Shown here: positions 1 through 41,687 of the stretch, piece after piece | Numbering within the stretch: position 1 is the stretch's first letter | How the letters are laid out: each line of letters starts with the position of its first letter | Virus record (IMG/VR): IMGVR_UViG_2585427754_000009 | From: a virus | Taxonomy: Duplodnaviria > Heunggongvirae > Uroviricota > Caudoviricetes | Direction: 5' to 3' (one strand) | Length of the DNA: 41,687 nucleotides | Position numbers and translations under genes: made by a program | The notes under the pieces: model-generated | Seen by the model: the letters and a program-made list of their open reading frames with translations, nothing else | Told to the model about the DNA's origin: nothing | The model's database searches: none

Positions 1-1164
1 TTACACATCATTAGTACCTTCCTTATTTTTTGACTGGGACAAATTTGGGACCGATGGGTTCAGGATCGAGTCTATTTGCCGTGCGTGTTCGGTAAGGTGA
101 TTAGGTGCAAGGTGAGCATATCGACGAACCATTTCGATAGACTCCCAGCCTCCCATTTCCTGTAACACTGACAACGGGACTCCGGCTTGAACCAGCCAAC
201 TTGCCCAGGTGTGTCTCAAGTCGTGAAATCTGAAATCATCAATACCAGCCCGTCTCAGCGCCGCTTTCCAGGCTGTGTTTGCGTCATACCGCATCTTCCT
301 TACTGTTGGCGCTTTCGTTCCGTCTGGTTTGGTACAGCTTTCCTTGTACACAAATACCCAACGGTGATGATTCCCGATTTGTTTTTTCAATACGCGACAT
401 GCAGTATCATTCAGCGCAACGCCAATTGCGCGGTTTGATTTACTCTCTTCCGGGTTTATCCATGCCACCCGGCGCTGCATATCTATTTGTTGCCATTCAA
501 GGTTGATGATGTTCGAGCGTCTTAAGCCTGTTGCCAGTGCAAATTCAACAACAGACTTTAATGGCTCCGGACATTCATCAATCAGCCTTTGTGCTTCATG
601 GGGCTCCAGCCAGCGGATCCGTTTATTCTTTGGTTGAGGCACTTTAATAATTGGTGCCTTATCCAGCATTTTCCATTCACGCTCTGCGGCTCTTAGTAGG
701 GCCTTTATAAATGAAAGATGCGTAGCCTTCGTTGCAACGGACGCTGGTTTTGGCGTGTATTCTGGAACAGGTTTCCCTTTTTTTCTGCATGCTTCTGCCC
801 TGAGTTTCCAGTTTTCCTCATGACGCCGGTTCGTCATTTTCTGCATTGCTGAATAAATTTTTGATTCAGTAATGTCTCTTAGTTGCATTCCTGCGAAATG
901 TTGAAGCCAGAATCCGATCCGGCTTTTGTCATCGTCCAGTGATTTTTTATGTGCTTTCTCTTCAAGCCACCTGACACACGCTTCCTCGAACGTTATATCA
1001 GGTATTTCACCAAGTTTGCTGACCCGCCATGCTTCAGCCTTTAGCTTGTCATGGAGTTCTGTCGCCTGCCTTTTGTCCTTTGTTCCAAGAGACTGTTTAA
1101 ATCTTTTACCGTTCGGCAATGTGAAACTGGCGTACCATATTTCACCTCTGCGGAAGAGTGACAT
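1..1164 (-). CDS. int: Tyrosine integrase, P22/SfV-type
   Basis: 387-aa ORF with stop at 1-3. N-terminus [14 protein letters not shown] and C-terminal HDLRHTWAS...MVRRYAHL (R-H-R-Y recombinase signature). Recognised from memory as P22-type Int. Last gene of the leftward operon; 5' end overlaps xis. Confidence 0.95.
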
Positions 1165-1391
1165 TTTCTTTCCTCTGTTATGCCATCACCCGCGCTCACC
1201 TGGACAGTATGCAGCGGAGACTGAAGAGCCGCAATGCAGGCTTGTCGTGTTGTGAGGTAAGGAGATTTATTCTTAGTGGGATCTTTGCGTGTTGCCTGAA
1301 GACGCCCTGTGCGTATCCAGTTAATGGCAGTCGGTCTGGATATCTTGAGAAAATGACAGGCCTCATCGAGTGTGAGGCTGTATGGCTCCAT
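1041..1391 (-). CDS. xis: Excisionase, P22 Xis-like (116 aa)
   Basis: Internal Met of ORF 1041..1475 gives [31 protein letters not shown] (HTH), matching P22 Xis from memory. ATG at 1389-1391 overlaps the stop of the upstream ORF (TAATG on coding strand). 124-bp out-of-frame overlap with int. Confidence 0.85.
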
Positions 1392-1696
1392 TATTTCACC
1401 TCTTGCTGTGACATTGTTGAAAAATGGATACCAGCTCGTTGCTGCCAGACGATCCAACCGAGAGTCATATCCCATGCCATGTATTCGTTATCGCCGTTTT
1501 TTGCTCTCCGACGATCTACTAAGTCACCGAAACGCTTTTCCATGAATAATTCATAAGCTTCGCGTTCATCTGGTTCTACTTCCAGAGATAGGAGTGCGAT
1601 TTCATAAGCACGGCGCTCAATATCGTCTCGCACGTCAAGGCTGCTGATACGCTCTTTAATTTCTTTAATCAGTTCTTTGTCGGTAAAAGTGGTCAT
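1391..1696 (-). CDS. Hypothetical early protein (YfdT-like, 101 aa)
   Basis: ORF translationally coupled to xis (TAATG) and to the upstream ORF (start at 1696 where that ORF ends). Size and position match the CPS-53 yfdT slot from memory. Confidence 0.7.
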   Translation of the reverse strand: MTTFTDKELIKEIKERISSLDVRDDIERRAYEIALLSLEVEPDEREAYELFMEKRFGDLVDRRRAKNGDNEYMAWDMTLGWIVWQQRAGIHFSTMSQQEVK

Positions 1697-2058
1697 TATG
1701 CTCCAGCCTCCGGTGCTTTTGGCATTACTGCCCAGTGAGTGATATTGACGTTTTCAAGGTCCCCGACCTGAAATGTCCACTGCCATTCTCCGGTTTCTTT
1801 TTGTCCCCAGGTGTACCAGAGAGAACGCCAGCCAATTAGCCAGCCTTCTCCGTTAGCATCGAATAACAAAACACTTTCATTTGCTGGTGGCAGTTCAGTT
1901 GACACTGGTATTACTTTGTTTTCCTGTGCTGCACATTTAGCTTCAAGCGCATCGAATTTACGCACCAGGTATTCAGCATCTGTTTCATTTACTTTCAGAT
2001 CTCGCGGTACACATCTCCCACGAAGAAACCCTTCCATTTCGAAAACATTCATGCGCAT
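1696..2058 (-). CDS. Hypothetical early protein (YfdS-like, 120 aa)
   Basis: ORF in the same leftward operon; overlaps the upstream HD-domain gene by 10 bp. Confidence 0.7.
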   Translation of the reverse strand: MRMNVFEMEGFLRGRCVPRDLKVNETDAEYLVRKFDALEAKCAAQENKVIPVSTELPPANESVLLFDANGEGWLIGWRSLWYTWGQKETGEWQWTFQVGDLENVNITHWAVMPKAPEAGA

Positions 2059-2585
2059 TTGCGTAACTCCGATAACTCGTTAAAGCGTTCCATAAACATC
2101 CCGTAGGCATGGCCCGGTGCCAGTGGAATCACGTTGAACATCTCTGTTGCCGGGATACCTTCCAGTACAGGCCAGAAAGAGCCATCATCAAGCCCGAGAT
2201 CGCGGCGTTCGGTTGCCAGCATGATGAGATCGGCATATTTCACGGGCGTACTCATAACTGGGGGTAACCCGTATTTCTCACGGATTACGGCGTCTATTTT
2301 TTCTTCCATTTGTTTATAGTCAGGAAGAAGGCGTTTCAGTGGTGCGGGAATGTCCTGGCAATACGCTTCTGTTGCATCATGCATTAACGCTTCAAAAGCA
2401 AATTCCTGCGGCACCAGCTGGCTGCAAAGAACCGCATGTTGGGCGACGCTGTAGAAGTGCGAAAGATGACCGGCAAAGCGACAGATATTTGAAAGGGAAA
2501 CCGCGATATCGTTAATATCGATGTCGTCTTTATTTATCCTGTCATAATAAAAATGCTTCCCGGAAAAAGTTTTAATAAATGACAT
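2049..2585 (-). CDS. HD-domain phosphohydrolase (YfdR-like 5'-deoxynucleotidase, 178 aa)
   Basis: Internal start MSFIKTFSG with GGAG 7 nt upstream (longer ORF reaches 2612). H..HD metal-binding motif (LMHDATEAY) and further His/Asp residues typical of the HD superfamily. Confidence 0.8.
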   Translation of the reverse strand: MSFIKTFSGKHFYYDRINKDDIDINDIAVSLSNICRFAGHLSHFYSVAQHAVLCSQLVPQEFAFEALMHDATEAYCQDIPAPLKRLLPDYKQMEEKIDAVIREKYGLPPVMSTPVKYADLIMLATERRDLGLDDGSFWPVLEGIPATEMFNVIPLAPGHAYGMFMERFNELSELRKCA

Positions 2586-2712
2586 TTTGTTCTCCACGTA
2601 TATGCGCTGCACCGCGCTGAATTCTGGTAAAAAGAATCCCTCACCATCCGGCGATTATTGAGTAAATTACGTTTCCATAAATGCCCCCGCAGGGGCATTT
2701 GCAGTAATGAAA

Positions 2713-3537
2713 TCAGGCGGTGAAAGTACCAATAAAGGTTTCTACTTTGCTGTCCTTGAATTTCTCAACAAGCAGATCACGAAATTCGTTAGCCATTTCT
2801 TCCTGCACCGCCTCCAGCTGAATAATGCGCAGAACCAGTACAGGACGATCGCCAGTGATAATACTGAGGCGTAATTTAAACGGACGTTCTTTCAGACCTT
2901 CAAACGGAACGCATTTAAATTCAAATGCCACTGGCATAATGTCTTTGGTCTTCGCTTCGACAGACTCCATCAGGGAGCGTTTGCCGCTGAAGTCATTATC
3001 TTCAAAATCAGCGGTCTGGTTTGCTTCAATCGTGATTTTACGGACAGCCGCAGCCGCTTTTGTTGCCTGAATAGCGTCACCATTAGCATCAAAGCCCACA
3101 AGATAGTCGGCCCAGTCTTCAATCCATTCTGCCAGTGACTTCTGGGAGTTACGCTCGCCGTTAACAGACAACAGAGCAGAGAACGGTGCTGTCTTTTTCA
3201 GTTTGAGTGTGGCGGTGTTATCTGCGTGACCTGGTTCATCAATAGTACCCAGGTTAAGCACACTGACGGCACGCATATTATCAGCATCGATAAAGCAGCG
3301 GGTGCCTTCATCTGCAAGATCTTTAGAATAACGGGTAAAGTCATCGATGCTGGCAGTGGAAAGCGCACCACGGAAACGGAAGCGATTTAAATTAAATTTT
3401 TCCAGATCATGAATGCGGAAATTCTCAGGCAATGCCACAGCATCGGCACCAATCTTACTGATAATTTCATTAACACCCTGAGCAGAAATAAGGGCATGGA
3501 TTTGATTAATTGCGGTTGCGTCTAAGTTCTGAGACAT
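2713..3537 (-). CDS. DUF2303 / YfdQ-like protein (274 aa)
   Basis: 274-aa ORF beginning [14 protein letters not shown]; recognised from memory as the YfdQ family of CPS-53-like prophages. Same leftward operon. Confidence 0.75.
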
Positions 3538-3602
3538 AATAAGTCCTCACTATATAAAGATATTCAGTGATGAGATAAATAATCAGTTAATTAAAAACGA
3601 TA

Positions 3603-3965
3603 TTAACGACCTGCTGCGCGGAGTTTTCCGTCAGGTTCACCGGCAAGAGTCAGTAACTGTCCCTGGTCTTCCTGCAGAATAGTCAGGCGACCACCGCGAT
3701 TGACATACATCGGCGTTTCGGTGGTGTCTTCTTCGGAAATTTTCCCGCGGTTAGTCGGGCGAACATATGAGAGTTTGTGTTTGATTTTCACACGGTTCTC
3801 ATCAAATGGTTCGATTTCCAGGTTGAGTGAGACCTTACCTTTGGTTTTCGTGTTCATCACACCGGAAGCGACTTCACTGAGAACTGCGCCGATTTTGGTT
3901 TCAAATACGCCGCCGTCCAGCTCCCCGATAAATGCCTGCACATCAGTACTGCGTTCGCTAGCCAT
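3603..3965 (-). CDS. Hypothetical early protein (YfdP-like, 120 aa)
   Basis: Start chosen at MASERSTDVQ (ATG at 3963-3965) because AGGAG lies 9 nt upstream; the ORF-track start at 4214 lacks an RBS and runs into structured non-coding DNA. Confidence 0.7.
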   Translation of the reverse strand: MASERSTDVQAFIGELDGGVFETKIGAVLSEVASGVMNTKTKGKVSLNLEIEPFDENRVKIKHKLSYVRPTNRGKISEEDTTETPMYVNRGGRLTILQEDQGQLLTLAGEPDGKLRAAGR

Positions 3966-4433
3966 TTTGCTGCTCCTCATCATATCGACCCTGCAAGGCC
4001 GATTAGTTTCTCCACAAAACAGAGAAGAACACCTGCGGTGGCAGCCGCCCGGATGGATTGGGTTATGAGCCCGTCGTCCGGTGATGCTCTTCTCTGTTTT
4101 GTAAAAAGGACGGTACCAGCCGGAAGCAAGAGTACAAGCTGGTACCGCCAGGACTACACACAGCATAAAGTTGTGGTGCCGGGTGCCTCCCGGTGCCTGG
4201 CGAAGGTTGCACACCAGGCGGGTGGGTATCTACAGAAGGTCGACTGTCAGCCTCAACCTTAACCCGCGTGCGCTGAGCCGCATTCACCACAACGCTAAGA
4301 ATTCTCTCTGGTTGAAAATACTTAGCTGTTATGTGCCTGCTTTTAGCCACATCAGGCGAGGTGGACCTGGTTATTCCCCAACAACAAGGATTCGGTTAAT
4401 CTGGTTATCCCCAACAACGCAAAAGGAAAAGAA

Positions 4434-4868
4434 ATGTCCGGTAATATCTACACGCTGTACAAATCCCACTGTGAAAATGTTGGAAAGTATCGGGGCATTG
4501 AAATCAGTGGGGTAGTGTCATCAGTCGAAATAAGCAAAGTCGAATCAAGGGCAACATTACTTACTCTTCTGGACCTTGTCTTACATGAGCACCGGAAGAA
4601 ATTCGGCACTCCCTATAATCAGTTGAATGGGAAAAAGGCTCTGGTTCACCTTATTCTGATGAAGCATCACTGGATGCCAAAACAGATTAATGAGATGAAA
4701 TTTGATGAACTTCTTCTTTCAATTCAGGATGAACTCACACTTGATAAAATAAGCGTAACCGCCCAGAAATTTTTAGATTATCGAGACTGGAGATCACAAA
4801 TTCATCACTTTGATGATTTTGACGAAAATGAATGGGATCCTAATTTGTCTGCACAATATCTAAAGTAA
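4434..4868 (+). CDS. Hypothetical protein, 144 aa, no family recognised
   Basis: ORF with AAGGAAAAG Shine-Dalgarno-like sequence 5-13 nt upstream of the ATG. Opposite orientation to the surrounding leftward operon. Preceded by two 18-19-bp direct repeats. Confidence 0.5.
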   Translation: MSGNIYTLYKSHCENVGKYRGIEISGVVSSVEISKVESRATLLTLLDLVLHEHRKKFGTPYNQLNGKKALVHLILMKHHWMPKQINEMKFDELLLSIQDELTLDKISVTAQKFLDYRDWRSQIHHFDDFDENEWDPNLSAQYLK

Positions 4869-4983
4869 CATCCTGTGATAAAACCGTGATTTCCTGATCC
4901 AGTTTTTTTAAGGAGTCTATTATTTCCTGTCGATAAGACAGCACTTCACGAAGCTGGTTTATAGCTGCCAGCTTCTTTGCCAT
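4840..4983 (-). CDS. Small ORF (47 aa), possible remnant of a leftward-operon gene
   Basis: In the pre-insertion reading frame a stop lies 2 codons upstream of the IS target site, so only a 47-aa ATG-initiated ORF (MAKKLAAINQLREV...) is possible. Weak RBS. Confidence 0.25.
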   Translation of the reverse strand: MAKKLAAINQLREVLSYRQEIIDSLKKLDQEITVLSQDVTLDIVQTN

Positions 4984-5031
4984 CCACTCGTAAATTTCCT
5001 CATTTGTGTATCCGGGCGCGACGATTTTGGG

Positions 5032-5040
5032 TTCTGTTTT
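5032..5040. repeat. Target-site duplication (TTCTGTTTT), left copy
   Basis: Identical 9-mer at 6097-6105 directly flanks the other IS end. Confidence 0.9.
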
Positions 5041-6096
5041 GGCTTTGTTGAATAAATAAGATTTCGTGCGAACGACCCTGTAGCTGGCTGGATTTTCAGG
5101 CAATACGCACGCTTTCTGGCATCCCAGCCTTTGTCATCCTGTTCAACGCACGCACCATGGCCATAGCTTCCGCTACCTGACCATCGTAGTCACGCAGCGT
5201 CAGTGAATCTCCCAACAACTGCTTCATTCTGTACATTGCCGTTTCCGCTATCGAGCGACGGTTATATTCCGTTGTCCATTTCCACCGTGCATTGCTTCCG
5301 CTCAGCCGCTGATTAGCAACGGCACGGTTGCGGTCTGCGTACTCACCGGGCCAGTAACCTGCTCCTTTTCGGGGAGGAATAAGCGCGCTGATTTTTTTGC
5401 GGCGCAGTTCATCGTGACAGAGCCGGGTATCGTAAGCCCCGTCTGCCGCGGCTGCCCTGATTTTTCTGTGAGTCTGCCGGATAAGGCCCGGGAAGGCTTC
5501 TGAGTCCGTGACGTTATTCAGCGACAGGTCTGCACAGACAACTTCATGTGTGTTGCTGTCAACAGCAAGATGCAACTTTCGCCAGATACGACGGCGCTCT
5601 TTGCCGTGCTTTCTGACTTTCCATTCGCCTTCACCAAAGACCTTCAGCCCGGTGGAATCAATCACCAGGTGTGCGATTTCACCCCGGGTGGACGTTTTGA
5701 AACTGACATTAACCGACTTTGCCCGCTTACTGACACTGGTGTAATCCGGGCAGCGCAACGGAACGTTCATCAGGGCAAAAATGGAATCAATAAAACCCTG
5801 CGCAGCCCGCAGGGTCAGCCGGAATACGCGTTTAATCACCAGAACGGTGGTGATGGCGAGATCAGAATAGCGCTGGGGCCTTCCTCGTGATGAAGGCGTT
5901 GCCGACTCATACCAGGCCTGAATCGCTTCATCATCCAGCCAGAAAGTGAGGGAGCCACGGTTGATGAGAGCTTTGTTGTAGGTGGACCAGTTGGTGATTC
6001 TGAACTTTTGCTTTGCCACGGAATGGTCTGTGTTGTCGGGAGGATGCGTGATCTGATCCTTCAACTCAGCAAAAGTTCGATTTATTCAACAAAGCC
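5041..6096 (-). mobile_element. IS903-like insertion sequence (IS5 family), 1056 bp
   Basis: Terminal inverted repeats GGCTTTGTTGAATAAAT(A/C) at 5041-5058 and 6079-6096 (17 of 18 identical). Single transposase ORF. Flanked by a perfect 9-bp direct repeat. Confidence 0.92.
5096..6064 (-). CDS. IS903-family transposase
   Basis: 322-aa ORF ...QKFRITNWSTYNKALINRGSLTFWLDDEAIQAWY... recognised from memory as IS903/IS102 transposase (DDE). True start may be a few codons inside the ORF. Confidence 0.92.
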   Translation of the reverse strand: MKDQITHPPDNTDHSVAKQKFRITNWSTYNKALINRGSLTFWLDDEAIQAWYESATPSSRGRPQRYSDLAITTVLVIKRVFRLTLRAAQGFIDSIFALMNVPLRCPDYTSVSKRAKSVNVSFKTSTRGEIAHLVIDSTGLKVFGEGEWKVRKHGKERRRIWRKLHLAVDSNTHEVVCADLSLNNVTDSEAFPGLIRQTHRKIRAAAADGAYDTRLCHDELRRKKISALIPPRKGAGYWPGEYADRNRAVANQRLSGSNARWKWTTEYNRRSIAETAMYRMKQLLGDSLTLRDYDGQVAEAMAMVRALNRMTKAGMPESVRIA

Positions 6097-6105
6097 TTCT
6101 GTTTT
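6097..6105. repeat. Target-site duplication (TTCTGTTTT), right copy
   Basis: Identical to 5032-5040. Confidence 0.9.
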
Positions 6106-6359
6106 GTGCATTTCACACCTCCTCAAGTTATCAGTTACTTGTTGATGGGGACCAGATTGTTAAAGAGCTAAGCGTCCTGTAGGGCGCTTTTTTGTTGCTA
6201 ACGAATCATCCTGGACTTCATATGCCCCAGGCGGCTACTTCGTGGGCGTCCTGCCTGTTCGTTTTTGACATTTACTGACTGCTTACGACACATGCACCGT
6301 GTTGCAACCAGATTTTGTTGTAATCCTGTAGTTGGTCTGGAACAAAAGATAAAATTAAA

Positions 6360-6396
6360 TTGCTAGATATGCAAGTGATATTTGCGGGATATGCAA
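6360..6396. promoter_or_regulatory. Putative OL operators (two 15-bp sites)
   Basis: TTGCTAGATATGCAA (6360-6374) and TTGCGGGATATGCAA (6382-6396) match TTGCGTGATAAGCAA in the cI-cro intergenic region at 13 of 15 positions; TTGC...GCAA dyad. Confidence 0.5.
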
Positions 6397-6409
6397 ATTG
6401 ATAGGTAAT

Positions 6410-6430
6410 AAAAAGCCACCTTTCGGTGGC
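6410..6430 (-). terminator. Intrinsic terminator downstream of cI
   Basis: GCCACC-TTTC-GGTGGC hairpin (6415-6430); on the minus strand it is followed by a U5 run (A-run 6410-6414 on plus). Lies 20 bp after the cI stop. Confidence 0.6.
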
Positions 6431-6449
6431 CGATGGAAGGATATTGAGG

Positions 6450-7142
6450 TTAATTATGTCTCTTAAGGGTTTGCGACTGACTGATTAAGACCTTTCCAAA
6501 GACCATGAATCGGTGTTCGTTTTCGCTAGTAATTCCCCATTCACGGTAAATCTGGTTATCAGAAATCACCAGCAGTTTGTCAGGAATCATTTGAAGTCTT
6601 TTAACGTATATTTTGTCATCAAAACCAAAGACATATATACCATCACCATCAAACTGATTGATGCTGACATCAACGAAGATGAGATCTCCTGGCTCAATGG
6701 TTGGACACATACTGTCCCCACGAACGTTGATAACTTTGATGTGATTGGCTGGTCGTCCGCCGAACATTGATACAGCATTATCAGTTCTGTATTCGATGGC
6801 ATGAATCACATCAATGACATCACCGCCCTGGATAAGGCCATTTCCCGCACTGGCACTGATATCCAGCATTTCAATACGGAACACATCCTTCACCTGCGCA
6901 ACATCCTCATCATTACTGTTTTTATATACAGTATTACTTTTGTGGGCAGAGGTAAAGAGATCAGCAATATCAACACCTAAGCTCTTGGCAATATTACTCA
7001 GTGTTTGTTCGGTAAATTGTTTTTGCTTACCCGTTTCTAAGCGCGAGATGTTCGCCGCATCTACTCCTATTGCTTCAGCGAGATCGGCGATTTTCATGTT
7101 CTTCGCTTGGCGAAGTTGTCTGACTCGGTTTCCTATGTTCAT
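6450..7142 (-). CDS. cI: CI-type repressor (HTH_XRE + S24 LexA-like peptidase)
   Basis: N-terminal HTH (KIADLAEAIGVDAANISRLETGK), Ala-Gly cleavage site (SASAGNG), catalytic Ser (VRGDSMCPT) and Lys (VKRL). Divergent from cro. Confidence 0.9.
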   Translation of the reverse strand: MNIGNRVRQLRQAKNMKIADLAEAIGVDAANISRLETGKQKQFTEQTLSNIAKSLGVDIADLFTSAHKSNTVYKNSNDEDVAQVKDVFRIEMLDISASAGNGLIQGGDVIDVIHAIEYRTDNAVSMFGGRPANHIKVINVRGDSMCPTIEPGDLIFVDVSINQFDGDGIYVFGFDDKIYVKRLQMIPDKLLVISDNQIYREWGITSENEHRFMVFGKVLISQSQTLKRHN

Positions 7143-7162
7143 GCGTTTATTACATTTCTTTA

Positions 7163-7225
7163 TTGCGTGATAAGCAAATCAACTTGCGCAAAATAATTGC
7201 GTGAAATAACATGCATAACGCGCAA
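7163..7225. promoter_or_regulatory. OR operator region between cI and cro
   Basis: TTGCGTGATAAGCAA (7163-7177), palindrome TTGCGCAA (7184-7191), TTGCGTGA repeat (7197-7204), and a reverse-strand match TTGCGCGTTATGCAT (7211-7225). Sits between divergent cI and cro starts. Confidence 0.55.
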
Positions 7226-7239
7226 TATTTGGAGGGCGT

Positions 7240-7500
7240 ATGCAATCACCATTACGAAATGTGCGTAAGGCGCATGGTTTCACTTTGCAGCATGTTGCTG
7301 CGGGTGTTCAAGTCAATCCAGCGACGTTGAGTCGTATTGAGAGGCTGGAGCAGATTCCATCTATCGAGCTTGCAGAACGTTTAGCCAATTTTTTTAAGGG
7401 TGAAGTCAGCGAAATGCAGATTCTTTATCCGGCACGTTTTCAATCTAGCCAAAACCAGAATGGGTTTAAACCACAGGAACAGGAGGTGAACCGTGGGTAA
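7240..7500 (+). CDS. cro: Cro-like HTH_XRE regulator
   Basis: 86-aa ORF with HTH (FTLQHVAAGVQVNPATLSRIERLE); GGAGGG 4 nt upstream of the ATG; divergent from cI. Confidence 0.85.
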   Translation: MQSPLRNVRKAHGFTLQHVAAGVQVNPATLSRIERLEQIPSIELAERLANFFKGEVSEMQILYPARFQSSQNQNGFKPQEQEVNRG

Positions 7501-8044
7501 GCATCACTGGAAAGTAGAAAAACAGCCTGAGTGGTACGTGAAAGCTGTCAGAAAAACTATCGCAGCGTTGCCGGGGGGGTACGCTGAAGCTGCTGACTGG
7601 CTGGATGTAACAGAGCACGCATTATTTAACCGCCTTCGTGCCGATGGCGATCAGATTTTCCCGCTGGGATGGGCAATGATTTTGCAACGTGCTGGTGGAA
7701 CTCACTTCATTGCTGACGCTGTGGCGCAGTCTGCAAATGGCGTCTTTGTGTCTCTTCCTGATGTCGAGGATGTGGACAACGCCGATATCAACCAACGCCT
7801 GCTGGAAGTCATTGAACAGATCGGCAGTTATTCAAAACAGATTCGTTCAGCAATTGAAGACGGTGTAGTGGAACCGCATGAGAAGACAGCAATTAACGAT
7901 GAGCTGTACCTCTCAATTTCGAAGCTGCAGGAGCATGCAGCTCTGGTCTACAAAATCTTTTGCGTTTCAGAAAGTAGTGACGCCCGCGAGTGTGCAGCTC
8001 CGGGCGCCGTGGCGTGTCGTGACTGTGGAGAAACTAACGCATGA
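7493..8044 (+). CDS. CII-like regulatory protein (CP76 / YdaT-like family)
   Basis: GTG start with AGGAGGTGA RBS. 183-aa product [21 protein letters not shown]... recalled as the phage CII (CP76)/YdaT-like family found after cro-like genes. Confidence 0.6.
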
Positions 8045-8379
8045 ACAGTTTAACAACACACTACCGTCGCTCGCAACTGATTGCGCTTCCTGTACCGGGT
8101 GGAAAAGCGAAGGTGGAGTATTGCTATGCAGTAAATGTACCAGGTGACAGGGAAATTGTAACCCACAGCTTTGCAGAGTGGGCTGTGGGTGATTTCAACC
8201 GGCAGAAGGAGACAGTCCTTTGCGACAAGTTAACCGCTGGTTCAAAGATCACTACGGAGTGCCCGTCAGAGTCATTCGTTGGGAGCCGGAAACACAACGT
8301 GTTATCTACCTCCGCGAAGGCTATGAGCATGAGTGCTTCAGCCCGCTCGAACAGTTTCGTCGTAAATTCAGGGAAATAG
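8041..8379 (+). CDS. Hypothetical protein (112 aa)
   Basis: ATGA start/stop overlap with the upstream gene suggests translational coupling. No family recognised. Confidence 0.45.
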
Positions 8380-8388
8380 AGGTCGGTC

Positions 8389-9330
8389 ATGAGCACTAAA
8401 TTAACCGGCTATGTATGGGATGGTTGCGCTGCATCAGGCATGAAATTATCCAGCGTGGCAATTATGGCCCGCCTGGCTGATTTCAGTAATGACGAAGGTG
8501 TGTGCTGGCCATCAATTGAAACCATTGCCCGCCAGATTGGCGCGGGAATGAGTACCGTCAGAACGGCTATCGCACGGCTGGAAGCAGAAGGCTGGTTAAC
8601 GCGTAAGGCGCGTCGCCAGGGTAACCGCAATGCGTCGAATGTTTATCAGCTTAACGTTGTGAAGCTTCAGGCAGCGGCATTTTCTCAACTGTCAGATTCT
8701 GACCCGTCAAAATCTGACGCATCAAAATCTGACCCGTCAAAATTTGATGCGTCGAAATCTGGCAAAAAAGCGGGTTTTCACCCGTCAGAATCTGGCGGGG
8801 ATCCGTCAGTAAAATCAAAACATGATCCGTCAGATAAAAAAACTTCTCGTCCGGACGCTTCGCAACCGGACACGCAGACGGCTGAACAGGAGTTTTTAAC
8901 TCGCCATCCTGATGCGGTTGTATTCAGCCCTAAAAAGCGCCAGTGGGGAACGCAGGATGATTTGACCTGCGCACAGTGGCTCTGGAAAAAAATCATCGCC
9001 CTGTACGAGCAGGCCGCCGAATGTGACGGCGAGGTGGTTCGTCCCAAAGAACCGAACTGGACAGCCTGGGCAAACGAAATTCGCCTGATGTGTGTGCAGG
9101 ATGGTCGTACTCATAAACAAATCTGCGAGATGTACAGCCGCGTCAGTCGCGATCCGTTCTGGTGCCGTAACGTGCTCAGCCCGTCGAAGCTGCGGGAAAA
9201 ATGGGATGAGCTTTCCCTGCGCTTATCGCCGTCCGTCAGCACGTACACCGAAAAACGCGAAGACCCGTACTTCAAATCCAGTTACGACAACGTGGACTAC
9301 AGCCAGATCCCGGCAGGATTCAGGGGGTGA
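8389..9330 (+). CDS. Replication initiator, lambda O-like (N-terminal winged helix, internal repeat linker)
   Basis: N-terminal wHTH region (SVAIMARLADFSNDEGVCWPSIETIARQIGAGMSTVRTAIARLEAEGWL); pentapeptide repeats SKSDA/SKSDP/SKFDA encoded by 15-bp iterons; AGAGG RBS. Confidence 0.75.
   Translation: MSTKLTGYVWDGCAASGMKLSSVAIMARLADFSNDEGVCWPSIETIARQIGAGMSTVRTAIARLEAEGWLTRKARRQGNRNASNVYQLNVVKLQAAAFSQLSDSDPSKSDASKSDPSKFDASKSGKKAGFHPSESGGDPSVKSKHDPSDKKTSRPDASQPDTQTAEQEFLTRHPDAVVFSPKKRQWGTQDDLTCAQWLWKKIIALYEQAAECDGEVVRPKEPNWTAWANEIRLMCVQDGRTHKQICEMYSRVSRDPFWCRNVLSPSKLREKWDELSLRLSPSVSTYTEKREDPYFKSSYDNVDYSQIPAGFRG
8691..8845. repeat. Iteron array and AT-rich tract (putative origin) inside the initiator gene
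   Basis: Tandem 15-bp units starting 8706, 8721, 8736, 8751 (GTCAAAATCTGAC-like), related copies at 8784 and 8806, then A-rich tract (CAGATAAAAAAAC). Architecture like ori-lambda within O. Confidence 0.6.
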
Positions 9331-9332
9331 TC

Positions 9333-9821
9333 ATGAGTCTTTTGAATGAAGTTCAGAAATTCATTGAAGCCCATCCGGGATGTACTTCCGGAGACATTGC
9401 GGATGCTTTTGCAGGTTACTCACGGCAGCGCGTTCTGCAGTCAGCAAGCAAGTTACGTCAGAGTGGGCGTGTGGCTCACCGTTGTGAAGGAGATACACGC
9501 AGACATTTCCCGCGCCTGACTGAGAGAGCGCAGGAACCGGAACCACAACCAGTTCGAGAAACCAGACCTGTGCGCAATTTCTATGTCGGCACTAACGATC
9601 CCCAGGTGATTTTGTGCCTGACCCGCCAGGCTGAAGAACTGGAGTCCAGGGGCTTATACCGTCGTGCTGCAACCGTGTGGATGGCGGCATTCCGTGAAAG
9701 CCACTCCCAGCCAGAACGAAACAATTTTCTGGCGCGTCGTGAGCGGTGCTTACGGAAAAGCAGCAAGCGCGCTGCATCGGGTGAAGAGTGGTATCTCTCA
9801 GGGAATTACGTGGGGGCTTAA
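9333..9821 (+). CDS. PerC-like transcriptional activator family protein
   Basis: ATG at 9333 with GGGGGTGA RBS. Central LTRQAEELESRGLYRRAATVWMAAF recalled as PerC-family signature. Low certainty. Confidence 0.45.
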   Translation: MSLLNEVQKFIEAHPGCTSGDIADAFAGYSRQRVLQSASKLRQSGRVAHRCEGDTRRHFPRLTERAQEPEPQPVRETRPVRNFYVGTNDPQVILCLTRQAEELESRGLYRRAATVWMAAFRESHSQPERNNFLARRERCLRKSSKRAASGEEWYLSGNYVGA

Positions 9822-10474
9822 TGAGTAATAAATATTGCCAGGCGCTGGCGGAACTGCGGAACAAACCAGCCCATGAACTGAAGGAAGTGGGCGATCAGTG
9901 GCGCACGCCGGACAACATTTTCTGGGGAATTAACACCCTGTTTGGCCCGTTTGTTCTGGATCTGTTCACTGACGGTGATAACGCCAAATGTGCTGCGTAT
10001 TACACGGCGGAAGACAACGCGCTGGCGCATGACTGGTCAGAACGCCTTGCGGAGCTTAAAGGTGCTGCCTTTGGTAATCCCCCATACAGCCGCGCCAGTC
10101 AGCATGAGGGGCAATACATCACCGGCATGCGTTACATCATGAAGCATGCCAGTGCCATGCGTGATAAAGGCGGGCGCTATGTTTTCCTGATCAAAGCTGC
10201 CACCAGCGAAGTGTGGTGGCCGGAAGATGCAGATCATATTGCTTTTATTCGCGGGCGTATTGGTTTTGAACTGCCTGCCTGGTTTATCCCGAAGGATGAG
10301 AAGCAGGTGCCGACAGGCGCTTTCTTCGCTGGTGCTATTGCTGTTTTCGACAAGACCTGGAAGGGACCGGCAATCAGCTACATCGGGCGCGATGAACTTG
10401 AGGCATGTGGTGAGGCCTTTCTGGCGCAGGTTCGCCAGCAGGCAGAAAAACTGGTCAGGGAGATGGCGGCATGA
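9821..10474 (+). CDS. dam: Phage Dam-type N6-adenine DNA methyltransferase
   Basis: TAATG coupling to the upstream gene. NPPY catalytic motif (AAFGNPPYSR). 217 aa; typical phage orphan Dam family. Confidence 0.85.
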   Translation: MSNKYCQALAELRNKPAHELKEVGDQWRTPDNIFWGINTLFGPFVLDLFTDGDNAKCAAYYTAEDNALAHDWSERLAELKGAAFGNPPYSRASQHEGQYITGMRYIMKHASAMRDKGGRYVFLIKAATSEVWWPEDADHIAFIRGRIGFELPAWFIPKDEKQVPTGAFFAGAIAVFDKTWKGPAISYIGRDELEACGEAFLAQVRQQAEKLVREMAA

Positions 10475-10797
10475 CGACGTTAACTCAATGCCAGCAGCAG
10501 GTGCTGGATATGCTGATTTCTTATCAGAAAGAACGTGGCTTCCCGCCAACCAATCAGGAGGTGGCAACCATGCTGGGATACCGTTCAGTGAATGCAGCGG
10601 TGGAGCATCTTCGCGCACTGGAGAAAAAAGGCGTCATCACGATAAAGCGTGGCGTGGCCCGGGGCATCACGCTTCATATCGCGGTGAAGGACGACGACAG
10701 CGAGGCGGTCGGGATTATCCGCTCACTGCTTGCCGGTGAGGAAAACGCAAGGCTGCGTGCAACCCACTGGTTACATGAGAGGGGCCTGAAAGTATGA
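10471..10797 (+). CDS. LexA-N-terminal-like DNA-binding protein (108 aa)
   Basis: ATGA overlap with dam. QQQVLDMLISYQKERGFPPTNQEVATMLGYRSVNAAVEHLRALEKKGVI resembles the LexA DNA-binding domain; no peptidase domain. Confidence 0.6.
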   Translation: MTTLTQCQQQVLDMLISYQKERGFPPTNQEVATMLGYRSVNAAVEHLRALEKKGVITIKRGVARGITLHIAVKDDDSEAVGIIRSLLAGEENARLRATHWLHERGLKV

Positions 10798-11183
10798 AGC
10801 TGATCCTGCCTTTTCCACCCAGCGTGAACACGTACTGGCGACACCCCAACAAAGGGGCGTTTGCTGGTAAGAGCCTGATAAGCGCGGCGGGGCGAAAATT
10901 CCAGAGCTCGGCGTGCGCAGCAATAGTTGAGCAGTTACGTCGTCTGCCGAAACCAACGTCGGCACCTGCTTCTGTGGAGATCGTGTTGTTTCCTCCGGAT
11001 AACAGGATCCGCGATCTGGACAACTATAACAAGGCGCTGTTTGACGCCCTGACCCACGCGGGGGTGTGGGAAGACGACAGTCAGGTGAAAAGAATGCTGG
11101 TGGAGTGGGGATCGGTTATCCCGGAAGGGAAGGTCGAGATCACTATCAGTAAGTACGAGAAAACGGCGGGTGCAGCCGCCTGA
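10794..11183 (+). CDS. rusA: RusA Holliday-junction resolvase
   Basis: 129-aa ORF with LPFPPSVNTYWRH...DLDNYNKALFDALTHAGVWEDDSQV, the conserved RusA acidic catalytic motif. Confidence 0.85.
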   Translation: MKLILPFPPSVNTYWRHPNKGAFAGKSLISAAGRKFQSSACAAIVEQLRRLPKPTSAPASVEIVLFPPDNRIRDLDNYNKALFDALTHAGVWEDDSQVKRMLVEWGSVIPEGKVEITISKYEKTAGAAA

Positions 11184-11202
11184 TCAAGAGGAGAAACGAA
11201 GT

Positions 11203-12012
11203 ATGAATAATCTGATGGTCATTGATGGTATTGAAGTTCGTTGTGATGCTTATGGGCGTTACAGCCTGAACGATCTGCATCGCGCAGCAGTAGCATCTGG
11301 TGCAAATGCCAGAACCAAGGAGCCAGGAAAGTTTCTTTCCAGCCAACAAACTGTTGAGCTTGTTCATGAATTGACCAACACCCAGAATTTGGGTGTTGAC
11401 CCGGTGAGTGTGATTCATGGGGGCAATGAACGGGGAACGTATGTCTGCAAAGAACTGGTGTATGCCTATGCAATGTGGATCAGCCCGTCATTCCATCTAA
11501 AGGTGATCCGTACTTTCGATATGGTAACCAGCGCACCGGAAAAATTATTCGGGCAGGCTGCTGACAAGATGCAGGCTGGTGTGATTCTGCTGGACTTTAT
11601 GCGCAGGGAGTTAAACCTGTCTAACTCATCTGTGCTTGGTGCCTGTCAGAAACTTCAGGAGGCTGTTGGCTTACCGAATCTGGCACCGCGCTATGCCATT
11701 GATGCTCCTGCTGATGCACACGATGGCTCAAGTCGCCCGACACTGTCACTGAGTGCACTGCTGAAACAGTATGGTATCCGCCTGACGGCTAATCAGGCAT
11801 ATCACCAGATGGTGAAGCTGGGGATCGTCGAGCAGCGCGAACGATACAGCCGTACCGCGATTAACAACATCAAAAAATTCTGGTCGCTGACAGCGAAAGG
11901 CTGCATGTTCGGCAAGAACATCACCAGTCCCGCAAATCCGCGCGAGACGCAGCCGCATTTCTTCGAATCCCGATTCCCAGAGCTGTTAAAGCTGCTCGAT
12001 ACCGTTCATTGA
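11203..12012 (+). CDS. KilA-N domain protein
   Basis: Start at MNNLMVIDGIEVRCDAYGRYSLNDLHRAA with AAGAGGAGA RBS; N-terminal KilA-N/APSES-like DNA-binding fold; divergent C-terminus. Confidence 0.7.
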   Translation: MNNLMVIDGIEVRCDAYGRYSLNDLHRAAVASGANARTKEPGKFLSSQQTVELVHELTNTQNLGVDPVSVIHGGNERGTYVCKELVYAYAMWISPSFHLKVIRTFDMVTSAPEKLFGQAADKMQAGVILLDFMRRELNLSNSSVLGACQKLQEAVGLPNLAPRYAIDAPADAHDGSSRPTLSLSALLKQYGIRLTANQAYHQMVKLGIVEQRERYSRTAINNIKKFWSLTAKGCMFGKNITSPANPRETQPHFFESRFPELLKLLDTVH

Positions 12013-12013
12013 G

Positions 12014-13009
12014 GTGACCGTGAGAGCACTACTGACCCCTGAAATTGCCCCGCGTATGGGGATCGTATTGTTCAGGCCAGGTTCAGAGCTGATGCCCTTG
12101 TTTATGCAGGGGCGTGTCCTGCTGGAGCCTGAGCCGGAACGTTATTCATCTTTCGCCAGTGGTGCCGTTCCCGCGGCATCACAACCGCTGGCGGATGATC
12201 CTGCCGTTCGGGCCGTGTTCCGCAATGAGGCAGTGATCCGTCGTGCTGGTGGCGTGGAATGTCTTGAAAGCTGGTTACTTCGTGAAAAAGGCTGCCAGTG
12301 GCTTCATTCCGACTGGCACAGCGAGAACATGACAACAATGCGACACGCTCCGGGCGCAATCCGTCTGTGCTGGCACTGCGATAACCAGCTGCGCGATCAG
12401 TTCACGGAACGGCTGGAATCAATGGCAACGGATAACTGTGCCCGCTGGGTGTTGTCTGTTGTGCGTCGGGATCTCGGTTTTGATGACAGTCACGTTGTGA
12501 CAATGCCGGAACTGTGCTGGTGGCTGATTCGTAATGACCTTGCGGACGCCTTACCGGAAAGTGCAGCCCGTAAGGCACTGAGATTACCGAAGCCTGTTGT
12601 GCCGTCTGTCACCCGGGAAAGTGACCTTGTGCCTTCGGTTCCTGCCACCAGCATCATCCAGGATAAGGCGAAAAAGGTGCTGGCGCTGAAAGTGGATCCG
12701 GAGTCGCCGGAGTCTTTTATGTTACGCCCAAAACGTCGCCGCTGGGTTAATGAAAAGTACACGCGCTGGGTTAAGACACAGCCGTGTGCATGTTGTGGAA
12801 AGCCTGCTGATGATCCCCACCACCTGATAGGTCACGGTCAGGGTGGAATGGGAACAAAAGCGCATGACCTCTTTGTGTTGCCTTTGTGCAGAAAGCATCA
12901 CGACGAGCTGCATGCGGATACCGTGGCATTTGAAGAGAAGTATGGCTCCCAGCTGGAGCTGATATTTCGTTTTATCGATCGTGCGCTGGCAATAGGTGTA
13001 CTGGCGTAA
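12014..13009 (+). CDS. DUF968-family protein with C-terminal Cys/His (HNH-like) motif
   Basis: GTG start. C-terminal CACCGKPADDPHHLIGHGQGGMGTKAHDLFVLPLCRKHHDELH; position in the nin-like region upstream of Q. Confidence 0.6.
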   Translation: MTVRALLTPEIAPRMGIVLFRPGSELMPLFMQGRVLLEPEPERYSSFASGAVPAASQPLADDPAVRAVFRNEAVIRRAGGVECLESWLLREKGCQWLHSDWHSENMTTMRHAPGAIRLCWHCDNQLRDQFTERLESMATDNCARWVLSVVRRDLGFDDSHVVTMPELCWWLIRNDLADALPESAARKALRLPKPVVPSVTRESDLVPSVPATSIIQDKAKKVLALKVDPESPESFMLRPKRRRWVNEKYTRWVKTQPCACCGKPADDPHHLIGHGQGGMGTKAHDLFVLPLCRKHHDELHADTVAFEEKYGSQLELIFRFIDRALAIGVLA

Positions 13010-13022
13010 GTGGAGAACGAGC

Positions 13023-13775
13023 ATGAACCTTGAAGCCTTACCGAAATATTACTCCCCAAAATCTCCAAAATTGAGCGATGACGCACCGGCGACAGGCTCT
13101 GGTGGTTTAACAATTACGGATGTGATGGCTGCGCAGGGGATGGTGCAGTCGAAAGCACCGCTTGGGTTTGCCTTATTCCTGGCAAAAGTTGGTGTTCAGG
13201 ATCCTCAGTTTGCGATTGAAGGTCTGCTCAATTACGCGATGGCACTGGATAACCCGACATTGAATAAATTGAGTGAAGAAACCCGGCTACAGATTATTCC
13301 TTACCTTGTGAATTTTGCCTTTGCTGATTATTCCAGGTCTGCGGCAAGTAAGGCTCGCTGTGAGCATTGTGCTGGTACTGGATTTCATAATGTATTGCGC
13401 GAAGTGGTGAAACACTCCAGAAGCGGGGAATCTGTTATCAAGGAAGAGTGGGTGAAGGAACTATGTCAGCATTGTCATGGTAAGGGAGAAGTCAGCACAG
13501 CGTGCAGAGGGTGTAAGGGTAAAGGTATTGTCCTGGATGAAAAAAGGACCCGGCTTCATGGCACGCCTGTTTATAAGATTTGTGGGCGTTGCAATGGAAA
13601 TCGGTTTAGCCGTTTACCAACCACACTGGCGCGGCATCATGTCCAGAAGCTGGTACCAGACCTGACGGATTATCAGTGGTACAAAGGATATGCAGATGTC
13701 ATTGATAAACTGGTGACAAAGTGCTGGCAGGAAGAAGCATATGCTGAGACGCAATTAAGAAAAGTGACGAGATAA
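13023..13775 (+). CDS. Q: Late-gene antiterminator Q
   Basis: Start MNLEALPKYY with GGAGA RBS. Paired CxxC zinc-finger motifs (CEHCAGTG, CQHCHGKGE, CRGCKGKG, CGRCNG). Immediately followed by promoter and terminator. Confidence 0.8.
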   Translation: MNLEALPKYYSPKSPKLSDDAPATGSGGLTITDVMAAQGMVQSKAPLGFALFLAKVGVQDPQFAIEGLLNYAMALDNPTLNKLSEETRLQIIPYLVNFAFADYSRSAASKARCEHCAGTGFHNVLREVVKHSRSGESVIKEEWVKELCQHCHGKGEVSTACRGCKGKGIVLDEKRTRLHGTPVYKICGRCNGNRFSRLPTTLARHHVQKLVPDLTDYQWYKGYADVIDKLVTKCWQEEAYAETQLRKVTR

Positions 13776-13806
13776 ATGATTTTCGCCGAAGATGGCGACA
13801 TAATTC

Positions 13807-13835
13807 TTGCATTTTTCAAAAAATATGGATAAGAT
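13807..13835 (+). promoter_or_regulatory. Late promoter pR' (and presumed qut site)
   Basis: TTGCAT (13807-13812), 17-bp spacer, TAAGAT (13830-13835); 32 bp after the Q stop. Confidence 0.6.
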
Positions 13836-13883
13836 TTTCCCAACGATGGGCTTTGTATGTCTACCGTTGATAAGATTTAAGAC

Positions 13884-13906
13884 CCCGCCGCTGAGCGGGT
13901 TTTTTT
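13884..13906 (+). terminator. Intrinsic terminator tR'
   Basis: CCCGC-cgctga-GCGGG hairpin followed by T7; about 50 nt downstream of the pR' -10. Confidence 0.65.
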
Positions 13907-14025
13907 GTGCCTTGATGTTGGCAGTACGGTAAACACGCTGGTGGTCGTGAATACTGACTTTTTATCTTGCTGGCTTTTTAGACAAGAGTTATTGGTATGT
14001 CATGTTAACCAGAAGGAAAAAAGAC

Positions 14026-14220
14026 ATGCTAAAACAGCTAGATATGACAGAAACGGCGAAAGTTGTTTTTAATGAATTAAGCGTCGAACCGGCAACAGTC
14101 GGGGAGATAGCACAAAACACATACCTTTCACGCGAACGCTGTCAGTTAATACTGACCCAGCTGGTTATGGCGGGGCTGGCAGATTACCAGTTCGGCTGTT
14201 ACAGACGCCTTCAGCAATGA
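14026..14220 (+). CDS. Small hypothetical protein (64 aa), possible winged-helix
   Basis: Second in-frame ATG preferred (AAGGA RBS). Sits between tR' and a methyltransferase gene. No family recognised. Confidence 0.45.
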   Translation: MLKQLDMTETAKVVFNELSVEPATVGEIAQNTYLSRERCQLILTQLVMAGLADYQFGCYRRLQQ

Positions 14221-14369
14221 AGGGCTTTTAATTTGTGAAAATGGGCGGCTGGTGGGTGTTGGTAGCACCTGCCAGCCATTCGCTCATGCTTACTGGTCAC
14301 AAGCGAACCATGGCCCACTGCTTTAGCGCAAAAGCAGAGTGAGCCTACCAGAGTTACGCTTACTGATCC

Positions 14370-15422
14370 ATGAAAAATACTGTAAAAATAAACAGTATTG
14401 ATTTAATCAACGCTGATTGCCTGCATTTTATTCAGTCCCTGCCTGATGATTCCATTGACCTGATAGTTACCGATCCGCCGTACTTCAAAGTGAAGCCCAA
14501 CGGTTGGGACAATCAGTGGAAAGGGGACGAAGATTACCTTAAGTGGCTGGACCACTGTCTGGCTCAGTTCTGGCGGGTGTTAAAACCTGCCGGAAGCCTT
14601 TACCTGTTCTGTGGACATCGCCTGGCATCTGATATCGAGATCATGATGCGTGAACGTTTCAACGTGCTTAACCATATCATCTGGGCGAAGCCGTCCGGAC
14701 GATGGAACGGGTGTAATAAAGAAAGCCTGCGGGCATATTTCCCCGCTACAGAGCGCGTTCTGTTTGCTGAACATTACCAGGGGCCATATCGCGGCAAAAG
14801 TGACGGCTATGCGGAAAAAGAAAGGGAACTCAAACAGCACATAATGGCACCGCTGATATCGTATTTCAGGGATGCACGTGCCGAACTGGGTATAACGGCA
14901 AAACAGATTGCCGAAGCCACTGGTAAGAAAAACATGGTTTCCCACTGGTTTGGTGCCAGTCAGTGGCAGTTGCCGAATGAGGCTGACTACCGGAAGTTGC
15001 AGGCACTGTTTTCCCGTATAGCGGCAGAGAAGTTTCAGGAACAACAACTGGAACAGACACACCACCAGCTGGTGGCATCTTATGATTCACTGAATCGCAA
15101 ATATTCTGAATTGCTGGATGAGTTTAAATCTCTCCGGCGCTATTTCTCCGTATCAGTCTCCGTGCCTTATACCGATGTCTGGACGCATAAACCCGTTCAG
15201 TTCTACCCGGGTAAACATCCGTGTGAGAAACCGGCGGATATGCTCCGGCAAATAATCAATGCCAGTAGTCGACCAGGTGATCTGGTTGCTGATTTTTTTA
15301 TGGGATCTGGTTCCACAATAAAAGCAGCAATGGAGCTGGGGCGTCGGGCGTTAGGTGTTGAGCTTGAGTCAGATCGGTTTAACCAGACAGTGAAAGAGGT
15401 AAGTGAACTGGTGGGGAAATAA
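14370..15422 (+). CDS. Orphan DNA methyltransferase (N6A/N4C type, beta-class motif order)
   Basis: DPPY catalytic motif near the N-terminus (DLIVTDPPYF) and AdoMet motif FxGSGST near the C-terminus (FFMGSGSTIKAAMELGR). No adjacent nuclease gene. Confidence 0.8.
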   Translation: MKNTVKINSIDLINADCLHFIQSLPDDSIDLIVTDPPYFKVKPNGWDNQWKGDEDYLKWLDHCLAQFWRVLKPAGSLYLFCGHRLASDIEIMMRERFNVLNHIIWAKPSGRWNGCNKESLRAYFPATERVLFAEHYQGPYRGKSDGYAEKERELKQHIMAPLISYFRDARAELGITAKQIAEATGKKNMVSHWFGASQWQLPNEADYRKLQALFSRIAAEKFQEQQLEQTHHQLVASYDSLNRKYSELLDEFKSLRRYFSVSVSVPYTDVWTHKPVQFYPGKHPCEKPADMLRQIINASSRPGDLVADFFMGSGSTIKAAMELGRRALGVELESDRFNQTVKEVSELVGK

Positions 15423-15499
15423 TTCTGGTGGCCACGTTGCGTGGCCTTTTTATTTCCAACACAGCACCCGCAAATAATCGCGAGGTGAGAGATGACGAA

Positions 15500-15835
15500 A
15501 TGCCTCATAACCCAAATACCTGGCCGGACTGGCTGGAGTTGTTCCAGAGCTGGTGGCGTGGAGATACGCCGCTGGGCGCAGTGATTATGTCGATTGTTAT
15601 GGCTGGTTTGCGTATTGCCTATTTTGGTGGTGGTGGCGGCTGGAAACGAAAAACACTCGAAATTTTGCTCTGTGGCGCTCTGACGCTGACCTTTGCATCC
15701 GCGCTTGAGTATGTCGGATGGCCTAAATCGCTTTCTGTTGCCATTGGTGGTGGGGTGGGGCTGATCGGGGTCGATGCAATTCGTGGGGCTGCAATGAGAG
15801 TAATCGGTAACAAGTTTGGTGGCTCTAAGGAGTAA
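15500..15835 (+). CDS. Holin (three predicted transmembrane segments)
   Basis: ATG at 15500 (MPHNPNTW...). Hydrophobic segments LGAVIMSIVMAGLRIAYF, LEILLCGALTLTFASALEYV, LSVAIGGGVGLIGVDAI. Directly upstream of the endolysin. The GTG at 15428 is an alternative start. Confidence 0.7.
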   Translation: MPHNPNTWPDWLELFQSWWRGDTPLGAVIMSIVMAGLRIAYFGGGGGWKRKTLEILLCGALTLTFASALEYVGWPKSLSVAIGGGVGLIGVDAIRGAAMRVIGNKFGGSKE

Positions 15836-15838
15836 TTT

Positions 15839-16315
15839 ATGCAGGTACTAAATTCCCAGCGTAAAGCTTTCCTCGATATGGTGGCATGGTCAGAAGGAAC
15901 GGATAATGGACGGCAACCGACATGTAACCACGGTTATGACGTTATTGTCGGTGGTGAACTCTTCACTGATTACTCCGACCACCCTCGCAAACTTGTCACG
16001 CTAAACCCAAAACTTAAATCAACGGCTGCTGGACGCTACCAGATTCTTTCCCGATGGTGGGATGCTTACCGTAAACAGCTTGGTCTGAAAGACTTCTCCC
16101 CCAAAAGCCAGGACGCAGTGGCATTGCAGCAGATTAAAGAGCGTGGTGCTTTACCGATGATTGATCGCGGTGATATCCGTCAGGCTATCGATCGTTGCAG
16201 CAATATCTGGGCTTCACTGCCGGGCGCAGGTTACGGTCAGTATGAACATAAAATCGGTGACCTGATTGCCCGATTTAAAGAGGCTGGTGGGGTGGTAAAT
16301 GAAGTTGAGTTATAA
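15839..16315 (+). CDS. R: Endolysin, lambda R-type lytic transglycosylase
   Basis: 158-aa product near-identical to lambda R from memory (NSQRKAFLDMVAWSEGTDNGRQ...GYDVIVGGELFTDYSDHPRK). AAGGAG RBS. Confidence 0.93.
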   Translation: MQVLNSQRKAFLDMVAWSEGTDNGRQPTCNHGYDVIVGGELFTDYSDHPRKLVTLNPKLKSTAAGRYQILSRWWDAYRKQLGLKDFSPKSQDAVALQQIKERGALPMIDRGDIRQAIDRCSNIWASLPGAGYGQYEHKIGDLIARFKEAGGVVNEVEL

Positions 16316-16691
16316 GCTGATTATCGCTGCTTTTTTCGTTACTGCCATTGGTTCTTTCATCTGGTCAGCCAACTACTACTACAGCAAATATCAGTACGAA
16401 AAGAAACGTGCTGATGAGGCTGTACAAAATGCTGAATCAGCAACTGCCATTACCAATAACGTCCTGCAATCAATGCAAATCGTCAATACAGTTTTGGAGG
16501 CTAACCAGCATGCAAAACAGCAGATCGCACTGGAGTCACAGAGAACCCAGGAAGATATCAAAGTGGCTGTTGCGGATGATGATTGCGCTTCACGCCCTGT
16601 GCCTGATGTCGCTGCTGACCGGTTGCGGAAGTACGCGGACAGTATACGTGCAGGTTCCAACGATACCGTTACCGGCGAACCTGCTCGCTGA
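16299..16691 (+). CDS. Rz: Rz i-spanin
   Basis: N-terminal TM (LIIAAFFVTAIGSFIW) then coiled-coil periplasmic domain. Start overlaps the end of R. Contains the Rz1 start in the +1 frame. Confidence 0.8.
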   Translation: MKLSYKLIIAAFFVTAIGSFIWSANYYYSKYQYEKKRADEAVQNAESATAITNNVLQSMQIVNTVLEANQHAKQQIALESQRTQEDIKVAVADDDCASRPVPDVAADRLRKYADSIRAGSNDTVTGEPAR

Positions 16692-16854
16692 AACTCCACA
16701 GCCAGTTATACCCAATCCTCTGACTTATGGGGATAGTCTTAGTTTGAATGTAAGTCTGCTATCAGCACTGGGGCTATGTAACCGTGATAAGTCTGATCTT
16801 CGTAGGTTAGGAGAGCAAAAGTACAATCTGCATTTGAATAATAATATTCATTAG
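16576..16854 (+). CDS. Rz1: Rz1 o-spanin lipoprotein (overlapped architecture)
   Basis: MMIALHALCLMSLLTGCGS: signal peptide with lipobox LTGC. Pro-rich mature region. Starts inside Rz in another frame and extends 163 bp past the Rz stop. Confidence 0.7.
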   Translation: MMIALHALCLMSLLTGCGSTRTVYVQVPTIPLPANLLAETPQPVIPNPLTYGDSLSLNVSLLSALGLCNRDKSDLRRLGEQKYNLHLNNNIH

Positions 16855-16931
16855 GTGAAATATTTTTATTTGACTGTTCTAGTTATTATGCTTTTAGTTA
16901 CAATACTCTCACTATTAACAGTGAGGTAAAA

Positions 16932-17486
16932 ATGAACGAAAATTATATTGCATATGAGACACTTGTAGCAAACCGTGCTGCTGCTGAGTGGGCTTGTTGG
17001 GCAATGATTGCATCTTGGGTGAGTGCTGGAGCTACTATTGTTACTTTGTTTTTGGCGTTCAAGGCATTATTTACGTGGCGGGAACAAGAGAAAACAAAAG
17101 TAAAAATAGATTTTAGGAATGCATTAAAGAAATTAAAGACAGCTCTATTATTTATGCCTGTCAATATTGACCCCGAGCAACTCAATGATGAACGAGAGCA
17201 AGTTATTGCGAAATGGCTATTTAAAGATGTAGATCTTATTAGTCAGCAAATTGAGTTGGGAGAAGAGAATGTTAAAAGATTTGATGAGCTTTTGAGTATT
17301 TTCGATTGTTGCCAATCTTCATGGTTTGCGACAGAGCACTTATTTGATAATACTGAGTTAGAAAAAGTTTGGCATGAGTTCGAGTCTAACTTTAATAAAT
17401 ATATAAATGGTGGTGAGAGTAAGGATTTACTTATGAAAATGCTTGATAAGCTCATCTCTTCTAGATTTGTATTTGAGTCAAGATAA
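16932..17486 (+). CDS. Hypothetical membrane-anchored protein (184 aa) on an AT-rich moron
   Basis: GAGGT RBS. One N-terminal TM segment (AEWACWAMIASWVSAGATIVTLFLAFKALF) then a Lys/Glu-rich helical domain. Local GC visibly far below neighbours. Between lysis cassette and HNH/terminase. Confidence 0.6.
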   Translation: MNENYIAYETLVANRAAAEWACWAMIASWVSAGATIVTLFLAFKALFTWREQEKTKVKIDFRNALKKLKTALLFMPVNIDPEQLNDEREQVIAKWLFKDVDLISQQIELGEENVKRFDELLSIFDCCQSSWFATEHLFDNTELEKVWHEFESNFNKYINGGESKDLLMKMLDKLISSRFVFESR

Positions 17487-17536
17487 TTGCCTTTGAGCAT
17501 TTTTCTTTATTATTTTACTTATTATAAATTTTTTAT

Positions 17537-17887
17537 ATGCCCCCTAGAATCCCAAAAGCCTGCCGCGTTCGCGGCTGCCGCAATACCACGACTGACCCGT
17601 CAGGCTACTGCGAAAGCCACAAAAGCGAAGGCTGGAAACAATACAAGCCAGGACAATCCCGTCACCAGCGCGGCTATGGTTCGAAGTGGGATGTTATCCG
17701 CGCGCGTGTGCTGAAGCGTGATAAAGGTTTATGTCAGTTATGTCTGCGTGCTGGTGTGGTGCGTGAGGCGAAAACCGTTGACCACATCATTCCTAAAGCG
17801 CATGGCGGCTCTGATGCCGACAGTAATCTGCAGAGCCTGTGCTGGCCGTGTCATAAGGCGAAGACGGCCCGTGAACGGCTGAAGTAA
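17537..17887 (+). CDS. HNH endonuclease (terminase-associated)
   Basis: Cys-rich N-terminus (CRVRGCRNTTTDPSGYCESH) and HNH core (VDHIIPKAHGGSDADSNLQSLCWPCHKAK). Immediately upstream of the terminase genes. Confidence 0.85.
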   Translation: MPPRIPKACRVRGCRNTTTDPSGYCESHKSEGWKQYKPGQSRHQRGYGSKWDVIRARVLKRDKGLCQLCLRAGVVREAKTVDHIIPKAHGGSDADSNLQSLCWPCHKAKTARERLK

Positions 17888-18012
17888 GAATCAGTTCCCA
17901 CTGACAGAGGGGAGGGGCGGGTCAAATCCCTGTGACCTGACGTCTTCCGGACTGCCCGCCCCATCGTTTTTTTATACCCGCGAAAAATGAAATTTAACCA
18001 GGAGTGCCGCAT

Positions 18013-18507
18013 ATGGCTGGAACGACGGGGCGTTCCGGGCGTCGCCCCAAGCCAACGGCGCGCAAGGCGCTGGCCGGAAATCCCGGCAAGCGAGCCCTGA
18101 ACAAAGATGAACCTGTTTTTACGCCCATCAAAGGTGTTGAGCCACCGGAGTGGTTCGCTGAAGAAGATCTCCCTCTCGCTACGATCATGTGGCAACTGAC
18201 AACTAAAGAACTCTGCGGTCAGGGCCTGCTGTGCGTGACTGACCTTGCGGTGCTTGAGCGGTGGTGCGTGGCCTACGAGTTCTGGCGACGTGCCGTGAAA
18301 AATATTGCCAGACAGGGCAACACCATCACCGGTGCAATGGGCGGTATGGTCAAAAATCCGGAGCTGACTGCCAAAAAAGAACAGGAGTCCGAGATGAGCA
18401 GTACGGGGGCAATGCTCGGACTCGACCCCAGCAGCCGCCAGCGTCTGATTGGCCTGGCGGGGAAGAAGAAAGCCACTAACCCGTTTCTGAAAATCATCGA
18501 ATCATGA
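18013..18507 (+). CDS. Terminase small subunit (P27 / HK97 gp1-like)
   Basis: ATG 9 nt after [18 protein letters not shown]... N-terminus typical of P27-family TerS. ATGA coupling to the large subunit. Confidence 0.8.
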
Positions 18508-20237
18508 GCCGGAAATCTTACCCCAACGTAAATGCTGCAAATCAGTATGCCCGGGATGTCGTGCGCGGAAAGATTGTTGCCTGCCAGTTTGTGATTCAGG
18601 CCTGCCAGCGCCATCTTGATGACCTGATGGCGGAAAAAAGTAAGTCGTTTCGTTACCGCTTCGACAAGGACCTGGCTGAACGGGCCGCGAAATTTATTCA
18701 GCTGTTGCCGCACACCAAGGGGGAGTGGGCATTCAAACGGATGCCCATCACGCTGGAGCCGTGGCAGCTATTTGTGATCTGCTGTGCGTTTGGCTGGGTC
18801 AATAAAGGCACCCGGTTGCGCCGCTTCCGGGAGGTGTACACCGAAATCCCCCGTAAGAACGGCAAATCAGCAATCTCTGCCGGTGTTGCCCTGTATTGTT
18901 TTGCCTGTGATAACGAGTTTGGCGCGGAAGTGTATTCCGGTGCCACGACAGAGAAACAGGCGTGGGAAGTCTTTCGCCCGGCACGACTGATGTGTAAACG
19001 CACACCCATGCTGACGGAAGCGTTCGGGATTGAGGTTAACGCCTCAAACATGAACCGTCCGGAGGATGGCGCGCGGTTTGAACCGCTGATCGGCAACCCA
19101 GGTGATGGTTCATCACCCCACTGTGCCGTGGTTGATGAATATCACGAGCATGCCACCGATGCGCTTTATACCACAATGCTTACCGGGATGGGGGCGCGAC
19201 GTCAGCCACTGATGTGGGCCATTACTACTGCCGGGTACAACATTGAGGGGCCGTGCTACGACAAACGGCGGGAAGTTATCGAGATGCTCAACGGTTCGGT
19301 ACCCAACGATGAACTGTTCGGGATCATCTATACCGTTGACGAAGGTGACGACTGGACCAACCCACTGGTGCTGGAAAAAGCCAACCCGAATATCGGGGTG
19401 TCGGTTTACCGTGAGTTTTTGTTAAGTCAGCAACAGCGTGCGAAAAATAACGCCCGTCTGGCAAACGTCTTTAAAACAAAACACCTCAATATCTGGGTGT
19501 CGGCGCGTTCGGCGTATTTCAACCTGGTGAGCTGGCAGAGCTGCGAGGATAAATCACTGACTCTTGAGCAATTCGAGGGGCAGCCGTGCATTCTGGCCTT
19601 TGACCTGGCGCGTAAACTGGATATGAACAGCATGGCGCGACTTTATACCCGCGAGATTGACGGTAAAACGCATTACTACAGTGTGGCCCCGCGTTTCTGG
19701 GTACCGTATGACACGGTGTACAGCGTCGAGAAAAATGAAGATCGCCGGACAGCCGAACGCTTTCAGAAATGGGTGGAAATGGGCGTCCTGACCGTTACCG
19801 ATGGTGCAGAGGTGGATTATCGCTACATCCTCGAAGAGGCCAAAGCGGCGAACAAAATCAGCCCGGTCAGCGAGTCACCCATCGACCCCTTCGGGGCGAC
19901 CGGGCTGTCACATGACCTTGCTGATGAAGACCTGAATCCCGTCACTATCTTCCAGAACTTCACCAATATGTCCGATCCGATGAAAGAGCTGGAAGCAGCG
20001 ATTGAATCGGGACGTTTTCATCATGACGGCAATCCCATCATGACCTGGTGTATCGGCAACGTGGTCGGCAAAAACATGCCGGGTAACGATGATGTGGTGA
20101 AACCCGTCAAAGAGCAGGCGGAAAACAAAATTGACGGTGCAGTTGCGCTGATTATGGCGGTTGGCAGAGCCATGCTGTACGAGAAAGAAGACACGCTGTC
20201 TGATCACATTGAGTCCTACGGGATCCGCTCGCTTTAA
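18504..20237 (+). CDS. Terminase large subunit
   Basis: 577-aa ORF with ATPase region ([18 protein letters not shown]... Walker A-like) and C-terminal nuclease region; position after TerS. Confidence 0.9.
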
Positions 20238-20248
20238 CTGAGGTAATT

Positions 20249-20431
20249 ATGATCATGCTGATTCTCGCGCCTCTGGTGGGCGTGCTGGGGGGGCTTTTGC
20301 TGGCGTATGGGGCCTGGCTGATTTATCCCCCTGCGGGGTTTGTTGTTGCCGGGGCGTTGTGCCTGTTCTGGTCGTGGCTGGTGGCGCGATATCTCGACCG
20401 TACACAGATGTCTGTTGGTGGAGGTAAATAG
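20249..20431 (+). CDS. Small hydrophobic protein (60 aa)
   Basis: Two predicted TM segments ([42 protein letters not shown]). Between TerL and portal. Confidence 0.45.
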
Positions 20432-21672
20432 TGTTCTTTTCGGGATTATTTCAACGAAAAAGTGACGCACCGGTGACCACGCCAGCAGAGCTGGCGGATG
20501 CTATCGGGCTGTCATACGACACCTATACCGGAAAGCAGATCAGCAGCCAGAGGGCCATGCGACTGACGGCGGTTTTTTCCTGCGTCAGGGTGCTGGCGGA
20601 GTCGGTCGGGATGTTGCCCTGCAACCTGTATCACCTGAACGGCAGCCTGAAGCAGAGAGCCACTGGCGAACGTCTGCATAAGCTGATCTCCACGCATCCC
20701 AATGGCTATATGACGCCGCAGGAGTTCTGGGAGCTGGTGGTCACCTGTCTGTGCCTGCGGGGAAACTTTTACGCCTACAAAGTGAAAGCATTTGGCGAAG
20801 TGGCTGAACTGCTGCCCGTCGATCCCGGCTGTGTGGTACCGAAGCTTAACAGTAGCTGGGAGCCGATCTATCAGGTCACATTCCCGGATGGCTCCACGGA
20901 TGTACTGAGCCAGGAGGATATCTGGCATGTGCGTACGCTGACGCTGGACGGACTGGTGGGGCTGAATCCCATCGCCTATGCCCGCGAGGCAATATCGCTG
21001 GCAGCTGCGACCGAAGAGCACGGGGCCAGACTGTTCAGCAATGGCGCGGTGACGTCGGGTGTGTTGCGTACAGAGCAGACGCTGTCAGATCAGGCTTATG
21101 AGCGCCTGAAGAAAGATTTTGAGGAGCGTCACACCGGGCTTGGCAATGCTCACCGCCCGATGATCCTTGAGATGGGGCTGGACTGGAAGTCGATGGCGCT
21201 GAACGCCGAGGACAGCCAGTTCCTGGAAACCCGCAAGTTTCAGCTTGAAGAAATCTGTCGTCTGTTCCGTGTGCCATTGCACATGGTGCAGAACACCGAT
21301 CGTGCCACCTTCAACAATATCGAAGAACTGGGGCTGGGATTTATCAACTATTCACTGGTGCCGTATCTGACCCGCATTGAGCAGCGGATCAACACCGGAC
21401 TGGTACGAAAAAGTAAGCAGGGCGTTTATTACGCCAAATTTAACGCCGGGGCGTTACTGCGCGGGGATATGAAGTCCCGTTTTGAAGCCTACGCCACCGG
21501 GATTAACTGGGGAATTTACTCTCCCAATGACTGCCGCGACCTGGAAGATATGAATCCGCGTCCCGGTGGGGATGTCTATCTCACACCGATGAACATGACC
21601 ACGAAACCCTCCGATGGCAGTAAAGCCGGTAAGCAGAAGGATAACGCCAATGCAGACGAAACAACGTCTTGA
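20431..21672 (+). CDS. Portal protein (HK97 family)
   Basis: GTG start with GGAGGT RBS. 413 aa. Position and size between TerL and prohead protease. Confidence 0.85.
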   Translation: MFFSGLFQRKSDAPVTTPAELADAIGLSYDTYTGKQISSQRAMRLTAVFSCVRVLAESVGMLPCNLYHLNGSLKQRATGERLHKLISTHPNGYMTPQEFWELVVTCLCLRGNFYAYKVKAFGEVAELLPVDPGCVVPKLNSSWEPIYQVTFPDGSTDVLSQEDIWHVRTLTLDGLVGLNPIAYAREAISLAAATEEHGARLFSNGAVTSGVLRTEQTLSDQAYERLKKDFEERHTGLGNAHRPMILEMGLDWKSMALNAEDSQFLETRKFQLEEICRLFRVPLHMVQNTDRATFNNIEELGLGFINYSLVPYLTRIEQRINTGLVRKSKQGVYYAKFNAGALLRGDMKSRFEAYATGINWGIYSPNDCRDLEDMNPRPGGDVYLTPMNMTTKPSDGSKAGKQKDNANADETTS

Positions 21673-22300
21673 TGTACCGCTGAGTCTGAAATCTGTCAGT
21701 GACTCCGGTGAGTTTGAAGGGTATGGCTCCGTCTTTGGTGTAAAGGACAGCCACGATGATGTGGTGATGTCCGGGGCATTTGCTGCTTCCCTGCGGGCGT
21801 GGAGTGACAGAAAAGCGTTACCTGCGCTGCTCTGGCAGCACCGCATGGATGAACCCATCGGTGTTTACACTGAAATGAAGGAAGACGATGTCGGACTTTA
21901 CGTCAGGGGACGGTTGCTTATTGATGATGATCCCCTCGCAAAACGCGCACATGCACACATGAAGGCCGGTTCGTTAACCGGCCTTTCTATTGGGTACGTC
22001 CTGAAAGACTGGGAATACGACCGGAGCAAAGAAGCCTTTCTGTTGAAAGAAATCGACCTCTGGGAAGTCAGTCTGGTGACGTTTCCGTCTAACGACGAGG
22101 CGCGGATCAGCGACGTCAAGAACGCGCTGGCCCGCGGGGAAATCCCCGAACAGAAAAAAATCGAAAGAGTCCTGCGTGATGTCGGACTCTCCCGTACCCA
22201 GGCCAAAGCATTCATGGCCGGGGGCTATGGCGCACTGTCCCTGCGCGACGCTGAGGATGTGGGCTCTGCACTGAATGCACTGAAAAATCTGAACTTCTAA
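21650..22300 (+). CDS. Prohead serine protease (HK97 gp4 / S78 family)
   Basis: Internal ATG at 21650 (MQTKQRLD...). Conserved FGVKDSHDDVVMSGAF and downstream Ser/His region. Overlaps the portal 3' end. Confidence 0.8.
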   Translation: MQTKQRLDVPLSLKSVSDSGEFEGYGSVFGVKDSHDDVVMSGAFAASLRAWSDRKALPALLWQHRMDEPIGVYTEMKEDDVGLYVRGRLLIDDDPLAKRAHAHMKAGSLTGLSIGYVLKDWEYDRSKEAFLLKEIDLWEVSLVTFPSNDEARISDVKNALARGEIPEQKKIERVLRDVGLSRTQAKAFMAGGYGALSLRDAEDVGSALNALKNLNF

Positions 22301-22314
22301 TCAGGAGAAATACG

Positions 22315-23520
22315 ATGGCGGTTGATATTAAAGATGTGGAACAGGTCGCGCAGGAGCTGCAGCAGAAGTTTGACGACTTCAAGGCAAAGAACGACAAGCG
22401 CGTGGATGCGATTGAGCAGGAAAAAGGCAAACTTGCCGGGCAGGTGGAAACCCTGAACGGGAAACTCAGCGAGCTGGAAAATCTCAAAAGCGACCTTGAA
22501 AAAGAGCTGCTTGAGCTGAAACGTCCGGCTGGTGGAGCGCAAAATAAACTGGCCACCGAGCATAAAGAGGCGTTTGTGGGCTTCCTGCGTAAAGGCCGTG
22601 AAGACGGTCTGCGCGATCTGGAGCGTAAGGCATTGCAGGTGGGTACCGATGAAGACGGTGGCTACGCCGTGCCGGAAGAACTGGATCGCAACATTCTTAA
22701 CCTGCTGAAAGATGAAGTGGTGATGCGTCAGGAAGCCACGGTGATCACCGTTGGCGGTTCCGACTACAAAAAACTGGTGAATCTGGGCGGTACGGCTTCC
22801 GGATGGGTGGGGGAAACGGATACGCGATCCCAGACTGCCACCTCCAGACTGGAGCTGATTGAACCTCTCATGGGGGAAATTTACGGCAACCCGCAGGCTA
22901 CCCAGAAAATGCTGGACGATGCCTTCTTCAACGTGGAGGCCTGGATCAACAGCGAGCTGGCAACCGAATTTGCCGAACAGGAAGAAATTGCCTTTACCTC
23001 AGGCGATGGCACCAAGAAGCCGAAAGGGTTCCTGGCGTATGAATCCACTGATGAAACCGACAAGGTCCGGGCGTTCGGCAAACTTCAGCATATTGTATCC
23101 GGCGAAGCGACCGCGGTGACCGCAGACGCCATTATCAAACTGATTTACACGCTGCGTAAGGCACACCGCACTGGCGCGAAGTTCATGATGAACAACAACA
23201 GCCTGTTTGCCATCCGTCTGCTGAAAGACACCGAGGGTAACTATCTGTGGCGTCCGGGGCTGGAACTGGGGCAGCCGTCCTCTCTGGCGGGTTACGGTAT
23301 CGCTGAAAACGAACAGATGCCGGATATCGCCGCTGATGCGAAAGCCATTGCATTTGGTAACTTCAAACGGGGTTACACCATCGTTGACCGTATCGGCACC
23401 CGCATTCTGCGTGACCCGTACACCAATAAACCGTTTGTCGGTTTTTATACCACCAAGCGCACCGGCGGGATGCTGGTCGATTCGCAGGCCATCAAACTGC
23501 TGAAGATTGCAGCGGCGTAA
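22315..23520 (+). CDS. Major capsid protein (HK97 fold) with N-terminal coiled-coil delta domain
   Basis: GGAG RBS. 401 aa. N-terminal about 100 residues Lys/Glu-rich coiled coil (scaffold-like delta domain), then HK97-like body. Confidence 0.85.
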   Translation: MAVDIKDVEQVAQELQQKFDDFKAKNDKRVDAIEQEKGKLAGQVETLNGKLSELENLKSDLEKELLELKRPAGGAQNKLATEHKEAFVGFLRKGREDGLRDLERKALQVGTDEDGGYAVPEELDRNILNLLKDEVVMRQEATVITVGGSDYKKLVNLGGTASGWVGETDTRSQTATSRLELIEPLMGEIYGNPQATQKMLDDAFFNVEAWINSELATEFAEQEEIAFTSGDGTKKPKGFLAYESTDETDKVRAFGKLQHIVSGEATAVTADAIIKLIYTLRKAHRTGAKFMMNNNSLFAIRLLKDTEGNYLWRPGLELGQPSSLAGYGIAENEQMPDIAADAKAIAFGNFKRGYTIVDRIGTRILRDPYTNKPFVGFYTTKRTGGMLVDSQAIKLLKIAAA

Positions 23521-23525
23521 TCACT

Positions 23526-23555
23526 CAGGGGGCGTGGAACCGCGCCCCCTGTTCT
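23526..23555 (+). terminator. Stem-loop / attenuator after the capsid gene
   Basis: Perfect 9-bp stem CAGGGGGCG...CGCCCCCTG (23526-23551) followed by TTCT; 6 bp after the capsid stop. Confidence 0.5.
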
Positions 23556-23570
23556 GACGGGTGAAGAATC

Positions 23571-23771
23571 ATGATCCTGAAACAAGATCTGAAATGGTCA
23601 CCGGACGGTATGCGTGTTGAGGTCATTCGGGCCGGTGAGTATGACGACGGGGCGCTTCCTGCCCGGGTGCAGGAGATTGCACTTCAGGCCGGGTTAGCAG
23701 AGCGCGGAACCAGTGCAAAAAGCAGTAAAGCGACAAAAGAGAAAAAAGCCACGACCAGTAAAGAGGGCTGA
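23571..23771 (+). CDS. Small hypothetical head-region protein (66 aa)
   Basis: ORF with Lys-rich C-terminus between capsid and connector genes. Confidence 0.4.
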   Translation: MILKQDLKWSPDGMRVEVIRAGEYDDGALPARVQEIALQAGLAERGTSAKSSKATKEKKATTSKEG

Positions 23772-23773
23772 GT

Positions 23774-24097
23774 ATGCTTCTGACAATGGAAGAGATTAAA
23801 GCCCAACTCCGGCTGGATGAGGATTTCGATGCTGATGACCGCCATCTGCAACTGCTGGCCTGTGCGGCGCAAAAGCGGACGGAAACGTATCTGAACCGGA
23901 AGCTCTATGCTCCGGATGAAACCATTCCGGACAGCGATCCGGACGGGCTGCACCTGCCGGATGATATTCGTCTGGGGATGCTGATGCTTATCAGCCATTT
24001 TTACGAAAACCGCTCGTCGGTTACGGAAGTGGAGAAACTCGACATGCCGCAGAGTTTTGGCTGGCTTGTCGGCCCGTACAGGTACTTTCCGCAATGA
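23774..24097 (+). CDS. Head-tail connector (gp6-like DNA-packaging/adaptor)
   Basis: 107-aa ORF MLLTMEEIKAQLRLDEDFDADD...; typical gp6-like N-terminus and position. Confidence 0.7.
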   Translation: MLLTMEEIKAQLRLDEDFDADDRHLQLLACAAQKRTETYLNRKLYAPDETIPDSDPDGLHLPDDIRLGMLMLISHFYENRSSVTEVEKLDMPQSFGWLVGPYRYFPQ

Positions 24098-24504
24098 AAA
24101 TTCGTCAGGCGCAGACCAGCGCAACCTACATTCTGCCGGACCCCGGTGAACTGAATAAACGCGTCCTGATCCGCCTGCGGGTGGATATGCCCGCGGATAA
24201 CTTTGGCGTGGAGCCTCAATACCCGGTTACGTTCCGGACATGGGCGAAGGTTATCCAGACCAGTGCCACCACCTGGCAGGAAACCGCGCAGACCGGGGAC
24301 GCCATCACCCATTACATCACCATTCGTTACCGCCGGGGGATCACCGCTGATTATGAGGTGGTCTGCGGTGACAGTGTGTACCGGGTGAAACGTCAGCGCG
24401 ATCTGAACGGGGCGCGGCGCTTTCTGCTGCTGGAGTGTACGGAGCTGGGCGAATGTAGGCAGAGTCACGGAGGCAACAATGACGACTTCCTTTTTGCACG
24501 TTGA
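24094..24504 (+). CDS. Head-tail joining / head closure protein
   Basis: ATGA coupling to the connector; 136 aa; position in the head-tail joining cluster. Confidence 0.6.
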   Translation: MKIRQAQTSATYILPDPGELNKRVLIRLRVDMPADNFGVEPQYPVTFRTWAKVIQTSATTWQETAQTGDAITHYITIRYRRGITADYEVVCGDSVYRVKRQRDLNGARRFLLLECTELGECRQSHGGNNDDFLFAR

Positions 24505-24985
24505 TTTTCAGCAGCCCGCGGAGATGCGCTTTAACCGCGCCCGTGTCAGGCGGGCGTTTGTCACGATTGGTCAGCGTCATATGCGTGATGCCCGTCGGCT
24601 GGTGATGCGCCGTGCGCGGTCGGCACCGGGTGAAAACCCCGGTTATCAGACCGGACGCCTGGCTCGTTCGATTGGTTACATGGTACCCAGAGCCAGTAAA
24701 CATCGCCCTGGTTTTATGGCACGTATAGCCCCTAACCAGCGTAATGGAGAGGGAAACCGCCGTATCACCGGTGATTTTTATCCGGCTTTTCTGTTCTATG
24801 GCGTGAGGCGAGGGGCAAAGCGTCGTCGCAGCCATCATCGTGGTGCATCCGGTGGCAGCGGCTGGCGACTGGCTCCACGTAATAACTTTATGGTGGAAAC
24901 TCTTGAAAAGAACCGCAGCTGGACACGCTATTTTCTGGCGCGGGAATTGCGTAAATCACTGAAGCCGGAGCGACGACACAGATGA
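24479..24985 (+). CDS. HK97 gp10-like tail-completion protein
   Basis: 168-aa basic ORF in the head-tail cluster; true start may be the internal Met at 24524. Confidence 0.55.
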   Translation: MTTSFLHVDFQQPAEMRFNRARVRRAFVTIGQRHMRDARRLVMRRARSAPGENPGYQTGRLARSIGYMVPRASKHRPGFMARIAPNQRNGEGNRRITGDFYPAFLFYGVRRGAKRRRSHHRGASGGSGWRLAPRNNFMVETLEKNRSWTRYFLARELRKSLKPERRHR

Positions 24986-25542
24986 AACTGACGCCTGTTA
25001 TTGCTGCGCTGCGTGCCCGCTGCCCGTATTTTGAAAACCGGGTGGCAGGCGCGGCACAGTTCAAAAATCTGCCGGAGGTCGGAAAGCTGAGACTCCCGGC
25101 GGCGTATGTGGTACCGGGTGATGACTCTCCGGGAGAAAACAAAAGCCAGACCGACTACTGGCAGGAGCTGAAAGAGGGCTTCTCCGTGGTTGTCATACTG
25201 AGTAACGGGCGTGATGAGCGCGGTCAGTTTGCTTCGTATGATGTGGTGGACGATGTCCGGCAGATGCTCTTTAAGGCTCTGCTGGGCTGGAACCCGGAGG
25301 CGTGCGGTAACCCGATTACCTATGACGGCGGCACGCTGCTGGATCTGAATCGTCATGAGCTGATTTATCAGTTCGATTTTTCGGTCATCAGCGAGCTGAC
25401 TGAAGACGATACCCGCCAGCAGGATGATCTGAACAGTCTGGATGAACTGCAAACGCTGGCGATTGATGTTGATTATCTCGAGCCCGGTAACGGGCCTGAC
25501 GGCGATATCGAACATCACACCGAAATAACCCTTCCTTCCTGA
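24982..25542 (+). CDS. Tail protein (Mu gp37-like; DUF1834-like)
   Basis: ATGA coupling; 186 aa; precedes the sheath gene as in Mu-type tails. Confidence 0.55.
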   Translation: MKLTPVIAALRARCPYFENRVAGAAQFKNLPEVGKLRLPAAYVVPGDDSPGENKSQTDYWQELKEGFSVVVILSNGRDERGQFASYDVVDDVRQMLFKALLGWNPEACGNPITYDGGTLLDLNRHELIYQFDFSVISELTEDDTRQQDDLNSLDELQTLAIDVDYLEPGNGPDGDIEHHTEITLPS

Positions 25543-25550
25543 GGATCCTC

Positions 25551-25721
25551 ATGTTTGTCAAACCTGTTAAAGGGCGGTCAGTTCCTGACCCTGCCCGCGG
25601 CGACCTTTTGCCCGCCGAAGGGCGAAATGTTGACGAGAACAACTACTGGCTGCGCCGTGAAGCAGCGGGTGATATCCGGCGCGTGAATAAAAAGGTGAAC
25701 ACCGATGACGATAAGCTTTAA
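25551..25721 (+). CDS. Small conserved tail protein (DUF2635-like, 56 aa)
   Basis: ORF MFVKPVKGRSVPDPARGDLLPAEGRNVDENNYWLRREAAGDIRRV, hand-translated (below the 60-aa track cutoff). Overlaps the sheath start. Confidence 0.55.
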   Translation: MFVKPVKGRSVPDPARGDLLPAEGRNVDENNYWLRREAAGDIRRVNKKVNTDDDKL

Positions 25722-27201
25722 CACCATTCCGTCGAATACGCTGGTTCCGCTGTTTTATGCGGAAATGGATAACCAGGCGGCGAATACTGCACAGGACAGC
25801 GGAGCATCGCTGCTGATTGGTCATGCCAATAACGGTGCAGAGATTGTTGCCAACAGTCTGGTACTGATGTCGTCGGCAGACTATGCACGCCAGATTTGTG
25901 GTGCGGGAAGTCAGCTGGCGCGTATGGTCGAGGCTTATCGCCAGACCGACCCGTTTGGCGAGCTGTATGTGATTGCCGTTCCTGAATCCACAGGCGCGGC
26001 GGCAACGGTTACGCTGACGGTGACCGGGGCGGCAACCGAAACCGGCACGGTGAATGTCTATGTGGGACGTACCCGCGTGCAGGCTCCGGTGACCAACGGC
26101 GATAACGTCACGACGATTGCCAGCAGTATCAAAGATGCCATCAATGCCGTTCCGGCCCTGCCGTTTACGGCTTCATCTTCGGCAGGCGTGGTCACACTGA
26201 CCGCGCGTCATAAGGGGCTTTGCGGGAATGAAATTCCTGTCAGCCTCAATTACTACGGCTTTGGTGGGGGCGAAGTGCTGCCAGCGGGCGTACAGATTGC
26301 CGTGGCGACGGGTACCGCCGGAACGGGTGCTCCGGTTCTCACCGGCGCGGTGGCTGCAATGGCGGATGAGCCGTTTGATTATATCGGTCTGCCGTTCAAC
26401 GACACGGCCTCCGTTAACACGCTGGTGACCGAGATGAACGATACCAGCGGTCGCTGGAGCTATGCGCGTCAGCTGTATGGTCATGTGTATACGGCAAAGA
26501 TCGGCACGCTGTCAGAACTGGTGACCGCAGGTGACCAGTTTAACCAGCAGCACATTACCCTGGCGGGGTACGAAAAAGAGACCCAGACGCCTGCCGACGA
26601 ACTGGCGGCAAGCCGTACCGCCCGCGCAGCGGTGTTTATTCGCAACGATCCGGCACGTCCCACGCAGACCGGTGAGCTGGTGGATATGCTGCCTGCGCCG
26701 AAGGGGAAACGGTTCACGATGACCGAACAACAGACCCTGCTGTCTCATGGCGTGGCAACGGCGTATGTCGAAAGCGGGGTACTGCGCATTCAGCGTGATG
26801 TCACCACGTACAGGAAAAACGCTTACGGGGTTGCGGATAACAGCTACCTAGACAGTGAGACTCTGCATACCAGCGCGTATGTACTGCGCAAACTGAAATC
26901 CGTCATTACCAGTAAGTACGGGCGTCACAAGCTTGCCAGTGACGGTACCCGCTTTGGTCCCGGTCAGGCGATTGTCACCCCGGCGGTGATCAAAGGGGAA
27001 CTGCTGGCAACCTACCGTCAGCTTGAGCGTGCGGGGATCGTGGAAAACTACGAACTGTTTAAGCAGTACCTGGTTGTGGAGCGTGATGCCAGCGATCCGA
27101 ACCGCCTGAACACGCTGTTCCCGCCTGACTATGTTAACCAGTTGCGTGTCTTTGCCGTGGTTAACCAGTTCCGTCTTCAGTATTCAGAGGAGTCTGCATA
27201 A
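25705..27201 (+). CDS. Contractile tail sheath protein (Mu gpL-like)
   Basis: 498 aa; followed immediately by tube, chaperone pair and tape measure. Confidence 0.85.
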   Translation: MTISFNTIPSNTLVPLFYAEMDNQAANTAQDSGASLLIGHANNGAEIVANSLVLMSSADYARQICGAGSQLARMVEAYRQTDPFGELYVIAVPESTGAAATVTLTVTGAATETGTVNVYVGRTRVQAPVTNGDNVTTIASSIKDAINAVPALPFTASSSAGVVTLTARHKGLCGNEIPVSLNYYGFGGGEVLPAGVQIAVATGTAGTGAPVLTGAVAAMADEPFDYIGLPFNDTASVNTLVTEMNDTSGRWSYARQLYGHVYTAKIGTLSELVTAGDQFNQQHITLAGYEKETQTPADELAASRTARAAVFIRNDPARPTQTGELVDMLPAPKGKRFTMTEQQTLLSHGVATAYVESGVLRIQRDVTTYRKNAYGVADNSYLDSETLHTSAYVLRKLKSVITSKYGRHKLASDGTRFGPGQAIVTPAVIKGELLATYRQLERAGIVENYELFKQYLVVERDASDPNRLNTLFPPDYVNQLRVFAVVNQFRLQYSEESA

Positions 27202-27557
27202 TGGCCCGTATCGGGGGAACCTGTTATTTCAAAATTGACGGTCAACAGCTATCGCTGACCGGCGGCATTGAGGTGCCCATGAACAGGACGGTCAATGATG
27301 ACATCATCGGCCTGGACGGTTCAGTGGACCGCAAGGAAACTCACCGTGCGCCTTATGTCAAAGGGACTTTCAAGGTGCCGAAGAATTTTCCGGTGAACAA
27401 AATCACCTCGTCTGATGAGATGACCATCACTGCCGAGCTGGCGAACGGTCAGGTCTATGTACTGTCGTCTGCCTGGCTGCACGGCGAAGCGAACCATAAT
27501 GCCGAAGAAGGTACGGTTGATCTTGAGTTCCACGGTGAAGAAGGGGATTACCAGTAA
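27201..27557 (+). CDS. Tail tube protein (Mu gpM-like)
   Basis: 118 aa; TAATG coupling to the sheath gene. Confidence 0.8.
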   Translation: MARIGGTCYFKIDGQQLSLTGGIEVPMNRTVNDDIIGLDGSVDRKETHRAPYVKGTFKVPKNFPVNKITSSDEMTITAELANGQVYVLSSAWLHGEANHNAEEGTVDLEFHGEEGDYQ

Positions 27558-27826
27558 TGAAAGAGCTTGAGTTAAAGAAACCGATTACTGCTCATGGCGA
27601 GACACTCTCCGTACTGGAGTTTGATGAGCCCACCGGGAAGGATGTCCGCGAGCTGGGGTATCCCTACCAGATGAATCAGGATGAGTCAGTCAAACTTCTG
27701 GCGCATGTGGTGTCGAAATACATTGTGCGGCTGGCGAAAGTGCCGCAAAGCTCTGTCGACCAGATGTCTCCGGCAGACCTGAATGCAGCGGCGTGGCTTG
27801 TGGCTGGGTTTTTTCTCCAGGCCTGA
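27557..27826 (+). CDS. Tail assembly chaperone (short form)
   Basis: 89-aa ORF between tube and tape measure; ends at a G3T6 slippery run. Confidence 0.7.
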   Translation: MKELELKKPITAHGETLSVLEFDEPTGKDVRELGYPYQMNQDESVKLLAHVVSKYIVRLAKVPQSSVDQMSPADLNAAAWLVAGFFLQA

Positions 27827-27975
27827 CGGCTGAATACCTCACTGATCGCTTCTTTGACTTCGCCAGCTACTGGCGCATTAATCCTTTCGAATTGCTGAAT
27901 ATGCCGATCAGTGAAATTCCCTTACTGGTCAGTCAGGCAAACAGGATAGAGCAGGAGAAACGCACACATGGCTGA
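27793..27975 (+). CDS. -1 frame extension of the tail assembly chaperone (frameshift product)
   Basis: ORF in the -1 frame overlapping the chaperone 3' end across GGGTTTTTT (27806-27814) and ending as the tape measure begins. Confidence 0.55.
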   Translation: MACGWVFSPGLTAEYLTDRFFDFASYWRINPFELLNMPISEIPLLVSQANRIEQEKRTHG

Positions 27976-29800
27976 ATTTGAGCTTAAGGCGTTGATCACC
28001 GGTGTCGACAGGCTTTCTCCCGCGCTGTCGAAAATGCAAAAGAAAATCCGGGGATTTAAACGCCAGGCGGAAGAAGCGTCACAGGGTGGGCTGGCGCTTG
28101 GTGGCGGACTGGCAGCGGGTCTGACGCTTTCCCTGAAATCTTATGCCGATCAGGAAAACGCCGCCACCGGGCTGAAAGTCGCCATGATGGATGCGAACGG
28201 CGAGGTTGGAAAGAGCTTTCAGGACATCAATAAACTGGCTATTGGCCTGGGTAACCAGCTACCTGGTACAACGGCTGATTTCCAGAACATGATGCAGATG
28301 CTGGTGCGTCAGGGGATCCCGGCAGAAAACATTCTGGGTGGTGTGGGTAAAGCGACAGCTTATCTTGCGGTACAACTGAAAAAAACACCGGAAGCGGCTG
28401 CTGAGTTTGCTGCAAAGATGCAGGATGCTACCGGAACGGCGTCAGAAGACATGATGGGGCTGTTCGACACTATCCAGAAGGCGTTTTATCTGGGCGTTGA
28501 CGATACCAACATGTTGTCCTTCTTCACTAAAACCAGTTCTGTTCTGAAGATGGTGAACAAGGATGGTCTTCAGGCTGCACAGAGCCTTGCCCCCATCAGC
28601 GTCATGATGGATCAGATGGGGATGAACGGGGAGTCGGCAGGTAATGCCCTGCGAAAAGTTATCCAGTCCGGATTAAGCGTTAAGAAAATCAGGGACGTTA
28701 ATAAAGTTATGGCCCGCCAGAAACTCGGGATACAGCTCGATTTTACTGACGGCAAAGGAAGTTTTGGCGGTCTTGATAACATGTTCAGGCAACTGGCAAA
28801 GCTGCGAAAACTGACCGACGTTAAGCGAACAGGTGTACTTAAGGCAATATTTGGTGATGATGCCGAAACCCTTCAGGTGGTCAATGCACTAATCGATAAA
28901 GGAAAGGATGGCTACGATCAGATCCAGCAGAAGATGAATAAACAGGCCAGCCTGAATAAACGTGTTCAGGCACAGCTTGGTACGCTGTCCAACCTGTGGG
29001 AGGCAATGACAGGGACCGCAACTAACGGCCTTGCGGCTATTGGCGGCGCATTTTCTGGTGACGCTAAAAATATCACACAATGGCTGGGGGAGTTGGGGGA
29101 GAAATTCACGAAGTTTGCGGATGAAAATCCCCGGGTTATTCGCGGCGTCGTCGGGCTTGCTGCCGGTCTTGCGATTCTGAAACTGGGATTGATGGGCGTG
29201 GGCAGTGCCATCAGTATTGTCAGCAGGATTATGTCGATGACGCCGATTGGCATGATTGCGACGGCGATTGCTCTGGCTGCGGGATTAATTATCACTAACT
29301 GGGATGTTGTCGGACCTTATTTCAAGAAGCTCTGGGAAACCATTGGTCCTTATTTTGAGGCAGGTTGGGAACTTCTGAAGAAGGTTTTTGCCTGGTCGCC
29401 GCTGGGGATGGTGATCAATAACTGGGGACCGGTTGTTAAGTGGTTTCAGGATATGTGGGATAAGCTGAAGCCGATTATTGAATGGTTTACCGACAGTTCC
29501 GGTGACACGGTCGATGCCATTAACTCGGCGCAGTGGGGCGCGGGTGCTTATGATGCTTATGGGACGGGAATACCGCCACGGGGATACACTCCTTATCCGG
29601 TGGTGGATCCGGCTCAGGCAAACAACGCCTCCGATGCCACAGGCTCGAATCCCTTTATGATTAACAAAGCTATCGCGCCAAAAGTTGATGGCGAGATCAA
29701 GGTTTCATTTATGAATATGCCACCAGGTATGCGGGTTACGGAAACACGTTCCAGTGGCATTGATATTAATCACGATGTTGGGTACACCAGATTTAGGTAA
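27968..29800 (+). CDS. Tail tape measure protein
   Basis: 610 aa, Ala/Gly-rich helical protein with C-terminal hydrophobic/Trp-rich region; canonical position. Confidence 0.85.
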   Translation: MAEFELKALITGVDRLSPALSKMQKKIRGFKRQAEEASQGGLALGGGLAAGLTLSLKSYADQENAATGLKVAMMDANGEVGKSFQDINKLAIGLGNQLPGTTADFQNMMQMLVRQGIPAENILGGVGKATAYLAVQLKKTPEAAAEFAAKMQDATGTASEDMMGLFDTIQKAFYLGVDDTNMLSFFTKTSSVLKMVNKDGLQAAQSLAPISVMMDQMGMNGESAGNALRKVIQSGLSVKKIRDVNKVMARQKLGIQLDFTDGKGSFGGLDNMFRQLAKLRKLTDVKRTGVLKAIFGDDAETLQVVNALIDKGKDGYDQIQQKMNKQASLNKRVQAQLGTLSNLWEAMTGTATNGLAAIGGAFSGDAKNITQWLGELGEKFTKFADENPRVIRGVVGLAAGLAILKLGLMGVGSAISIVSRIMSMTPIGMIATAIALAAGLIITNWDVVGPYFKKLWETIGPYFEAGWELLKKVFAWSPLGMVINNWGPVVKWFQDMWDKLKPIIEWFTDSSGDTVDAINSAQWGAGAYDAYGTGIPPRGYTPYPVVDPAQANNASDATGSNPFMINKAIAPKVDGEIKVSFMNMPPGMRVTETRSSGIDINHDVGYTRFR

Positions 29801-29832
29801 AGACGAACAGGGAGGGCCGCCCCCCCCTGAAC

Positions 29833-30279
29833 TTACTGTGCGAACACGCAATTTCGGCCTGATGGGGAGCCGACAATTCTGGACATTTTTTCGCAAATAA
29901 CAGTTACTTGTTCTCCTTTTTTAAGAGCAGCAGCTGTTGATTTTTCAGAGTCTTGCATCTCCATTCTTGCTGGCATGAATTCATTTTCAGTTCTGAATTT
30001 AATAATTATAGAGTCAGTAAAGTCCTTATCAATGGATTGTACGATACCTCTAACGGCGATTAATTTACCTTTTAACTGTTCATCGGTAGCGACTTCATTT
30101 TCTTCATACTCTTTAAACAGCTGTCGAGCAGTAGTGTTGTAGATTTCTTTTTGCGGTGCCGCAGCTTCCGTATCGGATGAGTATGAAGAATTAGAGCCTT
30201 TATCGTTATTGCCTGCAAAATATCCAATAATCACCAACCCGATGAAAATATATAAAATCCATTTTAATAATTTCTTCAT
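29833..30279 (-). CDS. Hypothetical signal-anchored protein (148 aa) on a reverse-oriented AT-rich moron
   Basis: AAGGTGA RBS. N-terminal hydrophobic anchor (LLKWILYIFIGLVIIGYFAG) then a Ser-rich linker and a small beta-rich domain. Only minus-strand gene inside the plus-strand tail operon. AT-rich. Confidence 0.6.
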   Translation of the reverse strand: MKKLLKWILYIFIGLVIIGYFAGNNDKGSNSSYSSDTEAAAPQKEIYNTTARQLFKEYEENEVATDEQLKGKLIAVRGIVQSIDKDFTDSIIIKFRTENEFMPARMEMQDSEKSTAAALKKGEQVTVICEKMSRIVGSPSGRNCVFAQ

Positions 30280-30389
30280 GTTATCACCTTAATGCTAATA
30301 ATTTATATAGTTACAAATGGTAATGGCTACCACTACAAATTATGGCATTACCAGTAAATATTACTACTGATAATAAATATGGGACTTAT

Positions 30390-31718
30390 ATGACGTGGAA
30401 AGACAGGCTTCAGGATGCGTCATTTCGCAGCGTGCCGTTTAAGGTTGAAGAAGAAAGTGCGGGAACTGGTCGCCGTGTGGAAACACATGAATACCCGAAC
30501 CGCGACAAGCCCTATACCGAAGATCTGGGAAAAGTCACTTTCCGCCCGTCCATCACAGCTTATGTGGTGGGAGATGACTGCTTTGACCAGCGCGATCGCC
30601 TGATTGAAGCGCTGAATAAACCCGGTCCCGGCACGCTTGTCCACCCGACATATGGTGAGCTGAAAGTCTGTGTTGACGGGGAAGTTCGGGTCAGCACATC
30701 GAAAAGTGAAGGGCGTATTGTCCGCTTTGACCTGAAGTTTGTCGAAGCAGGAGAACTCTCTTACCCCACATCAGGTGCGGCGACGGCGCAGACGCTGATG
30801 TCATCCTGTTCTGCACTGGATGACTGCATCAGTGACAGCTTCAGCGGTTTCAGTATCGATGGTGTGGCGGATTTCGTGCAGAACGACGTTATCGGTAATG
30901 CCAGCATGATGCTGGGGTATGTTTCTGATGCGATGAAAGTGGTGGATTCTGCCGTATCGGATGCCGCCAGGCTGTTGCAGGGGGATATCTCGGTACTTCT
31001 GCCGCCGCCATCGTCAGGCAAAAATTTCGTTGAGCAGGTGCAGAAAATGTGGCGGACCGGGAAACGCCTTTATGGTAACGCCAGCGACCTGGTCACCATG
31101 ATCAAAACGCTTTCCGGTGTCAGCCTCGGCAGCGATCTGCAACCGCGCGGCGTCTGGAAAACGGACAGTAAAACCACCGCCACGGCGACGCAGCAGCGTA
31201 ACGTGGTTGCCAGCACCCTTCGTACGACCGCAATCAGCGAAGCGGCGTATGCCGTCACCCGATTGCCTGCGCCAACAATTTCCGCGGTGATGCAGAATTC
31301 CGCAGTGGGGCAGGCAACAACACCCGCGCAGAGCACTGGCTGGCCTTCCGTCACGCATCCGGCACTAAACAATGTACCGGCGGTGAAAAACACGGTTGAC
31401 CTGCCGACGTGGGAAGAACTGACTGACATTCGCGACACACTGAATACGGCAATTGATAAGGAGTTGTCCCGTACAACCAGTGATGCGCTGTTTCTGGCGC
31501 TGCGCCGGGTGAAAGCAGATCTGAATGCGGATATCAACACGCGCCTTGAACAGTCTGCACGGATCATTCAGCGCACACCGGATGAGGTTTTACCCGCGCT
31601 GGTGCTGGCGGCTACCTGGTTTGATAACGCGGCGCGTGACGCGGACATTATCCGGCGTAATGCCATTACGCATCCCGGCTTTGTGCCGGTGATCCCTCTG
31701 AAGGTGCCAGTGCAATGA
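30390..31718 (+). CDS. Mu gp43 (N)-like DNA circularization / baseplate protein
   Basis: N-terminus MTWKDRLQDASFRSVPFKVEEESAGTGRRVETHEYPNRDKPYTEDLG typical of the Mu N family. An alternative ATG at 30342 lies in AT-rich DNA without a clear RBS. Confidence 0.75.
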   Translation: MTWKDRLQDASFRSVPFKVEEESAGTGRRVETHEYPNRDKPYTEDLGKVTFRPSITAYVVGDDCFDQRDRLIEALNKPGPGTLVHPTYGELKVCVDGEVRVSTSKSEGRIVRFDLKFVEAGELSYPTSGAATAQTLMSSCSALDDCISDSFSGFSIDGVADFVQNDVIGNASMMLGYVSDAMKVVDSAVSDAARLLQGDISVLLPPPSSGKNFVEQVQKMWRTGKRLYGNASDLVTMIKTLSGVSLGSDLQPRGVWKTDSKTTATATQQRNVVASTLRTTAISEAAYAVTRLPAPTISAVMQNSAVGQATTPAQSTGWPSVTHPALNNVPAVKNTVDLPTWEELTDIRDTLNTAIDKELSRTTSDALFLALRRVKADLNADINTRLEQSARIIQRTPDEVLPALVLAATWFDNAARDADIIRRNAITHPGFVPVIPLKVPVQ

Positions 31719-32794
31719 ACGACAATGTCACGCTACGGGTAAATGGCCGGGAGTGGAATGGCTGGACATCGGTGCGCATCGGTGCCGGTATTGAACGGCT
31801 GGCGCGGGATTTCAGTGTGGAGATCACTCGCCAGTGGCCGGGAGATGAGGGTATCACCACGCTTCAGCCGCGCATTAAAAACGGTTCAAAAGTGGAAGTG
31901 CTGATTGGTGATGAGCTGGTGATCACCGGCTGGGTGGAGGCGACTCCCGTTCGTTACGATGCCCGTTCGGTCAGCACCGGTATTGCCGGACGCAGTCTGA
32001 CCGCTGACCTGATTGACTGTGCAGCCGAACCGACACAGTTTAACGGACGATCGCTGGTACAGATTGCGCAGGCGCTTGCTGCGCCTTTCGGCATTGAGGT
32101 GGTGAACAGCGGTGCGCCGTCGGGTGTTATTCCTGATGTTCAGCCTGATCACGGTGAAACGGTGATTGAGGTAATCAACAAAATACTCGGTCAGCAGCAG
32201 GCACTGGCTTACGACGACCCGCACGGCAGGCTGGTGATTGGCGGTATTGGCTCAACGCGGGCACATACCGCGCTGGTACTCGGGGAAAACATCCTTTCCT
32301 GCGATACGGAGAAGAGTATCCGGGAGCGGTTTTCTGTTTACCAGGTGGCGGGGCAGCGTGCCGGAAACGACGATGATTTCGGTGAGGCCACCACCACCGC
32401 GCTGCGGGCCCGCACAGAGGACGCATTTATTGCCCGTTACCGTCCGATGTATATCAGGCAGACAGGGCAGGCTACGGGGGCAGGCTGTATTGCGCGTGCT
32501 GACTTTGAAGCCCGGCAACGGGCGGCGCGGACGGATGAAACCACCTATGTGGTGCAGGGCTGGCGACAGGGTAACGGTACGCTGTGGCAGCCCAACCAGC
32601 GGGTGATTGTCTTTGATCCGGTCTGTGGTTTCGACAATACCGAACTGCTTGTTTCGGAAGTCACGTTTACTCAGGACCAGAACGGCACCCTGACGGAAAT
32701 CCGTGTCGGCCCGCCTGATGCTTATCTGCCTGAACCCGAAGATCCCGGCGCGCGGAAAAAGAAAAAAGCCAGAGTACAGGAGGACCCGTTCTGA
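31715..32794 (+). CDS. Baseplate hub protein (Mu gp44/P-like)
   Basis: 359 aa; ATGA coupling; order N-P-Q-V-W as in Mu. Confidence 0.75.
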   Translation: MNDNVTLRVNGREWNGWTSVRIGAGIERLARDFSVEITRQWPGDEGITTLQPRIKNGSKVEVLIGDELVITGWVEATPVRYDARSVSTGIAGRSLTADLIDCAAEPTQFNGRSLVQIAQALAAPFGIEVVNSGAPSGVIPDVQPDHGETVIEVINKILGQQQALAYDDPHGRLVIGGIGSTRAHTALVLGENILSCDTEKSIRERFSVYQVAGQRAGNDDDFGEATTTALRARTEDAFIARYRPMYIRQTGQATGAGCIARADFEARQRAARTDETTYVVQGWRQGNGTLWQPNQRVIVFDPVCGFDNTELLVSEVTFTQDQNGTLTEIRVGPPDAYLPEPEDPGARKKKKARVQEDPF

Positions 32795-33342
32795 TGAGGA
32801 CGATTGAAGCCATGCAGCGACAACTTCTCGGCCTGATTGGGCGGGCAGTGGTGAAAAGCATCAGTGCCGCCACGAAATGTCAGACCGTGGATGTGTCCCT
32901 GATTGCCGGTGAACCCAAAGCCGGGATTGAACATCTTGAACCCTACGGTTTTACCGCAAGGGCAAACAGCGGTGCGGAAGCGGTGGTGTTGTTTCCGGAT
33001 GGAGACCGTTCTCATGCGGTGGTTGTTACGGTGTCGGACCGTCGCTACCGCCTGAAAGGGCTGCAGACTGGGGAGGTGGCTGTCTATGACGATCAGGGGC
33101 AGTCCGTGACGCTGACCCGGGAGGGGATCGTGGTGGACGGTGCAGGTAAAACGATCACGTTTCGCAATGCGCCTAAGGCACGTTTTGAAATGGACCTGGA
33201 AGTGACAGGACAGGTGAAAGACCTGTGCGACTCCAGCGGCACCACCATGTCAGCGATGCGGCTTGCCTATAACGGACATCGTCACAGAGAGAACGGTCAG
33301 GGCAGTAACACCGACAAACCTGATAAAGCGATGGAGGCATGA
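32794..33342 (+). CDS. Baseplate spike / assembly protein V (Mu gp45-like)
   Basis: 182 aa; position after the hub gene. Confidence 0.7.
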   Translation: MRTIEAMQRQLLGLIGRAVVKSISAATKCQTVDVSLIAGEPKAGIEHLEPYGFTARANSGAEAVVLFPDGDRSHAVVVTVSDRRYRLKGLQTGEVAVYDDQGQSVTLTREGIVVDGAGKTITFRNAPKARFEMDLEVTGQVKDLCDSSGTTMSAMRLAYNGHRHRENGQGSNTDKPDKAMEA

Positions 33343-33767
33343 TGGAACTGTGGCTGACGGTGAACGGTAAACGCACCTGCGCCAGCGCACCGCTGGATCC
33401 GCTGACCCGCGCCGTGGTGATTTCCCTGTTTACCTGGCGGCGGGCGGAGCCTGATGACAACGCCGGCGTCCCGATGGGATGGTGGGGGGATACCTGGCCT
33501 GCGGTACAGAATGACCGTTACGGCTCCCGACTGTGGCTGCTTCAGCGCAGCAAACTGACCAATCAGCTGGTGCAGACGGTAAGGGGGTATATCCGCGAAT
33601 GCCTGCAATGGATGATTGATGATGGCGTGGTGTCCCGTATTGATCTGGATATCCGCCGCACCGGGATTAATGAACTGGGTAACAGTATCACTCTCTGGCG
33701 TCGTGACGGACCGGTAATGATTTCTTTTGATGATCTGTGGAGTGCGATAACGCATGGCGGACAGTGA
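33339..33767 (+). CDS. GP46-family baseplate protein
   Basis: 142 aa; ATGA coupling; position. Confidence 0.7.
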   Translation: MMELWLTVNGKRTCASAPLDPLTRAVVISLFTWRRAEPDDNAGVPMGWWGDTWPAVQNDRYGSRLWLLQRSKLTNQLVQTVRGYIRECLQWMIDDGVVSRIDLDIRRTGINELGNSITLWRRDGPVMISFDDLWSAITHGGQ

Positions 33768-34812
33768 ATTTCAGCGCCCGACGCTGGCAGAAAATATCAG
33801 TATGCTCCGTAACGATTTATTCGCCTGGCTGGACGTCAGCGACACGCTCCGGCGCATGGATGAAGACGTGCGGGCAAAGGTGTATGCGGCGGCGCTGCAT
33901 ACGGTTTACGGGTACATCGATTATCTGGCAATGAACATGCTGCCTGACTTGTGCGATGAGTCCTGGCTGGCGCGACATGCTGCGATGAAACGATGTCCGC
34001 GCAAGGGGGCCACGGCTGCCAGCGGGTATATGCGCTGGGAAGGTGTCAGCGATGGCCTGAAGGTGACCGCCGGGAGTGTTATTCAGCGCGATGACCTGGT
34101 GCAGTACACGGCAACTGCCGATGCAACCAGCTCCGGTGGTGTCCTGCGCGTGCCGATCGCCTGCTCAAGTGCAGGCGCGGTCGGTAACGCTGACGACGGT
34201 ACGTCATTAATCCTGGTCACGCCGGTGAATGGTCTGCCGTCTTCCGGCGTGGCAGATACACTGACAGGTGGATTTGATACTGAAGAGCTGGAAACGTGGC
34301 GCGCCCGCGTCATTGAGCGGTATTACTGGACGCCTCAGGGCGGGGCTCACGGGGACTATGTCGTCTGGGCTAAAGAAGTTCCCGGCATTACCCGCGCATG
34401 GACATACCGACACTGGATGGGAACGGGGACTGTCGGTGTGATGATTGCCAGCAGCGACCTGATTAATCCCATTCCGGAAGAATCAACGGAAACGGCGGCA
34501 AGGCTGCATATCGAGCCACTGGCCCCGGTGGCAGGCTCTGATTTGTATGTGTTCAGGCCGGTGGCGCATACGGTGGATTTTCATATCCGTGTGACGCCGG
34601 ATACACCAGAAATACGGGCTGCCATCACCGCCGAGTTGCGTTCGTTCCTGCTGCGTGATGGTTATCCGCAGGGAGAACTGAAGGTGTCGCGTATCAGTGA
34701 AGCGATTTCCGGTGCGAACGGGGAATACAGCCATCAGTTGCTTGCACCGGCAGACAATATCTCCATTGCAAAAAATGAACTGGCGGTACTGGGGACGATT
34801 TCATGGACGTGA
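33754..34812 (+). CDS. Baseplate J-like protein (Mu gp47-like)
   Basis: 352 aa; position between gp46-like and gp48-like genes. Confidence 0.75.
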
Positions 34813-35387
34813 CAAACGATGATTACATCCGTCTGTTGTCGGCACTGTTGCCCCCCGGTCCGGCGTGGTCAGCCAGCGATCCGGCGATTGCCGGTGCGGC
34901 ACCGTCATTAACCCGCGTTCATCAGCGTGCGGATGCCCTGATGCGGGAGCTGGATCCGCGCACCACCACTGAACTGATAAACCGCTGGGAGCGTCTGTGC
35001 GGCCTGCCGGATGAATGTATTCCGGCGGGAACGCAGACCCTTCGCCAGCGTCAGCAACGGCTGGATGCGAAGGTTAATCTGGCGGGCGGCATCAATGAGG
35101 ATTTTTACCTTGCACAGCTTGCTGCCCTGGGCAGACCGGATGCCACCATCACGCGATACGATAAAAGCACTTTCACCTGCTCATCTGCCTGTACTGACGC
35201 GGTGAATGCGCCGGAATGGCGGTATTACTGGCAGGTCAACATGCCAGCCGCCACCAACACCACCTGGATGACATGTGGCGATCCCTGTGATTCCGCGCTG
35301 CGTGTCTGGGGCGACACCGTCGTCGAATGTGTGCTTAACAAACTCTGCCCGTCGCATACCTACGTAATTTTTAAATATCCGGAGTAA
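34803..35387 (+). CDS. Tail protein, YmfQ / Mu gp48-like (DUF2313)
   Basis: 194 aa beginning [22 protein letters not shown], recalled as the e14 YmfQ family; immediately upstream of the tail fibre. Confidence 0.7.
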
Positions 35388-35390
35388 TCC

Positions 35391-36116
35391 ATGCATCGTA
35401 TAGACACGAAAACCGCGCAGAAGGATAAGTTCGGCGCGGGTAAGAACGGTTTTACCCGTGGTAACCCCCAGACAGGCACGCCTGCCACCGATCTGGATGA
35501 TGACTACTTTGACATGTTGCAGGAGGAGCTTTGCAGCGTGGTGGAGGCATCCGGTGCCAGCCTGGAGAAGGGGCGGCACGACCAGTTGCTTACCGCGCTT
35601 CGTGCGCTGCTGTTAAGCCGCAAGAATCCGTTTGGCGATATCAAATCGGATGGCACGGTGAAAACGGCTCTCGAAAACCTTGGTTTGGGAGAAGGCTCAG
35701 CATTACCTGTTGGGGTGCCTGTTCCGTGGCCTTCAGCCACTCCGCCAACAGGCTGGTTGAAATGCAATGGTGCGGCTTTTTCTGCTGAAGAATACCCGGA
35801 ACTGGCAAAGGCTTACCCGACAAATAAATTGCCTGATTTACGCGGTGAATTTATTCGTGGATGGGATGATGGGCGCGGGGTGGATTCCTCTCGTGGTTTG
35901 TTGACATCTCAAGACCATTTATTTGCTTCTCATGGGCACTGGTTTGACAAGTACTATGCGCTAACAGGTTTTGATCCAACGGGAGGTCGGTTCGTAGTTA
36001 CGGCTGATGCTTTCGGGGAACTTATTACGGCAAATTCAATTTCTACGGTATCGGTTGGTGGTTCTGAAACCCGGCCGCGCAACGTCGCATTTAACTATAT
36101 CGTGAGGGCAGCCTGA
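35391..36116 (+). CDS. Tail fibre protein (constant N-terminus joined to the currently expressed variable C-terminus)
   Basis: GGAG RBS. 241 aa. Recombination crossover site lies in codons 93-101. C-terminal collar-like motif [19 protein letters not shown]. Confidence 0.8.
35668..35693. repeat. Invertase crossover site (gix/pix-like), left
   Basis: CTCTCGAAAACCTTGGTTTGGGAGAA; the last 14 bp are a perfect inverted repeat of 37514-37527. Confidence 0.75.
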
Positions 36117-36718
36117 TGAATAAAGCCGTATTAAATAGCGAACTCATTACTACAAAGGCAGGAAACATTACCGTTTATAATTTTGATGCTGAGACGAAGG
36201 AATATCTTTCCACATCAACCGAATATCTTGTTGTGGGTGTCGGTATTCCGGCGTATTCCTGTTTAGATGCTCCTGGTACATATAAGGCTGGTTATACTAT
36301 CTGCCGTTCAGCAGATTTAAAATCATGGGAATATATGCCAGACCATCGCGGTGAAATCGTTTTTAGCACCGAAACAGGGGAATCAAAAGAAATCACAGCT
36401 CCGGGTGATTACCCTGATAATACAACCACTATCGCCCCGTTAACGCCATACGATAAATGGGATGGTGAGAAATGGGTGACGGATACCGAGGCACAGCACG
36501 GCGCAGCAGTAGATGCAGCAGAAGCACAGCGCCAGTCGCTGATTGATACTGCAATGGCCTCCATCAGTCTGATTCAGCTGAAATTGCAGGCCGGACGTAA
36601 ACTGACGCAGGCAGAAACAACCCGCCTTAACGCTGTGCTGGATTACATTGACGCGGTGACGGCAACAGATACCAGCACCGCGCCGGATGTCATCTGGCCT
36701 GAACTGTCGGAGGCGTAG
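36116..36718 (+). CDS. Tail fibre assembly chaperone (Tfa)
   Basis: 200 aa. The C-terminal third (ALTPYDKWDGEKWVTDTEAQ...DVIWPELSEA) is homologous to the C-terminus of the convergent minus-strand Tfa. Confidence 0.8.
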   Translation: MNKAVLNSELITTKAGNITVYNFDAETKEYLSTSTEYLVVGVGIPAYSCLDAPGTYKAGYTICRSADLKSWEYMPDHRGEIVFSTETGESKEITAPGDYPDNTTTIAPLTPYDKWDGEKWVTDTEAQHGAAVDAAEAQRQSLIDTAMASISLIQLKLQAGRKLTQAETTRLNAVLDYIDAVTATDTSTAPDVIWPELSEA

Positions 36719-37133
36719 GCCATTCAATATCTGGCGCACCGGAAGTATCGACCAGCTCCAGTGCGTCCAGATAATCCAGCCACAAATTATATTGCGCCAG
36801 TTCGTCACCTTTCAGACGACCAATAGCGGCTTTACCGGGCCATTGTTTACTGTTCATGTATTCGTTGGCCTGGTTAATTAATAGCTGTCTTTCTGATTCA
36901 GTAATTTCAATAAGCTCTTCATGCGTGGGTGGAGGAATATCTGCCCACGCAGGCAGCCCATCATTTCCGGCAATACGGATCTTTCCTTGTGGCGGTTCAG
37001 CCATAAACTCACTGATAATATTTTGATTCACTTCCTTAGCATCTGATAAATCCCATCCCTCTGATTTATATTTATCAATCATATCCACAGGGAAAAAAGC
37101 ATTATGCCTTGCGCTATAAACATATTCGTTCAT
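36690..37133 (-). CDS. Alternative tail fibre assembly chaperone (Tfa')
   Basis: ATG at 37131-37133 with AGGGTGA RBS. Product MNEYVYSARHNAFFP...DIEWPTPPTVQAR typical of the Tfa family. Convergent with tfa, 29-bp overlap. Confidence 0.8.
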   Translation of the reverse strand: MNEYVYSARHNAFFPVDMIDKYKSEGWDLSDAKEVNQNIISEFMAEPPQGKIRIAGNDGLPAWADIPPPTHEELIEITESERQLLINQANEYMNSKQWPGKAAIGRLKGDELAQYNLWLDYLDALELVDTSGAPDIEWPTPPTVQAR

Positions 37134-37153
37134 ATAAATCACCCTGAATAAAA

Positions 37154-37513
37154 TTACTCACCAACAGCCCACCAACTGTAATTCATCGATACCGTGTCGC
37201 TGGTTGATGACGTTCTGTAAGCAGAATTAAAGCCGGTTAACGTTGGGCCTTCTGCAGTCATCACGAACCCTCGCCCAGCGCCTAAAGGCGCACCGCCATC
37301 ACCAGAATGAGTAAGCATGGCGCAGTCCGCTTTTTTGGGGAAAGGGATGCTGAATGTAATTCTCATTGTTTGCGTCGATAATGTCGGCGTAACCGCACCA
37401 CGACCATATTGCAGGATTTTCCCGTTGGGTAATTTCATCCATCCATCACCACTGGCAAAAGAGGCCATGTCCGGTATCTGATTTTCCCCTGTCCCCACAT
37501 CCCGTTTTGCCGC
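37154..37513 (-). other. Silent alternative tail-fibre C-terminal coding segment
   Basis: Open frame without its own start codon; it begins inside the crossover site in the same codon phase (GLGE) as the expressed fibre gene, so inversion would fuse it in frame to the constant N-terminus. Confidence 0.75.
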
Positions 37514-37539
37514 TTCTCCCAAACCAACGTTTATGAAAA
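37514..37539. repeat. Invertase crossover site (gix/pix-like), right
   Basis: TTCTCCCAAACCAACGTTTATGAAAA; inverted copy of the left site; lies just upstream of the invertase remnant. Confidence 0.75.
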
Positions 37540-37593
37540 TGCAGAAATAACGAGCAAATGGCATCATTCCTGCTTTTGTCAGGGGGAGCTACC

Positions 37594-37722
37594 ATGCTTA
37601 TTGGCTATGTACGCGTATCAACAAATGACCAGAACACCGATCTACAACGTAATGCGTTGAGCTGTGCAGGATGCGAGCTGATTTTTGAAGACAAGATAAG
37701 CGGTACAAAGTCCGAAACCTAG
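37594..37722 (+). pseudogene. pin: Truncated serine DNA invertase (Pin/Gin/Hin family), 42 codons only
   Basis: AGGGGGAG RBS then MLIGYVRVSTNDQNTDLQRNALSCAGCELIFEDKISGTKSE, matching the Pin N-terminus from memory including the catalytic Ser in VRVSTNDQ; then an immediate stop and unrelated AT-rich DNA. Confidence 0.85.
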
Positions 37723-37817
37723 GGCTGACACTGCTGTTCTTGTTGCAAATTAAAGGATTTAATAGTGAGTAGCGGCCTTACTAATGTAAAGCCGCTATAA
37801 TCATTTTATTAATTGCA

Positions 37818-39707
37818 TTAATCGTGTTTTGGCCATACTTTCAATGCAATTTCCCCCAACTTTTTACCCCGCTCCAGGATTTCATCCTCATCCCATTTAT
37901 CCTTAACTATAAGTGGAATGTTCAGTCGTAGATTGGTGTGGACGATGAGAGCATCACGTTTTTTCAGAAATACAGCATTCTGAACAGAACGGTTTACGCT
38001 AAGGTTAAGCAAAGTTAGATTTCCCAACGTAGCTATCGCTTGTTGCCGTTTCCTTACCAGTAGCTGTTCAGGGGTAAGATCGGTTCCAGACAGAACAATT
38101 TGGTTCAATACCGTAGCATCTGAATTTGTCACCATATGACCATTTTCGAGAGGCCAACAGGAATACCAACTTTGAGGCATAAGATGATCGATATCGAGGT
38201 TAGAAAGATTTGGAACATCAGGCTTCTCTGTCTTCACTTGGCGACAAAGTTCTCTTTCAAGTTCCGTTAACATTGAGCGCATTTTCGGTGCGTCGAGCCT
38301 GCCAGGATAAAGTGGAGCATTGATGCAAGCGTTGAGAAATTCTGAGTCCCCAGGCCAACGTGAGGCTTCGCCATTTAAGCTATTGAGGATATTACGTAAC
38401 TCAACACTGGAAATTTCCGTTTTAGACAAGTGCCGCAATACATTCATAAATACATTGTTGTAATTCTTTGGCGTCAGGCCACATACGGCTCTTCGTACTA
38501 CGTAGGAGACAAGATCATTATACATGGCTGCTTTCTCATCATCGGCGATGTTAGCTATCGAAATGAACAAAGCAAGCGGATAAAGTGTCGTCACATCATA
38601 GGCTGCGATGCGATGTCCAAAGTGTGAGATGGGGGTTGTGCCAAAACCACCAACCAATTCTTTATATTGTGATGCATATTGTTTGAGGCGCTTTACTTGC
38701 AGATCTGCTCGTTGTGAAGGCAAGTCCTTACTTACATAATCACGATACTCATTGTAAAGACGAGACAGATCGATTTCACGTTGCCTTTCTGATTGCAATG
38801 TCGCATGCACTAGCCACTCCATGCGTGGTTTATTAATACGACCACGACGTTGTCTTTCTGACCAGTACGTATCTTCAAAGATCTTCCACTCATTCTCATA
38901 TAATTCAACAGCATTAATATTTTCATGTTCAGCGCACATAAAAATATAATTGCGAATAAGATCTGTGGCATGAAGTTCCGCACCTCTGCCATTTAATGTT
39001 TCAAAAATTATTTGAGCGTCATCTTCAGCCTCGAGAAATATGCTTACTAGTTTCAGATCCGTCAAGACAGCCTCAATTAATGCTACAGCATTTTCTCGTG
39101 GTGAGTGATTTTCTATTTTAATCCACTTTATAAAGGCTTCAGTAAAAAAACATAATGCTTCTAGTGATGGCGGGTGATTAAAATGCTTACGCAACGTACC
39201 ATGCTGCGTGAAACTATCAGAGAATACATTCCGGATATCGTCAATATTTTCAACATTAAAACTTTGAATAAAATGAGTTTGATCCCGAAAAGTTGGCCAC
39301 AGTTTGAAGCGCTCTACTTCTTTATTTCGCATTGTGTCTTCGTTTGAGTTTTTCAGGCAAGACGAAATGAGAGGCTCTAAGTTGGAAAGATCTGTCGCAC
39401 GTAATGCTAATCGGATGGATGCCAGAACATATTGAAGAGTGGTCAATCGTTGCTGACCATCAATAATATGTATGGAATCTACACCTAATAATCCTTTTTT
39501 TGGTTGAGGTTCCAGTACCACTGCACCAAGGAAATGGGGAGTTGGTTTTGTACCCGAGAGCCGGGATTGTGCTTTCTCTAGGATATCCTCCAGTAGAGCT
39601 GACCATTGGTTTCGCTGAGTCCATACATAGGCACGTTGATAGAATGGAACGCAGTATTGTCGGCGGTCTTGAAAAAGTTGTTGGACAGTTAGCGTCTCGG
39701 ATTTCAT
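37818..39707 (-). CDS. GmrSD-family type IV restriction endonuclease (DUF262 + DUF1524)
   Basis: N-terminal DUF262 motifs (VPFYQRAYVW and IIDGQQRLTTL). C-terminal DUF1524 His-Me finger region (DIDHLMPQSW...LGNLTLLNLSVNRSV). Start at MKSETLTVQQ (39705-39707) preferred over 39767. AT-rich island. Confidence 0.8.
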   Translation of the reverse strand: MKSETLTVQQLFQDRRQYCVPFYQRAYVWTQRNQWSALLEDILEKAQSRLSGTKPTPHFLGAVVLEPQPKKGLLGVDSIHIIDGQQRLTTLQYVLASIRLALRATDLSNLEPLISSCLKNSNEDTMRNKEVERFKLWPTFRDQTHFIQSFNVENIDDIRNVFSDSFTQHGTLRKHFNHPPSLEALCFFTEAFIKWIKIENHSPRENAVALIEAVLTDLKLVSIFLEAEDDAQIIFETLNGRGAELHATDLIRNYIFMCAEHENINAVELYENEWKIFEDTYWSERQRRGRINKPRMEWLVHATLQSERQREIDLSRLYNEYRDYVSKDLPSQRADLQVKRLKQYASQYKELVGGFGTTPISHFGHRIAAYDVTTLYPLALFISIANIADDEKAAMYNDLVSYVVRRAVCGLTPKNYNNVFMNVLRHLSKTEISSVELRNILNSLNGEASRWPGDSEFLNACINAPLYPGRLDAPKMRSMLTELERELCRQVKTEKPDVPNLSNLDIDHLMPQSWYSCWPLENGHMVTNSDATVLNQIVLSGTDLTPEQLLVRKRQQAIATLGNLTLLNLSVNRSVQNAVFLKKRDALIVHTNLRLNIPLIVKDKWDEDEILERGKKLGEIALKVWPKHD

Positions 39708-40512
39708 GGTATACCTGTAAGCGACATTGTACAAAAGTGAGGAGTTAATCTGATTTAGAACAATCATTTTATGTTGCTATGATACAACGTATTTGTTACC
39801 GGTTAAGTAAAAAACGCGTCTGAACGCTGACGTTTTAGGGCTTTACTAGTTATTCTTTCTTATCTCTTCATCATCCCATCGGCATCCTGTCGAGGTTGTT
39901 GACTTGTTGTTATTTATTTTGTTTAGGCGCTGTTTAATTATTATTGATGGGACTGGTGGTGAGAGGTGATTGAAACCGCAGACAGGTCGTATGCAAGACG
40001 TGCTGCGGTTGGCTGGTAAATGTTAGATAGTGCGAGTATTGAATGATTTCTAGCCGTTATTGATTTTACGTATTTTTGTATGAGAGGATTTGCATCTCCT
40101 GCCACCGACCCTCCATGACTTTACGCCACTGTCTCTAGGGCTGCTATGTGCCAGGAGCAGCCATTGCTAAGTCCATCCTGTATTGTGCAGGTCAGCTCGT
40201 TTTTAAAGAGTCCGGCCATCATCTTACTGGTACAGACACCATATACTTTGTGACGGTCAGGCTACATATGCACAACTCAACTTATTCATCTATTTTTTGC
40301 TTTAGCATGTCAGTGTTGCTTTCTCGTCGGCGGGTGAGCGGTGACCTGACCTGTCGATAAAGGAACGTAGCACGTTTTATGCAACACCCGCATGCGGCAG
40401 AAAATTATTGCCGAACGTTTACCCCTGTCAACAAGCTTTACTTTCTGAGGCGCGCCAGCCCGCGAGGAAAACAATCTGAACATCAAACAATTAATGACAC
40501 AAGAAATACGAT

Positions 40513-40539
40513 TAAAGATTTTTTTGTGCATGCCGATAG
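40513..40539 (+). promoter_or_regulatory. Sigma-28 (FliA) promoter of flxA
   Basis: TAAAGATT, 11 bp, GCCGATAG; near-perfect match to the class 3 flagellar consensus TAAAGTTT-N11-GCCGATAA; 24 bp upstream of the flxA ATG. Confidence 0.75.
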
Positions 40540-40562
40540 TGCTTTTTTAAAAGGAGAAATCT

Positions 40563-40895
40563 ATGTCTGTCACAATTCAGGGAAATACCTCAACCGTTAT
40601 TTCAAACAACTCCGCCCCGGAAGGAACATCAGAAATAGCCAAAATCACAAGACAAATTCAGGTGCTGACTGAAAAGCTTGGGAAAATCTCATCGGAAGAG
40701 GGGATGACGACACAGCAGAAAAAAGAAATGGCTGCATTGGTACAGAAGCAAATTGAAAGCCTCAGGGCTCAACTGGAGCAGTTGTTAAGGCAGCAGGCAG
40801 AGAAAAAGAATGAAGACGCGACAGTTCAGCCTGATAAAAAAGAAGAGAAAAAAGACGATACAAATACCGCTGGCACCATTGATATTTACGTCTAA
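40563..40895 (+). CDS. flxA: FlxA
   Basis: 110-aa product MSVTIQGNTSTVISNNSAPEGTSEIAKITRQIQVLTEKLGK... recognised from memory as E. coli FlxA; AAGGAGA RBS. Confidence 0.85.
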   Translation: MSVTIQGNTSTVISNNSAPEGTSEIAKITRQIQVLTEKLGKISSEEGMTTQQKKEMAALVQKQIESLRAQLEQLLRQQAEKKNEDATVQPDKKEEKKDDTNTAGTIDIYV

Positions 40896-40909
40896 GTGAC
40901 AGCCGTATT

Positions 40910-40932
40910 GTGGCCCTCATCGGGCCACTTTT
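40910..40932 (+). terminator. Intrinsic terminator after flxA
   Basis: GTGGCCC-tcatc-GGGCCAC hairpin followed by TTTT; 15 bp after the flxA stop. Confidence 0.7.
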
Positions 40933-41255
40933 CGCCATCAGTCTTTTCTTTAAAGACATATTATCTTTGTATCATTTCTGATAGTTAACATTACAAGATA
41001 TAAGTAATGGACGCACTCCCAATTAGTCTATTTAAATCGCCACGAGTTTAACTGACAACCCATGATCAATTATGAATTGCAACTATTTCTGTAGTCACTT
41101 TTGTGGGGACAGTCCACAAAACTGCCAACTTCCGCTTCTTGCTCATAGCGGACCTTACAACCACCTGATTGGTCCGCTCCGTGTCAGGAGCGGATACCGT
41201 AAGCATTTTATCCTCTGGAGGGGCATCCCTTTCAAGAAATGCATCCGTTGTGGAT

Positions 41256-41687
41256 TTATGCAACACCTGAAGCTACTAACAAAGAACAATTTGTCTGACC
41301 AAAGGCATTTTTTAGCAGCGGGAAAAGAGGGGGAAGTTCCGTTAGCGATTTTAGAGGCTTGAGGCTCTTAAGTGATTTAAGTGATGGCAAATTAGGTGTG
41401 GTAACCATGTCTTTTACTGCACAGGCAACATAGCCATCGTGATCAATCAACATACCATTAGTAAACCAGCCTAAATGATTCCCATTGAATCCATAAACAT
41501 CAAACTCATTGTTCTGGTTATGTTTAAGGTAGGCGCTTGGTTCACCCTCCCAACTATATAAAGTCAACTCGTCATCAAGTGAAATATAAACGACGGCGTT
41601 GCCTTGATTATCATATAGATCTAGGTCATTACTCGCAGTAACACAAGCTGAGAAAAGAAACATAACTAGCACGAGTGATTTTTTCAT
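41256..41687 (-). CDS. Hypothetical secreted protein (143 aa) with SLK repeats
   Basis: ATG is the last three bases of the window. Signal peptide MKKSLVLVMFLFSACVTA. Internal SLKSLKSLKPLKSL repeat. Confidence 0.6.
   Translation of the reverse strand: MKKSLVLVMFLFSACVTASNDLDLYDNQGNAVVYISLDDELTLYSWEGEPSAYLKHNQNNEFDVYGFNGNHLGWFTNGMLIDHDGYVACAVKDMVTTPNLPSLKSLKSLKPLKSLTELPPLFPLLKNAFGQTNCSLLVASGVA

Follow-up and report, generated by a model that had tools for sequence, protein, structure and literature searches.

Two different adenine methyltransferase genes, neither accompanied by a restriction gene, are carried by an SfV-type temperate prophage, and we consider it probable, at roughly 65%, that they encode independent self-modification enzymes acting at different lytic stages, a Dam-type enzyme early and a non-specific enzyme late. 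Within the window (the whole 41,687-nt stretch of DNA that was analysed), the Dam-type gene occupies positions 9821-10474 of the + strand in a nin-like region, and a beta-class gene with DPPY and FxGSGST motifs occupies positions 14370-15422 of the same strand between Q and the lysis genes. This arrangement agrees with the first-pass annotation, which had described two distinct orphan enzymes in these places, and the scores of both proteins against their families exceed the respective cut-offs.

A 5.9-kb stretch that includes both genes is 97% identical to Shigella flexneri phage SfV (U82619), in which they are named dam and orf48, and the whole module is present in 662 of 5426 complete E. coli genomes (~12%). 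The two-methylase module is not new: it is the published SfV module, and its arrangement is not unusual. Orphan methyltransferases are common in temperate phages, and the pair itself adds little beyond a correction of annotation. The same prophage is found beside tRNA-Thr in a close E. coli relative. An IS903-like insertion adjoins cI in the window prophage, which may therefore be defective.

The Dam-type phage N6-adenine DNA methyltransferase (217 aa) exceeds the cut-offs of both Pfam PF05869 'Dam' (156 bits; cut-off 28.1) and the NCBIfam model TIGR01712, 'phage N-6-adenine-methyltransferase' (255.6 bits; cut-off 97.05). Its catalytic NPPY motif is intact (GNPPYSR), and it has the NPPYSR, upstream acidic LD, and W-TP motifs in common with T1 Dam, to which it is only 27% identical. 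Identity rises to 98.6% with SfV Dam and to 99-100% with proteins of E. coli and Stx2 phages, and dN/dS values of 0.02-0.08 in comparisons with relatives indicate purifying selection. No member of PF05869 or TIGR01712 was found in a sequence search of solved structures, and no characterised close homologue was found. T1 and HP1 Dam are specific for GATC; that the prophage enzyme would share this target is a guess from family membership. Several RefSeq phage records mislabel this gene as 'phosphoadenosine phosphosulfate reductase'.

The nin-like region runs from an O-like replication gene through PerC-like, dam, LexA-DBD-like, RusA, KilA-N, and DUF968 genes to Q, with a one-base overlap between the PerC-like stop and the dam start. 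Encoded by the early rightward operon, after the replication genes and before Q, the Dam-type enzyme would be made during phage DNA replication, when it probably methylates a short adenine-containing site and could thereby keep fast-replicating phage DNA fully modified. Lambda and P22 virion DNA is under-methylated by host Dam (PMC8022706), so extra methylase capacity could help.

The same gene order is open to a different interpretation, in which the Dam-type enzyme serves mainly within the phage, in packaging-site recognition, replication timing, or escape from mismatch repair or SeqA, and the late enzyme alone gives protection from restriction. The gene is grouped with replication and recombination genes, and family data suggest that any GATC site would already be covered by the late enzyme; should every adenine be methylated by that enzyme, a second one would seem superfluous for anti-restriction, and the Dam-type enzyme may have another role. 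The distant phage PY54 likewise keeps both a PF05869 gene and an M.EcoGII-type gene, and yfdM of K-12, a truncated remnant of the dam gene with 97% nucleotide identity over its first 267 bases, reportedly helps a T1-like phage to propagate (bioRxiv 10.1101/413146). However, no GATC cluster or packaging site is linked to the Dam-type enzyme here, and the density of GATC is unremarkable, with 158 sites in the window against 162 expected from base composition and thus neither avoidance nor enrichment. In addition, the PF05869 family occurs in many virulent phages, for which anti-restriction is the usual reading. A mainly phage-internal role appears rather unlikely to us, and self-modification by both enzymes is the interpretation that we carry forward.

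The late gene encodes a 350-aa beta-class N6-adenine methyltransferase of the M.EcoGII family that matches Pfam PF01555 N6_N4_Mtase over residues 29-341 with 145.8 bits (cut-off 26.7). Motif IV (TDPPY, residues 34-38) precedes a central, helical HTH target-recognition region, which is followed by motif I (DFFMGSGST, residues 308-316). Both motifs are invariant in an alignment of six sequences (the window enzyme, M.EcoGII, SfV orf48, and the Stx2a phage, PY54, and phiARM81ld proteins) and are unchanged in relatives down to 53% identity. The protein is 98% identical to SfV orf48, 53% identical to phiARM81ld p56, and approximately 80% identical over its full length to M.EcoGII, the last value being approximate in that the comparison sequence was machine-read from a supplement and contains a few reading errors. 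With a dN/dS of 0.05-0.15 relative to its relatives, this gene too is under purifying selection, and with NPPY, TDPPY, and FFMGSGST all intact on alignment, the possibility that either ORF is catalytically dead finds no support; both genes look functional.

M.EcoGII has been found experimentally to be a non-specific adenine methyltransferase (PMC5778455), as have phiARM81ld p56 and p25 of Serratia phage OS31, the gene for the latter lying directly upstream of the lysis cassette of its own phage (PMC7556043). By homology, the late enzyme is probably non-specific rather than motif-specific, and because of its ~80% identity to M.EcoGII it would likely yield no target motif. The gene, usually labelled just 'DNA-methyltransferase', can accordingly be annotated as an M.EcoGII-type non-specific enzyme. 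Such an assignment predicts virion DNA that is heavily modified with m6A and resistant to many restriction enzymes.

The surroundings of the late gene point to expression late in the lytic cycle. It follows a Q-type late antiterminator (12996-13775, + strand) that matches PF03589 Antiterm with 179.7 bits and phrog_127, and whose SfV equivalent is annotated as Q; in the SfV annotation, the start of Q falls at the position equivalent to 13023. A candidate late promoter, pR', is inferred directly from the sequence at 13807-13835 (+ strand; TTGCAT, 17-nt spacer, TAAGAT), and its failure in a consensus promoter scan makes it a weak one. Further 3′ of Q lies a tR'-like intrinsic terminator (13884-13906, + strand) composed of the hairpin CCCGCCGCTGAGCGGG and a T run, for which SfV has a matching annotated terminator. 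A second terminator-like hairpin (14208-14233, + strand) spans the stop codon of a small ORF, is followed by a T-rich tract, and, in an unquantified alignment judged by eye, is retained with differing sequences in other genera. The third, a strong intrinsic terminator between the methyltransferase and holin genes (15430-15456, + strand), consists of a 7-bp stem with six G-C pairs followed by TTTTTATTT, and SfV annotates one at the equivalent place. Lying behind tR' and the second terminator and ahead of the third, the late gene would depend for its transcription on Q-modified RNA polymerase and so be read only late in infection.

The holin, lysozyme, and Rz lysis genes extend from 15428 onward. 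The late gene is also directly 5′ of the lysis cassette in SfV, PY54, and phiARM81ld, and in the Stx2a phage its homologue separates Q from the tRNA and stx2 genes. This is the 'moron' position, between Q and the lysis genes, in which Stx phages carry stx. Expressed from it, the late enzyme would methylate adenines in nearly any context just before packaging, and outgoing genomes would gain broad protection in the next host from m6A-sensitive restriction enzymes of Types I, II, and III. Some Type IV enzymes are m6A-dependent (PMC11037411), so heavy adenine methylation is not always protective. Constitutive expression of M.EcoGI and M.EcoGII homologues is deleterious (PMC5778455, PMC4659465), and late timing would avoid this toxicity because the cell is by then already doomed.

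The two roles that the first-pass annotation had suggested for the enzymes fare differently in light of these observations. Self-protection against restriction stands as the most plausible, whereas the late enzyme, whose homologues are silent in lysogens and deleterious when expressed, and whose gene sits behind terminators, is unlikely to exert epigenetic control over host genes. The broader proposal that one or both enzymes regulate host or prophage genes in the lysogen draws on a possible −35/−10 pair for dam, annotated by the SfV authors inside the upstream gene, from which dam could be expressed in the lysogen by its own promoter. It also draws on other prophage-borne methyltransferases, such as M.EcoGIII, that alter host expression (PMC6602927). 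Nevertheless, neither a methylation signal nor a transcript was detected for M.EcoGI and M.EcoGII homologues in lysogens (PMC5778455, PMC4659465, PMC6602927), the late gene is preceded by no Shine-Dalgarno sequence, and the consensus scan returned zero promoters on the + strand from 9200 to 16000. Non-specific methylation, moreover, cannot carry site-specific information. We regard regulation in the lysogen as very improbable, and the temporal division between an early Dam-type and a late non-specific enzyme remains the better account.

The interval between tR' and the late gene contains two further features. The first is a small ORF on the + strand, the equivalent of SfV orf47, which encodes 64 aa from the ATG at 14026 (14026-14220) or 72 aa if translation starts at 14002. 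Its product matches phrog_331 (E=1.9e-34), gives a weak winged-helix signal (TrmB and DprA_WH matches, E ~0.004), and is not Com-like, as it lacks a Cys4 motif and shares 16% identity with the Com-like protein of phiARM81ld. In 57 of 80 species loci the ORF precedes the methyltransferase on the same strand, with a constant spacing of ~280-355 nt; Q and holin homologues of the window type are rarely kept across the same 80 loci.

The second feature is a conserved structured leader of ~135 nt (14237-14372, + strand) that ends at the methyltransferase ATG, lacks a Shine-Dalgarno sequence, and includes a near-invariant GATCYATG. Its hairpin P1 (14247-14277) is closed by pairing of 14241-14246 with 14282-14287, and the predicted minimum free energy of the leader is −66.2 kcal/mol (z = −5.1). 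Under the proposed structure, 94% of cells are paired and changes on both sides are seen at 10 pairs, a result equalled by 0 of 500 shuffles, and the hairpin is backed by compensatory changes across Enterobacterales. A covariance model of the leader has one match in the window (145 bits) and, in 60 of 88 other loci, a single full-length match abutting the methyltransferase start codon. The leader is 86% identical to that of another locus (L089), yet 71% of synonymous sites differ in the adjacent gene. Rfam returned nothing at gathering score across the window, and nothing in the leader at E<=10 (region 13760-14450).

The leader is a candidate control element for a toxic enzyme and may be new. 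Translation of the late enzyme is probably controlled further by this leader, perhaps with the participation of the small upstream ORF. We tentatively suggest that small ORF, leader, and methyltransferase form an undescribed three-part cassette, conserved from Escherichia to Providencia, Proteus, and Yersinia. In it, the leader would act as a new cis-regulatory RNA through which translation of the toxic non-specific enzyme is gated, a part comparable to that of Com in the control of Mu mom. Leader and small ORF together would explain how cells tolerate such a toxic gene, and they represent a possible new RNA regulator that is easy to test. More speculatively, the early Dam-type enzyme could license the late one through the near-invariant GATC that directly precedes the start codon, and the late enzyme, whose activity would extend to RNA, could act back on the leader of its own gene.

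Neither methyltransferase gene has a restriction gene beside it, as had been stated from the sequence: the first is flanked by the PerC-like and LexA-DBD-like genes, and the second by the 64-aa ORF and the holin gene. PADLOC restriction-enzyme models gave zero matches among nearby proteins, and the cognate endonuclease gene that adjoins the methyltransferase in type II restriction-modification is absent here. Nuclease-type domains in the scanned genes are those of RusA, of a DUF968/YdfU protein with an HNH-like C-terminus (12014-13009, + strand; 271.7 bits to PF06147, with a weak HNHc_6 match), of a terminase-associated HNH protein (17537-17887), and of a distant Type IV GmrSD-type enzyme (37818-39767, − strand); none is a cognate restriction gene. 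The methyltransferases could in principle be halves of a restriction-modification pair whose nuclease, the DUF968 or the GmrSD-type protein, is non-adjacent. DUF968 carries the HNH-like motif and, in several distant phages such as Vibrio phage Len, YeP2, and PSTRCR_117lys, is located within a few kilobases of a PF05869 gene, but it is a widespread nin-region gene without a PADLOC match, and was rejected as the partner nuclease on these grounds; the two also differ in frequency, with PF05869 genes in 586 phage records and DUF968 in 187. DUF968 also occurs as ydfU in the K-12 Qin prophage, which is not known to carry a methyltransferase, and this too counts against a split pair. GmrSD, for its part, is modification-dependent, so that modification would expose DNA to such an enzyme instead of shielding it. 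A split restriction-modification pair is hardly credible on this evidence.

Among known systems, phage T1 Dam and K-12 YfdM belong to the same Pfam and NCBIfam family as the Dam-type enzyme. Over the 5.9-kb stretch, phage SfV matches the window prophage in gene order and in its annotated terminators, and its orf48 is annotated as 'unknown' in the phage record. Unlike SfV, the window prophage has the IS903-like insertion near cI and a GmrSD-type gene at its tail-fibre end, where SfV presumably has serotype-conversion genes. The late enzyme also resembles Mu mom/com and Hia5/Hin1523 of Mu-like prophages in that each would provide a broad-spectrum, toxic adenine modification made only late and subject to extra post-transcriptional control (PMC3299994), although the enzymes are unrelated: Mom is of the acyltransferase type, and Hia5 is alpha-class and Dam-like. 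The Com zinc-finger protein of Mu com-mom control has no counterpart here, as no Com-like activator gene is present. Closer relatives are phiARM81ld p56 (Aeromonas) and OS31 p25 (Serratia), members of the same family whose genes are directly upstream of the holin/lysis cassette. In phiARM81ld, a Com-like zinc-finger gene overlaps the methyltransferase start, whereas the window has instead the small non-Com ORF and the 135-nt leader; a weak leader-like match (30 bits) occurs upstream of the phiARM81ld com-like gene. [quoted passage not shown] Like M.EcoGII (349 against 350 aa), it has the beta-class layout of DPPY, helical HTH target-recognition region, and FxGxG, and like it, it is borne by a prophage without a nuclease partner.

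The gene at 9821-10474 (+) encodes a Dam-type enzyme of 217 aa, which scores 156 bits against PF05869 'Dam' (cut-off 28.1) and 255.6 bits against the NCBIfam model TIGR01712 'phage N-6-adenine-methyltransferase' (cut-off 97). Its product contains GNPPYSR, and alignment with phage T1 Dam (27% identity) reveals NPPYSR, LD and W-TP as common elements. A second methyltransferase, of 350 aa, is encoded at 14370-15422 (+) and matches PF01555 at 145.8 bits, its TDPPY motif spanning residues 34-38 and DFFMGSGST residues 308-316. Profile matches and motifs thus agree with the first-pass annotation, which had described two different methyltransferases of the NPPY and DPPY types. The gene order follows the early-right and late region of a lambdoid phage and likewise places the enzymes as that annotation had proposed. 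An O-like replication gene (8389-9330) and a PerC-like gene (9327-9821) precede dam, which lies amid nin-like genes and is followed by genes for a LexA-DBD-only protein (10471-10797, +), RusA, KilA-N and DUF968/YdfU; after Q (12996-13775) come a small open reading frame (ORF), the second methyltransferase and the lysis genes for holin, lysozyme and Rz. The possibility that either enzyme is catalytically dead fails, because purifying selection acts strongly on the two genes: comparison with relatives of differing divergence gives dN/dS values of 0.02-0.15.

The absence of a partner nuclease was also upheld, in that no restriction gene lies beside either methyltransferase and no restriction-enzyme model matched any neighbouring gene. 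Among the genes scanned, nuclease-type domains occur in RusA, in the HNH-like end of DUF968, in a terminase-associated HNH gene (17537-17887) and in a distant GmrSD enzyme. That DUF968 or the GmrSD enzyme is a hidden restriction partner is most improbable: DUF968 is a widespread nin-region gene with no match to a defence model, and GmrSD enzymes attack modified DNA. The GmrSD-family enzyme itself, a Type IV modification-dependent restriction enzyme of 649 aa at the tail-fibre end of the prophage (37818-39767, -), carries PF03235 and PF07510 and matches the PADLOC model mREase_IV at 1440 bits. Together with the methyltransferases, it would therefore allow the prophage to attack modified incoming DNA while modifying its own.

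The prophage has several other distinctive segments. An IS903-like insertion of 1055 bp (5042-6096; DDE transposase at 5096-6064, -), bounded by the terminal inverted repeats GGCTTTGTTGAATAAAT, lies immediately to the left of the cI repressor gene; it may block the early-left operon and so render the prophage defective. The closest E. coli relative lacks the insertion, and there the alignments on its two sides overlap by some 10 bp, suggesting a target-site duplication. An ORF of 184 aa (16932-17486, +), possibly a cargo ('moron') gene, lies in a low-GC stretch after the Rz genes and before the terminase-associated HNH gene; its product has no Pfam or PADLOC match. At 35391-37567, a tail-fibre gene precedes two oppositely oriented tail-fibre assembly genes and a reversed gp53-like fibre C-terminus, arranged as in an invertible host-range segment; no invertase gene was seen next to it.

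The second methyltransferase is 80% identical over its full length to M.EcoGII, the sequence of which was machine-read, with a few obvious reading errors, from the supplement of PMC11551740. M.EcoGII is a non-specific adenine methyltransferase, borne on a prophage, unexpressed in the lysogen and harmful once expressed (PMC5778455). Two further relatives, p56 of phiARM81ld (53% identical to the second methyltransferase) and p25 of Serratia phage OS31, are non-specific by experiment; the latter is 58% identical to p56 according to its authors, and its gene lies just upstream of the lysis cassette (PMC7556043). Because the second methyltransferase falls within the span of these tested members and retains the conserved helical region GxTAKQI..ATG...HWF..SQWQLP, we assign it to the M.EcoGII family and predict that it methylates adenine non-specifically. 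The first-pass interpretation of the pair, as double self-modification giving protection against several host restriction systems or epigenetic control of phage or host genes, was right in part, having overlooked that one enzyme is of this M.EcoGII type.

The setting of the late gene fits Q-dependent, late-only expression. A weak candidate pR′ (13807-13835) follows Q, a tR′-like terminator (13884-13906) and a second terminator-like hairpin (14208-14233) precede the methyltransferase, and a strong terminator (15430-15456) follows it. In Shigella flexneri phage SfV, PY54 and phiARM81ld, an M.EcoGII-type gene immediately precedes the lysis cassette; in a Stx2a phage it has Q on one side and the tRNA and stx2 genes on the other. 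We propose that this toxic enzyme would be made late and would mark the DNA just before packaging, which could shield it broadly from m6A-sensitive restriction in the next host. Close homologues in E. coli strains give no methylome signal in lysogens (PMC6602927; PMC4659465). Epigenetic regulation at the lysogen stage is improbable overall, and control of host genes by the second enzyme in particular is unlikely.

The first enzyme clearly belongs to PF05869/TIGR01712, and the family name implies a GATC target, although identity to T1 Dam is only 27%. T1 Dam and HP1 Dam are GATC enzymes. We found no characterised close homologue and, by PDB sequence search, no relative with a solved structure; the window contains 158 GATC sites where base composition predicts 162, a difference too small to be read as avoidance or enrichment. 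The non-specific Hia5/Hin1523 enzymes constitute a separate alpha-class Dam-like family (PMC3299994). A truncated copy of the Dam-type gene in K-12 is yfdM, and YfdM has been reported, without biochemistry, to aid propagation of a T1-like phage (bioRxiv 10.1101/413146). In several RefSeq phage records (e.g. NC_003444, NC_019716, NC_009514) the gene is labelled 'phosphoadenosine phosphosulfate reductase', which looks like an annotation error; the label seems to derive from PHROG 33262, a profile of 495 positions in which the C-terminal part matches the Dam-type methyltransferase.

Because the Dam-type gene sits with replication and recombination genes, its product would be a delayed-early enzyme, active during phage DNA replication; its start codon shares one base with the PerC-like stop codon, and the two genes are probably translationally coupled. 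Virion DNA of lambda and P22 is left under-methylated by host Dam (PMC8022706). A role for the Dam-type enzyme in replication or packaging, rather than in anti-restriction, is a minority reading that still carries some weight, as the late enzyme would cover its sites anyway, and as the unrelated phage PY54 also keeps a PF05869 gene (31% identity) beside an M.EcoGII-type gene (62%). In PY54 (NC_005069), a linear-plasmid prophage, these two families occupy 38596-39228 and 41231-42304 (comparison loci L005 and L007); the PF05869 enzyme has NPPF in place of NPPY, and the M.EcoGII-type enzyme sits before the holin. The pairing may recur beyond what phage mosaicism alone explains.

The gene after dam encodes 108 aa comprising a LexA DNA-binding domain without the peptidase domain, and might specify an SOS-response modulator or antirepressor. 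The start of this gene and the stop codon of dam overlap in ATGA, and the pairing recurs in the close relatives listed. A fusion of Dam to such a domain in ST64B sb44 (297 aa), which would have pointed to a DNA-binding partner for the Dam-type enzyme, was considered and rejected: the sb44 C-terminus is dissimilar to the 10471-10797 product, and PF05869 is its only Pfam match.

The two-methyltransferase arrangement is common and already on record, and as such the finding is of low interest. The interval 9700-15600 is 97% identical to SfV across 98% of its length; the SfV record labels the two genes dam and orf48 ('unknown') and annotates the same tR′-like and strong terminators. At least 80% of this stretch is present in 26 phage records, including mEp460, cdtI and Stx2c-converting phages, and a close E. 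coli relative carries the same prophage beside tRNA-Thr, downstream of proA. Among 5426 complete E. coli genomes, the Dam-type gene was found in 1725, the second methyltransferase gene in 1124 and the whole 5.6-kb module in one place in 662. A viral-contig scan returned only near-identical copies (95-99%), and diversity was taken from genome contigs.

The sole part that might be new is the small ORF and the leader preceding the second methyltransferase. The small ORF is separated from the methyltransferase ATG by 149 nt, which contain no Shine-Dalgarno sequence and fold at -66.2 kcal/mol (z = -5.1 versus shuffled controls). In a comparison set of 80 loci (one genome per species, 61-92% protein identity), the leader (14237-14372, +; about 135 nt) is kept across Escherichia, Providencia, Proteus and Yersinia, with AAUGGGCG retained some 130 nt before the ATG and an almost invariant GAUCYAUG at the start. 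Compared with locus L089, the leader retains 86% identity, whereas the adjacent gene differs at 71% of its synonymous sites; this indicates strong constraint on a non-coding element. An ATG in AAATGGGCG opens a 33-codon frame in the window, but in most relatives a 1-nt loop indel brings a stop after 7 codons, and a leader-coded peptide was therefore rejected.

Compensatory changes in many Enterobacterales genera support a leader hairpin, P1 (14247-14277), closed by pairing of 14241-14246 with 14282-14287. The hairpin so closed is preserved with many varied sequences (for example GGCUGG/CCAGCC, GACUGU/ACAGUC, GGCAGAAG/CUUCUGCC and GAUCGG/CCGAUC). Pairing holds in 94% of cells of a 34-sequence alignment, and at 10 pairs both sides have changed (31 cells); no shuffle out of 500 did as well, and slid controls pair at 33-43%. 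A covariance model has one match in the window (14237-14372, 145 bits) and, in about 600 kb searched, a single full-length match abutting the methyltransferase start codon at 60 of 88 other loci, with only five other, weak matches (22-30 bits); no Rfam family matched the leader. An unbiased column-pair covariation scan was too noisy, and a stacked-helix filter supports only P1 and a short GCUU/AAGC stem, the remainder being conserved in sequence and uninformative on structure. A long-range UGGGC/GCCUA helix proposed by RNAalifold was rejected as lacking compensatory support. The start codon might conceivably be occluded: AUGGG can pair with UCCAU at the start.

The small ORF (14026-14220, +; 64 aa) belongs to phrog_331 and gives a weak winged-helix signal; its single-sequence AlphaFold2 model is too poor to use (mean pLDDT 57.7). 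It lies at a fixed distance, about 280-355 nt, upstream of the methyltransferase in 57 of the 80 species loci, while the flanking genes vary, with window-type homologues of Q found in only 15 and of the holin in only 2. The methyltransferase gene, its leader and the small ORF thus travel as a cassette, and the small ORF is likely to be a functional partner of the late methyltransferase. In phiARM81ld a Com-like translational regulator overlaps the methyltransferase start, whereas the window has the small ORF and leader at this position; this parallel points to post-transcriptional control in the M.EcoGII gene family.

Follow-up and report, generated by a model that had tools for sequence, protein, structure and literature searches.

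Between the late terminator and the holin gene of an SfV-like lambdoid phage, a 64-aa open reading frame (ORF) is followed by a DNA methyltransferase gene, which raises the question of whether the pair is a regulated epigenetic module or what remains of a restriction-modification system after the loss of its nuclease. A sequence-only reading had offered both, likening the pair to a controller protein and its methyltransferase. We analyzed the locus in the window, i.e., the whole stretch of 41,687 nucleotides that forms the IMG/VR virus record IMGVR_UViG_2585427754_000009. What is new here is a conserved, folded RNA leader between the small ORF and the methyltransferase gene, which is absent from Rfam. 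Coordinates and order of the two genes, and the slot between the Q/tR' terminator and the holin, were as earlier described (Table 1). That layout had, however, missed a terminator-like hairpin (14208-14223) across the stop codon of the small ORF, and it had passed over the 149-nt spacer between the two genes, which is not plain intergenic DNA but encodes the structured RNA.

Table 1. Features of the methyltransferase cassette and its surroundings, with positions in the window.
Feature	Position	Strand	Basis
Q antiterminator gene (context)	12996..13775	+	Pfam PF03589, E=1.1e-53
pR'-like late promoter candidate, TTGCAT-17 nt-TAAGAT	13808..13836	+	Sequence inspection, inferred only
tR'-type intrinsic terminator, CCCGCCGCTGAGCGGG + T7	13884..13906	+	Terminator scan
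Conserved element 5' of the small ORF, (C/G)TTGCTG-N11-(C/A)AGAGTTAYNTGTGTGTCA	13966..14002	+	Cross-genus conservation
Small ORF, 64 aa, PHROG 331 family, probable winged helix-turn-helix	14026..14220	+	Homology, dN/dS
P0, terminator-like hairpin CCTTCAGCAATGAAGG + U-rich tract, over the small ORF stop	14208..14233	+	Terminator scan
Conserved structured RNA leader of the methyltransferase	14234..14372	+	Alignments, pair counts, covariance model, MFE
Leader helix H1	14247-14258 / 14266-14277	+	Pair counts
Leader helix H1b	14241-14246 / 14282-14287	+	Pair counts
Leader helix H2 (alternative)	14279-14284 / 14302-14307	+	Covariation
Leader helix H3	14295-14308 / 14353-14368	+	Pairs with the 17 nt before the methylase AUG
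Leader helix H4	14312-14324 / 14331-14345	+	Pair counts
Beta-class N6-adenine DNA methyltransferase, M.EcoGII family, 350 aa	14370..15422	+	PF01555, M.EcoGII identity
Intrinsic terminator, methyltransferase/holin gap	15430..15456	+	Terminator scan; 7-bp stem, 6 GC pairs + T-run
Holin S, lambda-S-type (context)	15500..15835	+	Pfam PF05106, E=2.6e-27

The start of the late operon is set by the Q antiterminator gene, whose product shows 100% identity to SfV Q. The pR'-like promoter candidate lies at the position expected past Q and was unreported by the consensus promoter scan. The stem of the tR'-type terminator (13884-13899) runs into a T-run, and the SfV annotation places a terminator at the equivalent position; the same order of terminator and cassette was found in N15, phiKO2, and Yersinia, Aeromonas, and Vibrio phages. 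Behind the methyltransferase gene, SfV, N15, and phiKO2 likewise have an annotated terminator at the place equivalent to the one detected here (stem 15430-15446). Holin S opens the lysis cassette, with the endolysin and then Rz downstream. Upstream of the small ORF, the conserved element showed neither a sigma-70 match in the promoter scan nor a C-box-like palindrome in the repeat search. It is missing in those copies of the cassette without a small ORF for which the upstream region was read (Flotzy, L116, L128, L143, and L149). Hairpins at the P0 position occur in other loci with differing stem sequences, and P0 is free-standing in Flotzy, L128, and L143, which also lack the small ORF; both observations come from direct reading and no statistical test. 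As to the criterion for a moron, i.e., an own promoter and terminator, terminator-like hairpins follow both genes, and the promoter scan found no sigma-70-like promoter on the + strand for the small ORF or the methyltransferase gene.

The methyltransferase matches Pfam PF01555 (E=2.4e-42, residues 29-341) and carries its motifs in beta-class order, with DPPY at residues 35-38, a central TRD, and FxGxG (FMGSG) at residues 310-314. It is 98% identical to SfV orf48. The widely used reagent M.EcoGII aligns over the full length including the TRD, with 280 of 349 residues identical (80%), 90% positives, and 2 gaps. The M.EcoGII sequence for this comparison was taken from PMC11551740 (Table S1). M.EcoGII methylates adenine in any sequence context (PMC5778455), also acts on RNA (PMC5778455; PMC11551740), and is unexpressed in the lysogen and deleterious once expressed (PMC5778455; PMC12707154). 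Judging by its family and the 80% identity, the enzyme of the window is probably an adenine methyltransferase of the M.EcoGII type that has little sequence specificity or none, and its role is likely late anti-restriction self-methylation of phage DNA. For the natural control of the M.EcoGII family, we found no description.

C proteins such as C.PvuII and C.AhdI share with this cassette a small ORF of DNA-binding type ahead of a methyltransferase gene. Such proteins are HTH dimers of the Xre type; they recognize C-boxes and regulate the nuclease gene. None of these three hallmarks (0/3) was found in the window cassette. All that favors a controller protein and methyltransferase left over from a restriction-modification system is the superficial layout, a small HTH-like ORF directly upstream of a DNA methyltransferase gene. 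The small ORF has no HTH_3 (Xre) match in Pfam, its hits being weak ones to winged-helix families. No C-box-like inverted repeat was detected in 13900-14030, the repeat search upstream of the small ORF yielded only short, chance-level repeats, and the conserved upstream element is non-palindromic. None of the loci inspected showed a nuclease gene next to the cassette, annotated contexts being inspected for phage records and IMG/VR viral contigs only. According to Pfam, the gene after the methyltransferase in eight genome loci was a holin in five (from four families) and HicA in one, with no hit in the other two. For an enzyme that, like M.EcoGII, would methylate adenine in any context, a cognate nuclease would make no sense. 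The position of the cassette, always in the late operon beside lysis genes in the loci inspected, further argues against a remnant, as does its presence in 2360 of 5426 complete E. coli genomes (43%), with up to 8 copies per genome and 3340 of 3353 places chromosomal. From enzyme family, gene content, and position, we conclude that the cassette is not a decayed restriction system, and the controller-protein reading is very improbable. Of the two options in the sequence-only reading, the regulated epigenetic module is nearly right, and the lost-nuclease remnant was not borne out.

The small ORF extends from an ATG at 14026 to a stop codon at 14218-14220, with the Shine-Dalgarno (SD) sequence AAGGA 9 nt upstream (anti-SD duplex -5.7 kcal/mol). 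An alternative ATG at 14002 (72 aa) was rejected, as it is without an SD and homologues begin with MLKQ or MLNQ. Low dN/dS values of 0.03-0.13 against orthologues of other genera, with synonymous sites near saturation, mark the small ORF at the sequence level as a real gene under purifying selection. The protein matches PHROG 331, a family of unknown function, over residues 1-63 (E=2.5e-34). The small-ORF family comprises at least 484 clusters, and a second database search yielded close relatives for the most part. The protein has the invariant motif CQL(I/L)LTQ, two cysteines, and an overall acidic charge, and its invariant helix, CQLILTQLVMAGL, is very hydrophobic. Pfam gave weak matches to TrmB, DprA_WH, and MarR_2 (E ~1e-3, 15-18 bits), which lie below the gathering scores of 23-27, and no zinc-ribbon match. 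The family profile weakly matched the winged-helix domain of DsyB among PDB sequences (E=0.011), and PDB sequence searches with the small protein returned nothing beyond one weak winged-helix match. An AlphaFold2 model was of low confidence (pLDDT 62) and placed three helices at the expected positions. The earlier assignment as a small putative DNA-binding ORF stands in the sense that the Pfam hits and the DsyB match point to a probable nucleic-acid-binding winged helix.

Co-conservation of the small ORF and the methyltransferase gene, which the sequence-only reading presupposed, was confirmed. Among the loci found via the small ORF, in 21 genome species and 80 viral contigs, nearly all have the methyltransferase gene next, at a constant distance of about 150 nt, and the same order holds in nearly all of approximately 140 loci. 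The association persists across genera and different Q and holin types, including N15-like phages. The methyltransferase gene is always located between the late-promoter terminator and the lysis genes, which applies to lambdoid, N15-like, Vibrio, and Aeromonas phages. Leader and methyltransferase gene also occur without the small ORF (phages Flotzy, LLS, Eeyore, and Vibrio MAR; loci L116, L128, L143, and L149); hence, the cassette does not depend on having the small protein in cis. Small-ORF copies that lack the methyltransferase gene (L019, L074, L090, and phiSTEC1575-Stx2k) look like deletion remnants; in phiSTEC1575-Stx2k, the degraded cassette lies between Q and the tRNA-stx2 block. Two small-ORF types that are only 49% identical accompany 98%-identical methyltransferases and near-identical leaders. 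The winged-helix gene is replaced in the cassettes of Aeromonas and Vibrio phages by one for a zinc ribbon resembling Mu Com: an ORF between leader and methyltransferase gene in Aeromonas PhAER-1 matches PF10122 (Com; E=7e-9) and shares 40% identity with Mu Com, and the ORF of the Vibrio yong3 cassette matches a PHROG labelled 'translational regulator'.

This distribution bears on two other roles for the small protein, both of which we consider unlikely. The small ORF could be an independent, moron-type gene, e.g., one that regulates other phage or host genes, which merely shares an insertion-tolerant slot after tR', while the leader alone controls the methyltransferase. Its own SD, conserved upstream element, and terminal terminator-like hairpin would fit such a gene, as would the cassettes that lack it and the position of the N15 homologue upstream of the late promoter. 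Against independence stand the missing sigma-70-like promoter, the remnant-like appearance of the methyltransferase-less copies, and an association that holds across genera, Q types, holin types, and N15-like phages. The small protein could also be a partner subunit that restrains or targets the methyltransferase or redirects its substrate choice, e.g., towards RNA. A precedent exists in PNB-2 of Stx phages, a winged-helix protein that is encoded directly upstream of an MT-A70 methyltransferase, co-purifies with it 1:1, and directs methylation to 16S rRNA (PMC10810198). The tight linkage of the two genes, the acidic charge and hydrophobic helix of the small protein, and the RNA methylation by M.EcoGII (PMC5778455; PMC11551740) are compatible with a subunit. 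PNB-2 is, however, not homologous to the small protein (hhalign probability 9.8%), its enzyme belongs to another family (PF05063), and M.EcoGII was characterized as active and non-specific with no partner reported (PMC5778455). The pairing of 49%-identical small-ORF types with 98%-identical methyltransferases, the cassettes without the small ORF, and the location of the N15 homologue in a different transcription unit also speak against a subunit.

The new element of the locus is the leader. In the cross-genus alignment, its nucleotides are visibly better conserved than those of the neighboring ORF. H1 reaches 97.5% pairing and contains covarying pairs, and H2 and H3 covary as well. Changes on both sides were counted in 35 of 42 leader pairs, compared to 13.8 in shuffles, on the model-fitted alignment A6. 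A covariance model of the leader scored 153 bits in the window as the sole strong match, on the + strand, and it picked up unseeded phages at E-values of 2e-9 to 3e-5; the phages detected comprise N15, phiKO2, and Yersinia, Vibrio, and Aeromonas phages. The MFE structure equals the fold supported by covariation, with pair probabilities of >0.9 for H3, and many G-U pairs are compatible with the + strand only. H3 is weak in N15-like phages. Rfam contained nothing overlapping 14221-14369 even at E<=10. By covariation and predicted folding, the leader is a conserved structured RNA and a candidate for a new RNA family unlisted in Rfam. The Chi sequence inside H1 is at most a secondary feature and was dismissed as the cause of H1 conservation, because N15, Yersinia, Vibrio, and Aeromonas retain the H1 pairing although the sequence that forms it differs entirely there.

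The methyltransferase start codon lacks an SD (anti-SD duplex -2.4 kcal/mol), as do the starts in all 29 members tested (29/29), and the AUG itself is unpaired in the predicted fold. The leader is probably a cis-regulatory RNA. Adjacent leader segments (1:2, 2:3, and 3:4) pair at about -8 to -10 kcal/mol, compared to -2 to -5 kcal/mol for controls, and cognate partners pair better than non-cognate ones for 2:3 and 3:4. Two simple designs were rejected. An AUG in segment 1 (AUG-GGC-GGC-UGG-UGG) is probably not the start of a leader peptide, as it has no SD and its frame ends after 3, 4, 7, or 33 codons, depending on the member. A simple attenuator-like switch was not supported, as in-silico masking of segment 1 left the accessibility of the start region in the window unchanged (0.37 to 0.30). 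The covarying H2 conflicts with H1b and H3.

The reading we prefer, at roughly even odds, is that of a late anti-restriction module for self-methylation that is tightly gated and controlled in a com-mom-like manner. Temperate phages would thereby carry a self-contained module in the late operon that methylates their own DNA before packaging. Going by the enzyme family, non-specific adenine methylation should blunt many host restriction systems at once and be toxic to the cell. As the methyltransferase gene lies behind both tR' and the terminator-like hairpin that closes the small ORF, its transcription may be gated, in that it would be reached only by polymerase that starts at the late promoter and has been made terminator-resistant by Q; this fits the reported silence of the M.EcoGII family in lysogens, with which the SD-less, occluded start is also consistent. 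A gate at translation may follow from this start, as the preceding 17 nt are computed to be paired into the covarying leader, with H2 as an available alternative helix. In the least certain layer, the 64-aa protein would act as the cassette's own nucleic-acid-binding regulator of methyltransferase expression, analogous to Mu Com in role and not in fold. Regulation of the methyltransferase by the small protein is possible, with the chances somewhat below even. A point against com-like equivalence is the gene order: the small ORF precedes the leader, whereas Com-like genes follow it, ahead of the methyltransferase gene. A bolder extension, which we regard as unlikely, would make the 140-nt leader a new class of riboregulator for promiscuous phage methyltransferases that switches between a 'closed' H1b/H3 state and H2, with the PHROG 331 protein as RNA-binding effector in trans, i.e., a fold-unrelated replacement of Mu Com, or as a subunit that retargets the enzyme.

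Occurring in 43% of complete E. coli genomes, the cassette is a very common one among phages. Many Stx2 phages have it downstream of Q, where its terminators and RNA structure form part of the path that leads to toxin expression; if the riboregulator reading were true, the leader element would also stand in the way of the toxin transcript, as many Stx2 phages carry the cassette between Q and stx2. The conserved SD-less start behind a covarying leader, together with a winged-helix or Com-like gene, offers a testable model in which a lethal, restriction-blinding enzyme is made only in the doomed cell. The leader would add a candidate RNA family, and PHROG 331 would gain a function.

Among known systems, M.EcoGII and M.EcoGI of E. 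coli O104:H4 C227-11 (PMC5778455) share with the window enzyme the beta-class architecture, the length of 349-350 aa, and the prophage-borne origin. Text searches of PMC5778455 and PMC11551740 retrieved no description of an upstream small ORF, a leader RNA, or a late-operon position. SfV orf47-orf48 (NC_003444) shows 97% nucleotide identity to the whole window cassette and has the same neighbors, i.e., Q, two terminators, and then S-R-Rz, with no difference of substance; its genes are annotated merely as 'unknown' and 'DNA methyltransferase'. PNB-2 and M.EcoPA8orf6770P of Stx2 phages (PMC10810198) resemble the cassette in that a winged-helix gene lies directly upstream of, and is co-transcribed with, an adenine methyltransferase gene. 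PNB-2 has 143 aa and no detectable homology to the small protein, its enzyme is of the MT-A70 type with a DPPW motif, and its locus adjoins an antirepressor gene close to an end of the phage record, in contrast to the late-operon position here. In N15 and phiKO2, gp52 is a methyltransferase 56-60% identical to that of the window, with the same leader motif and followed by terminator and holin. N15 gp51 is a PHROG 331 homologue (E=5.7e-28); unlike the small ORF of the window, gp51 of both phages belongs to a separate unit that precedes the late promoter and terminator, and pairing of H3 with the start region is weak. The leader motif was searched for in Mu com-mom and is absent there. Mu com-mom resembles the cassette in its plan: a late, toxic, promiscuous DNA-modification gene follows the gene of a protein of about 60 aa, with RNA structure at its start. 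Mu Com is a Cys4 zinc ribbon, whereas the small protein is winged-helix-like, and, unlike in com-mom, the small ORF does not overlap the methyltransferase gene and ends 150 nt upstream, before the leader. A similar layout is found in Mu-like prophages, where com-like genes precede the non-specific methyltransferases Hin1523, Nma1821, and Hia5 (PMC3299994); Hia5-type enzymes are Dam-like, whereas the window enzyme belongs to the M.EcoGII family. The relatives of the cassette in Aeromonas and Vibrio phages share a true Com-family zinc ribbon with Mu com-mom.

The small ORF (64 aa) and the methyltransferase gene lie in the head of the late operon of a lambdoid phage that is almost identical to Shigella phage SfV (96.9% identity over the full length of 13780-15500). 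The sequence-only reading had placed both genes before the holin gene; its coordinates were confirmed throughout, and SfV carries the same pair, annotated as orf47 and orf48 and flanked by both terminators. We give an even chance to the reading that this locus is a late-expressed self-protection cassette of the M.EcoGII family, comprising a PHROG 331 protein and the methylase, and gated by antitermination and a structured leader RNA between the two genes. The cassette is ordinary in occurrence, as it was found in 2360 of 5426 complete E. coli genomes with up to 8 copies, and any novelty resides in the elements controlling it. A 184-aa ORF (16932-17486) located between Rz and the HNH/terminase genes has no Pfam match at E ≤ 0.001 and may be another moron.

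Features of the late-operon head and helices of the leader RNA
Feature	Position	Strand	Basis
Q antiterminator	12996-13775	+	PF03589
pR'-like promoter TTGCAT-17-TAAGAT	3' of Q	+	inferred by direct reading; unreported by promoter scan
Strong intrinsic terminator	13884-13906	+	terminator scan
Small ORF, 64 aa	14026-14220	+	
Spacer, 149 nt	between small ORF and methylase	+	
Helix H1	14247-14258/14266-14277	+	
Helix H1b	14241-14246/14282-14287	+	
Helix H2 (alternative)	14279-14284/14302-14307	+	
Helix H3	14295-14308/14353-14368	+	
Helix H4	14312-14324/14331-14345	+	
Methyltransferase, 350 aa	14370-15422	+	PF01555
Second strong terminator	15430-15456	+	terminator scan
Holin, endolysin, Rz	3' of second terminator	+	

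The small ORF is a genuine gene, conserved and linked to the methylase. Compared with orthologues of Kluyvera, Citrobacter, Salmonella, Klebsiella, Buttiauxella, and others, dN/dS was 0.03-0.13, with synonymous sites near saturation; a Shine-Dalgarno (SD) sequence is present, and the start codon is common to the homologues. The gene belongs to PHROG 331, a family annotated as function unknown, and is labeled 'TrmB family transcriptional regulator' by NCBI, while all its Pfam matches were sub-threshold (TrmB, 18 bits; DprA_WH, 17.8 bits; MarR_2, 15.4 bits). A PDB search with the family profile matched the DsyB winged-helix domain (E = 0.011), and a low-confidence AlphaFold model (pLDDT 62) places three helices at winged-helix positions. 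This protein may have a regulatory role in the cassette.

Nearly all loci found via the small ORF have the methylase after it at a constant distance of ~150 nt, which bears out the pairing of the two genes. The exceptions are contigs ending early and deletion remnants (L019, L074, and L090), which a remnant in phage phiSTEC1575-Stx2k (L108 3001-4114) resembles. These four reside in Stx-type or defective prophages and still carry the small ORF and the leader's 5' half, with the methylase or its N-terminus deleted; the phiSTEC1575-Stx2k remnant lies directly upstream of the tRNA-stx2 block. A second small-ORF type (mEp460, cdtI, and Stx2c phages) is only 49% identical and paired with a 98%-identical methylase, and in distant small ORFs of Providencia, Hafnia, and Morganella-type phages, conservation is limited to an N-terminal MLKQxDMT and the invariant helix CQL(I/L)LTQ. 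The N15/phiKO2 protein gp51 is also a distant homologue (hhalign 92.9%, E = 3.7e-7; PHROG 331, E = 5.7e-28); however, its gene lies upstream of the late promoter driving the same methylase, whereas the small ORF of the window lies 3' of Q and the terminator. Linkage is looser in the other direction: phages Flotzy, LLS, and Eeyore, four further loci (L116, L128, L143, and L149), and Vibrio MAR have leader and methylase but no small ORF. A non-coding element upstream of the small ORF (13966-14002; (C/G)TTGCTG-N11-(C/A)AGAGTTAYNTGTGTGTCA) is conserved across genera and, where upstream sequence was read, absent from copies without the small ORF. It is not palindromic, and the scan did not identify it as a sigma-70 promoter; ten of its nucleotides (ACCAGAGTTA) are repeated shortly ahead of the methylase start (14347-14356) in the E. 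coli class only.

The spacer is a conserved structured RNA that was previously undescribed. Its nucleotide sequence is visibly better conserved across genera than the preceding protein gene, and Rfam yielded no match over the spacer even at E ≤ 10. With 47 distinct copies aligned by plain MAFFT (A3), H1 was 97.5% paired with three covarying pairs and H1b 96.5% paired; H2 covaried at four positions, including one pair appearing as CG/UA/AU/UG and another as UA in 25 sequences and CG in 21 with zero mismatches. The long-range helix H3 covaried at no fewer than three positions, i.e., at least three, and H4 covaried as well. Frequent G-U pairs are compatible with the + strand only. A covariance model built from A3 gave a single strong match in the window (14234-14372, + strand, 153 bits; runner-up 16 bits, E = 0.06) and detected unseeded copies in Yersinia P840 and phiKO2 (48 bits), Vibrio MAR (45 bits), N15 (40.5 bits), and Aeromonas PhAER-1 and Vibrio Val-yong3 (31 bits, E about 3e-5). 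After distant copies were added, both-sided changes occurred in 35 of 42 pairs in an alignment fitted to this model, compared with 13.8 ± 2.2 after shuffling and no more than 19 in slid controls. H2, which is outside the model, was 77% paired there, with compensatory changes in five of eight pairs, and H1 of distant phages has an entirely different sequence with pairing kept. The small-ORF stop codon is overlapped by P0, a terminator-like hairpin (14208-14223; terminator scan) followed by a U-tract; P0 by direct reading recurs with different sequences in other classes and is a free hairpin in copies without the small ORF. Exact Chi sites (GCTGGTGG) number 17 in the 41.7 kb (e.g., 13937-13944, 14248-14255, 15068-15075, and 15549-15556; 1.8 expected from shuffles), 14 of them on the + strand; one lies in the 5' arm of H1 and another ~80 nt upstream of the small ORF. 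As this enrichment is strong and oriented, it suggests selection for protection from RecBCD.

The methylase AUG lacks an SD sequence (anti-SD duplex of -2.4 kcal/mol; small ORF, -5.7; lysis genes, -8.6 to -10.5), as do the starts of all 29 family members tested. The minimum free energy (MFE) fold of the leader (-62.2 kcal/mol) equals the covariation-supported H1+H1b+H3+H4, and the 17 nt preceding the AUG are paired in H3 with predicted probabilities > 0.9. On this predicted fold, the leader likely limits methylase translation. The best H2-containing fold is only 2.1 kcal/mol worse and H2 is incompatible with H1b and H3, which suggested switching; since masking segment 1 in silico, to imitate protein or ribosome binding, left the start region no more accessible, we treat a switch as hypothetical.

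Over its full length, the methylase is 80% identical to M.EcoGII (280/349 residues, 90% positives; sequence from Supplementary Table S1 of PMC11551740). M.EcoGII, a beta-class enzyme encoded by a prophage, methylates adenine regardless of context, is unexpressed in the lysogen and deleterious when expressed, and phage 1720a-02 and other enterobacterial phages are named as carrying close homologues (PMC5778455; PMC12707154). Because of this identity, and because 1720a-02 was also among our matches, we assigned the methylase to the M.EcoGII family; by homology, it would lack sequence specificity. A perfect 8-bp hairpin (14376-14399; AATACTGT/ACAGTATT, 8-nt loop) starts 6 nt past the AUG in codons 3-10, and Yersinia P840 and phiKO2 have a similar one; this may reflect amino-acid conservation (NTVKINS). 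In N15, gp52 is annotated to start at locus position 2235, yet by tblastn its match with the window enzyme begins at 2001 (MLKTTQINGAQLV...; L152 2001-2234), directly 3' of the leader motif; the deposited gene 52 is therefore probably truncated at its 5' end.

In all loci compared, i.e., 21 from different bacterial species and 80 viral contigs found via the small ORF, 43 more found via the leader pattern, and about 15 annotated phages, the cassette lies between the late-promoter terminator and the lysis genes. Pfam analysis of the ORF 3' of the methylase in eight genome loci revealed five holins (from four families: HP1, holin_8, P21 S, and lambda S), one HicA, and two ORFs without a match; none was a nuclease, the third gene of the restriction-modification system whose remnant the sequence-only reading had considered. 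The small protein had no Pfam match to HTH_3, and no C-box-like palindrome was found upstream of its gene. Given the late-operon position, the lack of a nuclease neighbor in the loci tested, of HTH_3 and of a C-box, and since a nuclease partner makes no sense for a non-specific methylase, we rejected a controller protein and methyltransferase that lost their nuclease; the alternative of a regulated epigenetic module was kept and sharpened to the self-protection cassette. Small accessory genes are tolerated and accumulate in the surrounding slot: in a Phytobacter prophage (L018 7479-7697), the gene for a HicA toxin has inserted between methylase and lysis genes, and in Yersinia P840 a hicAB pair lies just upstream of the cassette.

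In Aeromonas PhAER-1 (L158 1371-1511), the leader is followed by a 46-aa ORF and immediately by the methylase. This ORF is a Zn_ribbon_Com protein (PF10122, E = 7e-9, above the curated cut-off), matches the PHROGs 'translational regulator' and 'gpCom control of modification', and shares 40% identity with Mu Com over the zinc finger. In Vibrio Val-yong3 (L153 1862-1978), the same place before the M.EcoGII-family methylase is taken by a comparable zinc ribbon of 38 aa; its GenBank name, 'DNA-directed RNA polymerase subunit P', looks like a misannotation. Com is a translational activator that opens an inhibitory structure at the start of mom, the toxic DNA-modification gene of Mu; the leader motif itself was absent from Mu com-mom. 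By analogy, the putative winged-helix protein of the window may fill a Com-like role, although its gene precedes the leader, a position not equivalent to that of com, and is dispensable in some phages. It could instead be a subunit of the methylase, for which there is a precedent in Stx2 phages: the winged-helix protein PNB-2, whose gene lies upstream of that of an MT-A70 methylase, binds this enzyme 1:1 and targets it to 16S rRNA (PMC10810198). We regard a subunit role as unlikely, and neither PNB-2 nor its enzyme is homologous to the two proteins here. Com-like genes also occur upstream of unrelated non-specific adenine methylases in Mu-like prophages (PMC3299994). Together with PhAER-1, Val-yong3, and Mu, these point to a recurrent arrangement across phages, in which the late or lysis operon opens with a promiscuous modification enzyme that is repeatedly accompanied by a small regulator of its own and by structure around its start.

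Follow-up and report, generated by a model that had tools for sequence, protein, structure and literature searches.

An AT-rich single-gene moron at the lysis–terminase junction of an SfV-like prophage, encoding a predicted single-pass inner-membrane protein of the PHROG 6169 family

Introduction

The moron concept is reportedly due to Hendrix, Juhala and colleagues and to the comparison of phages HK97 and HK022, with lambda bor, downstream of Rz, and HK97 gene 15 said to be examples. Among the small inner-membrane proteins that enterobacterial prophages encode in accessory genes, most of those characterised act in exclusion (P22 SieA and SieB, lambda RexB and HK97 gp15). The lambda genes bor and lom have a role in lysogenic conversion.

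We analysed a 41,687-nt stretch of phage DNA (hereafter the window), in which the segment 16855–17536 was singled out in a preliminary description as an AT-rich single-gene moron for a membrane-anchored protein. Like classic morons, the segment is extra DNA at one junction, occurs in some close relatives only and has a deviant, low GC content. It carries a lone gene within the late operon, preceded by a promoter-like element; in the relatives, a terminator follows the gene. The segment differs from classic morons in that the window copy has lost the terminator, and in that a hairpin predicted to sequester the Shine–Dalgarno (SD) sequence would also gate translation, its 5′ arm overlapping the predicted transcription start. 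The neighbourhood is that of lambda bor, after Rz/Rz1 and before the packaging genes. However, bor lies on the opposite strand, whereas the cassette gene lies on the strand of the late operon, and the cassette protein is neither a lipoprotein nor an outer-membrane protein.

The protein also invites comparison with P22 SieA and SieB, lambda RexB, HK97 gp15 and T4 Imm and Sp. These are likewise small phage-encoded inner-membrane proteins acting alone or nearly so, and they are accessory, patchily distributed and AT-rich. On the other hand, neither SieB, Imm nor the other annotated exclusion families show Pfam or PHROG similarity to the cassette protein. SieA and RexB are polytopic and Sp faces the periplasm, whereas the cassette protein is predicted to have one transmembrane (TM) helix and a 135-residue cytoplasmic bundle. 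SieA, SieB and RexB are encoded in immunity or early regions, whereas the cassette is located at the lysis–terminase junction.

Results

The features of the cassette and its flanks are shown in Table 1. The RefSeq annotation was taken from the identical region of Escherichia coli FT130 (position 6001 of this locus, L001, corresponds to position 16855 of the window), where the gene product WP_001005132.1 is a hypothetical protein. The cassette begins directly after the stop codon of the Rz1/LysC gene, and ends directly before the ATG of the HNH endonuclease gene. The GC content of the segment is 0.328, against 0.505 for the whole window. According to a scan with 682-bp windows (mean 0.507, standard deviation 0.058), it is the most AT-rich stretch of this length, with the scan minimum of 0.331 at position 16841, and the cassette lies about 3 standard deviations below the mean. 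The 184-aa ORF, the only one in the segment, has a GC content of 0.353 and a GC3 of 0.31. Thus, the composition, the single ORF and the position between the lysis genes and the HNH and terminase genes are as the preliminary description had given them. The same prophage has a second low-GC accessory gene, GmrSD, which is a bona fide defence gene.

Table 1. Coordinates of the cassette, its parts and the flanking genes in the window
Feature	Position	Strand	Basis and remarks
Rz1/LysC o-spanin gene, left flank	16576–16854	+	Lipobox LLTGC; FT130 RefSeq annotation, ORF list
AT-rich 5′ region of the cassette	16855–16931	+	−10-like hexamers TATTAT at 16884–16889 and TACAAT at 16899–16904; sequence, leader comparison
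SD-sequestering hairpin (predicted)	16905–16927	+	RNA fold −7.7 kcal/mol, z = −2.70
Gene for the 184-aa bitopic inner-membrane protein (predicted)	16932–17486	+	ORF; PHROG 6169; WP_001005132.1; UniRef A0A0F7J9G5
Residues 1–19, acidic N-terminal tail, predicted periplasmic	16932–16988	+	Alignment, charge statistics
Residues 20–49, single TM helix (W20...W49)	16989–17078	+	Kyte–Doolittle, AF2, conservation periodicity
Residues 50–184, juxtamembrane motif and four-helix bundle, predicted cytoplasmic	17079–17483	+	Charge pattern, AF2, alignment
3′ spacer with decayed terminator remnant (TTGCCtttGAGCAttttt, 17487–17504)	17487–17536	+	Fold, comparison with relatives
HNH endonuclease gene, right flank	17537–17887	+	Pfam HNH E = 2.8e-16; annotation
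P27-family small terminase	18013–18507		Annotation; downstream of the HNH gene
Large terminase	18504–20237		Annotation; downstream of the small terminase

In phage SfV, the distance from the Rz1 stop codon to the HNH start is 26 bp, and the gene is absent. An empty slot (839-bp span) is common among E. coli prophages. Among the 1256 E. coli genomes matching some part of the Rz1-to-HNH query, 26 have the gene with both flanks, and the gene is carried by 0.5% of complete E. coli genomes. The slot is variable, as at least nine inserts that differ in size or cargo occur among SfV-like prophages of E. coli; in E. coli Sanji, the identical SfV-type slot is filled by a 145-aa family member of about 25% identity. 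The cassettes of relatives also have a low GC content (0.36–0.41, against 0.45–0.58 for their flanks). A terminator of its own, another mark of a moron, is lacking in the window copy, where no hairpin is found after the stop codon. The presence or absence at the same junction in close relatives, the foreign composition (0.33 against 0.51) and the variability of the slot show that the segment is a moron, as had been proposed: an accessory cassette of one gene, acquired horizontally by an SfV-like prophage.

The gene product matches PHROG 6169 over its full length (E = 1.3e-74; residues 15–183 on profile positions 2–165 of 165). It was previously thought to resemble no recognised family. PHROG 6169 is already catalogued, and so is the UniRef cluster A0A0F7J9G5 ('uncharacterized protein', Enterobacterales); this is the protein's own family, from which it differs in no feature. 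The earlier statement does hold for Pfam, NCBIfam, PADLOC and the PDB, none of which gave a match. PHROG 6169 is without an assigned function, and neither a function nor a Pfam entry for it was found. A literature search for PHROG 6169 and WP_001005132.1, including the motif and the topic, found nothing relevant.

The family comprises 76 cluster representatives at 50% identity, and full-length relatives are 59–70% identical across at least six named genera. Synonymous sites are saturated and the dN/dS ratio is near 0.09, which indicates strong purifying selection; another E. coli copy differs at synonymous sites only. The exact protein sequence was found on at least 1000 public contigs of Salmonella and E. 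coli. It is very widespread in Salmonella, and is also present in ETEC and APEC strains. A scan of species-representative genomes gave one locus only. Relatives are located in the lysis-to-terminase slot of at least eight unrelated prophage backbones, which differ in their holin, endolysin, spanin and terminase families. Conservation, and recurrence of the gene in the same slot of unrelated prophages, had both been named as checks on the preliminary description, and both were found. In Serratia the gene is kept beside yebY, and two of the three loci have no phage structural genes nearby. The proteins of phrog_16957, which are found in the same slot, share the N-terminal 42 residues at 55–65% identity, and their C-terminal domain is unrelated and beta-rich.

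According to the Kyte–Doolittle analysis, the protein has one hydrophobic segment, with the peak at residues 25–43 inside a Trp-flanked span of residues 20–49. The AlphaFold2 (AF2) model (pLDDT 90.7) shows a continuous helix of residues 3–73, and then an all-helical domain with the helices 81–97, 101–133, 142–158 and 164–176. The two analyses agree on the single N-terminal TM helix and the charged helical domain of the preliminary description. Among 34 family members, the part before the TM helix has on average 1.0 K/R and 3.1 D/E, and the 15 residues after it have 3.8 K/R; the positive-inside pattern is present in 34 of 34. According to this charge pattern, the N-terminus is predicted to be outside and the C-terminus inside, with the bundle in the cytoplasm. 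Thus, the protein is predicted to be a single-pass inner-membrane protein with an acidic N-terminus outside and a four-helix bundle in the cytoplasm.

Conservation is higher in the N-terminal part of the protein than in the C-terminal part. The N-terminal tail is conserved (YIAYETLVANR.AA), yet about one quarter of the family members lack this tail. In the TM helix a stripe of small residues is conserved (S31, T35, T38, A42, A45/L46 and W49), and the periodicity of conservation peaks at 100–103°, as in a helix. The TM helix is followed by the basic juxtamembrane motif TWR.QEK.K.K..F[KR], by an invariant break at P76 and, in the bundle, by the motif W131...E135-H-L-F. Four-helix-bundle sensors are known (4HB_MCP, NIT/NasR and the histidine-kinase sensor 4K0D). 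In these the bundle is periplasmic and lies between two TM helices, whereas the cassette protein has one TM helix and a bundle predicted to be cytoplasmic, and has no sequence similarity to them. Four-helix bundles arise repeatedly by convergence.

The SD sequence GAGG (16923–16926) is located 5 nt ahead of the ATG. The gene thus has its own ribosome-binding site (RBS), as described earlier. The first reading had missed that this site forms part of a hairpin: in the core stem, CTCACT (16908–16913) pairs with AGTGAG (16920–16925), and the SD sequence lies inside the 3′ arm. The same arrangement is formed in the relatives with different stem sequences. The predicted pairing probability of the SD sequence is above 0.8 in 16 of 19 leaders, against 14% of 92 control genes (Mann–Whitney p = 2e-9). 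Predicted SD accessibility is 0.07 in the read-through RNA, against 0.36–0.39 in RNA that would start at the gene's own putative promoter.

The TACAAT upstream of the hairpin had been noted as a possible −10 element. Its position is conserved: of 27 distinct homologous leaders, 20 have TAnAAT at −33 to −29 relative to the ATG, whereas 1.9 such leaders would be expected. A −35 element does not accompany it. In a consensus scan of the upstream region on the + strand, neither a sigma-70 promoter nor a canonical −35/−10 pair was found, and TTGACT (16870–16875) is separated from TACAAT by 23 nt, a wrong spacer for a canonical promoter. Upstream of the relatives lies a palindromic junction element, the right end of which, together with TACAAT, has its homologue here at 16882–16904. 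This 40-nt element is conserved, and at least 40 unrelated cargo genes lie behind it.

The relatives usually have an intrinsic terminator: CCGCC-N4-GGCGG-T(n) follows right after the stop codon (−14.7 kcal/mol in L004), and terminators with a GC-rich stem and a T-run are present in L004, L007, L010, L013, L015, L045, L061 and L064. As the relatives carry it, the terminator is considered to be ancestral and lost in the window copy, in which the 3′ spacer gives a fold of −1.4 kcal/mol (z = +0.63) with no hairpin. The late transcript must pass this spacer into the HNH and terminase genes. As the window copy has neither a terminator nor a canonical promoter, late transcription certainly includes the gene. 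A search of the window and 12 related loci against Rfam gave no family.

The junction had also been called a defence hotspot. Neither this label nor the reading of the gene as an exclusion or abortive-infection factor has so far found support. The other cargos of the E. coli slot were compared with known defence families, and so were 32 families of cargo that follow the junction element; no defence or exclusion family was found in either set, and all belong to PHROGs without a known function or to miscellaneous Pfam domains. The cargos of the junction element include BamE-like and other lipoproteins, a glycine-zipper protein, a homologue of the Pol III theta subunit and an RNA polymerase alpha-CTD-like protein. 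Since no cargo of the slot or of the junction element matches a defence family, guilt by association for defence fails.

Several identities of the protein were tested and rejected. A Bor-like lipoprotein or another known lysis accessory protein had been named as the finding that would overturn the preliminary description; the N-terminus (MNENYIAYE...) has no lipobox, the TM helix starts from residue 20, and no Pfam or PHROG lysis family matches. An Rz-like i-spanin is an N-in/C-out (type II) protein with a periplasmic coiled coil and an o-spanin partner, but the opposite topology is predicted in 34 of 34 members; Rz (DUF2570) and Rz1/LysC are already present in the prophage, and no match to Phage_lysis, DUF2570 or DUF2514 was found. 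A holin or antiholin is not indicated by any holin match in Pfam, and the family members co-occur with lambda-type, Phage_holin_2 and holin_8/holin_3_7 cassettes. SLATT_1 (NCBIfam NF033634) was matched by 1 of 34 members at E = 0.007 and 16.4 bits, against a cutoff of 41, and has a two-TM architecture instead of the single TM helix. The best PADLOC match, CARF_TM (E = 0.021), was likewise obtained with 1 of 34 members. As each was matched by one member only, far below cutoff, both are considered to be chance matches driven by the TM helix. No model of PADLOC-DB v2.0.0, which covers systems described up to 2023, was matched by more than 1 of 34 members. The Pfam matches CoV_RPol_N and CTLH are sub-threshold noise. 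The family profile gave no match against PDB sequences, and no known defence or exclusion protein among PDB folds.

Csx28, the accessory pore of Cas13b (PDB 8GI1), is similar in size (about 170–190 aa), N-terminal TM helix and all-helical cytoplasmic domain. However, the marks of a Csx28-like pore (a specific fold match, a HEPN-like R-x(4-6)-H motif, linkage to Cas13b and an octameric pore) were not found. The pore that Csx28 forms as an oligomer depolarises the membrane in defence, and may serve as a plausible working analogy.

Discussion

It is highly probable that the cassette is a functional moron encoding a membrane protein of the type described here. The reading of the ORF as spurious or decaying, without function in AT-rich junk, would draw on the low GC content, the lack of a recognised domain, the decayed terminator and the rarity among complete E. 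coli genomes, but it is already refuted by the conservation data (full-length identity across genera, 76 clusters, low dN/dS and invariant motifs), to which the confident fold is added, and its probability is negligible.

For the function of the protein, defence is the single most plausible guess by analogy with the small inner-membrane proteins compared above; the low-GC defence gene GmrSD of the same prophage also speaks for it. We propose, tentatively and at a probability clearly short of one half, that it is a membrane-anchored phage-exclusion protein expressed in the lysogen. The N-terminal TM module would pack through its small-residue stripe against its own copies or against a membrane partner. 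The cytoplasmic bundle, which evolves faster and is swapped for an unrelated domain in some relatives, would give specificity; its target would be a component of a phage or of the host on the inner side of the membrane. As a result, genome entry would be blocked, or the membrane would collapse and the infection would be aborted. Homology to known defence or exclusion proteins was found neither in PADLOC, Pfam, NCBIfam and PHROG annotations nor among PDB sequences and folds. In the window copy the lack of a −35 element, the decayed terminator and the place in the late transcript speak against exclusion.

The expression signals bear on this proposal. Judging from the relatives, the cassette would have been built for autonomous, low-level expression. 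The anti-SD arm would lie directly over the expected transcription start near 16911, and the RBS is predicted to be masked in the read-through late RNA and open in the RNA from its own promoter. Therefore, we propose that the protein is made mainly in the lysogen.

Lysogen expression by its own promoter, masked RBS and terminator would also fit a lysogenic-conversion gene, the product of which acts on the host as a membrane-tethered domain modulating an envelope, transport or stress pathway, with a benefit for fitness or virulence. The position equals that of bor in lambda, the cargo of the junction element is mixed with no defence signature, an identical protein is found very widely in Salmonella as well as in ETEC and APEC, and the gene is kept in a Serratia chromosomal island. 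However, neither a secretion signal nor surface exposure is seen, the bulk of the protein is predicted to be cytoplasmic, and no similarity to host regulator or enzyme families was found. Moreover, the TM module is conserved, whereas the C-terminal domain evolves rapidly and in some cases is exchanged; this pattern is more like an arms race than housekeeping. We regard conversion as having about one chance in five.

A role in the lytic cycle is less likely still, and we consider it improbable. Here a late membrane protein would tune lysis, as an antiholin-like or holin-modulating factor, or would otherwise ready the inner membrane ahead of lysis and packaging. In favour of this, the product is a membrane protein, its gene follows the lysis cassette in nearly all loci, within the late operon and in the same orientation, and the window copy is certainly transcribed late. 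But unrelated holins (lambda-type, Phage_holin_2, holin_8 with holin_3_7), endolysins (GH24, Phage_lysozyme, GH19) and terminases co-occur with the family, and no lysis or packaging partner is conserved. The gene is dispensable, as it is present in only 26 of the 1256 matching E. coli genomes and absent from SfV. In addition, a −10-like element and terminators accompany the gene in the relatives, it is precisely in the read-through RNA that the hairpin is predicted to hide the RBS, and no Pfam holin or spanin matches the protein.

Counter-defence, in which a membrane-anchored inhibitor would shield the phage from membrane-acting abortive-infection effectors of the host or from other immunity, is very unlikely. 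In Enterobacter sp. C2, the gene directly before a family member in the same accessory slot belongs to the Acb2/Tad1-hairpin family. This counter-defence-like neighbour of one relative speaks for counter-defence and against exclusion, and the fast divergence of the cytoplasmic domain would also fit counter-defence. However, it is one neighbour observation. Such genes are usually needed early, whereas the cassette gene is late or autonomous, and an insulated cassette with a masked RBS fits low steady expression, not an infection burst. No similarity to known anti-defence proteins was found.

The exclusion proposal can be extended to PHROG 6169 and phrog_16957 together, as one modular single-gene exclusion family. 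A constant TM module would oligomerise to block entry or to depolarise the membrane, and the cytoplasmic sensors would be interchangeable. Synthesis would be restricted to the lysogen by the promoter-embedded anti-SD arm, and the genes would be shuffled among unrelated temperate phages through the 40-nt palindromic joint. This wider scheme is speculative, and we give it a low probability.

As PHROG 6169 is already catalogued, the finding is not surprising in itself. The element is of an ordinary kind: temperate phages are well known to vary in this region, and the gene adds one to the uncharacterised accessory genes there. It is, however, a clean candidate: a single small gene with a confident model, a strongly conserved family and a design that predicts lysogen-only expression. 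The promoter-embedded anti-SD hairpin and the junction palindrome may inform how morons are insulated and exchanged. If exclusion is true, the protein would be a new membrane-based defence encoded by a single gene, with effector and sensor parts combined in a modular way, and the lysis–terminase junction of enterobacterial prophages would be worth mining.

Insertion of the cassette into a variable slot

According to the ORF list, the annotation and Pfam, 16855-17536 is the exact gap between the stop codon of the Rz1/LysC gene and the ATG of the HNH endonuclease gene. Downstream of the cassette, genes for a P27-family small terminase, the large terminase, the portal, an HK97-type protease and the capsid are present, and the gene order around the cassette is that of Shigella phage SfV. 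The GC content is 0.328, compared with 0.505 for the whole window, and windowed GC identifies the interval as the lowest-GC 682-bp stretch of the window, about 3 s.d. under the mean. The sole ORF encodes 184 residues. As the boundaries, the composition and the single ORF are all confirmed, the preliminary description of an AT-rich single-gene interval was correct.

In SfV, only 26 bp separate the Rz1 stop from the HNH start. Of 5426 complete E. coli genomes, 1256 were matched by a two-flank query, many via one flank only, and the studied gene is located between both flanks in just 26 of those 1256. In matches that include both flanks, their separation varies: 839 bp corresponds to an empty slot, about 1269-1318 bp to a slot holding a GrlR-family gene, and spacings of 1301, 1369, 1396, 1405, 1475, 1557, 1743, 1975 and 2004 bp were also observed. 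The four alternative occupants inspected are all low in GC (0.34-0.39) and belong to PHROGs of unknown function. One of the four, in E. coli Sanji, is a 145-aa distant member of the PHROG 6169 family (hmmsearch E = 5.7e-23; PHROG 6169 E = 4e-57). The cassette has thus been inserted, and its slot is a variable hotspot, as had been proposed for this lysis-to-terminase position.

In Salmonella phage 118970_sal3, the cassette, the Rz1 3' end and the HNH 5' end are 98% identical to the window, and the record annotates holin and lysin genes different from those of the window. At least 1000 public contigs encode the exact 184-aa protein, and most of the matches listed are from Salmonella. Many Salmonella contigs stop within the gene, numerous 'partial' proteins of 60-134 aa are present in its 436-member cluster, and a second copy, truncated to 99 aa, is present in the 77-kb record of 118970_sal3. 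The gene is probably at a repeat boundary between co-resident prophages.

Elsewhere in the prophage, beyond the tail-fibre and tail-fibre-assembly genes, a further low-GC patch contains the GmrSD gene, a known defence gene. The 148-aa ORF, of low GC and on the opposite strand within the tail-gene region, looks like a second moron. The DDE transposase gene indicates an insertion sequence in the early region.

Features of the window and of related loci (L-numbers)
Sequence	Feature	Coordinates	Strand	Remarks
Window	Integrase	1-1164	-
Window	DDE transposase	5096-6064	-	DDE_Tnp_1_5 / DDE_Tnp_1
Window	Q antiterminator	12996-13775		upstream of cassette
Window	DNA methyltransferase	14370-15422		upstream of cassette
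Window	Lambda-family holin	15500-15835		upstream of cassette
Window	GH24 endolysin	15839-16315		upstream of cassette
Window	i-spanin Rz	16299-16691		upstream of cassette
Window	o-spanin Rz1/LysC	16576-16854		left flank
Window	Palindrome remnant	16882-16904		right-hand part only
Window	TATTAT hexamer	16884-16889		second -10-like
Window	TACAAT hexamer	16899-16904		copy of TAnAAT
Window	Studied gene	16932-17486	+	184 aa
Window	HNH endonuclease	17537-17887		right flank
Window	148-aa ORF	29833-30279	-	tRNA_anti-like (OB-fold), E = 3e-19
Window	GmrSD-type type IV restriction endonuclease	37818-39767	-	649 aa; GmrSD_N E = 7e-34, GmrSD_C E = 5e-20
L004	Palindrome	5922-5964
L014	Palindrome	6489-6529
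L046	Palindrome	4923-4966
L060	Palindromes	4912-4954, 5526-5563
L199	Palindrome	2501-2540		phi80
L010	Serratia island member	6001-6516		yebY/copD
L011	Serratia island member	6001-6516		yebY/copD
L012	Serratia island member	3327-3842		yebY/copD
L013	P0013	6001-6534		phrog_16957 protein
L076	Acb2/Tad1-hairpin gene	5640-5921		Enterobacter sp. C2, 93 aa

Genomic contexts of the family

Recurrence in the same slot of unrelated prophages had been named as a check on the initial proposal. Nine further genomic contexts were examined. In eight of them, the gene or a relative of its N-terminal module follows the lysis cassette and precedes the terminase genes, all in the same orientation, although the backbones are unrelated. 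The flanking genes are holin_2/lysozyme/DUF2514 and DUF1441/GpA in Citrobacter, holin_2/lysozyme/DUF2570/LysC and Terminase_2/portal_3 in Serratia, holin_8 + holin_3_7/GH19 and Nu1/GpA in Enterobacter kobei, and GH19/Phage_lysis and HNH/TerL/HK97-type head in Enterobacter sp. C2. Further Citrobacter and metagenomic loci have several other cargo genes in between, before Terminase_2, and a metagenomic lambda-like phage has the gene or module relative in the same position. The exception is a 171-aa Serratia member in a small island beside yebY/copD; at two of the three loci the surroundings lack phage structural genes. It retains the TATAAT hexamer, the Shine-Dalgarno (SD) hairpin, the terminator and the palindrome downstream, which suggests a copy kept after prophage decay.

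Protein family and predicted structure

The protein matches PHROG 6169, a family of unknown function, over its full length (E = 1.3e-74). Thus the claim that it resembles no known family holds for function and fails for cataloguing. An exhaustive HMMER search gave 76 cluster representatives at 50% identity, and all source-named members are from Enterobacterales and labelled 'hypothetical' or 'uncharacterized'. No Pfam, NCBIfam or PADLOC model consistently matched 34 family members; weak query matches to SLATT_1 and CARF_TM were each found in only one of the 34. The family profile matched no PDB sequence, and no literature on the family was found. The protein falls outside the Bor, spanin, holin, SLATT and Csx28 families and every PADLOC family; homology to a Bor-like or other lysis accessory protein, named beforehand as evidence against a novel factor, was not found.

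A single hydrophobic span extends from W20 to W49. The mean charge content is 1.0 K/R and 3.1 D/E before the span and 3.8 K/R in the 15 residues after it (34 members), and therefore the N-terminus is predicted to be out and the C-terminus in by the positive-inside rule. The bulk of the protein would be cytoplasmic. The AlphaFold2 model with the family alignment (pLDDT 90.7, pTM 0.71) shows an unbroken helix from 3 to 73 through the membrane and then a four-helix bundle (81-97, 101-133, 142-158 and 164-176), in agreement with the single N-terminal helix and charged helical domain described initially. Fold searches gave generic helical-bundle matches only, the best being four-helix-bundle sensor domains; Foldseek found nothing significant in PDB and, in BFVD, solely a fragment of the protein itself.

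In the alignment, A42, A45, W49, Q52, E53, K56, F61, P76, W131, E135, W147 and Y157 are invariant or nearly so. Conservation in the transmembrane (TM) helix is periodic, with a peak at 100-103 degrees, and forms the stripe S31-T35-T38-A42-A45/L46-W49, running on into Q52/E53-K56. The stripe has no partner within the membrane in the monomer model and may be an intermolecular packing face. Residues 1-75 are better conserved than the bundle, and in many distant relatives the match is confined to residues 1-85. The phrog_16957 proteins (P0013, P0076 and P0116-P0122; 177-192 aa) have their first ~42 residues, the predicted periplasmic tail and TM helix, in common with the family at 55-65% identity, followed by an unrelated beta-rich cytoplasmic domain. 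P0013, the one whose context was checked, is in the same lysis-terminase slot. These proteins may have arisen by exchange of the domain behind a constant membrane module, or as a recombination mosaic in which the 5' end served as handle.

Expression elements

Three parts recur among 27 distinct homologous leaders. In 20 of them, a TAnAAT hexamer occupies positions -33 to -29 relative to the ATG (shuffles: mean 1.9, maximum 8). The window's version is the TACAAT described initially as a possible -10; it has no -35 element. The leaders contain a hairpin whose 3' arm is the SD sequence, and the stem sequences vary: CTCACT/AGTGAG in the window, and CCTCG/CGAGG, ATCCTCTT/AAGGAGGAT, CCTCCTT/AAGGAGG, CACCTCA/TGAGGTG and others in relatives. 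In 16 of 19 leaders the SD is paired with a probability above 0.8, versus 14% of 92 same-locus control genes (p = 2e-9, with sequences that are not independent). The folding energy of the window hairpin is -7.7 kcal/mol (z = -2.7). Most relatives have an intrinsic terminator directly after the stop codon; the decayed window copy reads TTGCCtttGAGCAttttt and has lost the ability to fold.

By established promoter geometry, transcription is expected to start some 7 nt past a -10 element, and the anti-SD arm, whose first base lies 0-5 nt after the hexamer, covers that position. By folding, the predicted SD-unpaired probability is 0.07 for read-through RNA versus 0.36-0.39 for RNA started 7-8 nt past the hexamer, and 0.02 versus about 0.55 for the window copy. 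A transcript from the TATTAT hexamer would include the whole hairpin. According to the folding model, the cassette would be translated when transcribed from its own putative weak promoter and be largely silent within the late polycistronic RNA. We infer from the leaders that its expression is autonomous and low.

Palindrome at the cassette junctions

The relatives' cassettes are bounded by a conserved ~40-nt palindrome, GGCATTACAGCAGGCA-TTCACTGAG-TGCCTGTGATAATGC, with 15-bp arms and an extended -10-like TGTGATAAT. Its position is 35-40 nt upstream of the family genes, immediately past the cassette, or both. An IMG/VR scan found it on at least 120 contigs. Among the matches listed, the first ORF past the palindrome belongs to at least 40 unrelated protein clusters, and the sequence directly after ...GATAATGC is fully variable. 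Many loci have more than one copy, and a covarying variant GGAGCCA.../...TGGCTTC is among these. Stem covariation is modest and above controls (0.155 versus 0.089 for shuffles, 0/500, and at most 0.073 for slid partners). The palindrome matched no Rfam family and was not found in the literature. In phi80 it is unannotated, directly after rha and between convergent genes. The palindrome is possibly a bidirectional terminator/insulator at cassette junctions, an operator, or a joint for cargo-shuffling recombination.

Possible function

The results show a functional, mobile, backbone-independent accessory cassette encoding a bitopic inner-membrane protein. We tentatively favour a phage-exclusion protein expressed from the prophage, because the conservation is modular, the predicted expression is throttled, as is typical of proteins harmful in excess, the gene is independent of the phage backbone, and comparable small inner-membrane prophage proteins have known functions (P22 SieA, SieB, lambda RexB and HK97 gp15). 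The GmrSD gene, another low-GC defence gene of the same prophage, also favours exclusion. The conserved TM module would pair with copies of itself or with a component of the membrane, and the variable cytoplasmic bundle would provide specificity; genome entry would be blocked at the inner face of the membrane, or the membrane would collapse abortively. Against exclusion, the protein lacks homology to anything known, and the alternative slot cargos match no defence family. Of 32 cargo families behind the junction element, nine match Pfam (BamE-like, glycine zipper, Pol III theta, alpha-CTD-like, MptE-like and several DUFs), none of them a defence family. Defence by association therefore fails. 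A conversion function directed at the host is rather unlikely.

The gene lies beside lysis genes; its presence is uncorrelated with holin, endolysin, spanin or terminase type, which argues that the protein has no specific lysis or packaging partner. An accessory role in the lytic cycle or lysis is improbable. In Enterobacter sp. C2, a gene of the Acb2/Tad1-hairpin family, an anti-CBASS/anti-Thoeris sponge family, is directly upstream of a 153-aa family member, and therefore the hotspot can carry counter-defence cargo too. That gene is itself preceded by a Rha/ORF11CD3-type gene. Counter-defence by the studied protein is quite improbable.

Between genera, synonymous sites are saturated with dN of 0.2-0.3, the median dN/dS is 0.09 over usable pairs, and a second E. 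coli copy has synonymous differences only. The ORF is a genuine gene whose family is catalogued and still uncharacterised, and a non-functional ORF can practically be discounted.

In kind, the element is a classic moron at a site known to vary: it is inserted and deviant in composition, with the promoter-like element conserved and the terminator lost. For experiments the gene is a good candidate; as a finding it is not surprising.

What the first reader, a model, noticed from the sequence alone, without database searches (positions are those of the whole stretch)
27793..27826. Likely programmed -1 frameshift in the tail assembly chaperone at GGGTTTTTT
The chaperone ORF ends 10 nt after a G3T6 run (27806-27814). 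A -1 frame ORF overlaps this run and extends to the tape measure start, giving the conserved short/long chaperone pair. The heptamer is not the canonical XXXYYYZ in the zero frame, so the exact slip site needs confirmation.
Basis: partly seen in the sequence, partly recalled or inferred. Interest (0 to 1): 0.4.

Follow-up and report, generated by a model that had tools for sequence, protein, structure and literature searches.

The report
Tail chaperone frameshift, off-register slip site
This is the well-known programmed -1 ribosomal frameshift that makes a short and a long tail-assembly chaperone in an SfV-like E. coli prophage, but this copy carries a rare, weakened version of the slippery sequence that every relative examined keeps in canonical form.

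Summary
The 89-aa chaperone ORF (27557-27826) ends 10 nt after GGGTTTTTT (27806-27814). The -1 frame stays open to 27975 and overlaps the tape-measure ATG (27968) by 8 nt.

The short ORF is PF10109 (P2 gpE / Mu gp41 family). In relatives, substitutions fit frame 0 before the T-run and frame -1 after it. In 13 of 23 relatives the -1 frame has no start codon in the overlap. P2's annotated slip site (GGT TTT TTG) lies at the homologous position.

In 28 of 28 distinct family ORFs the site reads NNT TTT TTN, a canonical T_TTT_TTY/G heptamer. The window reads GGG TTT TTT (G_TTT_TTT, 27808-27814), so only the T_TTT tetramer (27811-27814) allows perfect re-pairing. The predicted junction is ...AGFF|SPGL..., giving a 139-aa fusion.

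The window allele is absent from 5,426 complete E. coli genomes, where the canonical 38-mer occurs at 951 places. It occurs once in IMG/VR. Against the nearest genome (YF-1), 3 of the 6 differences over 25 kb fall within 53 nt of this cassette. All three are silent in the short form.

Published E. coli data suggest lower frameshift efficiency here; I did not measure it. The mechanism is known, the allele is unusual, and interest is modest.

The parts
25705..27201 (+). Tail sheath gene (498 aa), first gene of the sheath-tube-chaperone-tape measure block
   Evidence: PF04984, PF17482 and PF17481 match, and phrog_165 matches at E 1.6e-231.
27201..27557 (+). Tail tube gene (118 aa). Its stop overlaps the chaperone start (TAATG).
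   Evidence: PF10618 at E 3e-33 and phrog_185; sequence read.
27557..27826 (+). Short tail assembly chaperone (89 aa, gpE-like), the product of normal frame-0 translation
   Evidence: PF10109 Phage_TAC_7 scores 61.1 bits against a cut-off of 25, covering residues 4-86. The protein is identical to the one annotated 'phage tail assembly protein' WP_000661050.1 in strains MB15 and YF-1, because both slip-site changes are synonymous.
27808..27814 (+). Predicted slip site G_TTT_TTT: P-site UUU shifts to GUU (first-base mismatch) and A-site UUU shifts to UUU (perfect). It contains the only Z_ZZN tetramer of the overlap, T_TTT at 27811-27814.
   Evidence: The homologous position in 28 of 28 distinct family ORFs is NNT TTT TTN. 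P2's annotated frameshift site is GGT TTT TTG.
27814..27975 (+). The -1 frame extension (53 aa, SPGLTAEYLTDRFFDFASYWRINPFELLNMPISEIPLLVSQANRIEQEKRTHG). Joined to 27557-27814 it gives a 139-aa fusion.
   Evidence: phrog_32181 at E 2.6e-38. Codon differences among relatives are 705 synonymous to 640 non-synonymous in frame -1, against 103/1260 in frame 0 and 126/1211 in frame +1. The sequence is conserved in 23 species-level loci and 5 phages.
27968..29800 (+). Tape measure protein gene (610 aa). Its start overlaps the end of the extension by 8 nt, the same geometry as P2 E'/T.
   Evidence: PF10145, and phrog_28 and phrog_17727; P2 comparison.
27859..27877 (+). Distal hairpin TTCGCCAG-CTA-CTGGCGCA. 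It has 8 bp in relatives and 6 bp here because of 27860 G>T, which also changes Cys to Phe at fusion residue 102. Probably incidental to the coding sequence.
   Evidence: It lies 44 nt after the slip site, is broken in L096, L098 and L101, and has a consensus fold energy of only -3.6 kcal/mol.

Best explanation
The window is an SfV-like myovirus prophage. Its tail genes run sheath, tube, chaperone, tape measure. Most ribosomes translate the chaperone gene 27557-27826 in frame 0 and release an 89-aa protein. A minority slip back one base while the two Phe codons UUU UUU (27809-27814) occupy the P and A sites. They then read UCU CCA GGC... in the -1 frame to the stop at 27973-27975. The result is a 139-aa protein with the same N-terminal 86 residues and a new 53-residue C-terminus (junction ...LVAGFF|SPGLTAEY...).

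By analogy with lambda G/GT and P2 E/E+E', the shared part binds the tape measure protein and the extension recruits the tube protein. The slip frequency fixes the ratio of the two products, and neither ends up in the virion.

In this copy the slippery sequence is G_UUU_UUU rather than the family's U_UUU_UUC. The A-site tRNA-Phe re-pairs perfectly, but the P-site tRNA-Phe meets GUU. Alternatively, a single P-site tRNA on the second UUU slips while the CUC codon waits in the A site. Both routes give the same protein. No stimulatory RNA structure or internal Shine-Dalgarno sequence is evident. The frameshift frequency is therefore probably lower than in relatives.

Shown here: the ORF geometry, family membership, the frame switch in the substitution pattern, conservation of the site, and the rarity of this allele. 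Inferred: that slipping occurs in this allele, its rate, and the roles of the two proteins.
For: - **Identity of the element.** It is 98.8% identical to phage SfV over 27201-28100, and Pfam/PHROG assign the four tail genes.
- **-1 ORF geometry.** The geometry is shown.
- **Conserved site.** All 23 genome loci from different species (40-99% aa identity), SfV, SfIV, ST64B, phiP27, AH07, BgVeeders33 and P2 have a T6/T7 run starting at codon position 3, and a -1 ORF running 92-152 nt past the frame-0 stop to the tape-measure start. The synonymous positions are fixed: 28 of 28 have NNT and TTT, while elsewhere in the same ORFs third-position T is 23%, GGT is 31% of Gly codons and TTT is 47% of Phe codons.
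- **Frame switch.** The substitution pattern switches from frame 0 to frame -1 at the run.
- **No independent start.** In 13 of 23 loci the -1 frame has no ATG/GTG/TTG in the overlap.
- **Two-frame alignment.** tblastn of the fusion aligns in two pieces across the SfI, SfII, SfV, SfIV, ST64B, phiP27 and related phage records listed with two pieces.
- **P2 comparison.** P2 E+E' is annotated as a -1 frameshift join at GGT TTT TTG. PF10109 ends at the slip in both proteins (residues 85 and 86), and E'/T overlap by 8 nt as here. PMC3091744 gives P2 E as 91 aa, E+E' as 142 aa, and TTTTTTG as the site.
- **Only candidate site.** T_TTT at 27811 is the only tetramer in the -1-open region.
- **Published motif data.** U_UU.U is one of the three best tetramers in E. 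coli, and U_UU.U_UU.Y heptamers are among the most efficient (PMC4066793).
- **Conserved mechanism.** The G-T type frameshift is widely conserved among long-tailed dsDNA phages (PMC5009743).
Against: - The window's heptamer is not canonical. The X base that is T in every relative is G here.
- In Sharma et al. 2014, Z_ZZN tetramers without a stimulator were barely above background (0.147% against 0.112%), and G_YY.N was used as the non-shifty control for tetramers.
- No stimulator was found. The single-sequence fold has z = +0.44, and the consensus fold is -3.6 kcal/mol with only 4 distal pairs.
- The allele is absent from 5,426 complete E. coli genomes and occurs once in IMG/VR. It may therefore be mildly deleterious or an error.
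- No protein or ribosome-profiling data exist for this sequence.
Confidence: 0.8

Rival explanations
1. The frameshift cassette in this prophage copy is crippled. The T>G change at the X position, the C>T change at the Z position and the Cys>Phe change in the extension mean the long form is made at too low a level, or is defective. The copy would then be on its way to being tail-defective (relaxed selection or inactivation), even though the ancestral element used the frameshift.
For: X = T is invariant in 28 of 28 family ORFs. The canonical allele is at 951 places in complete E. coli genomes against 0 for this allele. Three of the 6 differences from strain YF-1 over 25.1 kb lie in 53 nt of the cassette (simulated p = 2.5e-4). 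All three spare the short protein and affect only the slip site or the fusion (P87S, C102F). 27860T is found nowhere else. The published hierarchy puts tetramers about 10-fold below heptamers, and U_UU.C above U_UU.U.
Against: The -1 frame is still open with no stop, and a perfect A-site re-pairing tetramer remains. The same slip allele occurs in a second contig on a 97.9%-identical background, so it is carried in more than one lineage. Distant relatives have I, V, T or L at the Cys position, so Phe may be tolerated. The rest of the tail module is nearly identical to YF-1 and intact. Lambda needs only a few per cent of the long form (PMC5009743).
Confidence: 0.2
2. The unusual allele is a sequencing or assembly artefact at the G-run/T-run/C-run boundaries (true sequence GGTTTTTTCC), so the locus is simply the canonical SfV site.
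For: The change keeps the length (G2T6C2 to G3T6C1) and sits in adjacent homopolymers. It is absent from 880 complete genomes that carry the gene. Two IMG/VR contigs show a length error-like variant, G3T6C2. Singleton fused proteins exist in databases (P0001-P0003).
Against: An artefact would need two compensating run-length errors. The identical allele is present in an independent public contig on a different background. The single-substitution intermediate GGG TTT TTC exists in 4 contigs. The third nearby difference (27860) is not in a homopolymer.
Confidence: 0.1
3. The long form arises by transcriptional slippage of RNA polymerase on the T6 run (one U fewer in some mRNAs) rather than by ribosomal slippage.
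For: A homopolymeric T-run is the only conserved element, and no RNA stimulator is present. U7 and A7 are avoided in E. coli genes in all frames, possibly because of slippage (PMC4066793).
Against: The run is only 6-7 nt. From my own knowledge, efficient E. coli RNA polymerase slippage needs about 8-9 or more. The reading-frame register of the run is fixed in 28 of 28 relatives. That is expected for tandem tRNA slippage and irrelevant for polymerase slippage. The P2 site at the same position is annotated as a translational frameshift.
Confidence: 0.05
4. The 60-codon ORF 27793-27975 is an independent small gene started at GTG 27793, as annotated ('hypothetical protein') in phage vB_EcoM-689R6.
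For: A GTG exists at 27793, and one GenBank record annotates the ORF separately.
Against: There is no Shine-Dalgarno sequence upstream (ACCTGAATGCAGCGGC). In 13 of 23 relatives the -1 frame has no start codon in the overlap, and in several it opens only 37-46 nt before the frame-0 stop. The -1 frame upstream of the T-run shows no coding signal (151 synonymous to 2538 non-synonymous).
Confidence: 0.03

Closest known systems
Bacteriophage P2 gpE / gpE+E' (FETUD operon; -1 frameshift at T_TTT_TTG)
   Same: Both belong to Pfam family PF10109, and the domain ends at the slip site in both. The sizes match (89/139 aa here, 91/142 aa in P2). The slip codons are at the homologous position (GGT TTT TTN, encoding G-F-F/L). 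No downstream RNA structure is present in either. The extension overlaps the tape-measure start by 8 nt, and the gene order is sheath, tube, chaperone, tape measure.
   Different: Pairwise sequence similarity is not significant (BLASTP E = 0.82 for the best segment, and 21% identity at E = 2.0 for the colinear alignment). The extension is not PF06528 (P2 GpE) but phrog_32181. In this window the heptamer is G_TTT_TTT, so the P-site tRNA cannot re-pair perfectly.
Phage SfV orf13 / tape measure orf14 and the SfI, SfII, ST64B, phiP27 group
   Same: SfV is 98.8% identical in nucleotides, with the same ORFs and the same -1 extension.
   Different: SfV and all other members carry the canonical GGT TTT TTC or NNT TTT TTT. 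None of the records I opened annotates the frameshift.
Phage lambda gpG / gpGT
   Same: The logic is the same: a low-frequency -1 shift near the end of the chaperone gene sets a fixed ratio of short to long form, just upstream of the tape-measure gene (PMC5009743).
   Different: I did not compare the lambda proteins with this one, so homology is untested. Lambda is a siphovirus. From my own knowledge its slippery sequence is G_GGA_AAG. The published ratio is about 30:1.
Phage Mu gp41 (-2 frameshift)
   Same: The Pfam family name covers Mu gp41, and the tail module is Mu-like (sheath gpL-like, DNA circularisation protein).
   Different: Mu is reported to use a -2 shift into the +1 frame (PMC2628397; PMC5009743). 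Here the +1 frame closes after 7 nt.

Membership tests
Frameshifted tail assembly chaperone pair (lambda G/GT type; Xu, Hendrix & Duda 2004) | The gene lies between the major tail/tube gene and the tape measure gene | tested here: met
   Tube is 27201-27557 (PF10618), chaperone 27557-27826, and tape measure 27968-29800 (PF10145).
Frameshifted tail assembly chaperone pair (lambda G/GT type; Xu, Hendrix & Duda 2004) | A second ORF in another frame overlaps the 3' end of the first, lacks its own start, and runs to about the tape-measure start | tested here: met
   The -1 frame is open from 27685 to 27975. There is no Shine-Dalgarno sequence before the only GTG. In 13 of 23 relatives the -1 frame has no start codon in the overlap.
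Frameshifted tail assembly chaperone pair (lambda G/GT type; Xu, Hendrix & Duda 2004) | A canonical slippery heptamer X_XXY_YYZ in frame 0 within the overlap | tested here: not met
   The window has G_TTT_TTT. No canonical heptamer exists in the ORF; only the tetramer T_TTT at 27811 is present. The feature is met in 28 of 28 distinct relatives. The window is therefore a degenerate allele of a canonical site.
Frameshifted tail assembly chaperone pair (lambda G/GT type; Xu, Hendrix & Duda 2004) | Purifying selection switches from frame 0 to the shifted frame at the slip site | tested here: met
   Synonymous to non-synonymous codon differences are 1778/875 in frame 0 upstream and 705/640 in frame -1 downstream. 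The other frames give 103-220 synonymous against more than 1200 non-synonymous.
Frameshifted tail assembly chaperone pair (lambda G/GT type; Xu, Hendrix & Duda 2004) | Both the short and the fused protein are made, in a fixed ratio, and both are needed for tail assembly | not testable with these tools
   This needs a western blot, mass spectrometry or a reporter assay.
Pfam PF10109 Phage_TAC_7 (P2 gpE, Mu gp41) | HMM match above the gathering threshold | tested here: met
   61.1 bits against a cut-off of 25, E 1e-16, residues 4-86 matching profile positions 2-78 of 79. P2 E+E' scores 47.5 bits over residues 7-85.
Pfam PF06528 Phage_P2_GpE (the E' extension of P2) | HMM match of the -1 extension | tested here: not met
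   No match at E up to 1. The extension matches phrog_32181 instead.
Mu-type -2 (+1 frame) chaperone frameshift | An extension open in the +1 frame up to the tape measure gene | tested here: not met
   The +1 frame stops 7 nt after the frame-0 stop.
Transcriptional slippage sites | A long A/T homopolymer (about 8-9 nt or more in E. coli, from my own knowledge) whose register relative to the reading frame is free | tested here: not met
   The run is 6 nt here and 6-7 nt in the family. The register is fixed at codon position 3 in 28 of 28 relatives.

The most novel reading that the evidence does not exclude
The window carries a natural down-mutant of a strictly conserved slippery heptamer. Three private or rare substitutions are clustered in 53 nt. 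All are silent for the short chaperone, and all hit the slip site or the frameshift-only domain. If the prophage is still tail-proficient, a bare U_UUU tetramer with a mismatched P-site codon and no stimulator is enough for tail assembly. It could also mean that selection is re-tuning or switching off the long form. The GGG TTT TTC, GGG TTT TTT and in-frame G3T6C2 alleles would then be steps of one evolutionary series.
Probability: 0.2. Interest if true: 0.45.

Novelty: already known. Interest (0 to 1): 0.25.

Why it matters
The frameshift itself is textbook phage biology. Its main practical consequence is annotation: none of the SfV-group phage records or the two E. coli RefSeq regions I opened annotates the 139-aa product. 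The canonical site occurs at 951 places in 880 complete E. coli genomes.

The window-specific allele gives a cheap natural test of how much P-site re-pairing matters at a stimulator-free bacterial -1 site, and of how little long-form chaperone a contractile tail needs. Comparing GGT TTT TTC, GGG TTT TTC and GGG TTT TTT in one reporter would answer both questions.

Tried and rejected
- **Downstream stimulator.** The single-sequence fold of 27806-27900 has z = +0.44. RNAalifold on 20 relatives gives -3.6 kcal/mol and only a 4-bp distal hairpin explained by conserved codons. Rejected.
- **Upstream Shine-Dalgarno-like stimulator.** None is visible by eye in GCGTGGCTTGTGGCTGG. GGAGG-like strings appear only sporadically in relatives. 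Not conserved.
- **Other slip sites in the ORF.** None found.
- **+1/-2 frameshift as in Mu.** The +1 frame is closed.
- **Independent initiation.** Rejected.
- **Solved structures.** A PDB sequence search with the fusion found no hit at E up to 1.
- **Papers.** The primary papers of Xu et al. 2004, Christie et al. 2002 and the SfV genome paper are not held in the library. Whether SfV was explicitly listed by Xu et al. could not be checked.
- **Metagenome scan.** A scan for the GGG alleles found nothing.
- **Motif count.** The count of GGGTTTTTT in the window is not significant by itself.
- **Not run.** I ran no structure prediction or fold search. They would not bear on the frameshift question.

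Full report

Yes. Frame-0 codons at the end of the 89-aa ORF 27557-27826 read GCT GGG TTT TTT CTC CAG GCC TGA. GGG is 27806-27808, the T6 run is 27809-27814, and the stop is 27824-27826. The -1 frame is open from 27685 and ends at TGA 27973-27975. The ORF tool lists it from its first GTG, 27793-27975, as 60 codons. The next gene, 27968-29800, starts inside ATGGCTGA, so the extension overlaps it by 8 nt. The +1 frame closes 7 nt after the frame-0 stop.

The motif count alone is not remarkable. There are two GGGTTTTTT in the window against 0.62 expected, and 10 of 100 shuffles have at least two. The other copy is a terminator tail at 13897.

**2. What is the locus?**

Region 27201-28100 is 98.8% identical to Shigella phage SfV, and similar sequence occurs in 1,086 of 5,426 complete E. 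coli genomes.

Pfam and PHROGs give the following gene order:
- sheath, 25705-27201
- tube, 27201-27557
- chaperone, 27557-27826 (PF10109 'Phage tail assembly chaperone proteins, E, or 41 or 14', 61 bits against a cut-off of 25)
- tape measure, 27968-29800 (PF10145)
- DNA-circularisation protein

The 53-aa -1 extension matches phrog_32181 (E 3e-38), a family of unknown function.

None of the phage or RefSeq records I opened annotates a frameshift here. One phage record annotates the -1 ORF as a separate hypothetical protein.

**3. Comparative evidence for a -1 frameshift**

I fetched 23 loci from different species (40-99% aa identity to the short form). I added five phages (SfIV, ST64B, phiP27, AH07, BgVeeders33), SfV and P2.

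- Every locus has a -1 ORF running 92-152 nt past the frame-0 stop to the tape-measure start. The +1 extension is short and variable.
- In 13 of the 23 genome loci the -1 frame has no ATG, GTG or TTG in the overlap. In several loci the -1 frame opens only 37-46 nt before the frame-0 stop.
- Eleven colinear sequences were compared codon by codon. Upstream of the T-run, differences fit frame 0 (1778 synonymous to 875 non-synonymous, against 151/2538 in frame -1). Downstream of the frame-0 stop they fit frame -1 (705/640, against 103/1260 and 126/1211).
- The coding frame therefore changes at the T-run, which is the signature of a fusion made by frameshifting rather than a separate gene.
- tblastn of the predicted 139-aa fusion aligns in two pieces in the SfV, ST64B and phiP27 group of phages.

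**4. Link to an experimentally established case**

P2 E (91 aa) and E+E' (142 aa) are annotated in NC_001895 as a -1 frameshift join at 19685. The site is described as TTTTTTG in PMC3091744.

The P2 codons there are GTC GGT TTT TTG, encoding V-G-F-L. The family consensus here is GCN GGT TTT TTC, encoding A-G-F-F. PF10109 ends at residue 85 in P2 and residue 86 in the window protein, so the slip sites are positionally homologous. In both phages the extension overlaps the tape-measure start by 8 nt.

Pairwise BLASTP is not significant: E = 0.82 for the best segment, and E = 2.0 with 21% identity for the colinear alignment. The window extension is not PF06528, the P2 E' family. Membership therefore holds for the chaperone domain and the mechanism, not for the extension family.

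**5. The exact slip site, and what is unusual**

In 28 of 28 distinct family ORFs the T-run starts at codon position 3: NNT TTT TTN. This gives T_TTT_TTC in 20 ORFs, T_TTT_TTT in 7, and T_TTT_TTG in P2. The synonymous positions are fixed. Elsewhere in the same ORFs, third-position T is 23%, GGT is 31% of Gly codons, and TTT is 47% of Phe codons.

The window instead reads GGG TTT TTT, the same run shifted one base in register. It contains no canonical heptamer. The only Z_ZZN tetramer within the -1-open region is T_TTT at 27811-27814.

A -1 slip with UUU UUU in the P and A sites gives perfect A-site re-pairing and a first-base mismatch (GUU) in the P site. A single P-site tRNA slipping on the second UUU gives the same product. 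The predicted fusion is residues 1-86 followed by SPGLTAEY... (139 aa). Relatives have Pro rather than Ser at position 87.

**6. How rare is the allele?**

| Collection | Result |
|---|---|
| Complete E. coli genomes, canonical 38-mer | 951 places in 880 genomes |
| Complete E. coli genomes, window-allele 38-mer | none |
| Complete E. coli genomes, intermediate GGG TTT TTC | none |
| IMG/VR, sample of 120 matching stretches | 118 canonical |
| IMG/VR, whole-collection scan for GGG variants | 7 contigs |
| Metagenome scan for GGG variants | nothing |

The 7 IMG/VR contigs comprise 1 with the window allele, 4 with GGG TTT TTC, and 2 with G3T6C2. The contig with the window allele sits on a background only 97.9% identical to the window. 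In G3T6C2 an extra base fuses the two ORFs in frame.

The nearest genome, E. coli YF-1, differs from the window at only 6 positions across 16578-41687. Three of these are 27808 (T>G), 27814 (C>T) and 27860 (G>T). Under a uniform model, three of six changes fall within 53 nt with simulated p = 2.5e-4; this test is post hoc.

All three changes leave the short protein unchanged. They affect the slip site or the fusion only (P87S, C102F). 27860T was found nowhere else. It replaces a Cys conserved in most close relatives, although distant relatives have I, V, T or L there. It also shortens a distal hairpin from 8 to 6 bp.

**7. Stimulators**

None was found. The fold of 27806-27900 is no better than shuffles (z = +0.44). 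The consensus fold of 20 relatives is -3.6 kcal/mol, with only four pairs in a hairpin 44 nt downstream that is broken in three relatives. This matches the reported absence of structure at the P2 site.

**8. Expected efficiency (inference from the literature)**

The data come from E. coli (Sharma et al. 2014, PMC4066793):
- H_HH.U_UU.Y heptamers are among the most efficient motifs.
- The tetramer ranking is A_AA.G >> U_UU.C > U_UU.U.
- Tetramers reach about one tenth of the best heptamers.
- Without a stimulator, tetramers are barely above background (0.147% against 0.112%).

Both slip-site substitutions are therefore predicted to lower the frameshift rate. Lambda works with about 1 long form per 30 short forms, and P2 with 2- to 3-fold more frameshifting than lambda (PMC5009743). 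How far this can drop before tail assembly fails is unknown.

**9. Rivals**

- **Crippled or decaying cassette (0.2).** This fits the rarity and clustering. It is not required, because the frame is open and the tetramer remains.
- **Sequencing artefact (0.1).** This needs two compensating run-length errors. It is weakened by an independent contig with the same allele and by the existence of the single-substitution intermediate.
- **Transcriptional slippage (0.05).** This is disfavoured by the short run and the fixed register.
- **Independent initiation (0.03).** This is disfavoured.

**10. Verdict**

This is the known tail-chaperone -1 frameshift of the P2 gpE / SfV group. The only non-routine point is that this copy has a rare, off-register and probably weaker slip site, plus a private change in the frameshift-only domain. 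Novelty: already known. Interest: 0.25.

Noticed in passing
L230:8650-8673 and L231:5023-5046 (IMG/VR UViG_2585427747_000001 and UViG_2585427730_000011); proteins P0001-P0003: Two contigs read GGG TTT TTT CCT, one base more than normal. The chaperone and its extension are then fused in frame (417 nt) and no short form is encoded. Three singleton database proteins of 137-139 aa are similar fusions. These may be real constitutive-fusion mutants or homopolymer errors.
   Followed up: partly
window 27859-27877: Relatives have a perfect 8-bp hairpin, TGCGCCAG-CTA-CTGGCGCA, inside the extension coding sequence (residues C-A-S-Y-W-R). The window's private G>T at 27860 removes two of its pairs. The hairpin lies 44 nt after the slip site and shows no covariation, so it is probably a by-product of the conserved codons.
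   Followed up: partly
window 16578-41687 compared with L232 (E. coli YF-1, NZ_CP161809.1): Only 6 differences occur in 25.1 kb, and 3 of them lie within 53 nt of the frameshift cassette (27808, 27814, 27860). Left of about 13,900 the two prophages are much more divergent or unrelated, so the element is mosaic.
   Followed up: partly
window 29833-30279 (- strand): A 148-aa ORF with a tRNA_anti-like OB-fold domain (PF12869) lies on the opposite strand between the tape measure and DNA-circularisation genes. It has its own promoter-like site (30032-30005, 11 of 12 matches) and a terminator-like hairpin (29829-29808). It looks like a moron inserted in the tail operon.
   Followed up: partly
window 37818-39767 (- strand): A 649-aa GmrSD-type type IV restriction endonuclease (PF03235 plus PF07510) sits at the prophage end. 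It is a likely prophage-carried defence gene.
   Followed up: no
window 36116-37567: Two tail-fibre assembly genes (Caudo_TAP) face each other (36116-36718 on +, 36690-37142 on -), next to a reverse-strand tail-fibre C-terminal fragment (37154-37567). A recombinase remnant is annotated just beyond in YF-1. The layout resembles a Mu Gin-type invertible host-range segment that may be frozen.
   Followed up: no
window 13880-13906: CCCGCCGCTGAGCGGGTTTTTTT is a typical intrinsic terminator. It accounts for the only other GGGTTTTTT in the window.
   Followed up: partly
L099:1743-1785 and L100 (uncultured proteobacterium MAGs): These distant relatives have a T7 slip run followed 3 nt later by a strong hairpin, GGGCTCG-GCGG-CGAGCCC. 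Some branches of the family may therefore use a downstream stimulator, although the SfV group does not.
   Followed up: no

Follow-up and report, generated by a model that had tools for sequence, protein, structure and literature searches.

An e14 P-type invertible tail-fibre segment with a truncated cis invertase in an SfV-like prophage of Escherichia coli

Can a tail-fibre switch go on turning once the invertase gene beside it has been cut down to a stump? The question is raised by a locus at which two crossover sites in inverted orientation enclose a pair of alternative fibre tips. It lies in a stretch of DNA of 41,687 nucleotides (hereafter the window; IMG/VR record IMGVR_UViG_2585427754_000009) and belongs to a myovirus prophage of the SfV/e14 family, which is inserted at thrW. 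In YF-1, the nearest relative, which is 99.9% identical to the window over positions 35300-37800, the annotation shows thrW to be occupied by a prophage of about 41 kb whose head genes are of the HK97 type and whose tail genes are of the Mu type; a thrW-derived attR was not found in the window. The structural module shares about 97% nucleotide identity with those of the Shigella phages SfII, SfI, SfIV, and SfV, and this likeness ends at position 35694, at the left crossover site. The analyses below lead us to regard the locus as very probably an orthologue of the P segment of e14, that is, a switch of the Gin/Hin/Cin/Pin class that has been orphaned and could be turned only by an invertase supplied in trans.

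Crossover sites and fibre cassettes

The sites of invertase switches are 26 bp long, with two imperfect 12-bp half-sites and a common 2-bp core. Two such sites, designated pixL (left) and pixR (right), were found in the window (Table 1); their sequences agree at 21 of the 26 positions, and each consists of two half-sites around a 2-bp TT in the AAACC-NN-GGTTT architecture also seen in gix and cix. An earlier note, made from the sequence alone, had described an inverted pair of 26-bp sites with a perfect 14-bp core and had placed one of them in codons 93-101 of the fibre gene, with GLGE read in the same codon phase at both; sequence and open reading frame coordinates agree on each point, pixL spanning those codons of the fibre ORF 35391-36116 and both sites encoding the peptide as GGT TTG GGA GAA. 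In a repeat search, longer arms of 20 nt were obtained, with 95% identity (35675-35694 and 37513-37532). The exact 14-bp core occurs in only 2 copies within the 41.7-kb window, and a search allowing at most 2 mismatches returned 3 matches against 0.32 expected, a count reached in none of 100 shuffles. The third of these core-like matches, at position 17251, is without the left half-site and was set aside as a chance occurrence. Scanning the window for the centre AAACCNNGGTTT gave, beyond pixL and pixR, background only; with no credible additional site of this kind, the locus is a simple two-site switch and not a multi-site shufflon.

Both window 26-mers are identical at 26 of 26 positions to the experimentally established crossover sites of the K-12 e14 P segment, and the same repeat, TTGGTTTGGGAGAAGG, is the reported e14 P inversion point (PMC12529663). 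These data bear on the explanation that the repeat is due to chance or to coding constraint, its core merely reflecting a GLGE peptide motif conserved among fibres. The core is coding in both copies and specifies the same peptide, and SfV retains it in a fibre that is not invertible, as this explanation would have it. However, the outer half of pixR (TTTTCATAAACG) lies outside any fibre domain and nevertheless shows complete identity with its e14 counterpart, the shuffled sequences did not reach the observed count, and natural genomes are flipped exactly at the sites, the pairs ES7/ES8 and T2/strain 127 described below effectively refuting it. We accordingly give a chance or coding origin of the repeat next to no credence.

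Table 1. Features of the invertible locus and its surroundings, in window coordinates
Feature	Position	Strand	Details
Constant fibre N-terminus, codons 1-96, outside segment	35391-35679	+	Part of ORF 35391-36116
pixL, left crossover site	35668-35693	+	CTCTCGAAAACC-TT-GGTTTGGGAGAA; central TT 35680-35681
Invertible P-type segment	35680-37527	.	1848 bp between central dinucleotides
Variable fibre C-terminus now expressed, StfE-type	35680-36116	+	Pfam PF07484 Collar, E=1.8e-15
Chaperone for expressed tip, TfaE orthologue, 200 aa	36116-36718	+	PF02413 Caudo_TAP, E=6.7e-32
Alternative chaperone, TfaP-like, 147 aa, silent in present orientation	36690-37133	-	PF02413, E=3.9e-30
Silent alternative fibre C-terminus, gp53-like C domain	37154-37527	-	Fused form: PF21882 Gp53-like_C, E=3.1e-12
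pixR, right crossover site	37514-37539	-	Reverse complement = TTTTCATAAACG-TT-GGTTTGGGAGAA
Pin-proximal leader (MMPFARYFCIFINV)	37528-37567	-	Opens ORF 37154-37567 into whichever tip adjoins pixR
pinE-type serine invertase stump	37594-37722	+	pinE nt 1-124, 41 codons; stop 37720-37722
Putative recombinational (Fis) enhancer equivalent	37612-37683	.	Inside pin stump
GmrSD-family type IV restriction gene	37818-39767	-	PF03235 + PF07510; context only, outside switch

Within the segment, each of the two tips is accompanied by its own Caudo_TAP chaperone gene, and the two convergent tfa genes overlap by 29 bp at their 3' ends; a Mu gp48-like (YmfQ) gene lies upstream of the fibre gene. The constant fibre part is 97% identical to the N-terminus of K-12 StfP (residues 1-105), the expressed tip shares 58.6% amino-acid identity with the K-12 stfE product, and the plus-strand chaperone is 86.5% identical to K-12 TfaE. 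Relative to the MG1655 reference, the segment is inverted in the window, which is in the E-on state. On the minus strand, the chaperone is 52.7% identical to K-12 TfaP, and no similarity was found between the silent tip and the K-12 StfP tip; the start of the silent tip, GLGEAAKRD.., matches the fibre of phage SfV. The two alternative tips have unrelated folds (Collar versus Gp53-like_C). The expectation that an inversion of about 1.8 kb would exchange tips in frame, and the chaperone along with the tip (tfa for tfa'), stood up to an in-silico flip of 35680-37527 at the central TT: the present form is a 241-aa fibre, the flipped form is a 220-aa fibre with no stop codons, and both convergent genes match Caudo_TAP. 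If the analogy with Mu G and P1 C holds, the two tips would confer different host ranges.

The leader next to pin resembles residues 1-25 of the K-12 stfE product and is the counterpart of the stfE leader. A promoter and terminator scan of 35200-37900 gave background levels only, and within that range no promoter-like site reading into the leader ORF was found.

A truncated pin gene and its retained putative enhancer stretch

The serine recombinases Gin, Hin, Cin, and Pin are about 180-190 aa long and combine a resolvase catalytic domain with a C-terminal helix-turn-helix (HTH). No full-size serine recombinase stands beside the segment in the window: only 41 codons of pinE are left, up to a breakpoint at 37717/37718. 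This stump is identical to K-12 pinE at 120 of 124 nt, matches PF00239 (Resolvase) over profile positions 2-48 of 145 only, and is annotated in the YF-1 RefSeq record as "recombinase, incomplete." Searches of the 41.7-kb window by tblastn with PinE and Gin found no other invertase. The locus is a member of the invertase-switch class by descent, without self-sufficiency. Destruction of the cis invertase makes it an orphan switch, one that can turn only with a Pin/Gin-family invertase from another prophage or a plasmid in the cell. The earlier note had left the truncation unstated, merely implying it by the words "in trans."

Just beyond the point at which pin is cut off lies the GmrSD gene, a full-length match to the PADLOC model mREase_IV at 1440 bits. 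The same pin breakpoint was found in YF-1, strain 127, ES7, and ES8, and the junction between truncated pin and GmrSD is present in 304 of 5426 complete E. coli genomes (about 5.6%). The truncation has the appearance of a single old event, after which the truncated form spread, reaching prophages at ssrA in addition to those at thrW.

What the truncation left behind includes the stretch that corresponds to the recombinational enhancer, whose position was taken from the P1 GenBank annotation (cin nt 19-90). The stretch aligns without gaps, is identical to K-12 pinE at 69 of 72 positions and to cin at 55 of 72, and lies 86-157 bp from the centre of pixR. A Fis-dependent enhancer equivalent thus appears to have been spared by the pin truncation, its function being predicted by homology. 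Several observations count against current activity of the locus: there is no functional invertase in the window, YF-1 is without e14 at icd, a K-12 pinE deletion mutant is reported to be locked, and 3 of the 72 positions of the enhancer stretch are not those of K-12 pinE.

In the mechanism that we propose, a dimer of a Pin-family serine invertase would bind each 26-bp site, and a Fis-bound enhancer just right of pixR would assist the complex. Cleavage at the central TT, rotation, and religation would then turn over the 1848 bp, and the StfE-type collar tip and TfaE would be replaced in frame by the gp53-like tip and the TfaP-like chaperone. Codons 1-96 would in this way read into either tip/chaperone cassette.

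Both orientations among homologous loci

Complete genomes were searched with positions 35300-37800 in the arrangement of the window and with the same query flipped computationally, at a coverage of at least 80%. Among complete E. coli genomes, 79 had the arrangement of the window and 70 the flipped one. Orientation alone, with genome length and locus coordinates equal, distinguished MEI2B-1023 and MEI3A-1023 from MEI1-1023; the same was true of CH425 and CH423 versus CH458 and of NWU_3 and NWU_4 versus NWU_1. ES8 (arranged as in the window) and ES7 (flipped) came from the same sediment, are both pin-truncated, and differ by 1 SNP in 10,501 bp after an exact 1848-bp flip. Strain T2 and the flipped locus of strain 127 were 100.0% identical over 2581 bp. 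The pin stump of strain 127 is 99.7% identical to that of the window, and in the group with this 99.7% stump, 16 genomes had the strain 127 arrangement and 3 its exact flip. Exchange exactly at the sites, with both orientations represented, was therefore found for homologous loci, the window itself being one sequence.

All of these pin-truncated loci share one breakpoint, which places the inversions after the loss of the invertase, and the simplest cause of inversions at that stage is an invertase supplied in trans. Inversion in trans probably still occurs, and by extension the segment may be flipping at present in the window's own strain. Matches to a query that combined the GmrSD tag with the 3' part of pinE were obtained in 4792 of 5426 genomes, so potential invertase donors appear to be common. 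In YF-1 there is no e14 at icd, the site being empty; one further match to this query was obtained there, at an unlocated position.

An alternative is that the locus is a frozen relic, locked StfE-on since pin was truncated, and that the two orientations seen in its relatives reflect rare or old events. Such a relic would be in keeping with an invertase reduced to 41 codons and the finding of no other in the window, with the skew of 16 to 3 in the strain 127-type group, and with the example of SfV, which is viable with a fixed fibre and a relic site. It would also be in keeping with the K-12 pinE deletion mutant, in which the P segment is locked despite chromosomal pinQ and pinR (PMC12529663). 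That deletion also removes the enhancer. Against permanent locking stand the precise flip between ES7 and ES8 with a single SNP in 10.5 kb, the 100% identity of T2 and strain 127 after flipping, and the fact that both sites and the enhancer stretch are still intact; near-identical flips at loci with a shared breakpoint point to recent inversion after a single ancestral truncation. On this evidence we consider a frozen relic doubtful, and continue to favour a switch turned in trans.

The agent of that inversion might in principle be general homologous recombination across the 14-20 bp repeat, with no site-specific invertase involved. The sequence of the product would be indistinguishable, and the locus has no cis invertase. 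A repeat of 14-20 bp is, however, very short for RecA, the two-half-site architecture is that of invertase sites, and the identical e14 sites need Pin proteins. In addition, the near 1:1 ratio of orientations and the differences in orientation among near-identical isolates indicate a high inversion rate. Homologous recombination is thus a highly improbable source of these inversions, and an invertase acting in trans remains our preferred one.

Significance and relation to known inversion systems

The e14 P-type switch is already known, its original descriptions being reportedly those of Plasterk and van de Putte (1985) and Kahmann et al. (1985), and the window locus is the e14 P segment in a more complete relative. 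The inversion of e14 P, its repeats, and its polymorphism (33% of 562 sequenced genomes) have been published (PMC4272514; PMC12529663), and its inversion in trans by PinQ and PinR together with orientation polymorphism was published in 2025 (PMC12529663). The additions made here are modest: the truncation of the cis invertase has left the enhancer stretch in place, and the orphan form is widespread and found in both orientations. A common E. coli prophage lineage without an invertase of its own shows both orientations, which fits cross-prophage action of Pin-family enzymes. The result matters mainly for annotation and opens no new question. In RefSeq, the genes appear as individual fragments of "tail fiber protein" beside a recombinase labelled partial, and the invertible segment is left unmarked; the alternative 220-aa fibre is consequently invisible, and differences in orientation could be mistaken for rearrangements. 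It seems unlikely to us that the orphan state is something other than simple decay, with the fibre switch handed over to the invertases of other prophages in a cross-prophage circuit maintained by selection; if that were so, a host use for surface or defence would be possible, as proposed for StfE2.

A host use is also the substance of a further alternative, in which the locus would be a host-domesticated defence switch: a product of the lysogen (ORF 37154-37567 and/or the fibre) would block the adsorption of other phages, and inversion would be driven by the invertases of other prophages, as reported for K-12 e14. StfE2, which is formed by P inversion, blocks T2 adsorption, with PinQ acting in trans (PMC12529663). 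An equivalent leader ORF is present in the window, and the orphan arrangement has been kept beside a restriction gene in 304 genomes. Yet the tip joined to the window leader is unrelated to the K-12 StfP tip, the leader ORF has no promoter-like site reading into it, and the SfV-like virion module of the prophage is still complete, which makes ordinary fibre use a simpler reading than defence. We judge a defence switch improbable and return to the reading of an orphaned fibre switch in comparing the locus with known systems.

The design of Mu G, P1 C, and e14 P had been named in the earlier note, and its attribution to the locus is corroborated by the identity of the sites, the 97% match of the constant part to StfP, and the 86.5% match of the chaperone to TfaE. 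In K-12, the order of genes at the e14 P segment is ymfQ-stfP-tfaP-tfaE-stfE-pinE-mcrA, and the window shares this order after its Mu gp48-like ymfQ. The likeness extends to the 26-bp sites, the StfE-type tip, the convergent tfa genes with their 29-bp overlap, and the placing of pin on the right-hand side of pixR, with a type IV restriction gene beyond it. Unlike e14, the window has a segment of 1848 bp (1797 bp in K-12), a gp53-like tip in its second cassette that is unrelated to the StfP tip, a pin gene that breaks off beyond nt 124, and GmrSD in the place of mcrA; moreover, the cryptic prophage e14 is a 15-kb remnant at icd, whereas in the window the segment is carried by an SfV-like prophage that is nearly complete and lies at thrW.

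As in Mu G/Gin and P1 C/Cin, a constant 5' end of the fibre gene is followed by two convergent tip/chaperone cassettes. Mu and P1 also share with the window 26-bp sites of the form AAACC-NN-GGTTT and an enhancer (putative in the window) at the 5' end of the invertase gene, inside its first ~90 nt. The window sites and cix have TT as their central dinucleotide; that of gix is TC. The window segment, at 1.8 kb, is shorter than Mu G (3 kb) and P1 C (4.2 kb), and its pin remnant, identical to gin and cin at 94-95 of 124 nt, leaves no functional invertase, unlike in Mu and P1.

Supply of the invertase by another element has precedents in PinQ and PinR on e14 P and in Fin of Fels-2 on Salmonella H. 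Inversion of the e14 P segment is documented for each of PinQ, PinR, and PinE; hix, in the Salmonella H segment, is a target of Fin, and Mu G is a further target of PinE (PMC12529663). In those trans cases, an own invertase has also been kept, whereas in the window the cis gene is gone and supply in trans would be obligatory.

A parallel to the flipped form is found in SfV orf21/orf22. The structural genes of SfV and the window are about 97% identical up to pixL, and orf21 carries the identical 26-mer, beyond which the fibre continues as GLGEAAKRD.., like the flipped form of the window. Unlike the window, SfV carries the site only once, has one tip with one chaperone, lacks an invertase, is not invertible, and holds gtr genes in the downstream slot. 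The architecture of the flipped window locus is thus one used by a viable phage, which supports the flipped form as a real fibre.

Module borders and exchange of fibre tips

Across their structural modules, Shigella phages SfII, SfI, SfIV and SfV resemble the window at ~97% at the nucleotide level, and this similarity stops exactly at 35694, at the left crossover site pixL, which therefore marks a border between mosaic modules. SfV carries only a single copy of the identical 26-mer, within a fixed fibre. The pin-truncated prophage lineage of the window, to which the locus of E. coli strain 127 belongs, has other cassette pairs in its P segment, one of them with a glycine-rich tip; RefSeq lists the fibre gene of this tip as two entries, a fragment named “StfP, incomplete” and a protein of its own. 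Different cassette pairs within one pin-truncated lineage indicate that tips have been exchanged between otherwise near-identical loci. The layout of fibre, chaperone and invertase genes is the same in the induced E. coli myovirus vB_EcoM-606R2, where the same invertase gene, as annotated, is truncated differently from pin of the window.

Features of the window and of related loci
Feature	Sequence	Coordinates	Strand	Remark
IS5-family transposase	window	5096-6064	-	DDE_Tnp_1_5 and DDE_Tnp_1 domains
Chaperone gene overlap	window	36690-36718		29 bp, 3' ends
pin/restriction gene junction region	window	37717-39767		pin ends after nt 124
Qin-like remnants and “4-fold beta flower” gene	window	39800-41687		right of restriction gene
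Partial ydfV	window	within 39800-41687		Qin-like remnant
flxA	window	40563-40895		Qin-like remnant
DNA invertase ORF	vB_EcoM-606R2 (ON470579.1)	4115-4429		annotated, only 104 aa
Strain 127 locus	L010	4720-6845		pin-truncated relative

Early region and right end of the prophage

The early/immunity region contains an inserted IS5-family transposase, and none of the complete E. coli genomes of the searched collection shares this insertion; the close relative YF-1 instead carries an IS1 in yfdR. The window prophage may be defective. At the other end, Qin-like remnants follow the restriction gene, and a search of the window for thrW 13-mers, as a possible attR, returned none, so that the right prophage end appears either to have eroded or to have fused with an older remnant.

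The pin junction, overlapping chaperone genes and e14

A short way beyond the pin stump, on the opposite strand, lies a full-length type IV restriction gene of the GmrSD family (PADLOC mREase_IV, 1440 bits). Of 5426 complete E. coli genomes, 304 contain the identical junction; the prophages that carry it are located not only at thrW but also at ssrA. Both chaperones of the window, whose convergent genes overlap at their 3' ends, retain a conserved C-terminal ...APD(V/I)(I/E)WP... motif, coded on opposite strands of adjacent sequence. The 3' ends of tfaP and tfaE overlap likewise in the K-12 prophage e14, where, in contrast to the window, mcrA occupies the position of the GmrSD-family gene.

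What the first reader, a model, noticed from the sequence alone, without database searches (positions are those of the whole stretch)
37594..37722. Invertase gene cut to 42 codons: the tail-fibre switch is locked unless complemented in trans
The ORF starts with a strong RBS and the conserved Pin N-terminus including the catalytic serine region. It stops after 42 codons exactly where the sequence changes to AT-rich foreign DNA. The rest of the gene (about 450 bp) is absent from the window. The prophage is therefore fixed in the current fibre orientation unless a resident invertase of another element acts on the sites.
Basis: partly seen in the sequence, partly recalled or inferred. Interest (0 to 1): 0.65.

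Follow-up and report, generated by a model that had tools for sequence, protein, structure and literature searches.

The report
Truncated invertase beside a still-flipping fibre switch
The prophage's tail-fibre invertase gene really is cut down to a 42-codon stub, but this stub plus the neighbouring restriction gene is a module shared by about 5% of complete E. coli genomes, and near-identical copies occur in both orientations, so the switch is most likely flipped by an invertase from another prophage rather than locked.

Summary
Window 37594-37722 encodes only residues 1-42 of a Pin/Gin-type serine invertase, and no other part of the gene lies in the window. It is not an assembly artefact: the same pin'-GmrSD junction occurs in 288-296 of 5,426 complete E. 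coli genomes. It sits at three or more attachment sites (thrW, ssrA, icd), so it is an inherited, mobile module of e14-like prophages, not a private lesion. A type IV restriction gene (GmrSD) occupies the cargo slot where e14 carries mcrA. The TAG stop comes from a 1-nt deletion found in some lineages only; degenerate pin sequence runs about 24 nt further.

"Locked" is not what related genomes show. The cis elements look intact: two 26-bp crossover sites, in-frame alternative fibre cassettes, and the region matching the Fis enhancer inside the retained 126 bp. Siblings with identical crossover sites occur in both orientations: 79 versus 25 genomes in the ST95-type prophage, UTI89 versus IHE3034 differing only by a clean inversion, and two further cassette sets. 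Published PCR primers for a UTI89 "2.9 Mb inversion" map onto this segment. UTI89 also carries an intact Gin-like invertase elsewhere.

Trans-operated switches beside truncated invertases are already reported (EC958 Phi4). Interest is modest.

The parts
35391..36116 (+). Expressed tail-fibre gene S: constant part Sc (codons 1-98) fused at the left crossover site to the variable part Sv (phage tail collar type)
   Evidence: 241-aa ORF with Pfam Collar domain; the crossover falls after codon 98
35668..35693 (.). Left 26-bp crossover site CTCTCGAAAACC-TT-GGTTTGGGAGAA (central TT at 35680-35681)
   Evidence: Inverted repeat 35675-35694 / 37513-37532, 95% complementary. Sites are identical in UTI89 and IHE3034, where the exchange maps to the 15 bp TTGGTTTGGGAGAAG
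36116..36718 (+). Tail-fibre assembly chaperone U for the expressed fibre (tfaE-like)
   Evidence: Pfam Caudo_TAP, E 6.7e-32
36690..37142 (-). Silent alternative chaperone U'
   Evidence: Pfam Caudo_TAP, E 4e-30; follows S' after an in-silico flip
37154..37512 (-). Silent alternative fibre C-terminus Sv' (gp53-like C domain)
   Evidence: Pfam Gp53-like_C, E 1e-12; an in-silico inversion gives an in-frame 220-aa S'
37514..37539 (.). Right 26-bp crossover site TTCTCCCAAACC-AA-CGTTTATGAAAA (central AA at 37526-37527)
   Evidence: its 26 bp are identical in e14, next to functional pinE (alignment A1)
37594..37722 (+). pin': 42-codon N-terminal stub of a Pin/Gin-family serine invertase (pseudogene)
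   Evidence: PGAP 'incomplete, missing C-terminus'; alignments A1 and A2
37615..37678 (.). Homologue of the Fis-dependent recombinational enhancer (sis): two G-N13-C 15-mers at 37615-37629 and 37664-37678, with TAATG (37650-37654) between them. Centres lie about 95 and 145 bp from the right crossover centre
   Evidence: Positions. Three substitutions relative to e14 pinE, none in the two cores. [quoted passage not shown] Function is inferred, not tested
37718..37745 (+). Degenerate pin-derived tail and junction; a 1-nt deletion here creates the TAG
   Evidence: Alignment A2; 15/24 in-register matches versus a null mean of 5.9
37818..39767 (-). GmrSD-type (DUF262/DUF1524) type IV restriction enzyme that replaces the 3' three-quarters of pin in the cargo slot
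   Evidence: Pfam GmrSD_N and GmrSD_C; PADLOC mREase_IV full-length match, 1440 bits

Best explanation
pin' is a dead remnant. In an ancestor of this e14-like prophage family, the 3' three-quarters of the invertase gene was replaced by a cassette carrying a GmrSD type IV restriction gene. That is the same slot downstream of pin where e14 carries mcrA. The resulting pin'-GmrSD module has since spread with, and recombined among, prophages that integrate at thrW, ssrA and icd.

The deletion removed the enzyme but left every recognisable cis-acting part of the switch. Both 26-bp crossover sites remain, with matching central dinucleotides. Both fibre and chaperone cassettes are intact. The first 126 bp of pin remain, and they contain the region matching the Fis-binding recombinational enhancer.

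The segment is therefore an orphan switch. It flips when the cell contains another Gin/Pin/Cin-family invertase, for example from a co-resident P2-like, e14-like, Rac/Qin-like or P1-like element. It stays frozen in hosts that have none.

Shown: the truncation, the intact sites and cassettes, the module's distribution, both orientations among near-identical siblings, and a published PCR assay whose primers map to the segment in UTI89.

Inferred: the identity of the trans-acting enzyme, enhancer function, and the state of the window's own host.
For: - Truncation and absence of the rest of the gene.
- Junction in 288-296 of 5,426 genomes. At thrW (with attR), ssrA and icd.
- Variable cargo downstream of intact pinE in relatives: mcrA, a LEM-3-like GIY-YIG gene, or hypothetical genes.
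- Clean inversions between otherwise identical prophages that carry pin'. UTI89 versus IHE3034 have 100% identical flanks, with the exchange confined to 15 bp that include the central TT. L017 versus L055 is a second pair, and the window versus MIN6 a third, with boundaries exactly at the window's inverted repeats.
- Orientation counts of 79 versus 25 among ST95-type junctions.
- Primers for the PCR-validated 2.9-Mb inversion in wild-type UTI89 (PMC6458436) map to L005 6190-6209 and 7888-7907 exactly. The third maps to about 9753-9772 only if one extra A in the stored primer text is allowed. These positions are the left flank, the inside of the segment, and GmrSD.
- UTI89 has an intact 199-aa invertase in a P2-like prophage, 85% identical to Gin and 77% to PinE.
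- 39 of the 40 listed genomes with the window's allele of the module have 1-3 further chromosomal matches to the pinE+GmrSD query. These were not inspected but are most likely pinE-like loci.
- Precedent: EC958 Phi4 has a truncated invertase yet inverts, and trans action was proposed (PMC4134206).
- Enhancer architecture and position.
Against: - No experiment links a specific invertase to this segment.
- 34 of 60 listed ST95-type genomes show no other chromosomal pinE- or gin-like sequence at blastn sensitivity. Three of these (PMV-1, GN06489, GN06758) are in the minority orientation. For them a lost helper, a plasmid-borne helper, or inheritance of the state has to be assumed.
- Orientation counts are not phylogenetically corrected.
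- The enhancer region is not more conserved than the rest of pin' across alleles, so there is no sign of selection to keep it.
- No sequenced phage record carries the junction, so it is unproven that these prophages still make virions for which the switch would matter.
Confidence: 0.75

Rival explanations
1. Frozen switch. In the window's own host no compatible invertase is present, so the fibre is permanently fixed in the Sv/collar orientation and the Sv'/U' cassettes are decaying baggage.
For: The cis-encoded enzyme is gone. Some carriers show no other chromosomal pinE-like locus: BE2-5 and 34 of 60 ST95-type genomes. The e14 site is empty in the closest genome, YF-1. Several IMG/VR loci with ample upstream sequence lack a recognisable left crossover site.
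Against: Both cassettes and both sites are intact and in frame in the window. 39 of the 40 listed genomes with the window's allele have at least one further match to the pinE+GmrSD query, YF-1 included. The same cassette pair occurs inverted in MIN6, with boundaries at the window's repeats. Siblings demonstrably differ by inversion.
Confidence: 0.17
2. The inversions seen among siblings arise from RecA-dependent homologous recombination between the inverted repeats, not from a site-specific invertase.
For: No helper invertase was detected in some genomes that carry the minority orientation.
Against: The identical repeat is only about 20 bp. The exchange interval is 15 bp and abuts the central dinucleotide of a canonical 26-bp Din-family site. 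That is below the length usually needed for efficient RecA recombination (established knowledge). The inversion is frequent enough to be detected by short-read mapping and PCR in a culture (PMC6458436).
Confidence: 0.04
3. The 42-residue peptide is itself functional, for example as a regulator or dominant-negative subunit, and is kept for that reason.
For: The ORF keeps its Shine-Dalgarno sequence and start codon. Between the window and UTI89, 5 of 6 differences in pin' are synonymous.
Against: ORF length varies between lineages (42, 47 or 60 codons). Some alleles have substitutions in the catalytic YVRVS motif (YVCVS, YVFVS) and NT to KI. The shared synonymous variants are the same ones found in intact pinE alleles, which points to recombination with intact genes rather than selection on the stub.
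Confidence: 0.03
4. Assembly or sequencing artefact: the gene is really full length.
For: None found.
Against: The identical junction is present in 288-296 independent complete genomes and in 41 IMG/VR contigs.
Confidence: 0.01

Closest known systems
e14 P segment with pinE and mcrA (E. coli K-12)
   Same: Same prophage family: ymfQ-type baseplate, Sc/Sv fibre, tfaE-type chaperones. The right crossover site is identical, and the first 124 nt of pin are about 97% identical. A type IV restriction gene sits immediately downstream of pin. In MEI148-20EC the module occupies exactly the e14 position at icd.
   Different: pinE is intact (184 aa) in e14. Here only codons 1-42 remain, and GmrSD, on the opposite strand, replaces both the rest of pin and mcrA.
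EC958 (ST131) prophage Phi4: invertible tail-fibre segment with a truncated invertase (Forde et al. 2014, PMC4134206)
   Same: The invertase lacks its DNA-binding domain, yet PacBio reads show both orientations. The authors propose action in trans by another prophage's invertase.
   Different: A different prophage with different crossover sites (TTATCGAATACCTC GGTTTACAGGAA) and a 3.1-kb segment. No GmrSD junction is described there.
UTI89 '2.9 Mb phage inversion' (Russell et al. 2019, PMC6458436)
   Same: It is the same module. The primers map to the ssrA prophage segment flanked by pin' and GmrSD, and its crossover sites are identical to the window's.
   Different: Integrated at ssrA rather than thrW. 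The cassettes are about 94-95% identical to the window's. The paper did not note the truncated invertase and mentioned only that the other prophage inversion, at 0.9 Mb, had a linked invertase.
Mu G segment with gin and the sis enhancer; Salmonella hin
   Same: Fis/enhancer-dependent serine invertase systems with 26-bp sites and an enhancer inside the 5' end of the invertase gene, about 100 bp from the proximal site. Layout is the same: Sc/Sv-U-U'-Sv'-invertase.
   Different: Those systems encode their own enzyme. pinE and gin are 71% identical at the DNA level.

Membership tests
Gin/Hin/Cin/Pin (Din) serine DNA invertase gene | N-terminal catalytic motif with the nucleophilic serine (YVRVS-TxxQ) | tested here: met
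   Residues 1-42 match the Pfam Resolvase domain (E 4e-9). 93% identity to PinE residues 1-44.
Gin/Hin/Cin/Pin (Din) serine DNA invertase gene | Complete catalytic domain plus oligomerisation helix E (about residues 43-135) | tested here: not met
   Nothing beyond residue 44 is found anywhere in the window or within 9 kb downstream in YF-1.
Gin/Hin/Cin/Pin (Din) serine DNA invertase gene | C-terminal helix-turn-helix DNA-binding domain | tested here: not met
   Absent. PGAP: 'missing C-terminus'. The ORF is therefore a pseudogene, not a functional family member.
Fis/enhancer-dependent invertible tail-fibre segment (G/C/P-segment type) | Two 26-bp crossover sites in inverted orientation with identical central dinucleotides | tested here: met
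   35668-35693 (TT) and 37514-37539 (AA on the + strand).
Fis/enhancer-dependent invertible tail-fibre segment (G/C/P-segment type) | A constant fibre N-terminus that fuses in frame to either of two C-terminal cassettes, each with its own chaperone | tested here: met
   S of 241 aa, flipped S' of 220 aa, two Caudo_TAP genes.
Fis/enhancer-dependent invertible tail-fibre segment (G/C/P-segment type) | Recombinational enhancer with two Fis sites about 100 bp from one crossover site | tested here: inconclusive
   The homologous sequence is present at 37615-37678, with 3 substitutions relative to e14 pinE and both candidate Fis cores unchanged. Fis binding and enhancer activity cannot be tested with these tools.
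Fis/enhancer-dependent invertible tail-fibre segment (G/C/P-segment type) | Invertase encoded next to the segment | tested here: not met
   Only the 42-codon stub is present.
Fis/enhancer-dependent invertible tail-fibre segment (G/C/P-segment type) | The segment actually inverts | tested here: met
   Shown for sibling loci with identical sites: and PCR in UTI89 (PMC6458436). Not testable for the window's own strain.
GmrSD type IV restriction enzyme | N-terminal DUF262 (ParB-like NTPase) plus C-terminal DUF1524 (HNH-type) domains in one polypeptide | tested here: met
   Pfam GmrSD_N (E 7e-34) and GmrSD_C (E 5e-20). PADLOC mREase_IV covers 629 of 629 profile positions. Activity not tested.

The most novel reading that the evidence does not exclude
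e14-family phages carrying pin'-GmrSD have 'outsourced' their invertase. The break point would be retained because it keeps the enhancer and the sites, so the phage trades its own enzyme for a defence gene. Its host-range switch then runs only in polylysogens that supply a Gin/Pin-type invertase, which would couple tail-fibre variation to the presence of other prophages.
Probability: 0.15. Interest if true: 0.5.

Novelty: new member of a known kind. Interest (0 to 1): 0.3.

Why it matters
It shows that a missing invertase does not mean a frozen switch. About one in twenty complete E. coli genomes, including the ST95 ExPEC strains UTI89, IHE3034, S88 and APEC O1, carry this orphan fibre switch, and its state depends on other mobile elements in the cell.

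This matters in three practical ways:
- Annotation: the stub and the silent cassettes are easily mislabelled.
- Assembly: alternative orientations can produce spurious contigs.
- Host-range prediction for prophages.

It is also a clear example of a defence gene displacing a phage function at the cargo hotspot downstream of pin.

Tried and rejected
- Looked for the missing two-thirds of pin in the window and 9 kb downstream by tblastn: nothing.
- Searched INPHARED phage records for the junction: none. Only the fibre cassettes and flxA matched.
- Scanned GTDB species representatives for the junction 25-mer: 0 hits.
- Tried to locate the extra pinE-like locus of YF-1 by walking to the e14 site. 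icd-iraM is unoccupied there, so the locus is elsewhere and was not found.
- Asked whether the enhancer part of pin' is better conserved than the rest across about 35 alleles. It is not, so I make no claim of selection.
- The terminator and promoter scan around the junction was uninformative.
- Could not retrieve Johnson's review of serine invertases, so the enhancer sequence comparison rests on descriptions in PMC3798978 and on homology to e14 and Mu.
- Considered RecA-mediated inversion, a functional mini-peptide and an assembly artefact; all rejected (see rival explanations).

Full report
**What is at the coordinates**

Window 37594-37722 (+) is an ATG-initiated ORF with a GGGGGAG ribosome-binding site 5 nt upstream. 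It translates to MLIGYVRVSTNDQNTDLQRNALSCAGCELIFEDKISGTKSET*. Pfam places residues 3-41 in the Resolvase N-terminal domain (E 4e-9). tblastn with K-12 PinE aligns residues 1-44 at 93% identity (E 4e-23). It finds no other piece of Pin in the window, nor in the 9 kb beyond it in the closest genome. NCBI's pipeline annotates the same ORF in E. coli YF-1 as "recombinase family protein, incomplete, missing C-terminus". The core observation is therefore correct.

**Context**

The window is an e14/SfV-like prophage with an HK97-type head and a Mu-type contractile tail. Its integrase stop codon is at window position 1-3, and in YF-1 tRNA-Thr (thrW) lies about 15 bp beyond the integrase stop. YF-1 is 99.8% identical to the window over 13884-41687.

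The tail-fibre region has the classic layout. S (35391-36116) is followed by chaperone U (36116-36718). Then come U' (36690-37142) and Sv' (37154-37512) on the minus strand, and then pin'.

A 20-nt inverted repeat (35675-35694 / 37513-37532) lies within two 26-bp sites of the Gin/Pin type:
- CTCTCGAAAACC-TT-GGTTTGGGAGAA
- TTCTCCCAAACC-AA-CGTTTATGAAAA

The right-hand site is identical to the one next to functional pinE in e14. Inverting the segment in silico fuses Sc in frame to Sv', giving a 220-aa fibre followed by U'. Both alternatives are intact.

Downstream of pin' lies a 649-aa GmrSD type IV restriction enzyme on the minus strand (Pfam GmrSD_N and GmrSD_C; PADLOC mREase_IV, 1440 bits). 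After it come a ydfV fragment, flxA and a "4-fold beta flower" gene. The thrW 3' repeat that marks attR lies about 350 bp past the window end.

**The break point**

Alignment with three full-length pinE genes shows perfect colinearity up to 37717. Variants of the junction in MEI148-20EC and STK78-E carry one extra G and therefore have no TAG; their ORFs run to 47 and 60 codons. In these variants the next 24 nt still match pinE in register at 15/24. The null mean is 5.9, and none of about 7,800 null positions reached 15.

So pin-derived sequence continues in degenerate form to about 37745. The stop at codon 43 is a secondary frameshift shared by the window, the ST95 strains and MIN6.

GC content does not step at the stop. 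pin' is 43.5% GC, exactly like the first 124 nt of intact pinE. The spacer is 36% and GmrSD 41%.

**It is a shared module, not a private lesion or an artefact**

The 341-bp junction is present at >=80% coverage in 288 of 5,426 complete E. coli genomes, at 94.7-100% identity. pin' plus GmrSD together are present in 296. The junction 25-mer also occurs in 41 IMG/VR contigs. It is absent from GTDB species representatives and from deposited phage genomes.

The module sits at the right end of related prophages at several attachment sites:
- thrW: YF-1 and the window.
- ssrA: UTI89, IHE3034 and MIN6.
- icd: MEI148-20EC, exactly where e14 has pinE-mcrA.
- A fourth, uncharacterised context in STK78-E.

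Relatives with an intact pinE carry different cargo in the same slot: mcrA, a LEM-3-like GIY-YIG gene, or hypothetical genes. The simplest history is that a cargo exchange at this hotspot brought in GmrSD and removed the 3' three-quarters of pin. The module was then spread by phage movement and recombination.

Recombination is visible in the stub itself. Its synonymous polymorphisms are the same as those of intact pinE alleles. Lineage-specific changes include hits to the catalytic motif (YVCVS, YVFVS), as expected for a pseudogene.

**Is the switch locked?**

The comparative data say no.

UTI89 and IHE3034 are both ST95 and carry the same ssrA prophage. Their flanks are 100% identical over 6.9 kb and 8.9 kb. 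The 1.9-kb segment between the crossover sites is inverted, with only the two site-specific mismatches. The exchange is confined to TTGGTTTGGGAGAAG, directly abutting the central dinucleotide. These sites are identical to the window's.

Searching each orientation's right-hand junction gives 79 genomes of the UTI89 type and 25 of the IHE3034 type. Nearly all are at 99.9-100% identity. Both states occur within the same strain collections (N-, GN-, MS-, AH- and FDAARGOS series) and within the same serotypes.

Two further cassette sets show the same pattern:
- L017 versus L055 have collinear flanks and a 1.55-kb segment inverted at 99.7% identity.
- The window versus MIN6 have flanks at 96-97% identity, and the segment 35675-37532 is inverted at 95%.

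There is also published experimental support. Russell et al. (PMC6458436) detected an "inversion at 2.9 Mb" in a UTI89 prophage and validated it by PCR, including in cells not overexpressing any recombinase. Two of their primers map exactly, to the ymfQ-side flank (L005 6190-6209) and inside the segment (7888-7907). The third maps to GmrSD (about 9753-9772) if one extra A in the stored primer text is allowed. The paper noted a linked invertase only for the other prophage inversion, at 0.9 Mb.

**How it most likely works**

Fis-dependent invertases need two crossover sites plus an enhancer. The hin enhancer is a 65-bp element with a Fis site at each end and AT-rich ATTTA/TAATG tracts between them. 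It lies about 100 bp from hixL, on the hin gene. For Mu the stimulatory site is "within the invertase gene" (PMC3798978, PMC9368917).

The homologous stretch of pin' is 37615-37678. It has G-N13-C 15-mers at 37615-37629 and 37664-37678, with TAATG at 37650-37654. Their centres lie about 95 and 145 bp from the right crossover centre. It differs from the e14 sequence at three positions, none in the two cores. It lies wholly inside the retained 126 bp.

The deletion thus removed the enzyme but left the recognisable cis elements. The switch should respond to any compatible invertase supplied in trans. Cross-complementation among Gin, Cin, Pin and Hin is established knowledge, and it was invoked for the truncated invertase of EC958 Phi4 (PMC4134206).

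UTI89 has a candidate helper: an intact 199-aa invertase in a P2-like prophage at 918974-919573. It is 85% identical to Gin and 77% identical to PinE.

Among the 40 listed genomes that carry the window's allele of the module, 39 have one to three further chromosomal matches to the combined pinE+GmrSD query, YF-1 included. I did not inspect those extra matches. They are most likely pinE-like loci, because GmrSD is unlikely to have DNA-level paralogues. blastn at this setting detects relatives as distant as gin, at 71% identity.

**What remains open**

34 of 60 listed ST95-type genomes show no second chromosomal pinE- or gin-like sequence. Three of them (PMV-1, GN06489, GN06758) are in the minority orientation. 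In those strains the switch is presumably frozen in an inherited state, or the helper is on a plasmid or has been lost.

In the raw counts, 7 of 10 minority-orientation strains have an extra locus, against 15 of 46 majority-orientation strains (Fisher p = 0.04). This is not corrected for shared ancestry and is only suggestive.

I could not locate YF-1's extra locus; its e14 site is empty. The window alone cannot show what its own host carries. I found no evidence that the enhancer is under special constraint, and none that these prophages still produce virions.

**Verdict**

The truncation is real and reproducible. However, the evidence shows that copies of this same module in sibling genomes have inverted, and the stub is an old, widely shared junction with a defence gene rather than a recent lesion.

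Trans-operated fibre switches next to truncated invertases have already been described. This is therefore a new, well-populated member of a known kind. Interest is modest.

Noticed in passing
window 37818-39767 (-), compared with L009 3696-4529 and L008 3650-4423: The slot immediately downstream of pin is a variable cargo or defence hotspot in this prophage family. It holds GmrSD here, McrA in e14, and a LEM-3-like GIY-YIG nuclease or hypothetical genes elsewhere. Two different type IV restriction enzymes occupy the same position.
   Followed up: partly
window 39800-41687 and L001 14140-14169: attR (a 30-nt copy of the thrW 3' end) lies about 350 bp beyond the window end. The ydfV fragment, flxA and the '4-fold beta flower' gene are therefore inside the att-bounded element. 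The flxA stretch (window about 40143-41157) is 99.4% identical to Escherichia phage PhiR42_1, which suggests a mosaic with, or a remnant of, a Qin-like lambdoid element.
   Followed up: partly
L017, L018, L021, L033, L047, L049, L050, L055 (pin' alleles): Some copies of the stub carry substitutions in the catalytic motif (YVRVS to YVCVS or YVFVS) and NT to KI, yet their segment still occurs in both orientations (L017 versus L055). Other alleles share synonymous variants with intact pinE genes, which implies recombination between stubs and intact genes.
   Followed up: partly
L004 8986-9069 (E. coli EC-129): Here the stub is also truncated at its 5' end (it starts at Pin residue 19). It sits next to lambda-like tail genes (gpJ, lom) and an integrase fragment. 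This is a further-decayed copy without the invertible segment.
   Followed up: no
ST95 genomes: Among ST95-type carriers, the minority orientation is enriched in strains with an additional pinE/gin-like chromosomal locus: 7 of 10 versus 15 of 46 (Fisher p = 0.04, not corrected for phylogeny).
   Followed up: partly
L030, L035, L038, L040, L051, L052, L054: These IMG/VR loci have more than 4 kb of sequence upstream of the junction, but no left crossover site was recognised with my pattern. They may have divergent sites or may have lost one site, which would make them truly locked.
   Followed up: no
window 2263-6097 and 13005-13884 versus L003: The window differs from YF-1 in the early region. 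YF-1 has an IS1 in yfdR. It also has a 2.85-kb insert (a nucleoid-associated protein plus a hypothetical gene) next to the Q antiterminator, where the window has 0.88 kb. The window therefore comes from a related but different strain.
   Followed up: no
window 36116-36718 (L001 8217-8816): PGAP marks the U chaperone gene as 'incomplete, missing C-terminus' in YF-1. The ORF is 200 aa, the same length as the tfaE gene annotated as intact in UTI89. This is probably an annotation inconsistency caused by the overlapping convergent U' gene.
   Followed up: no
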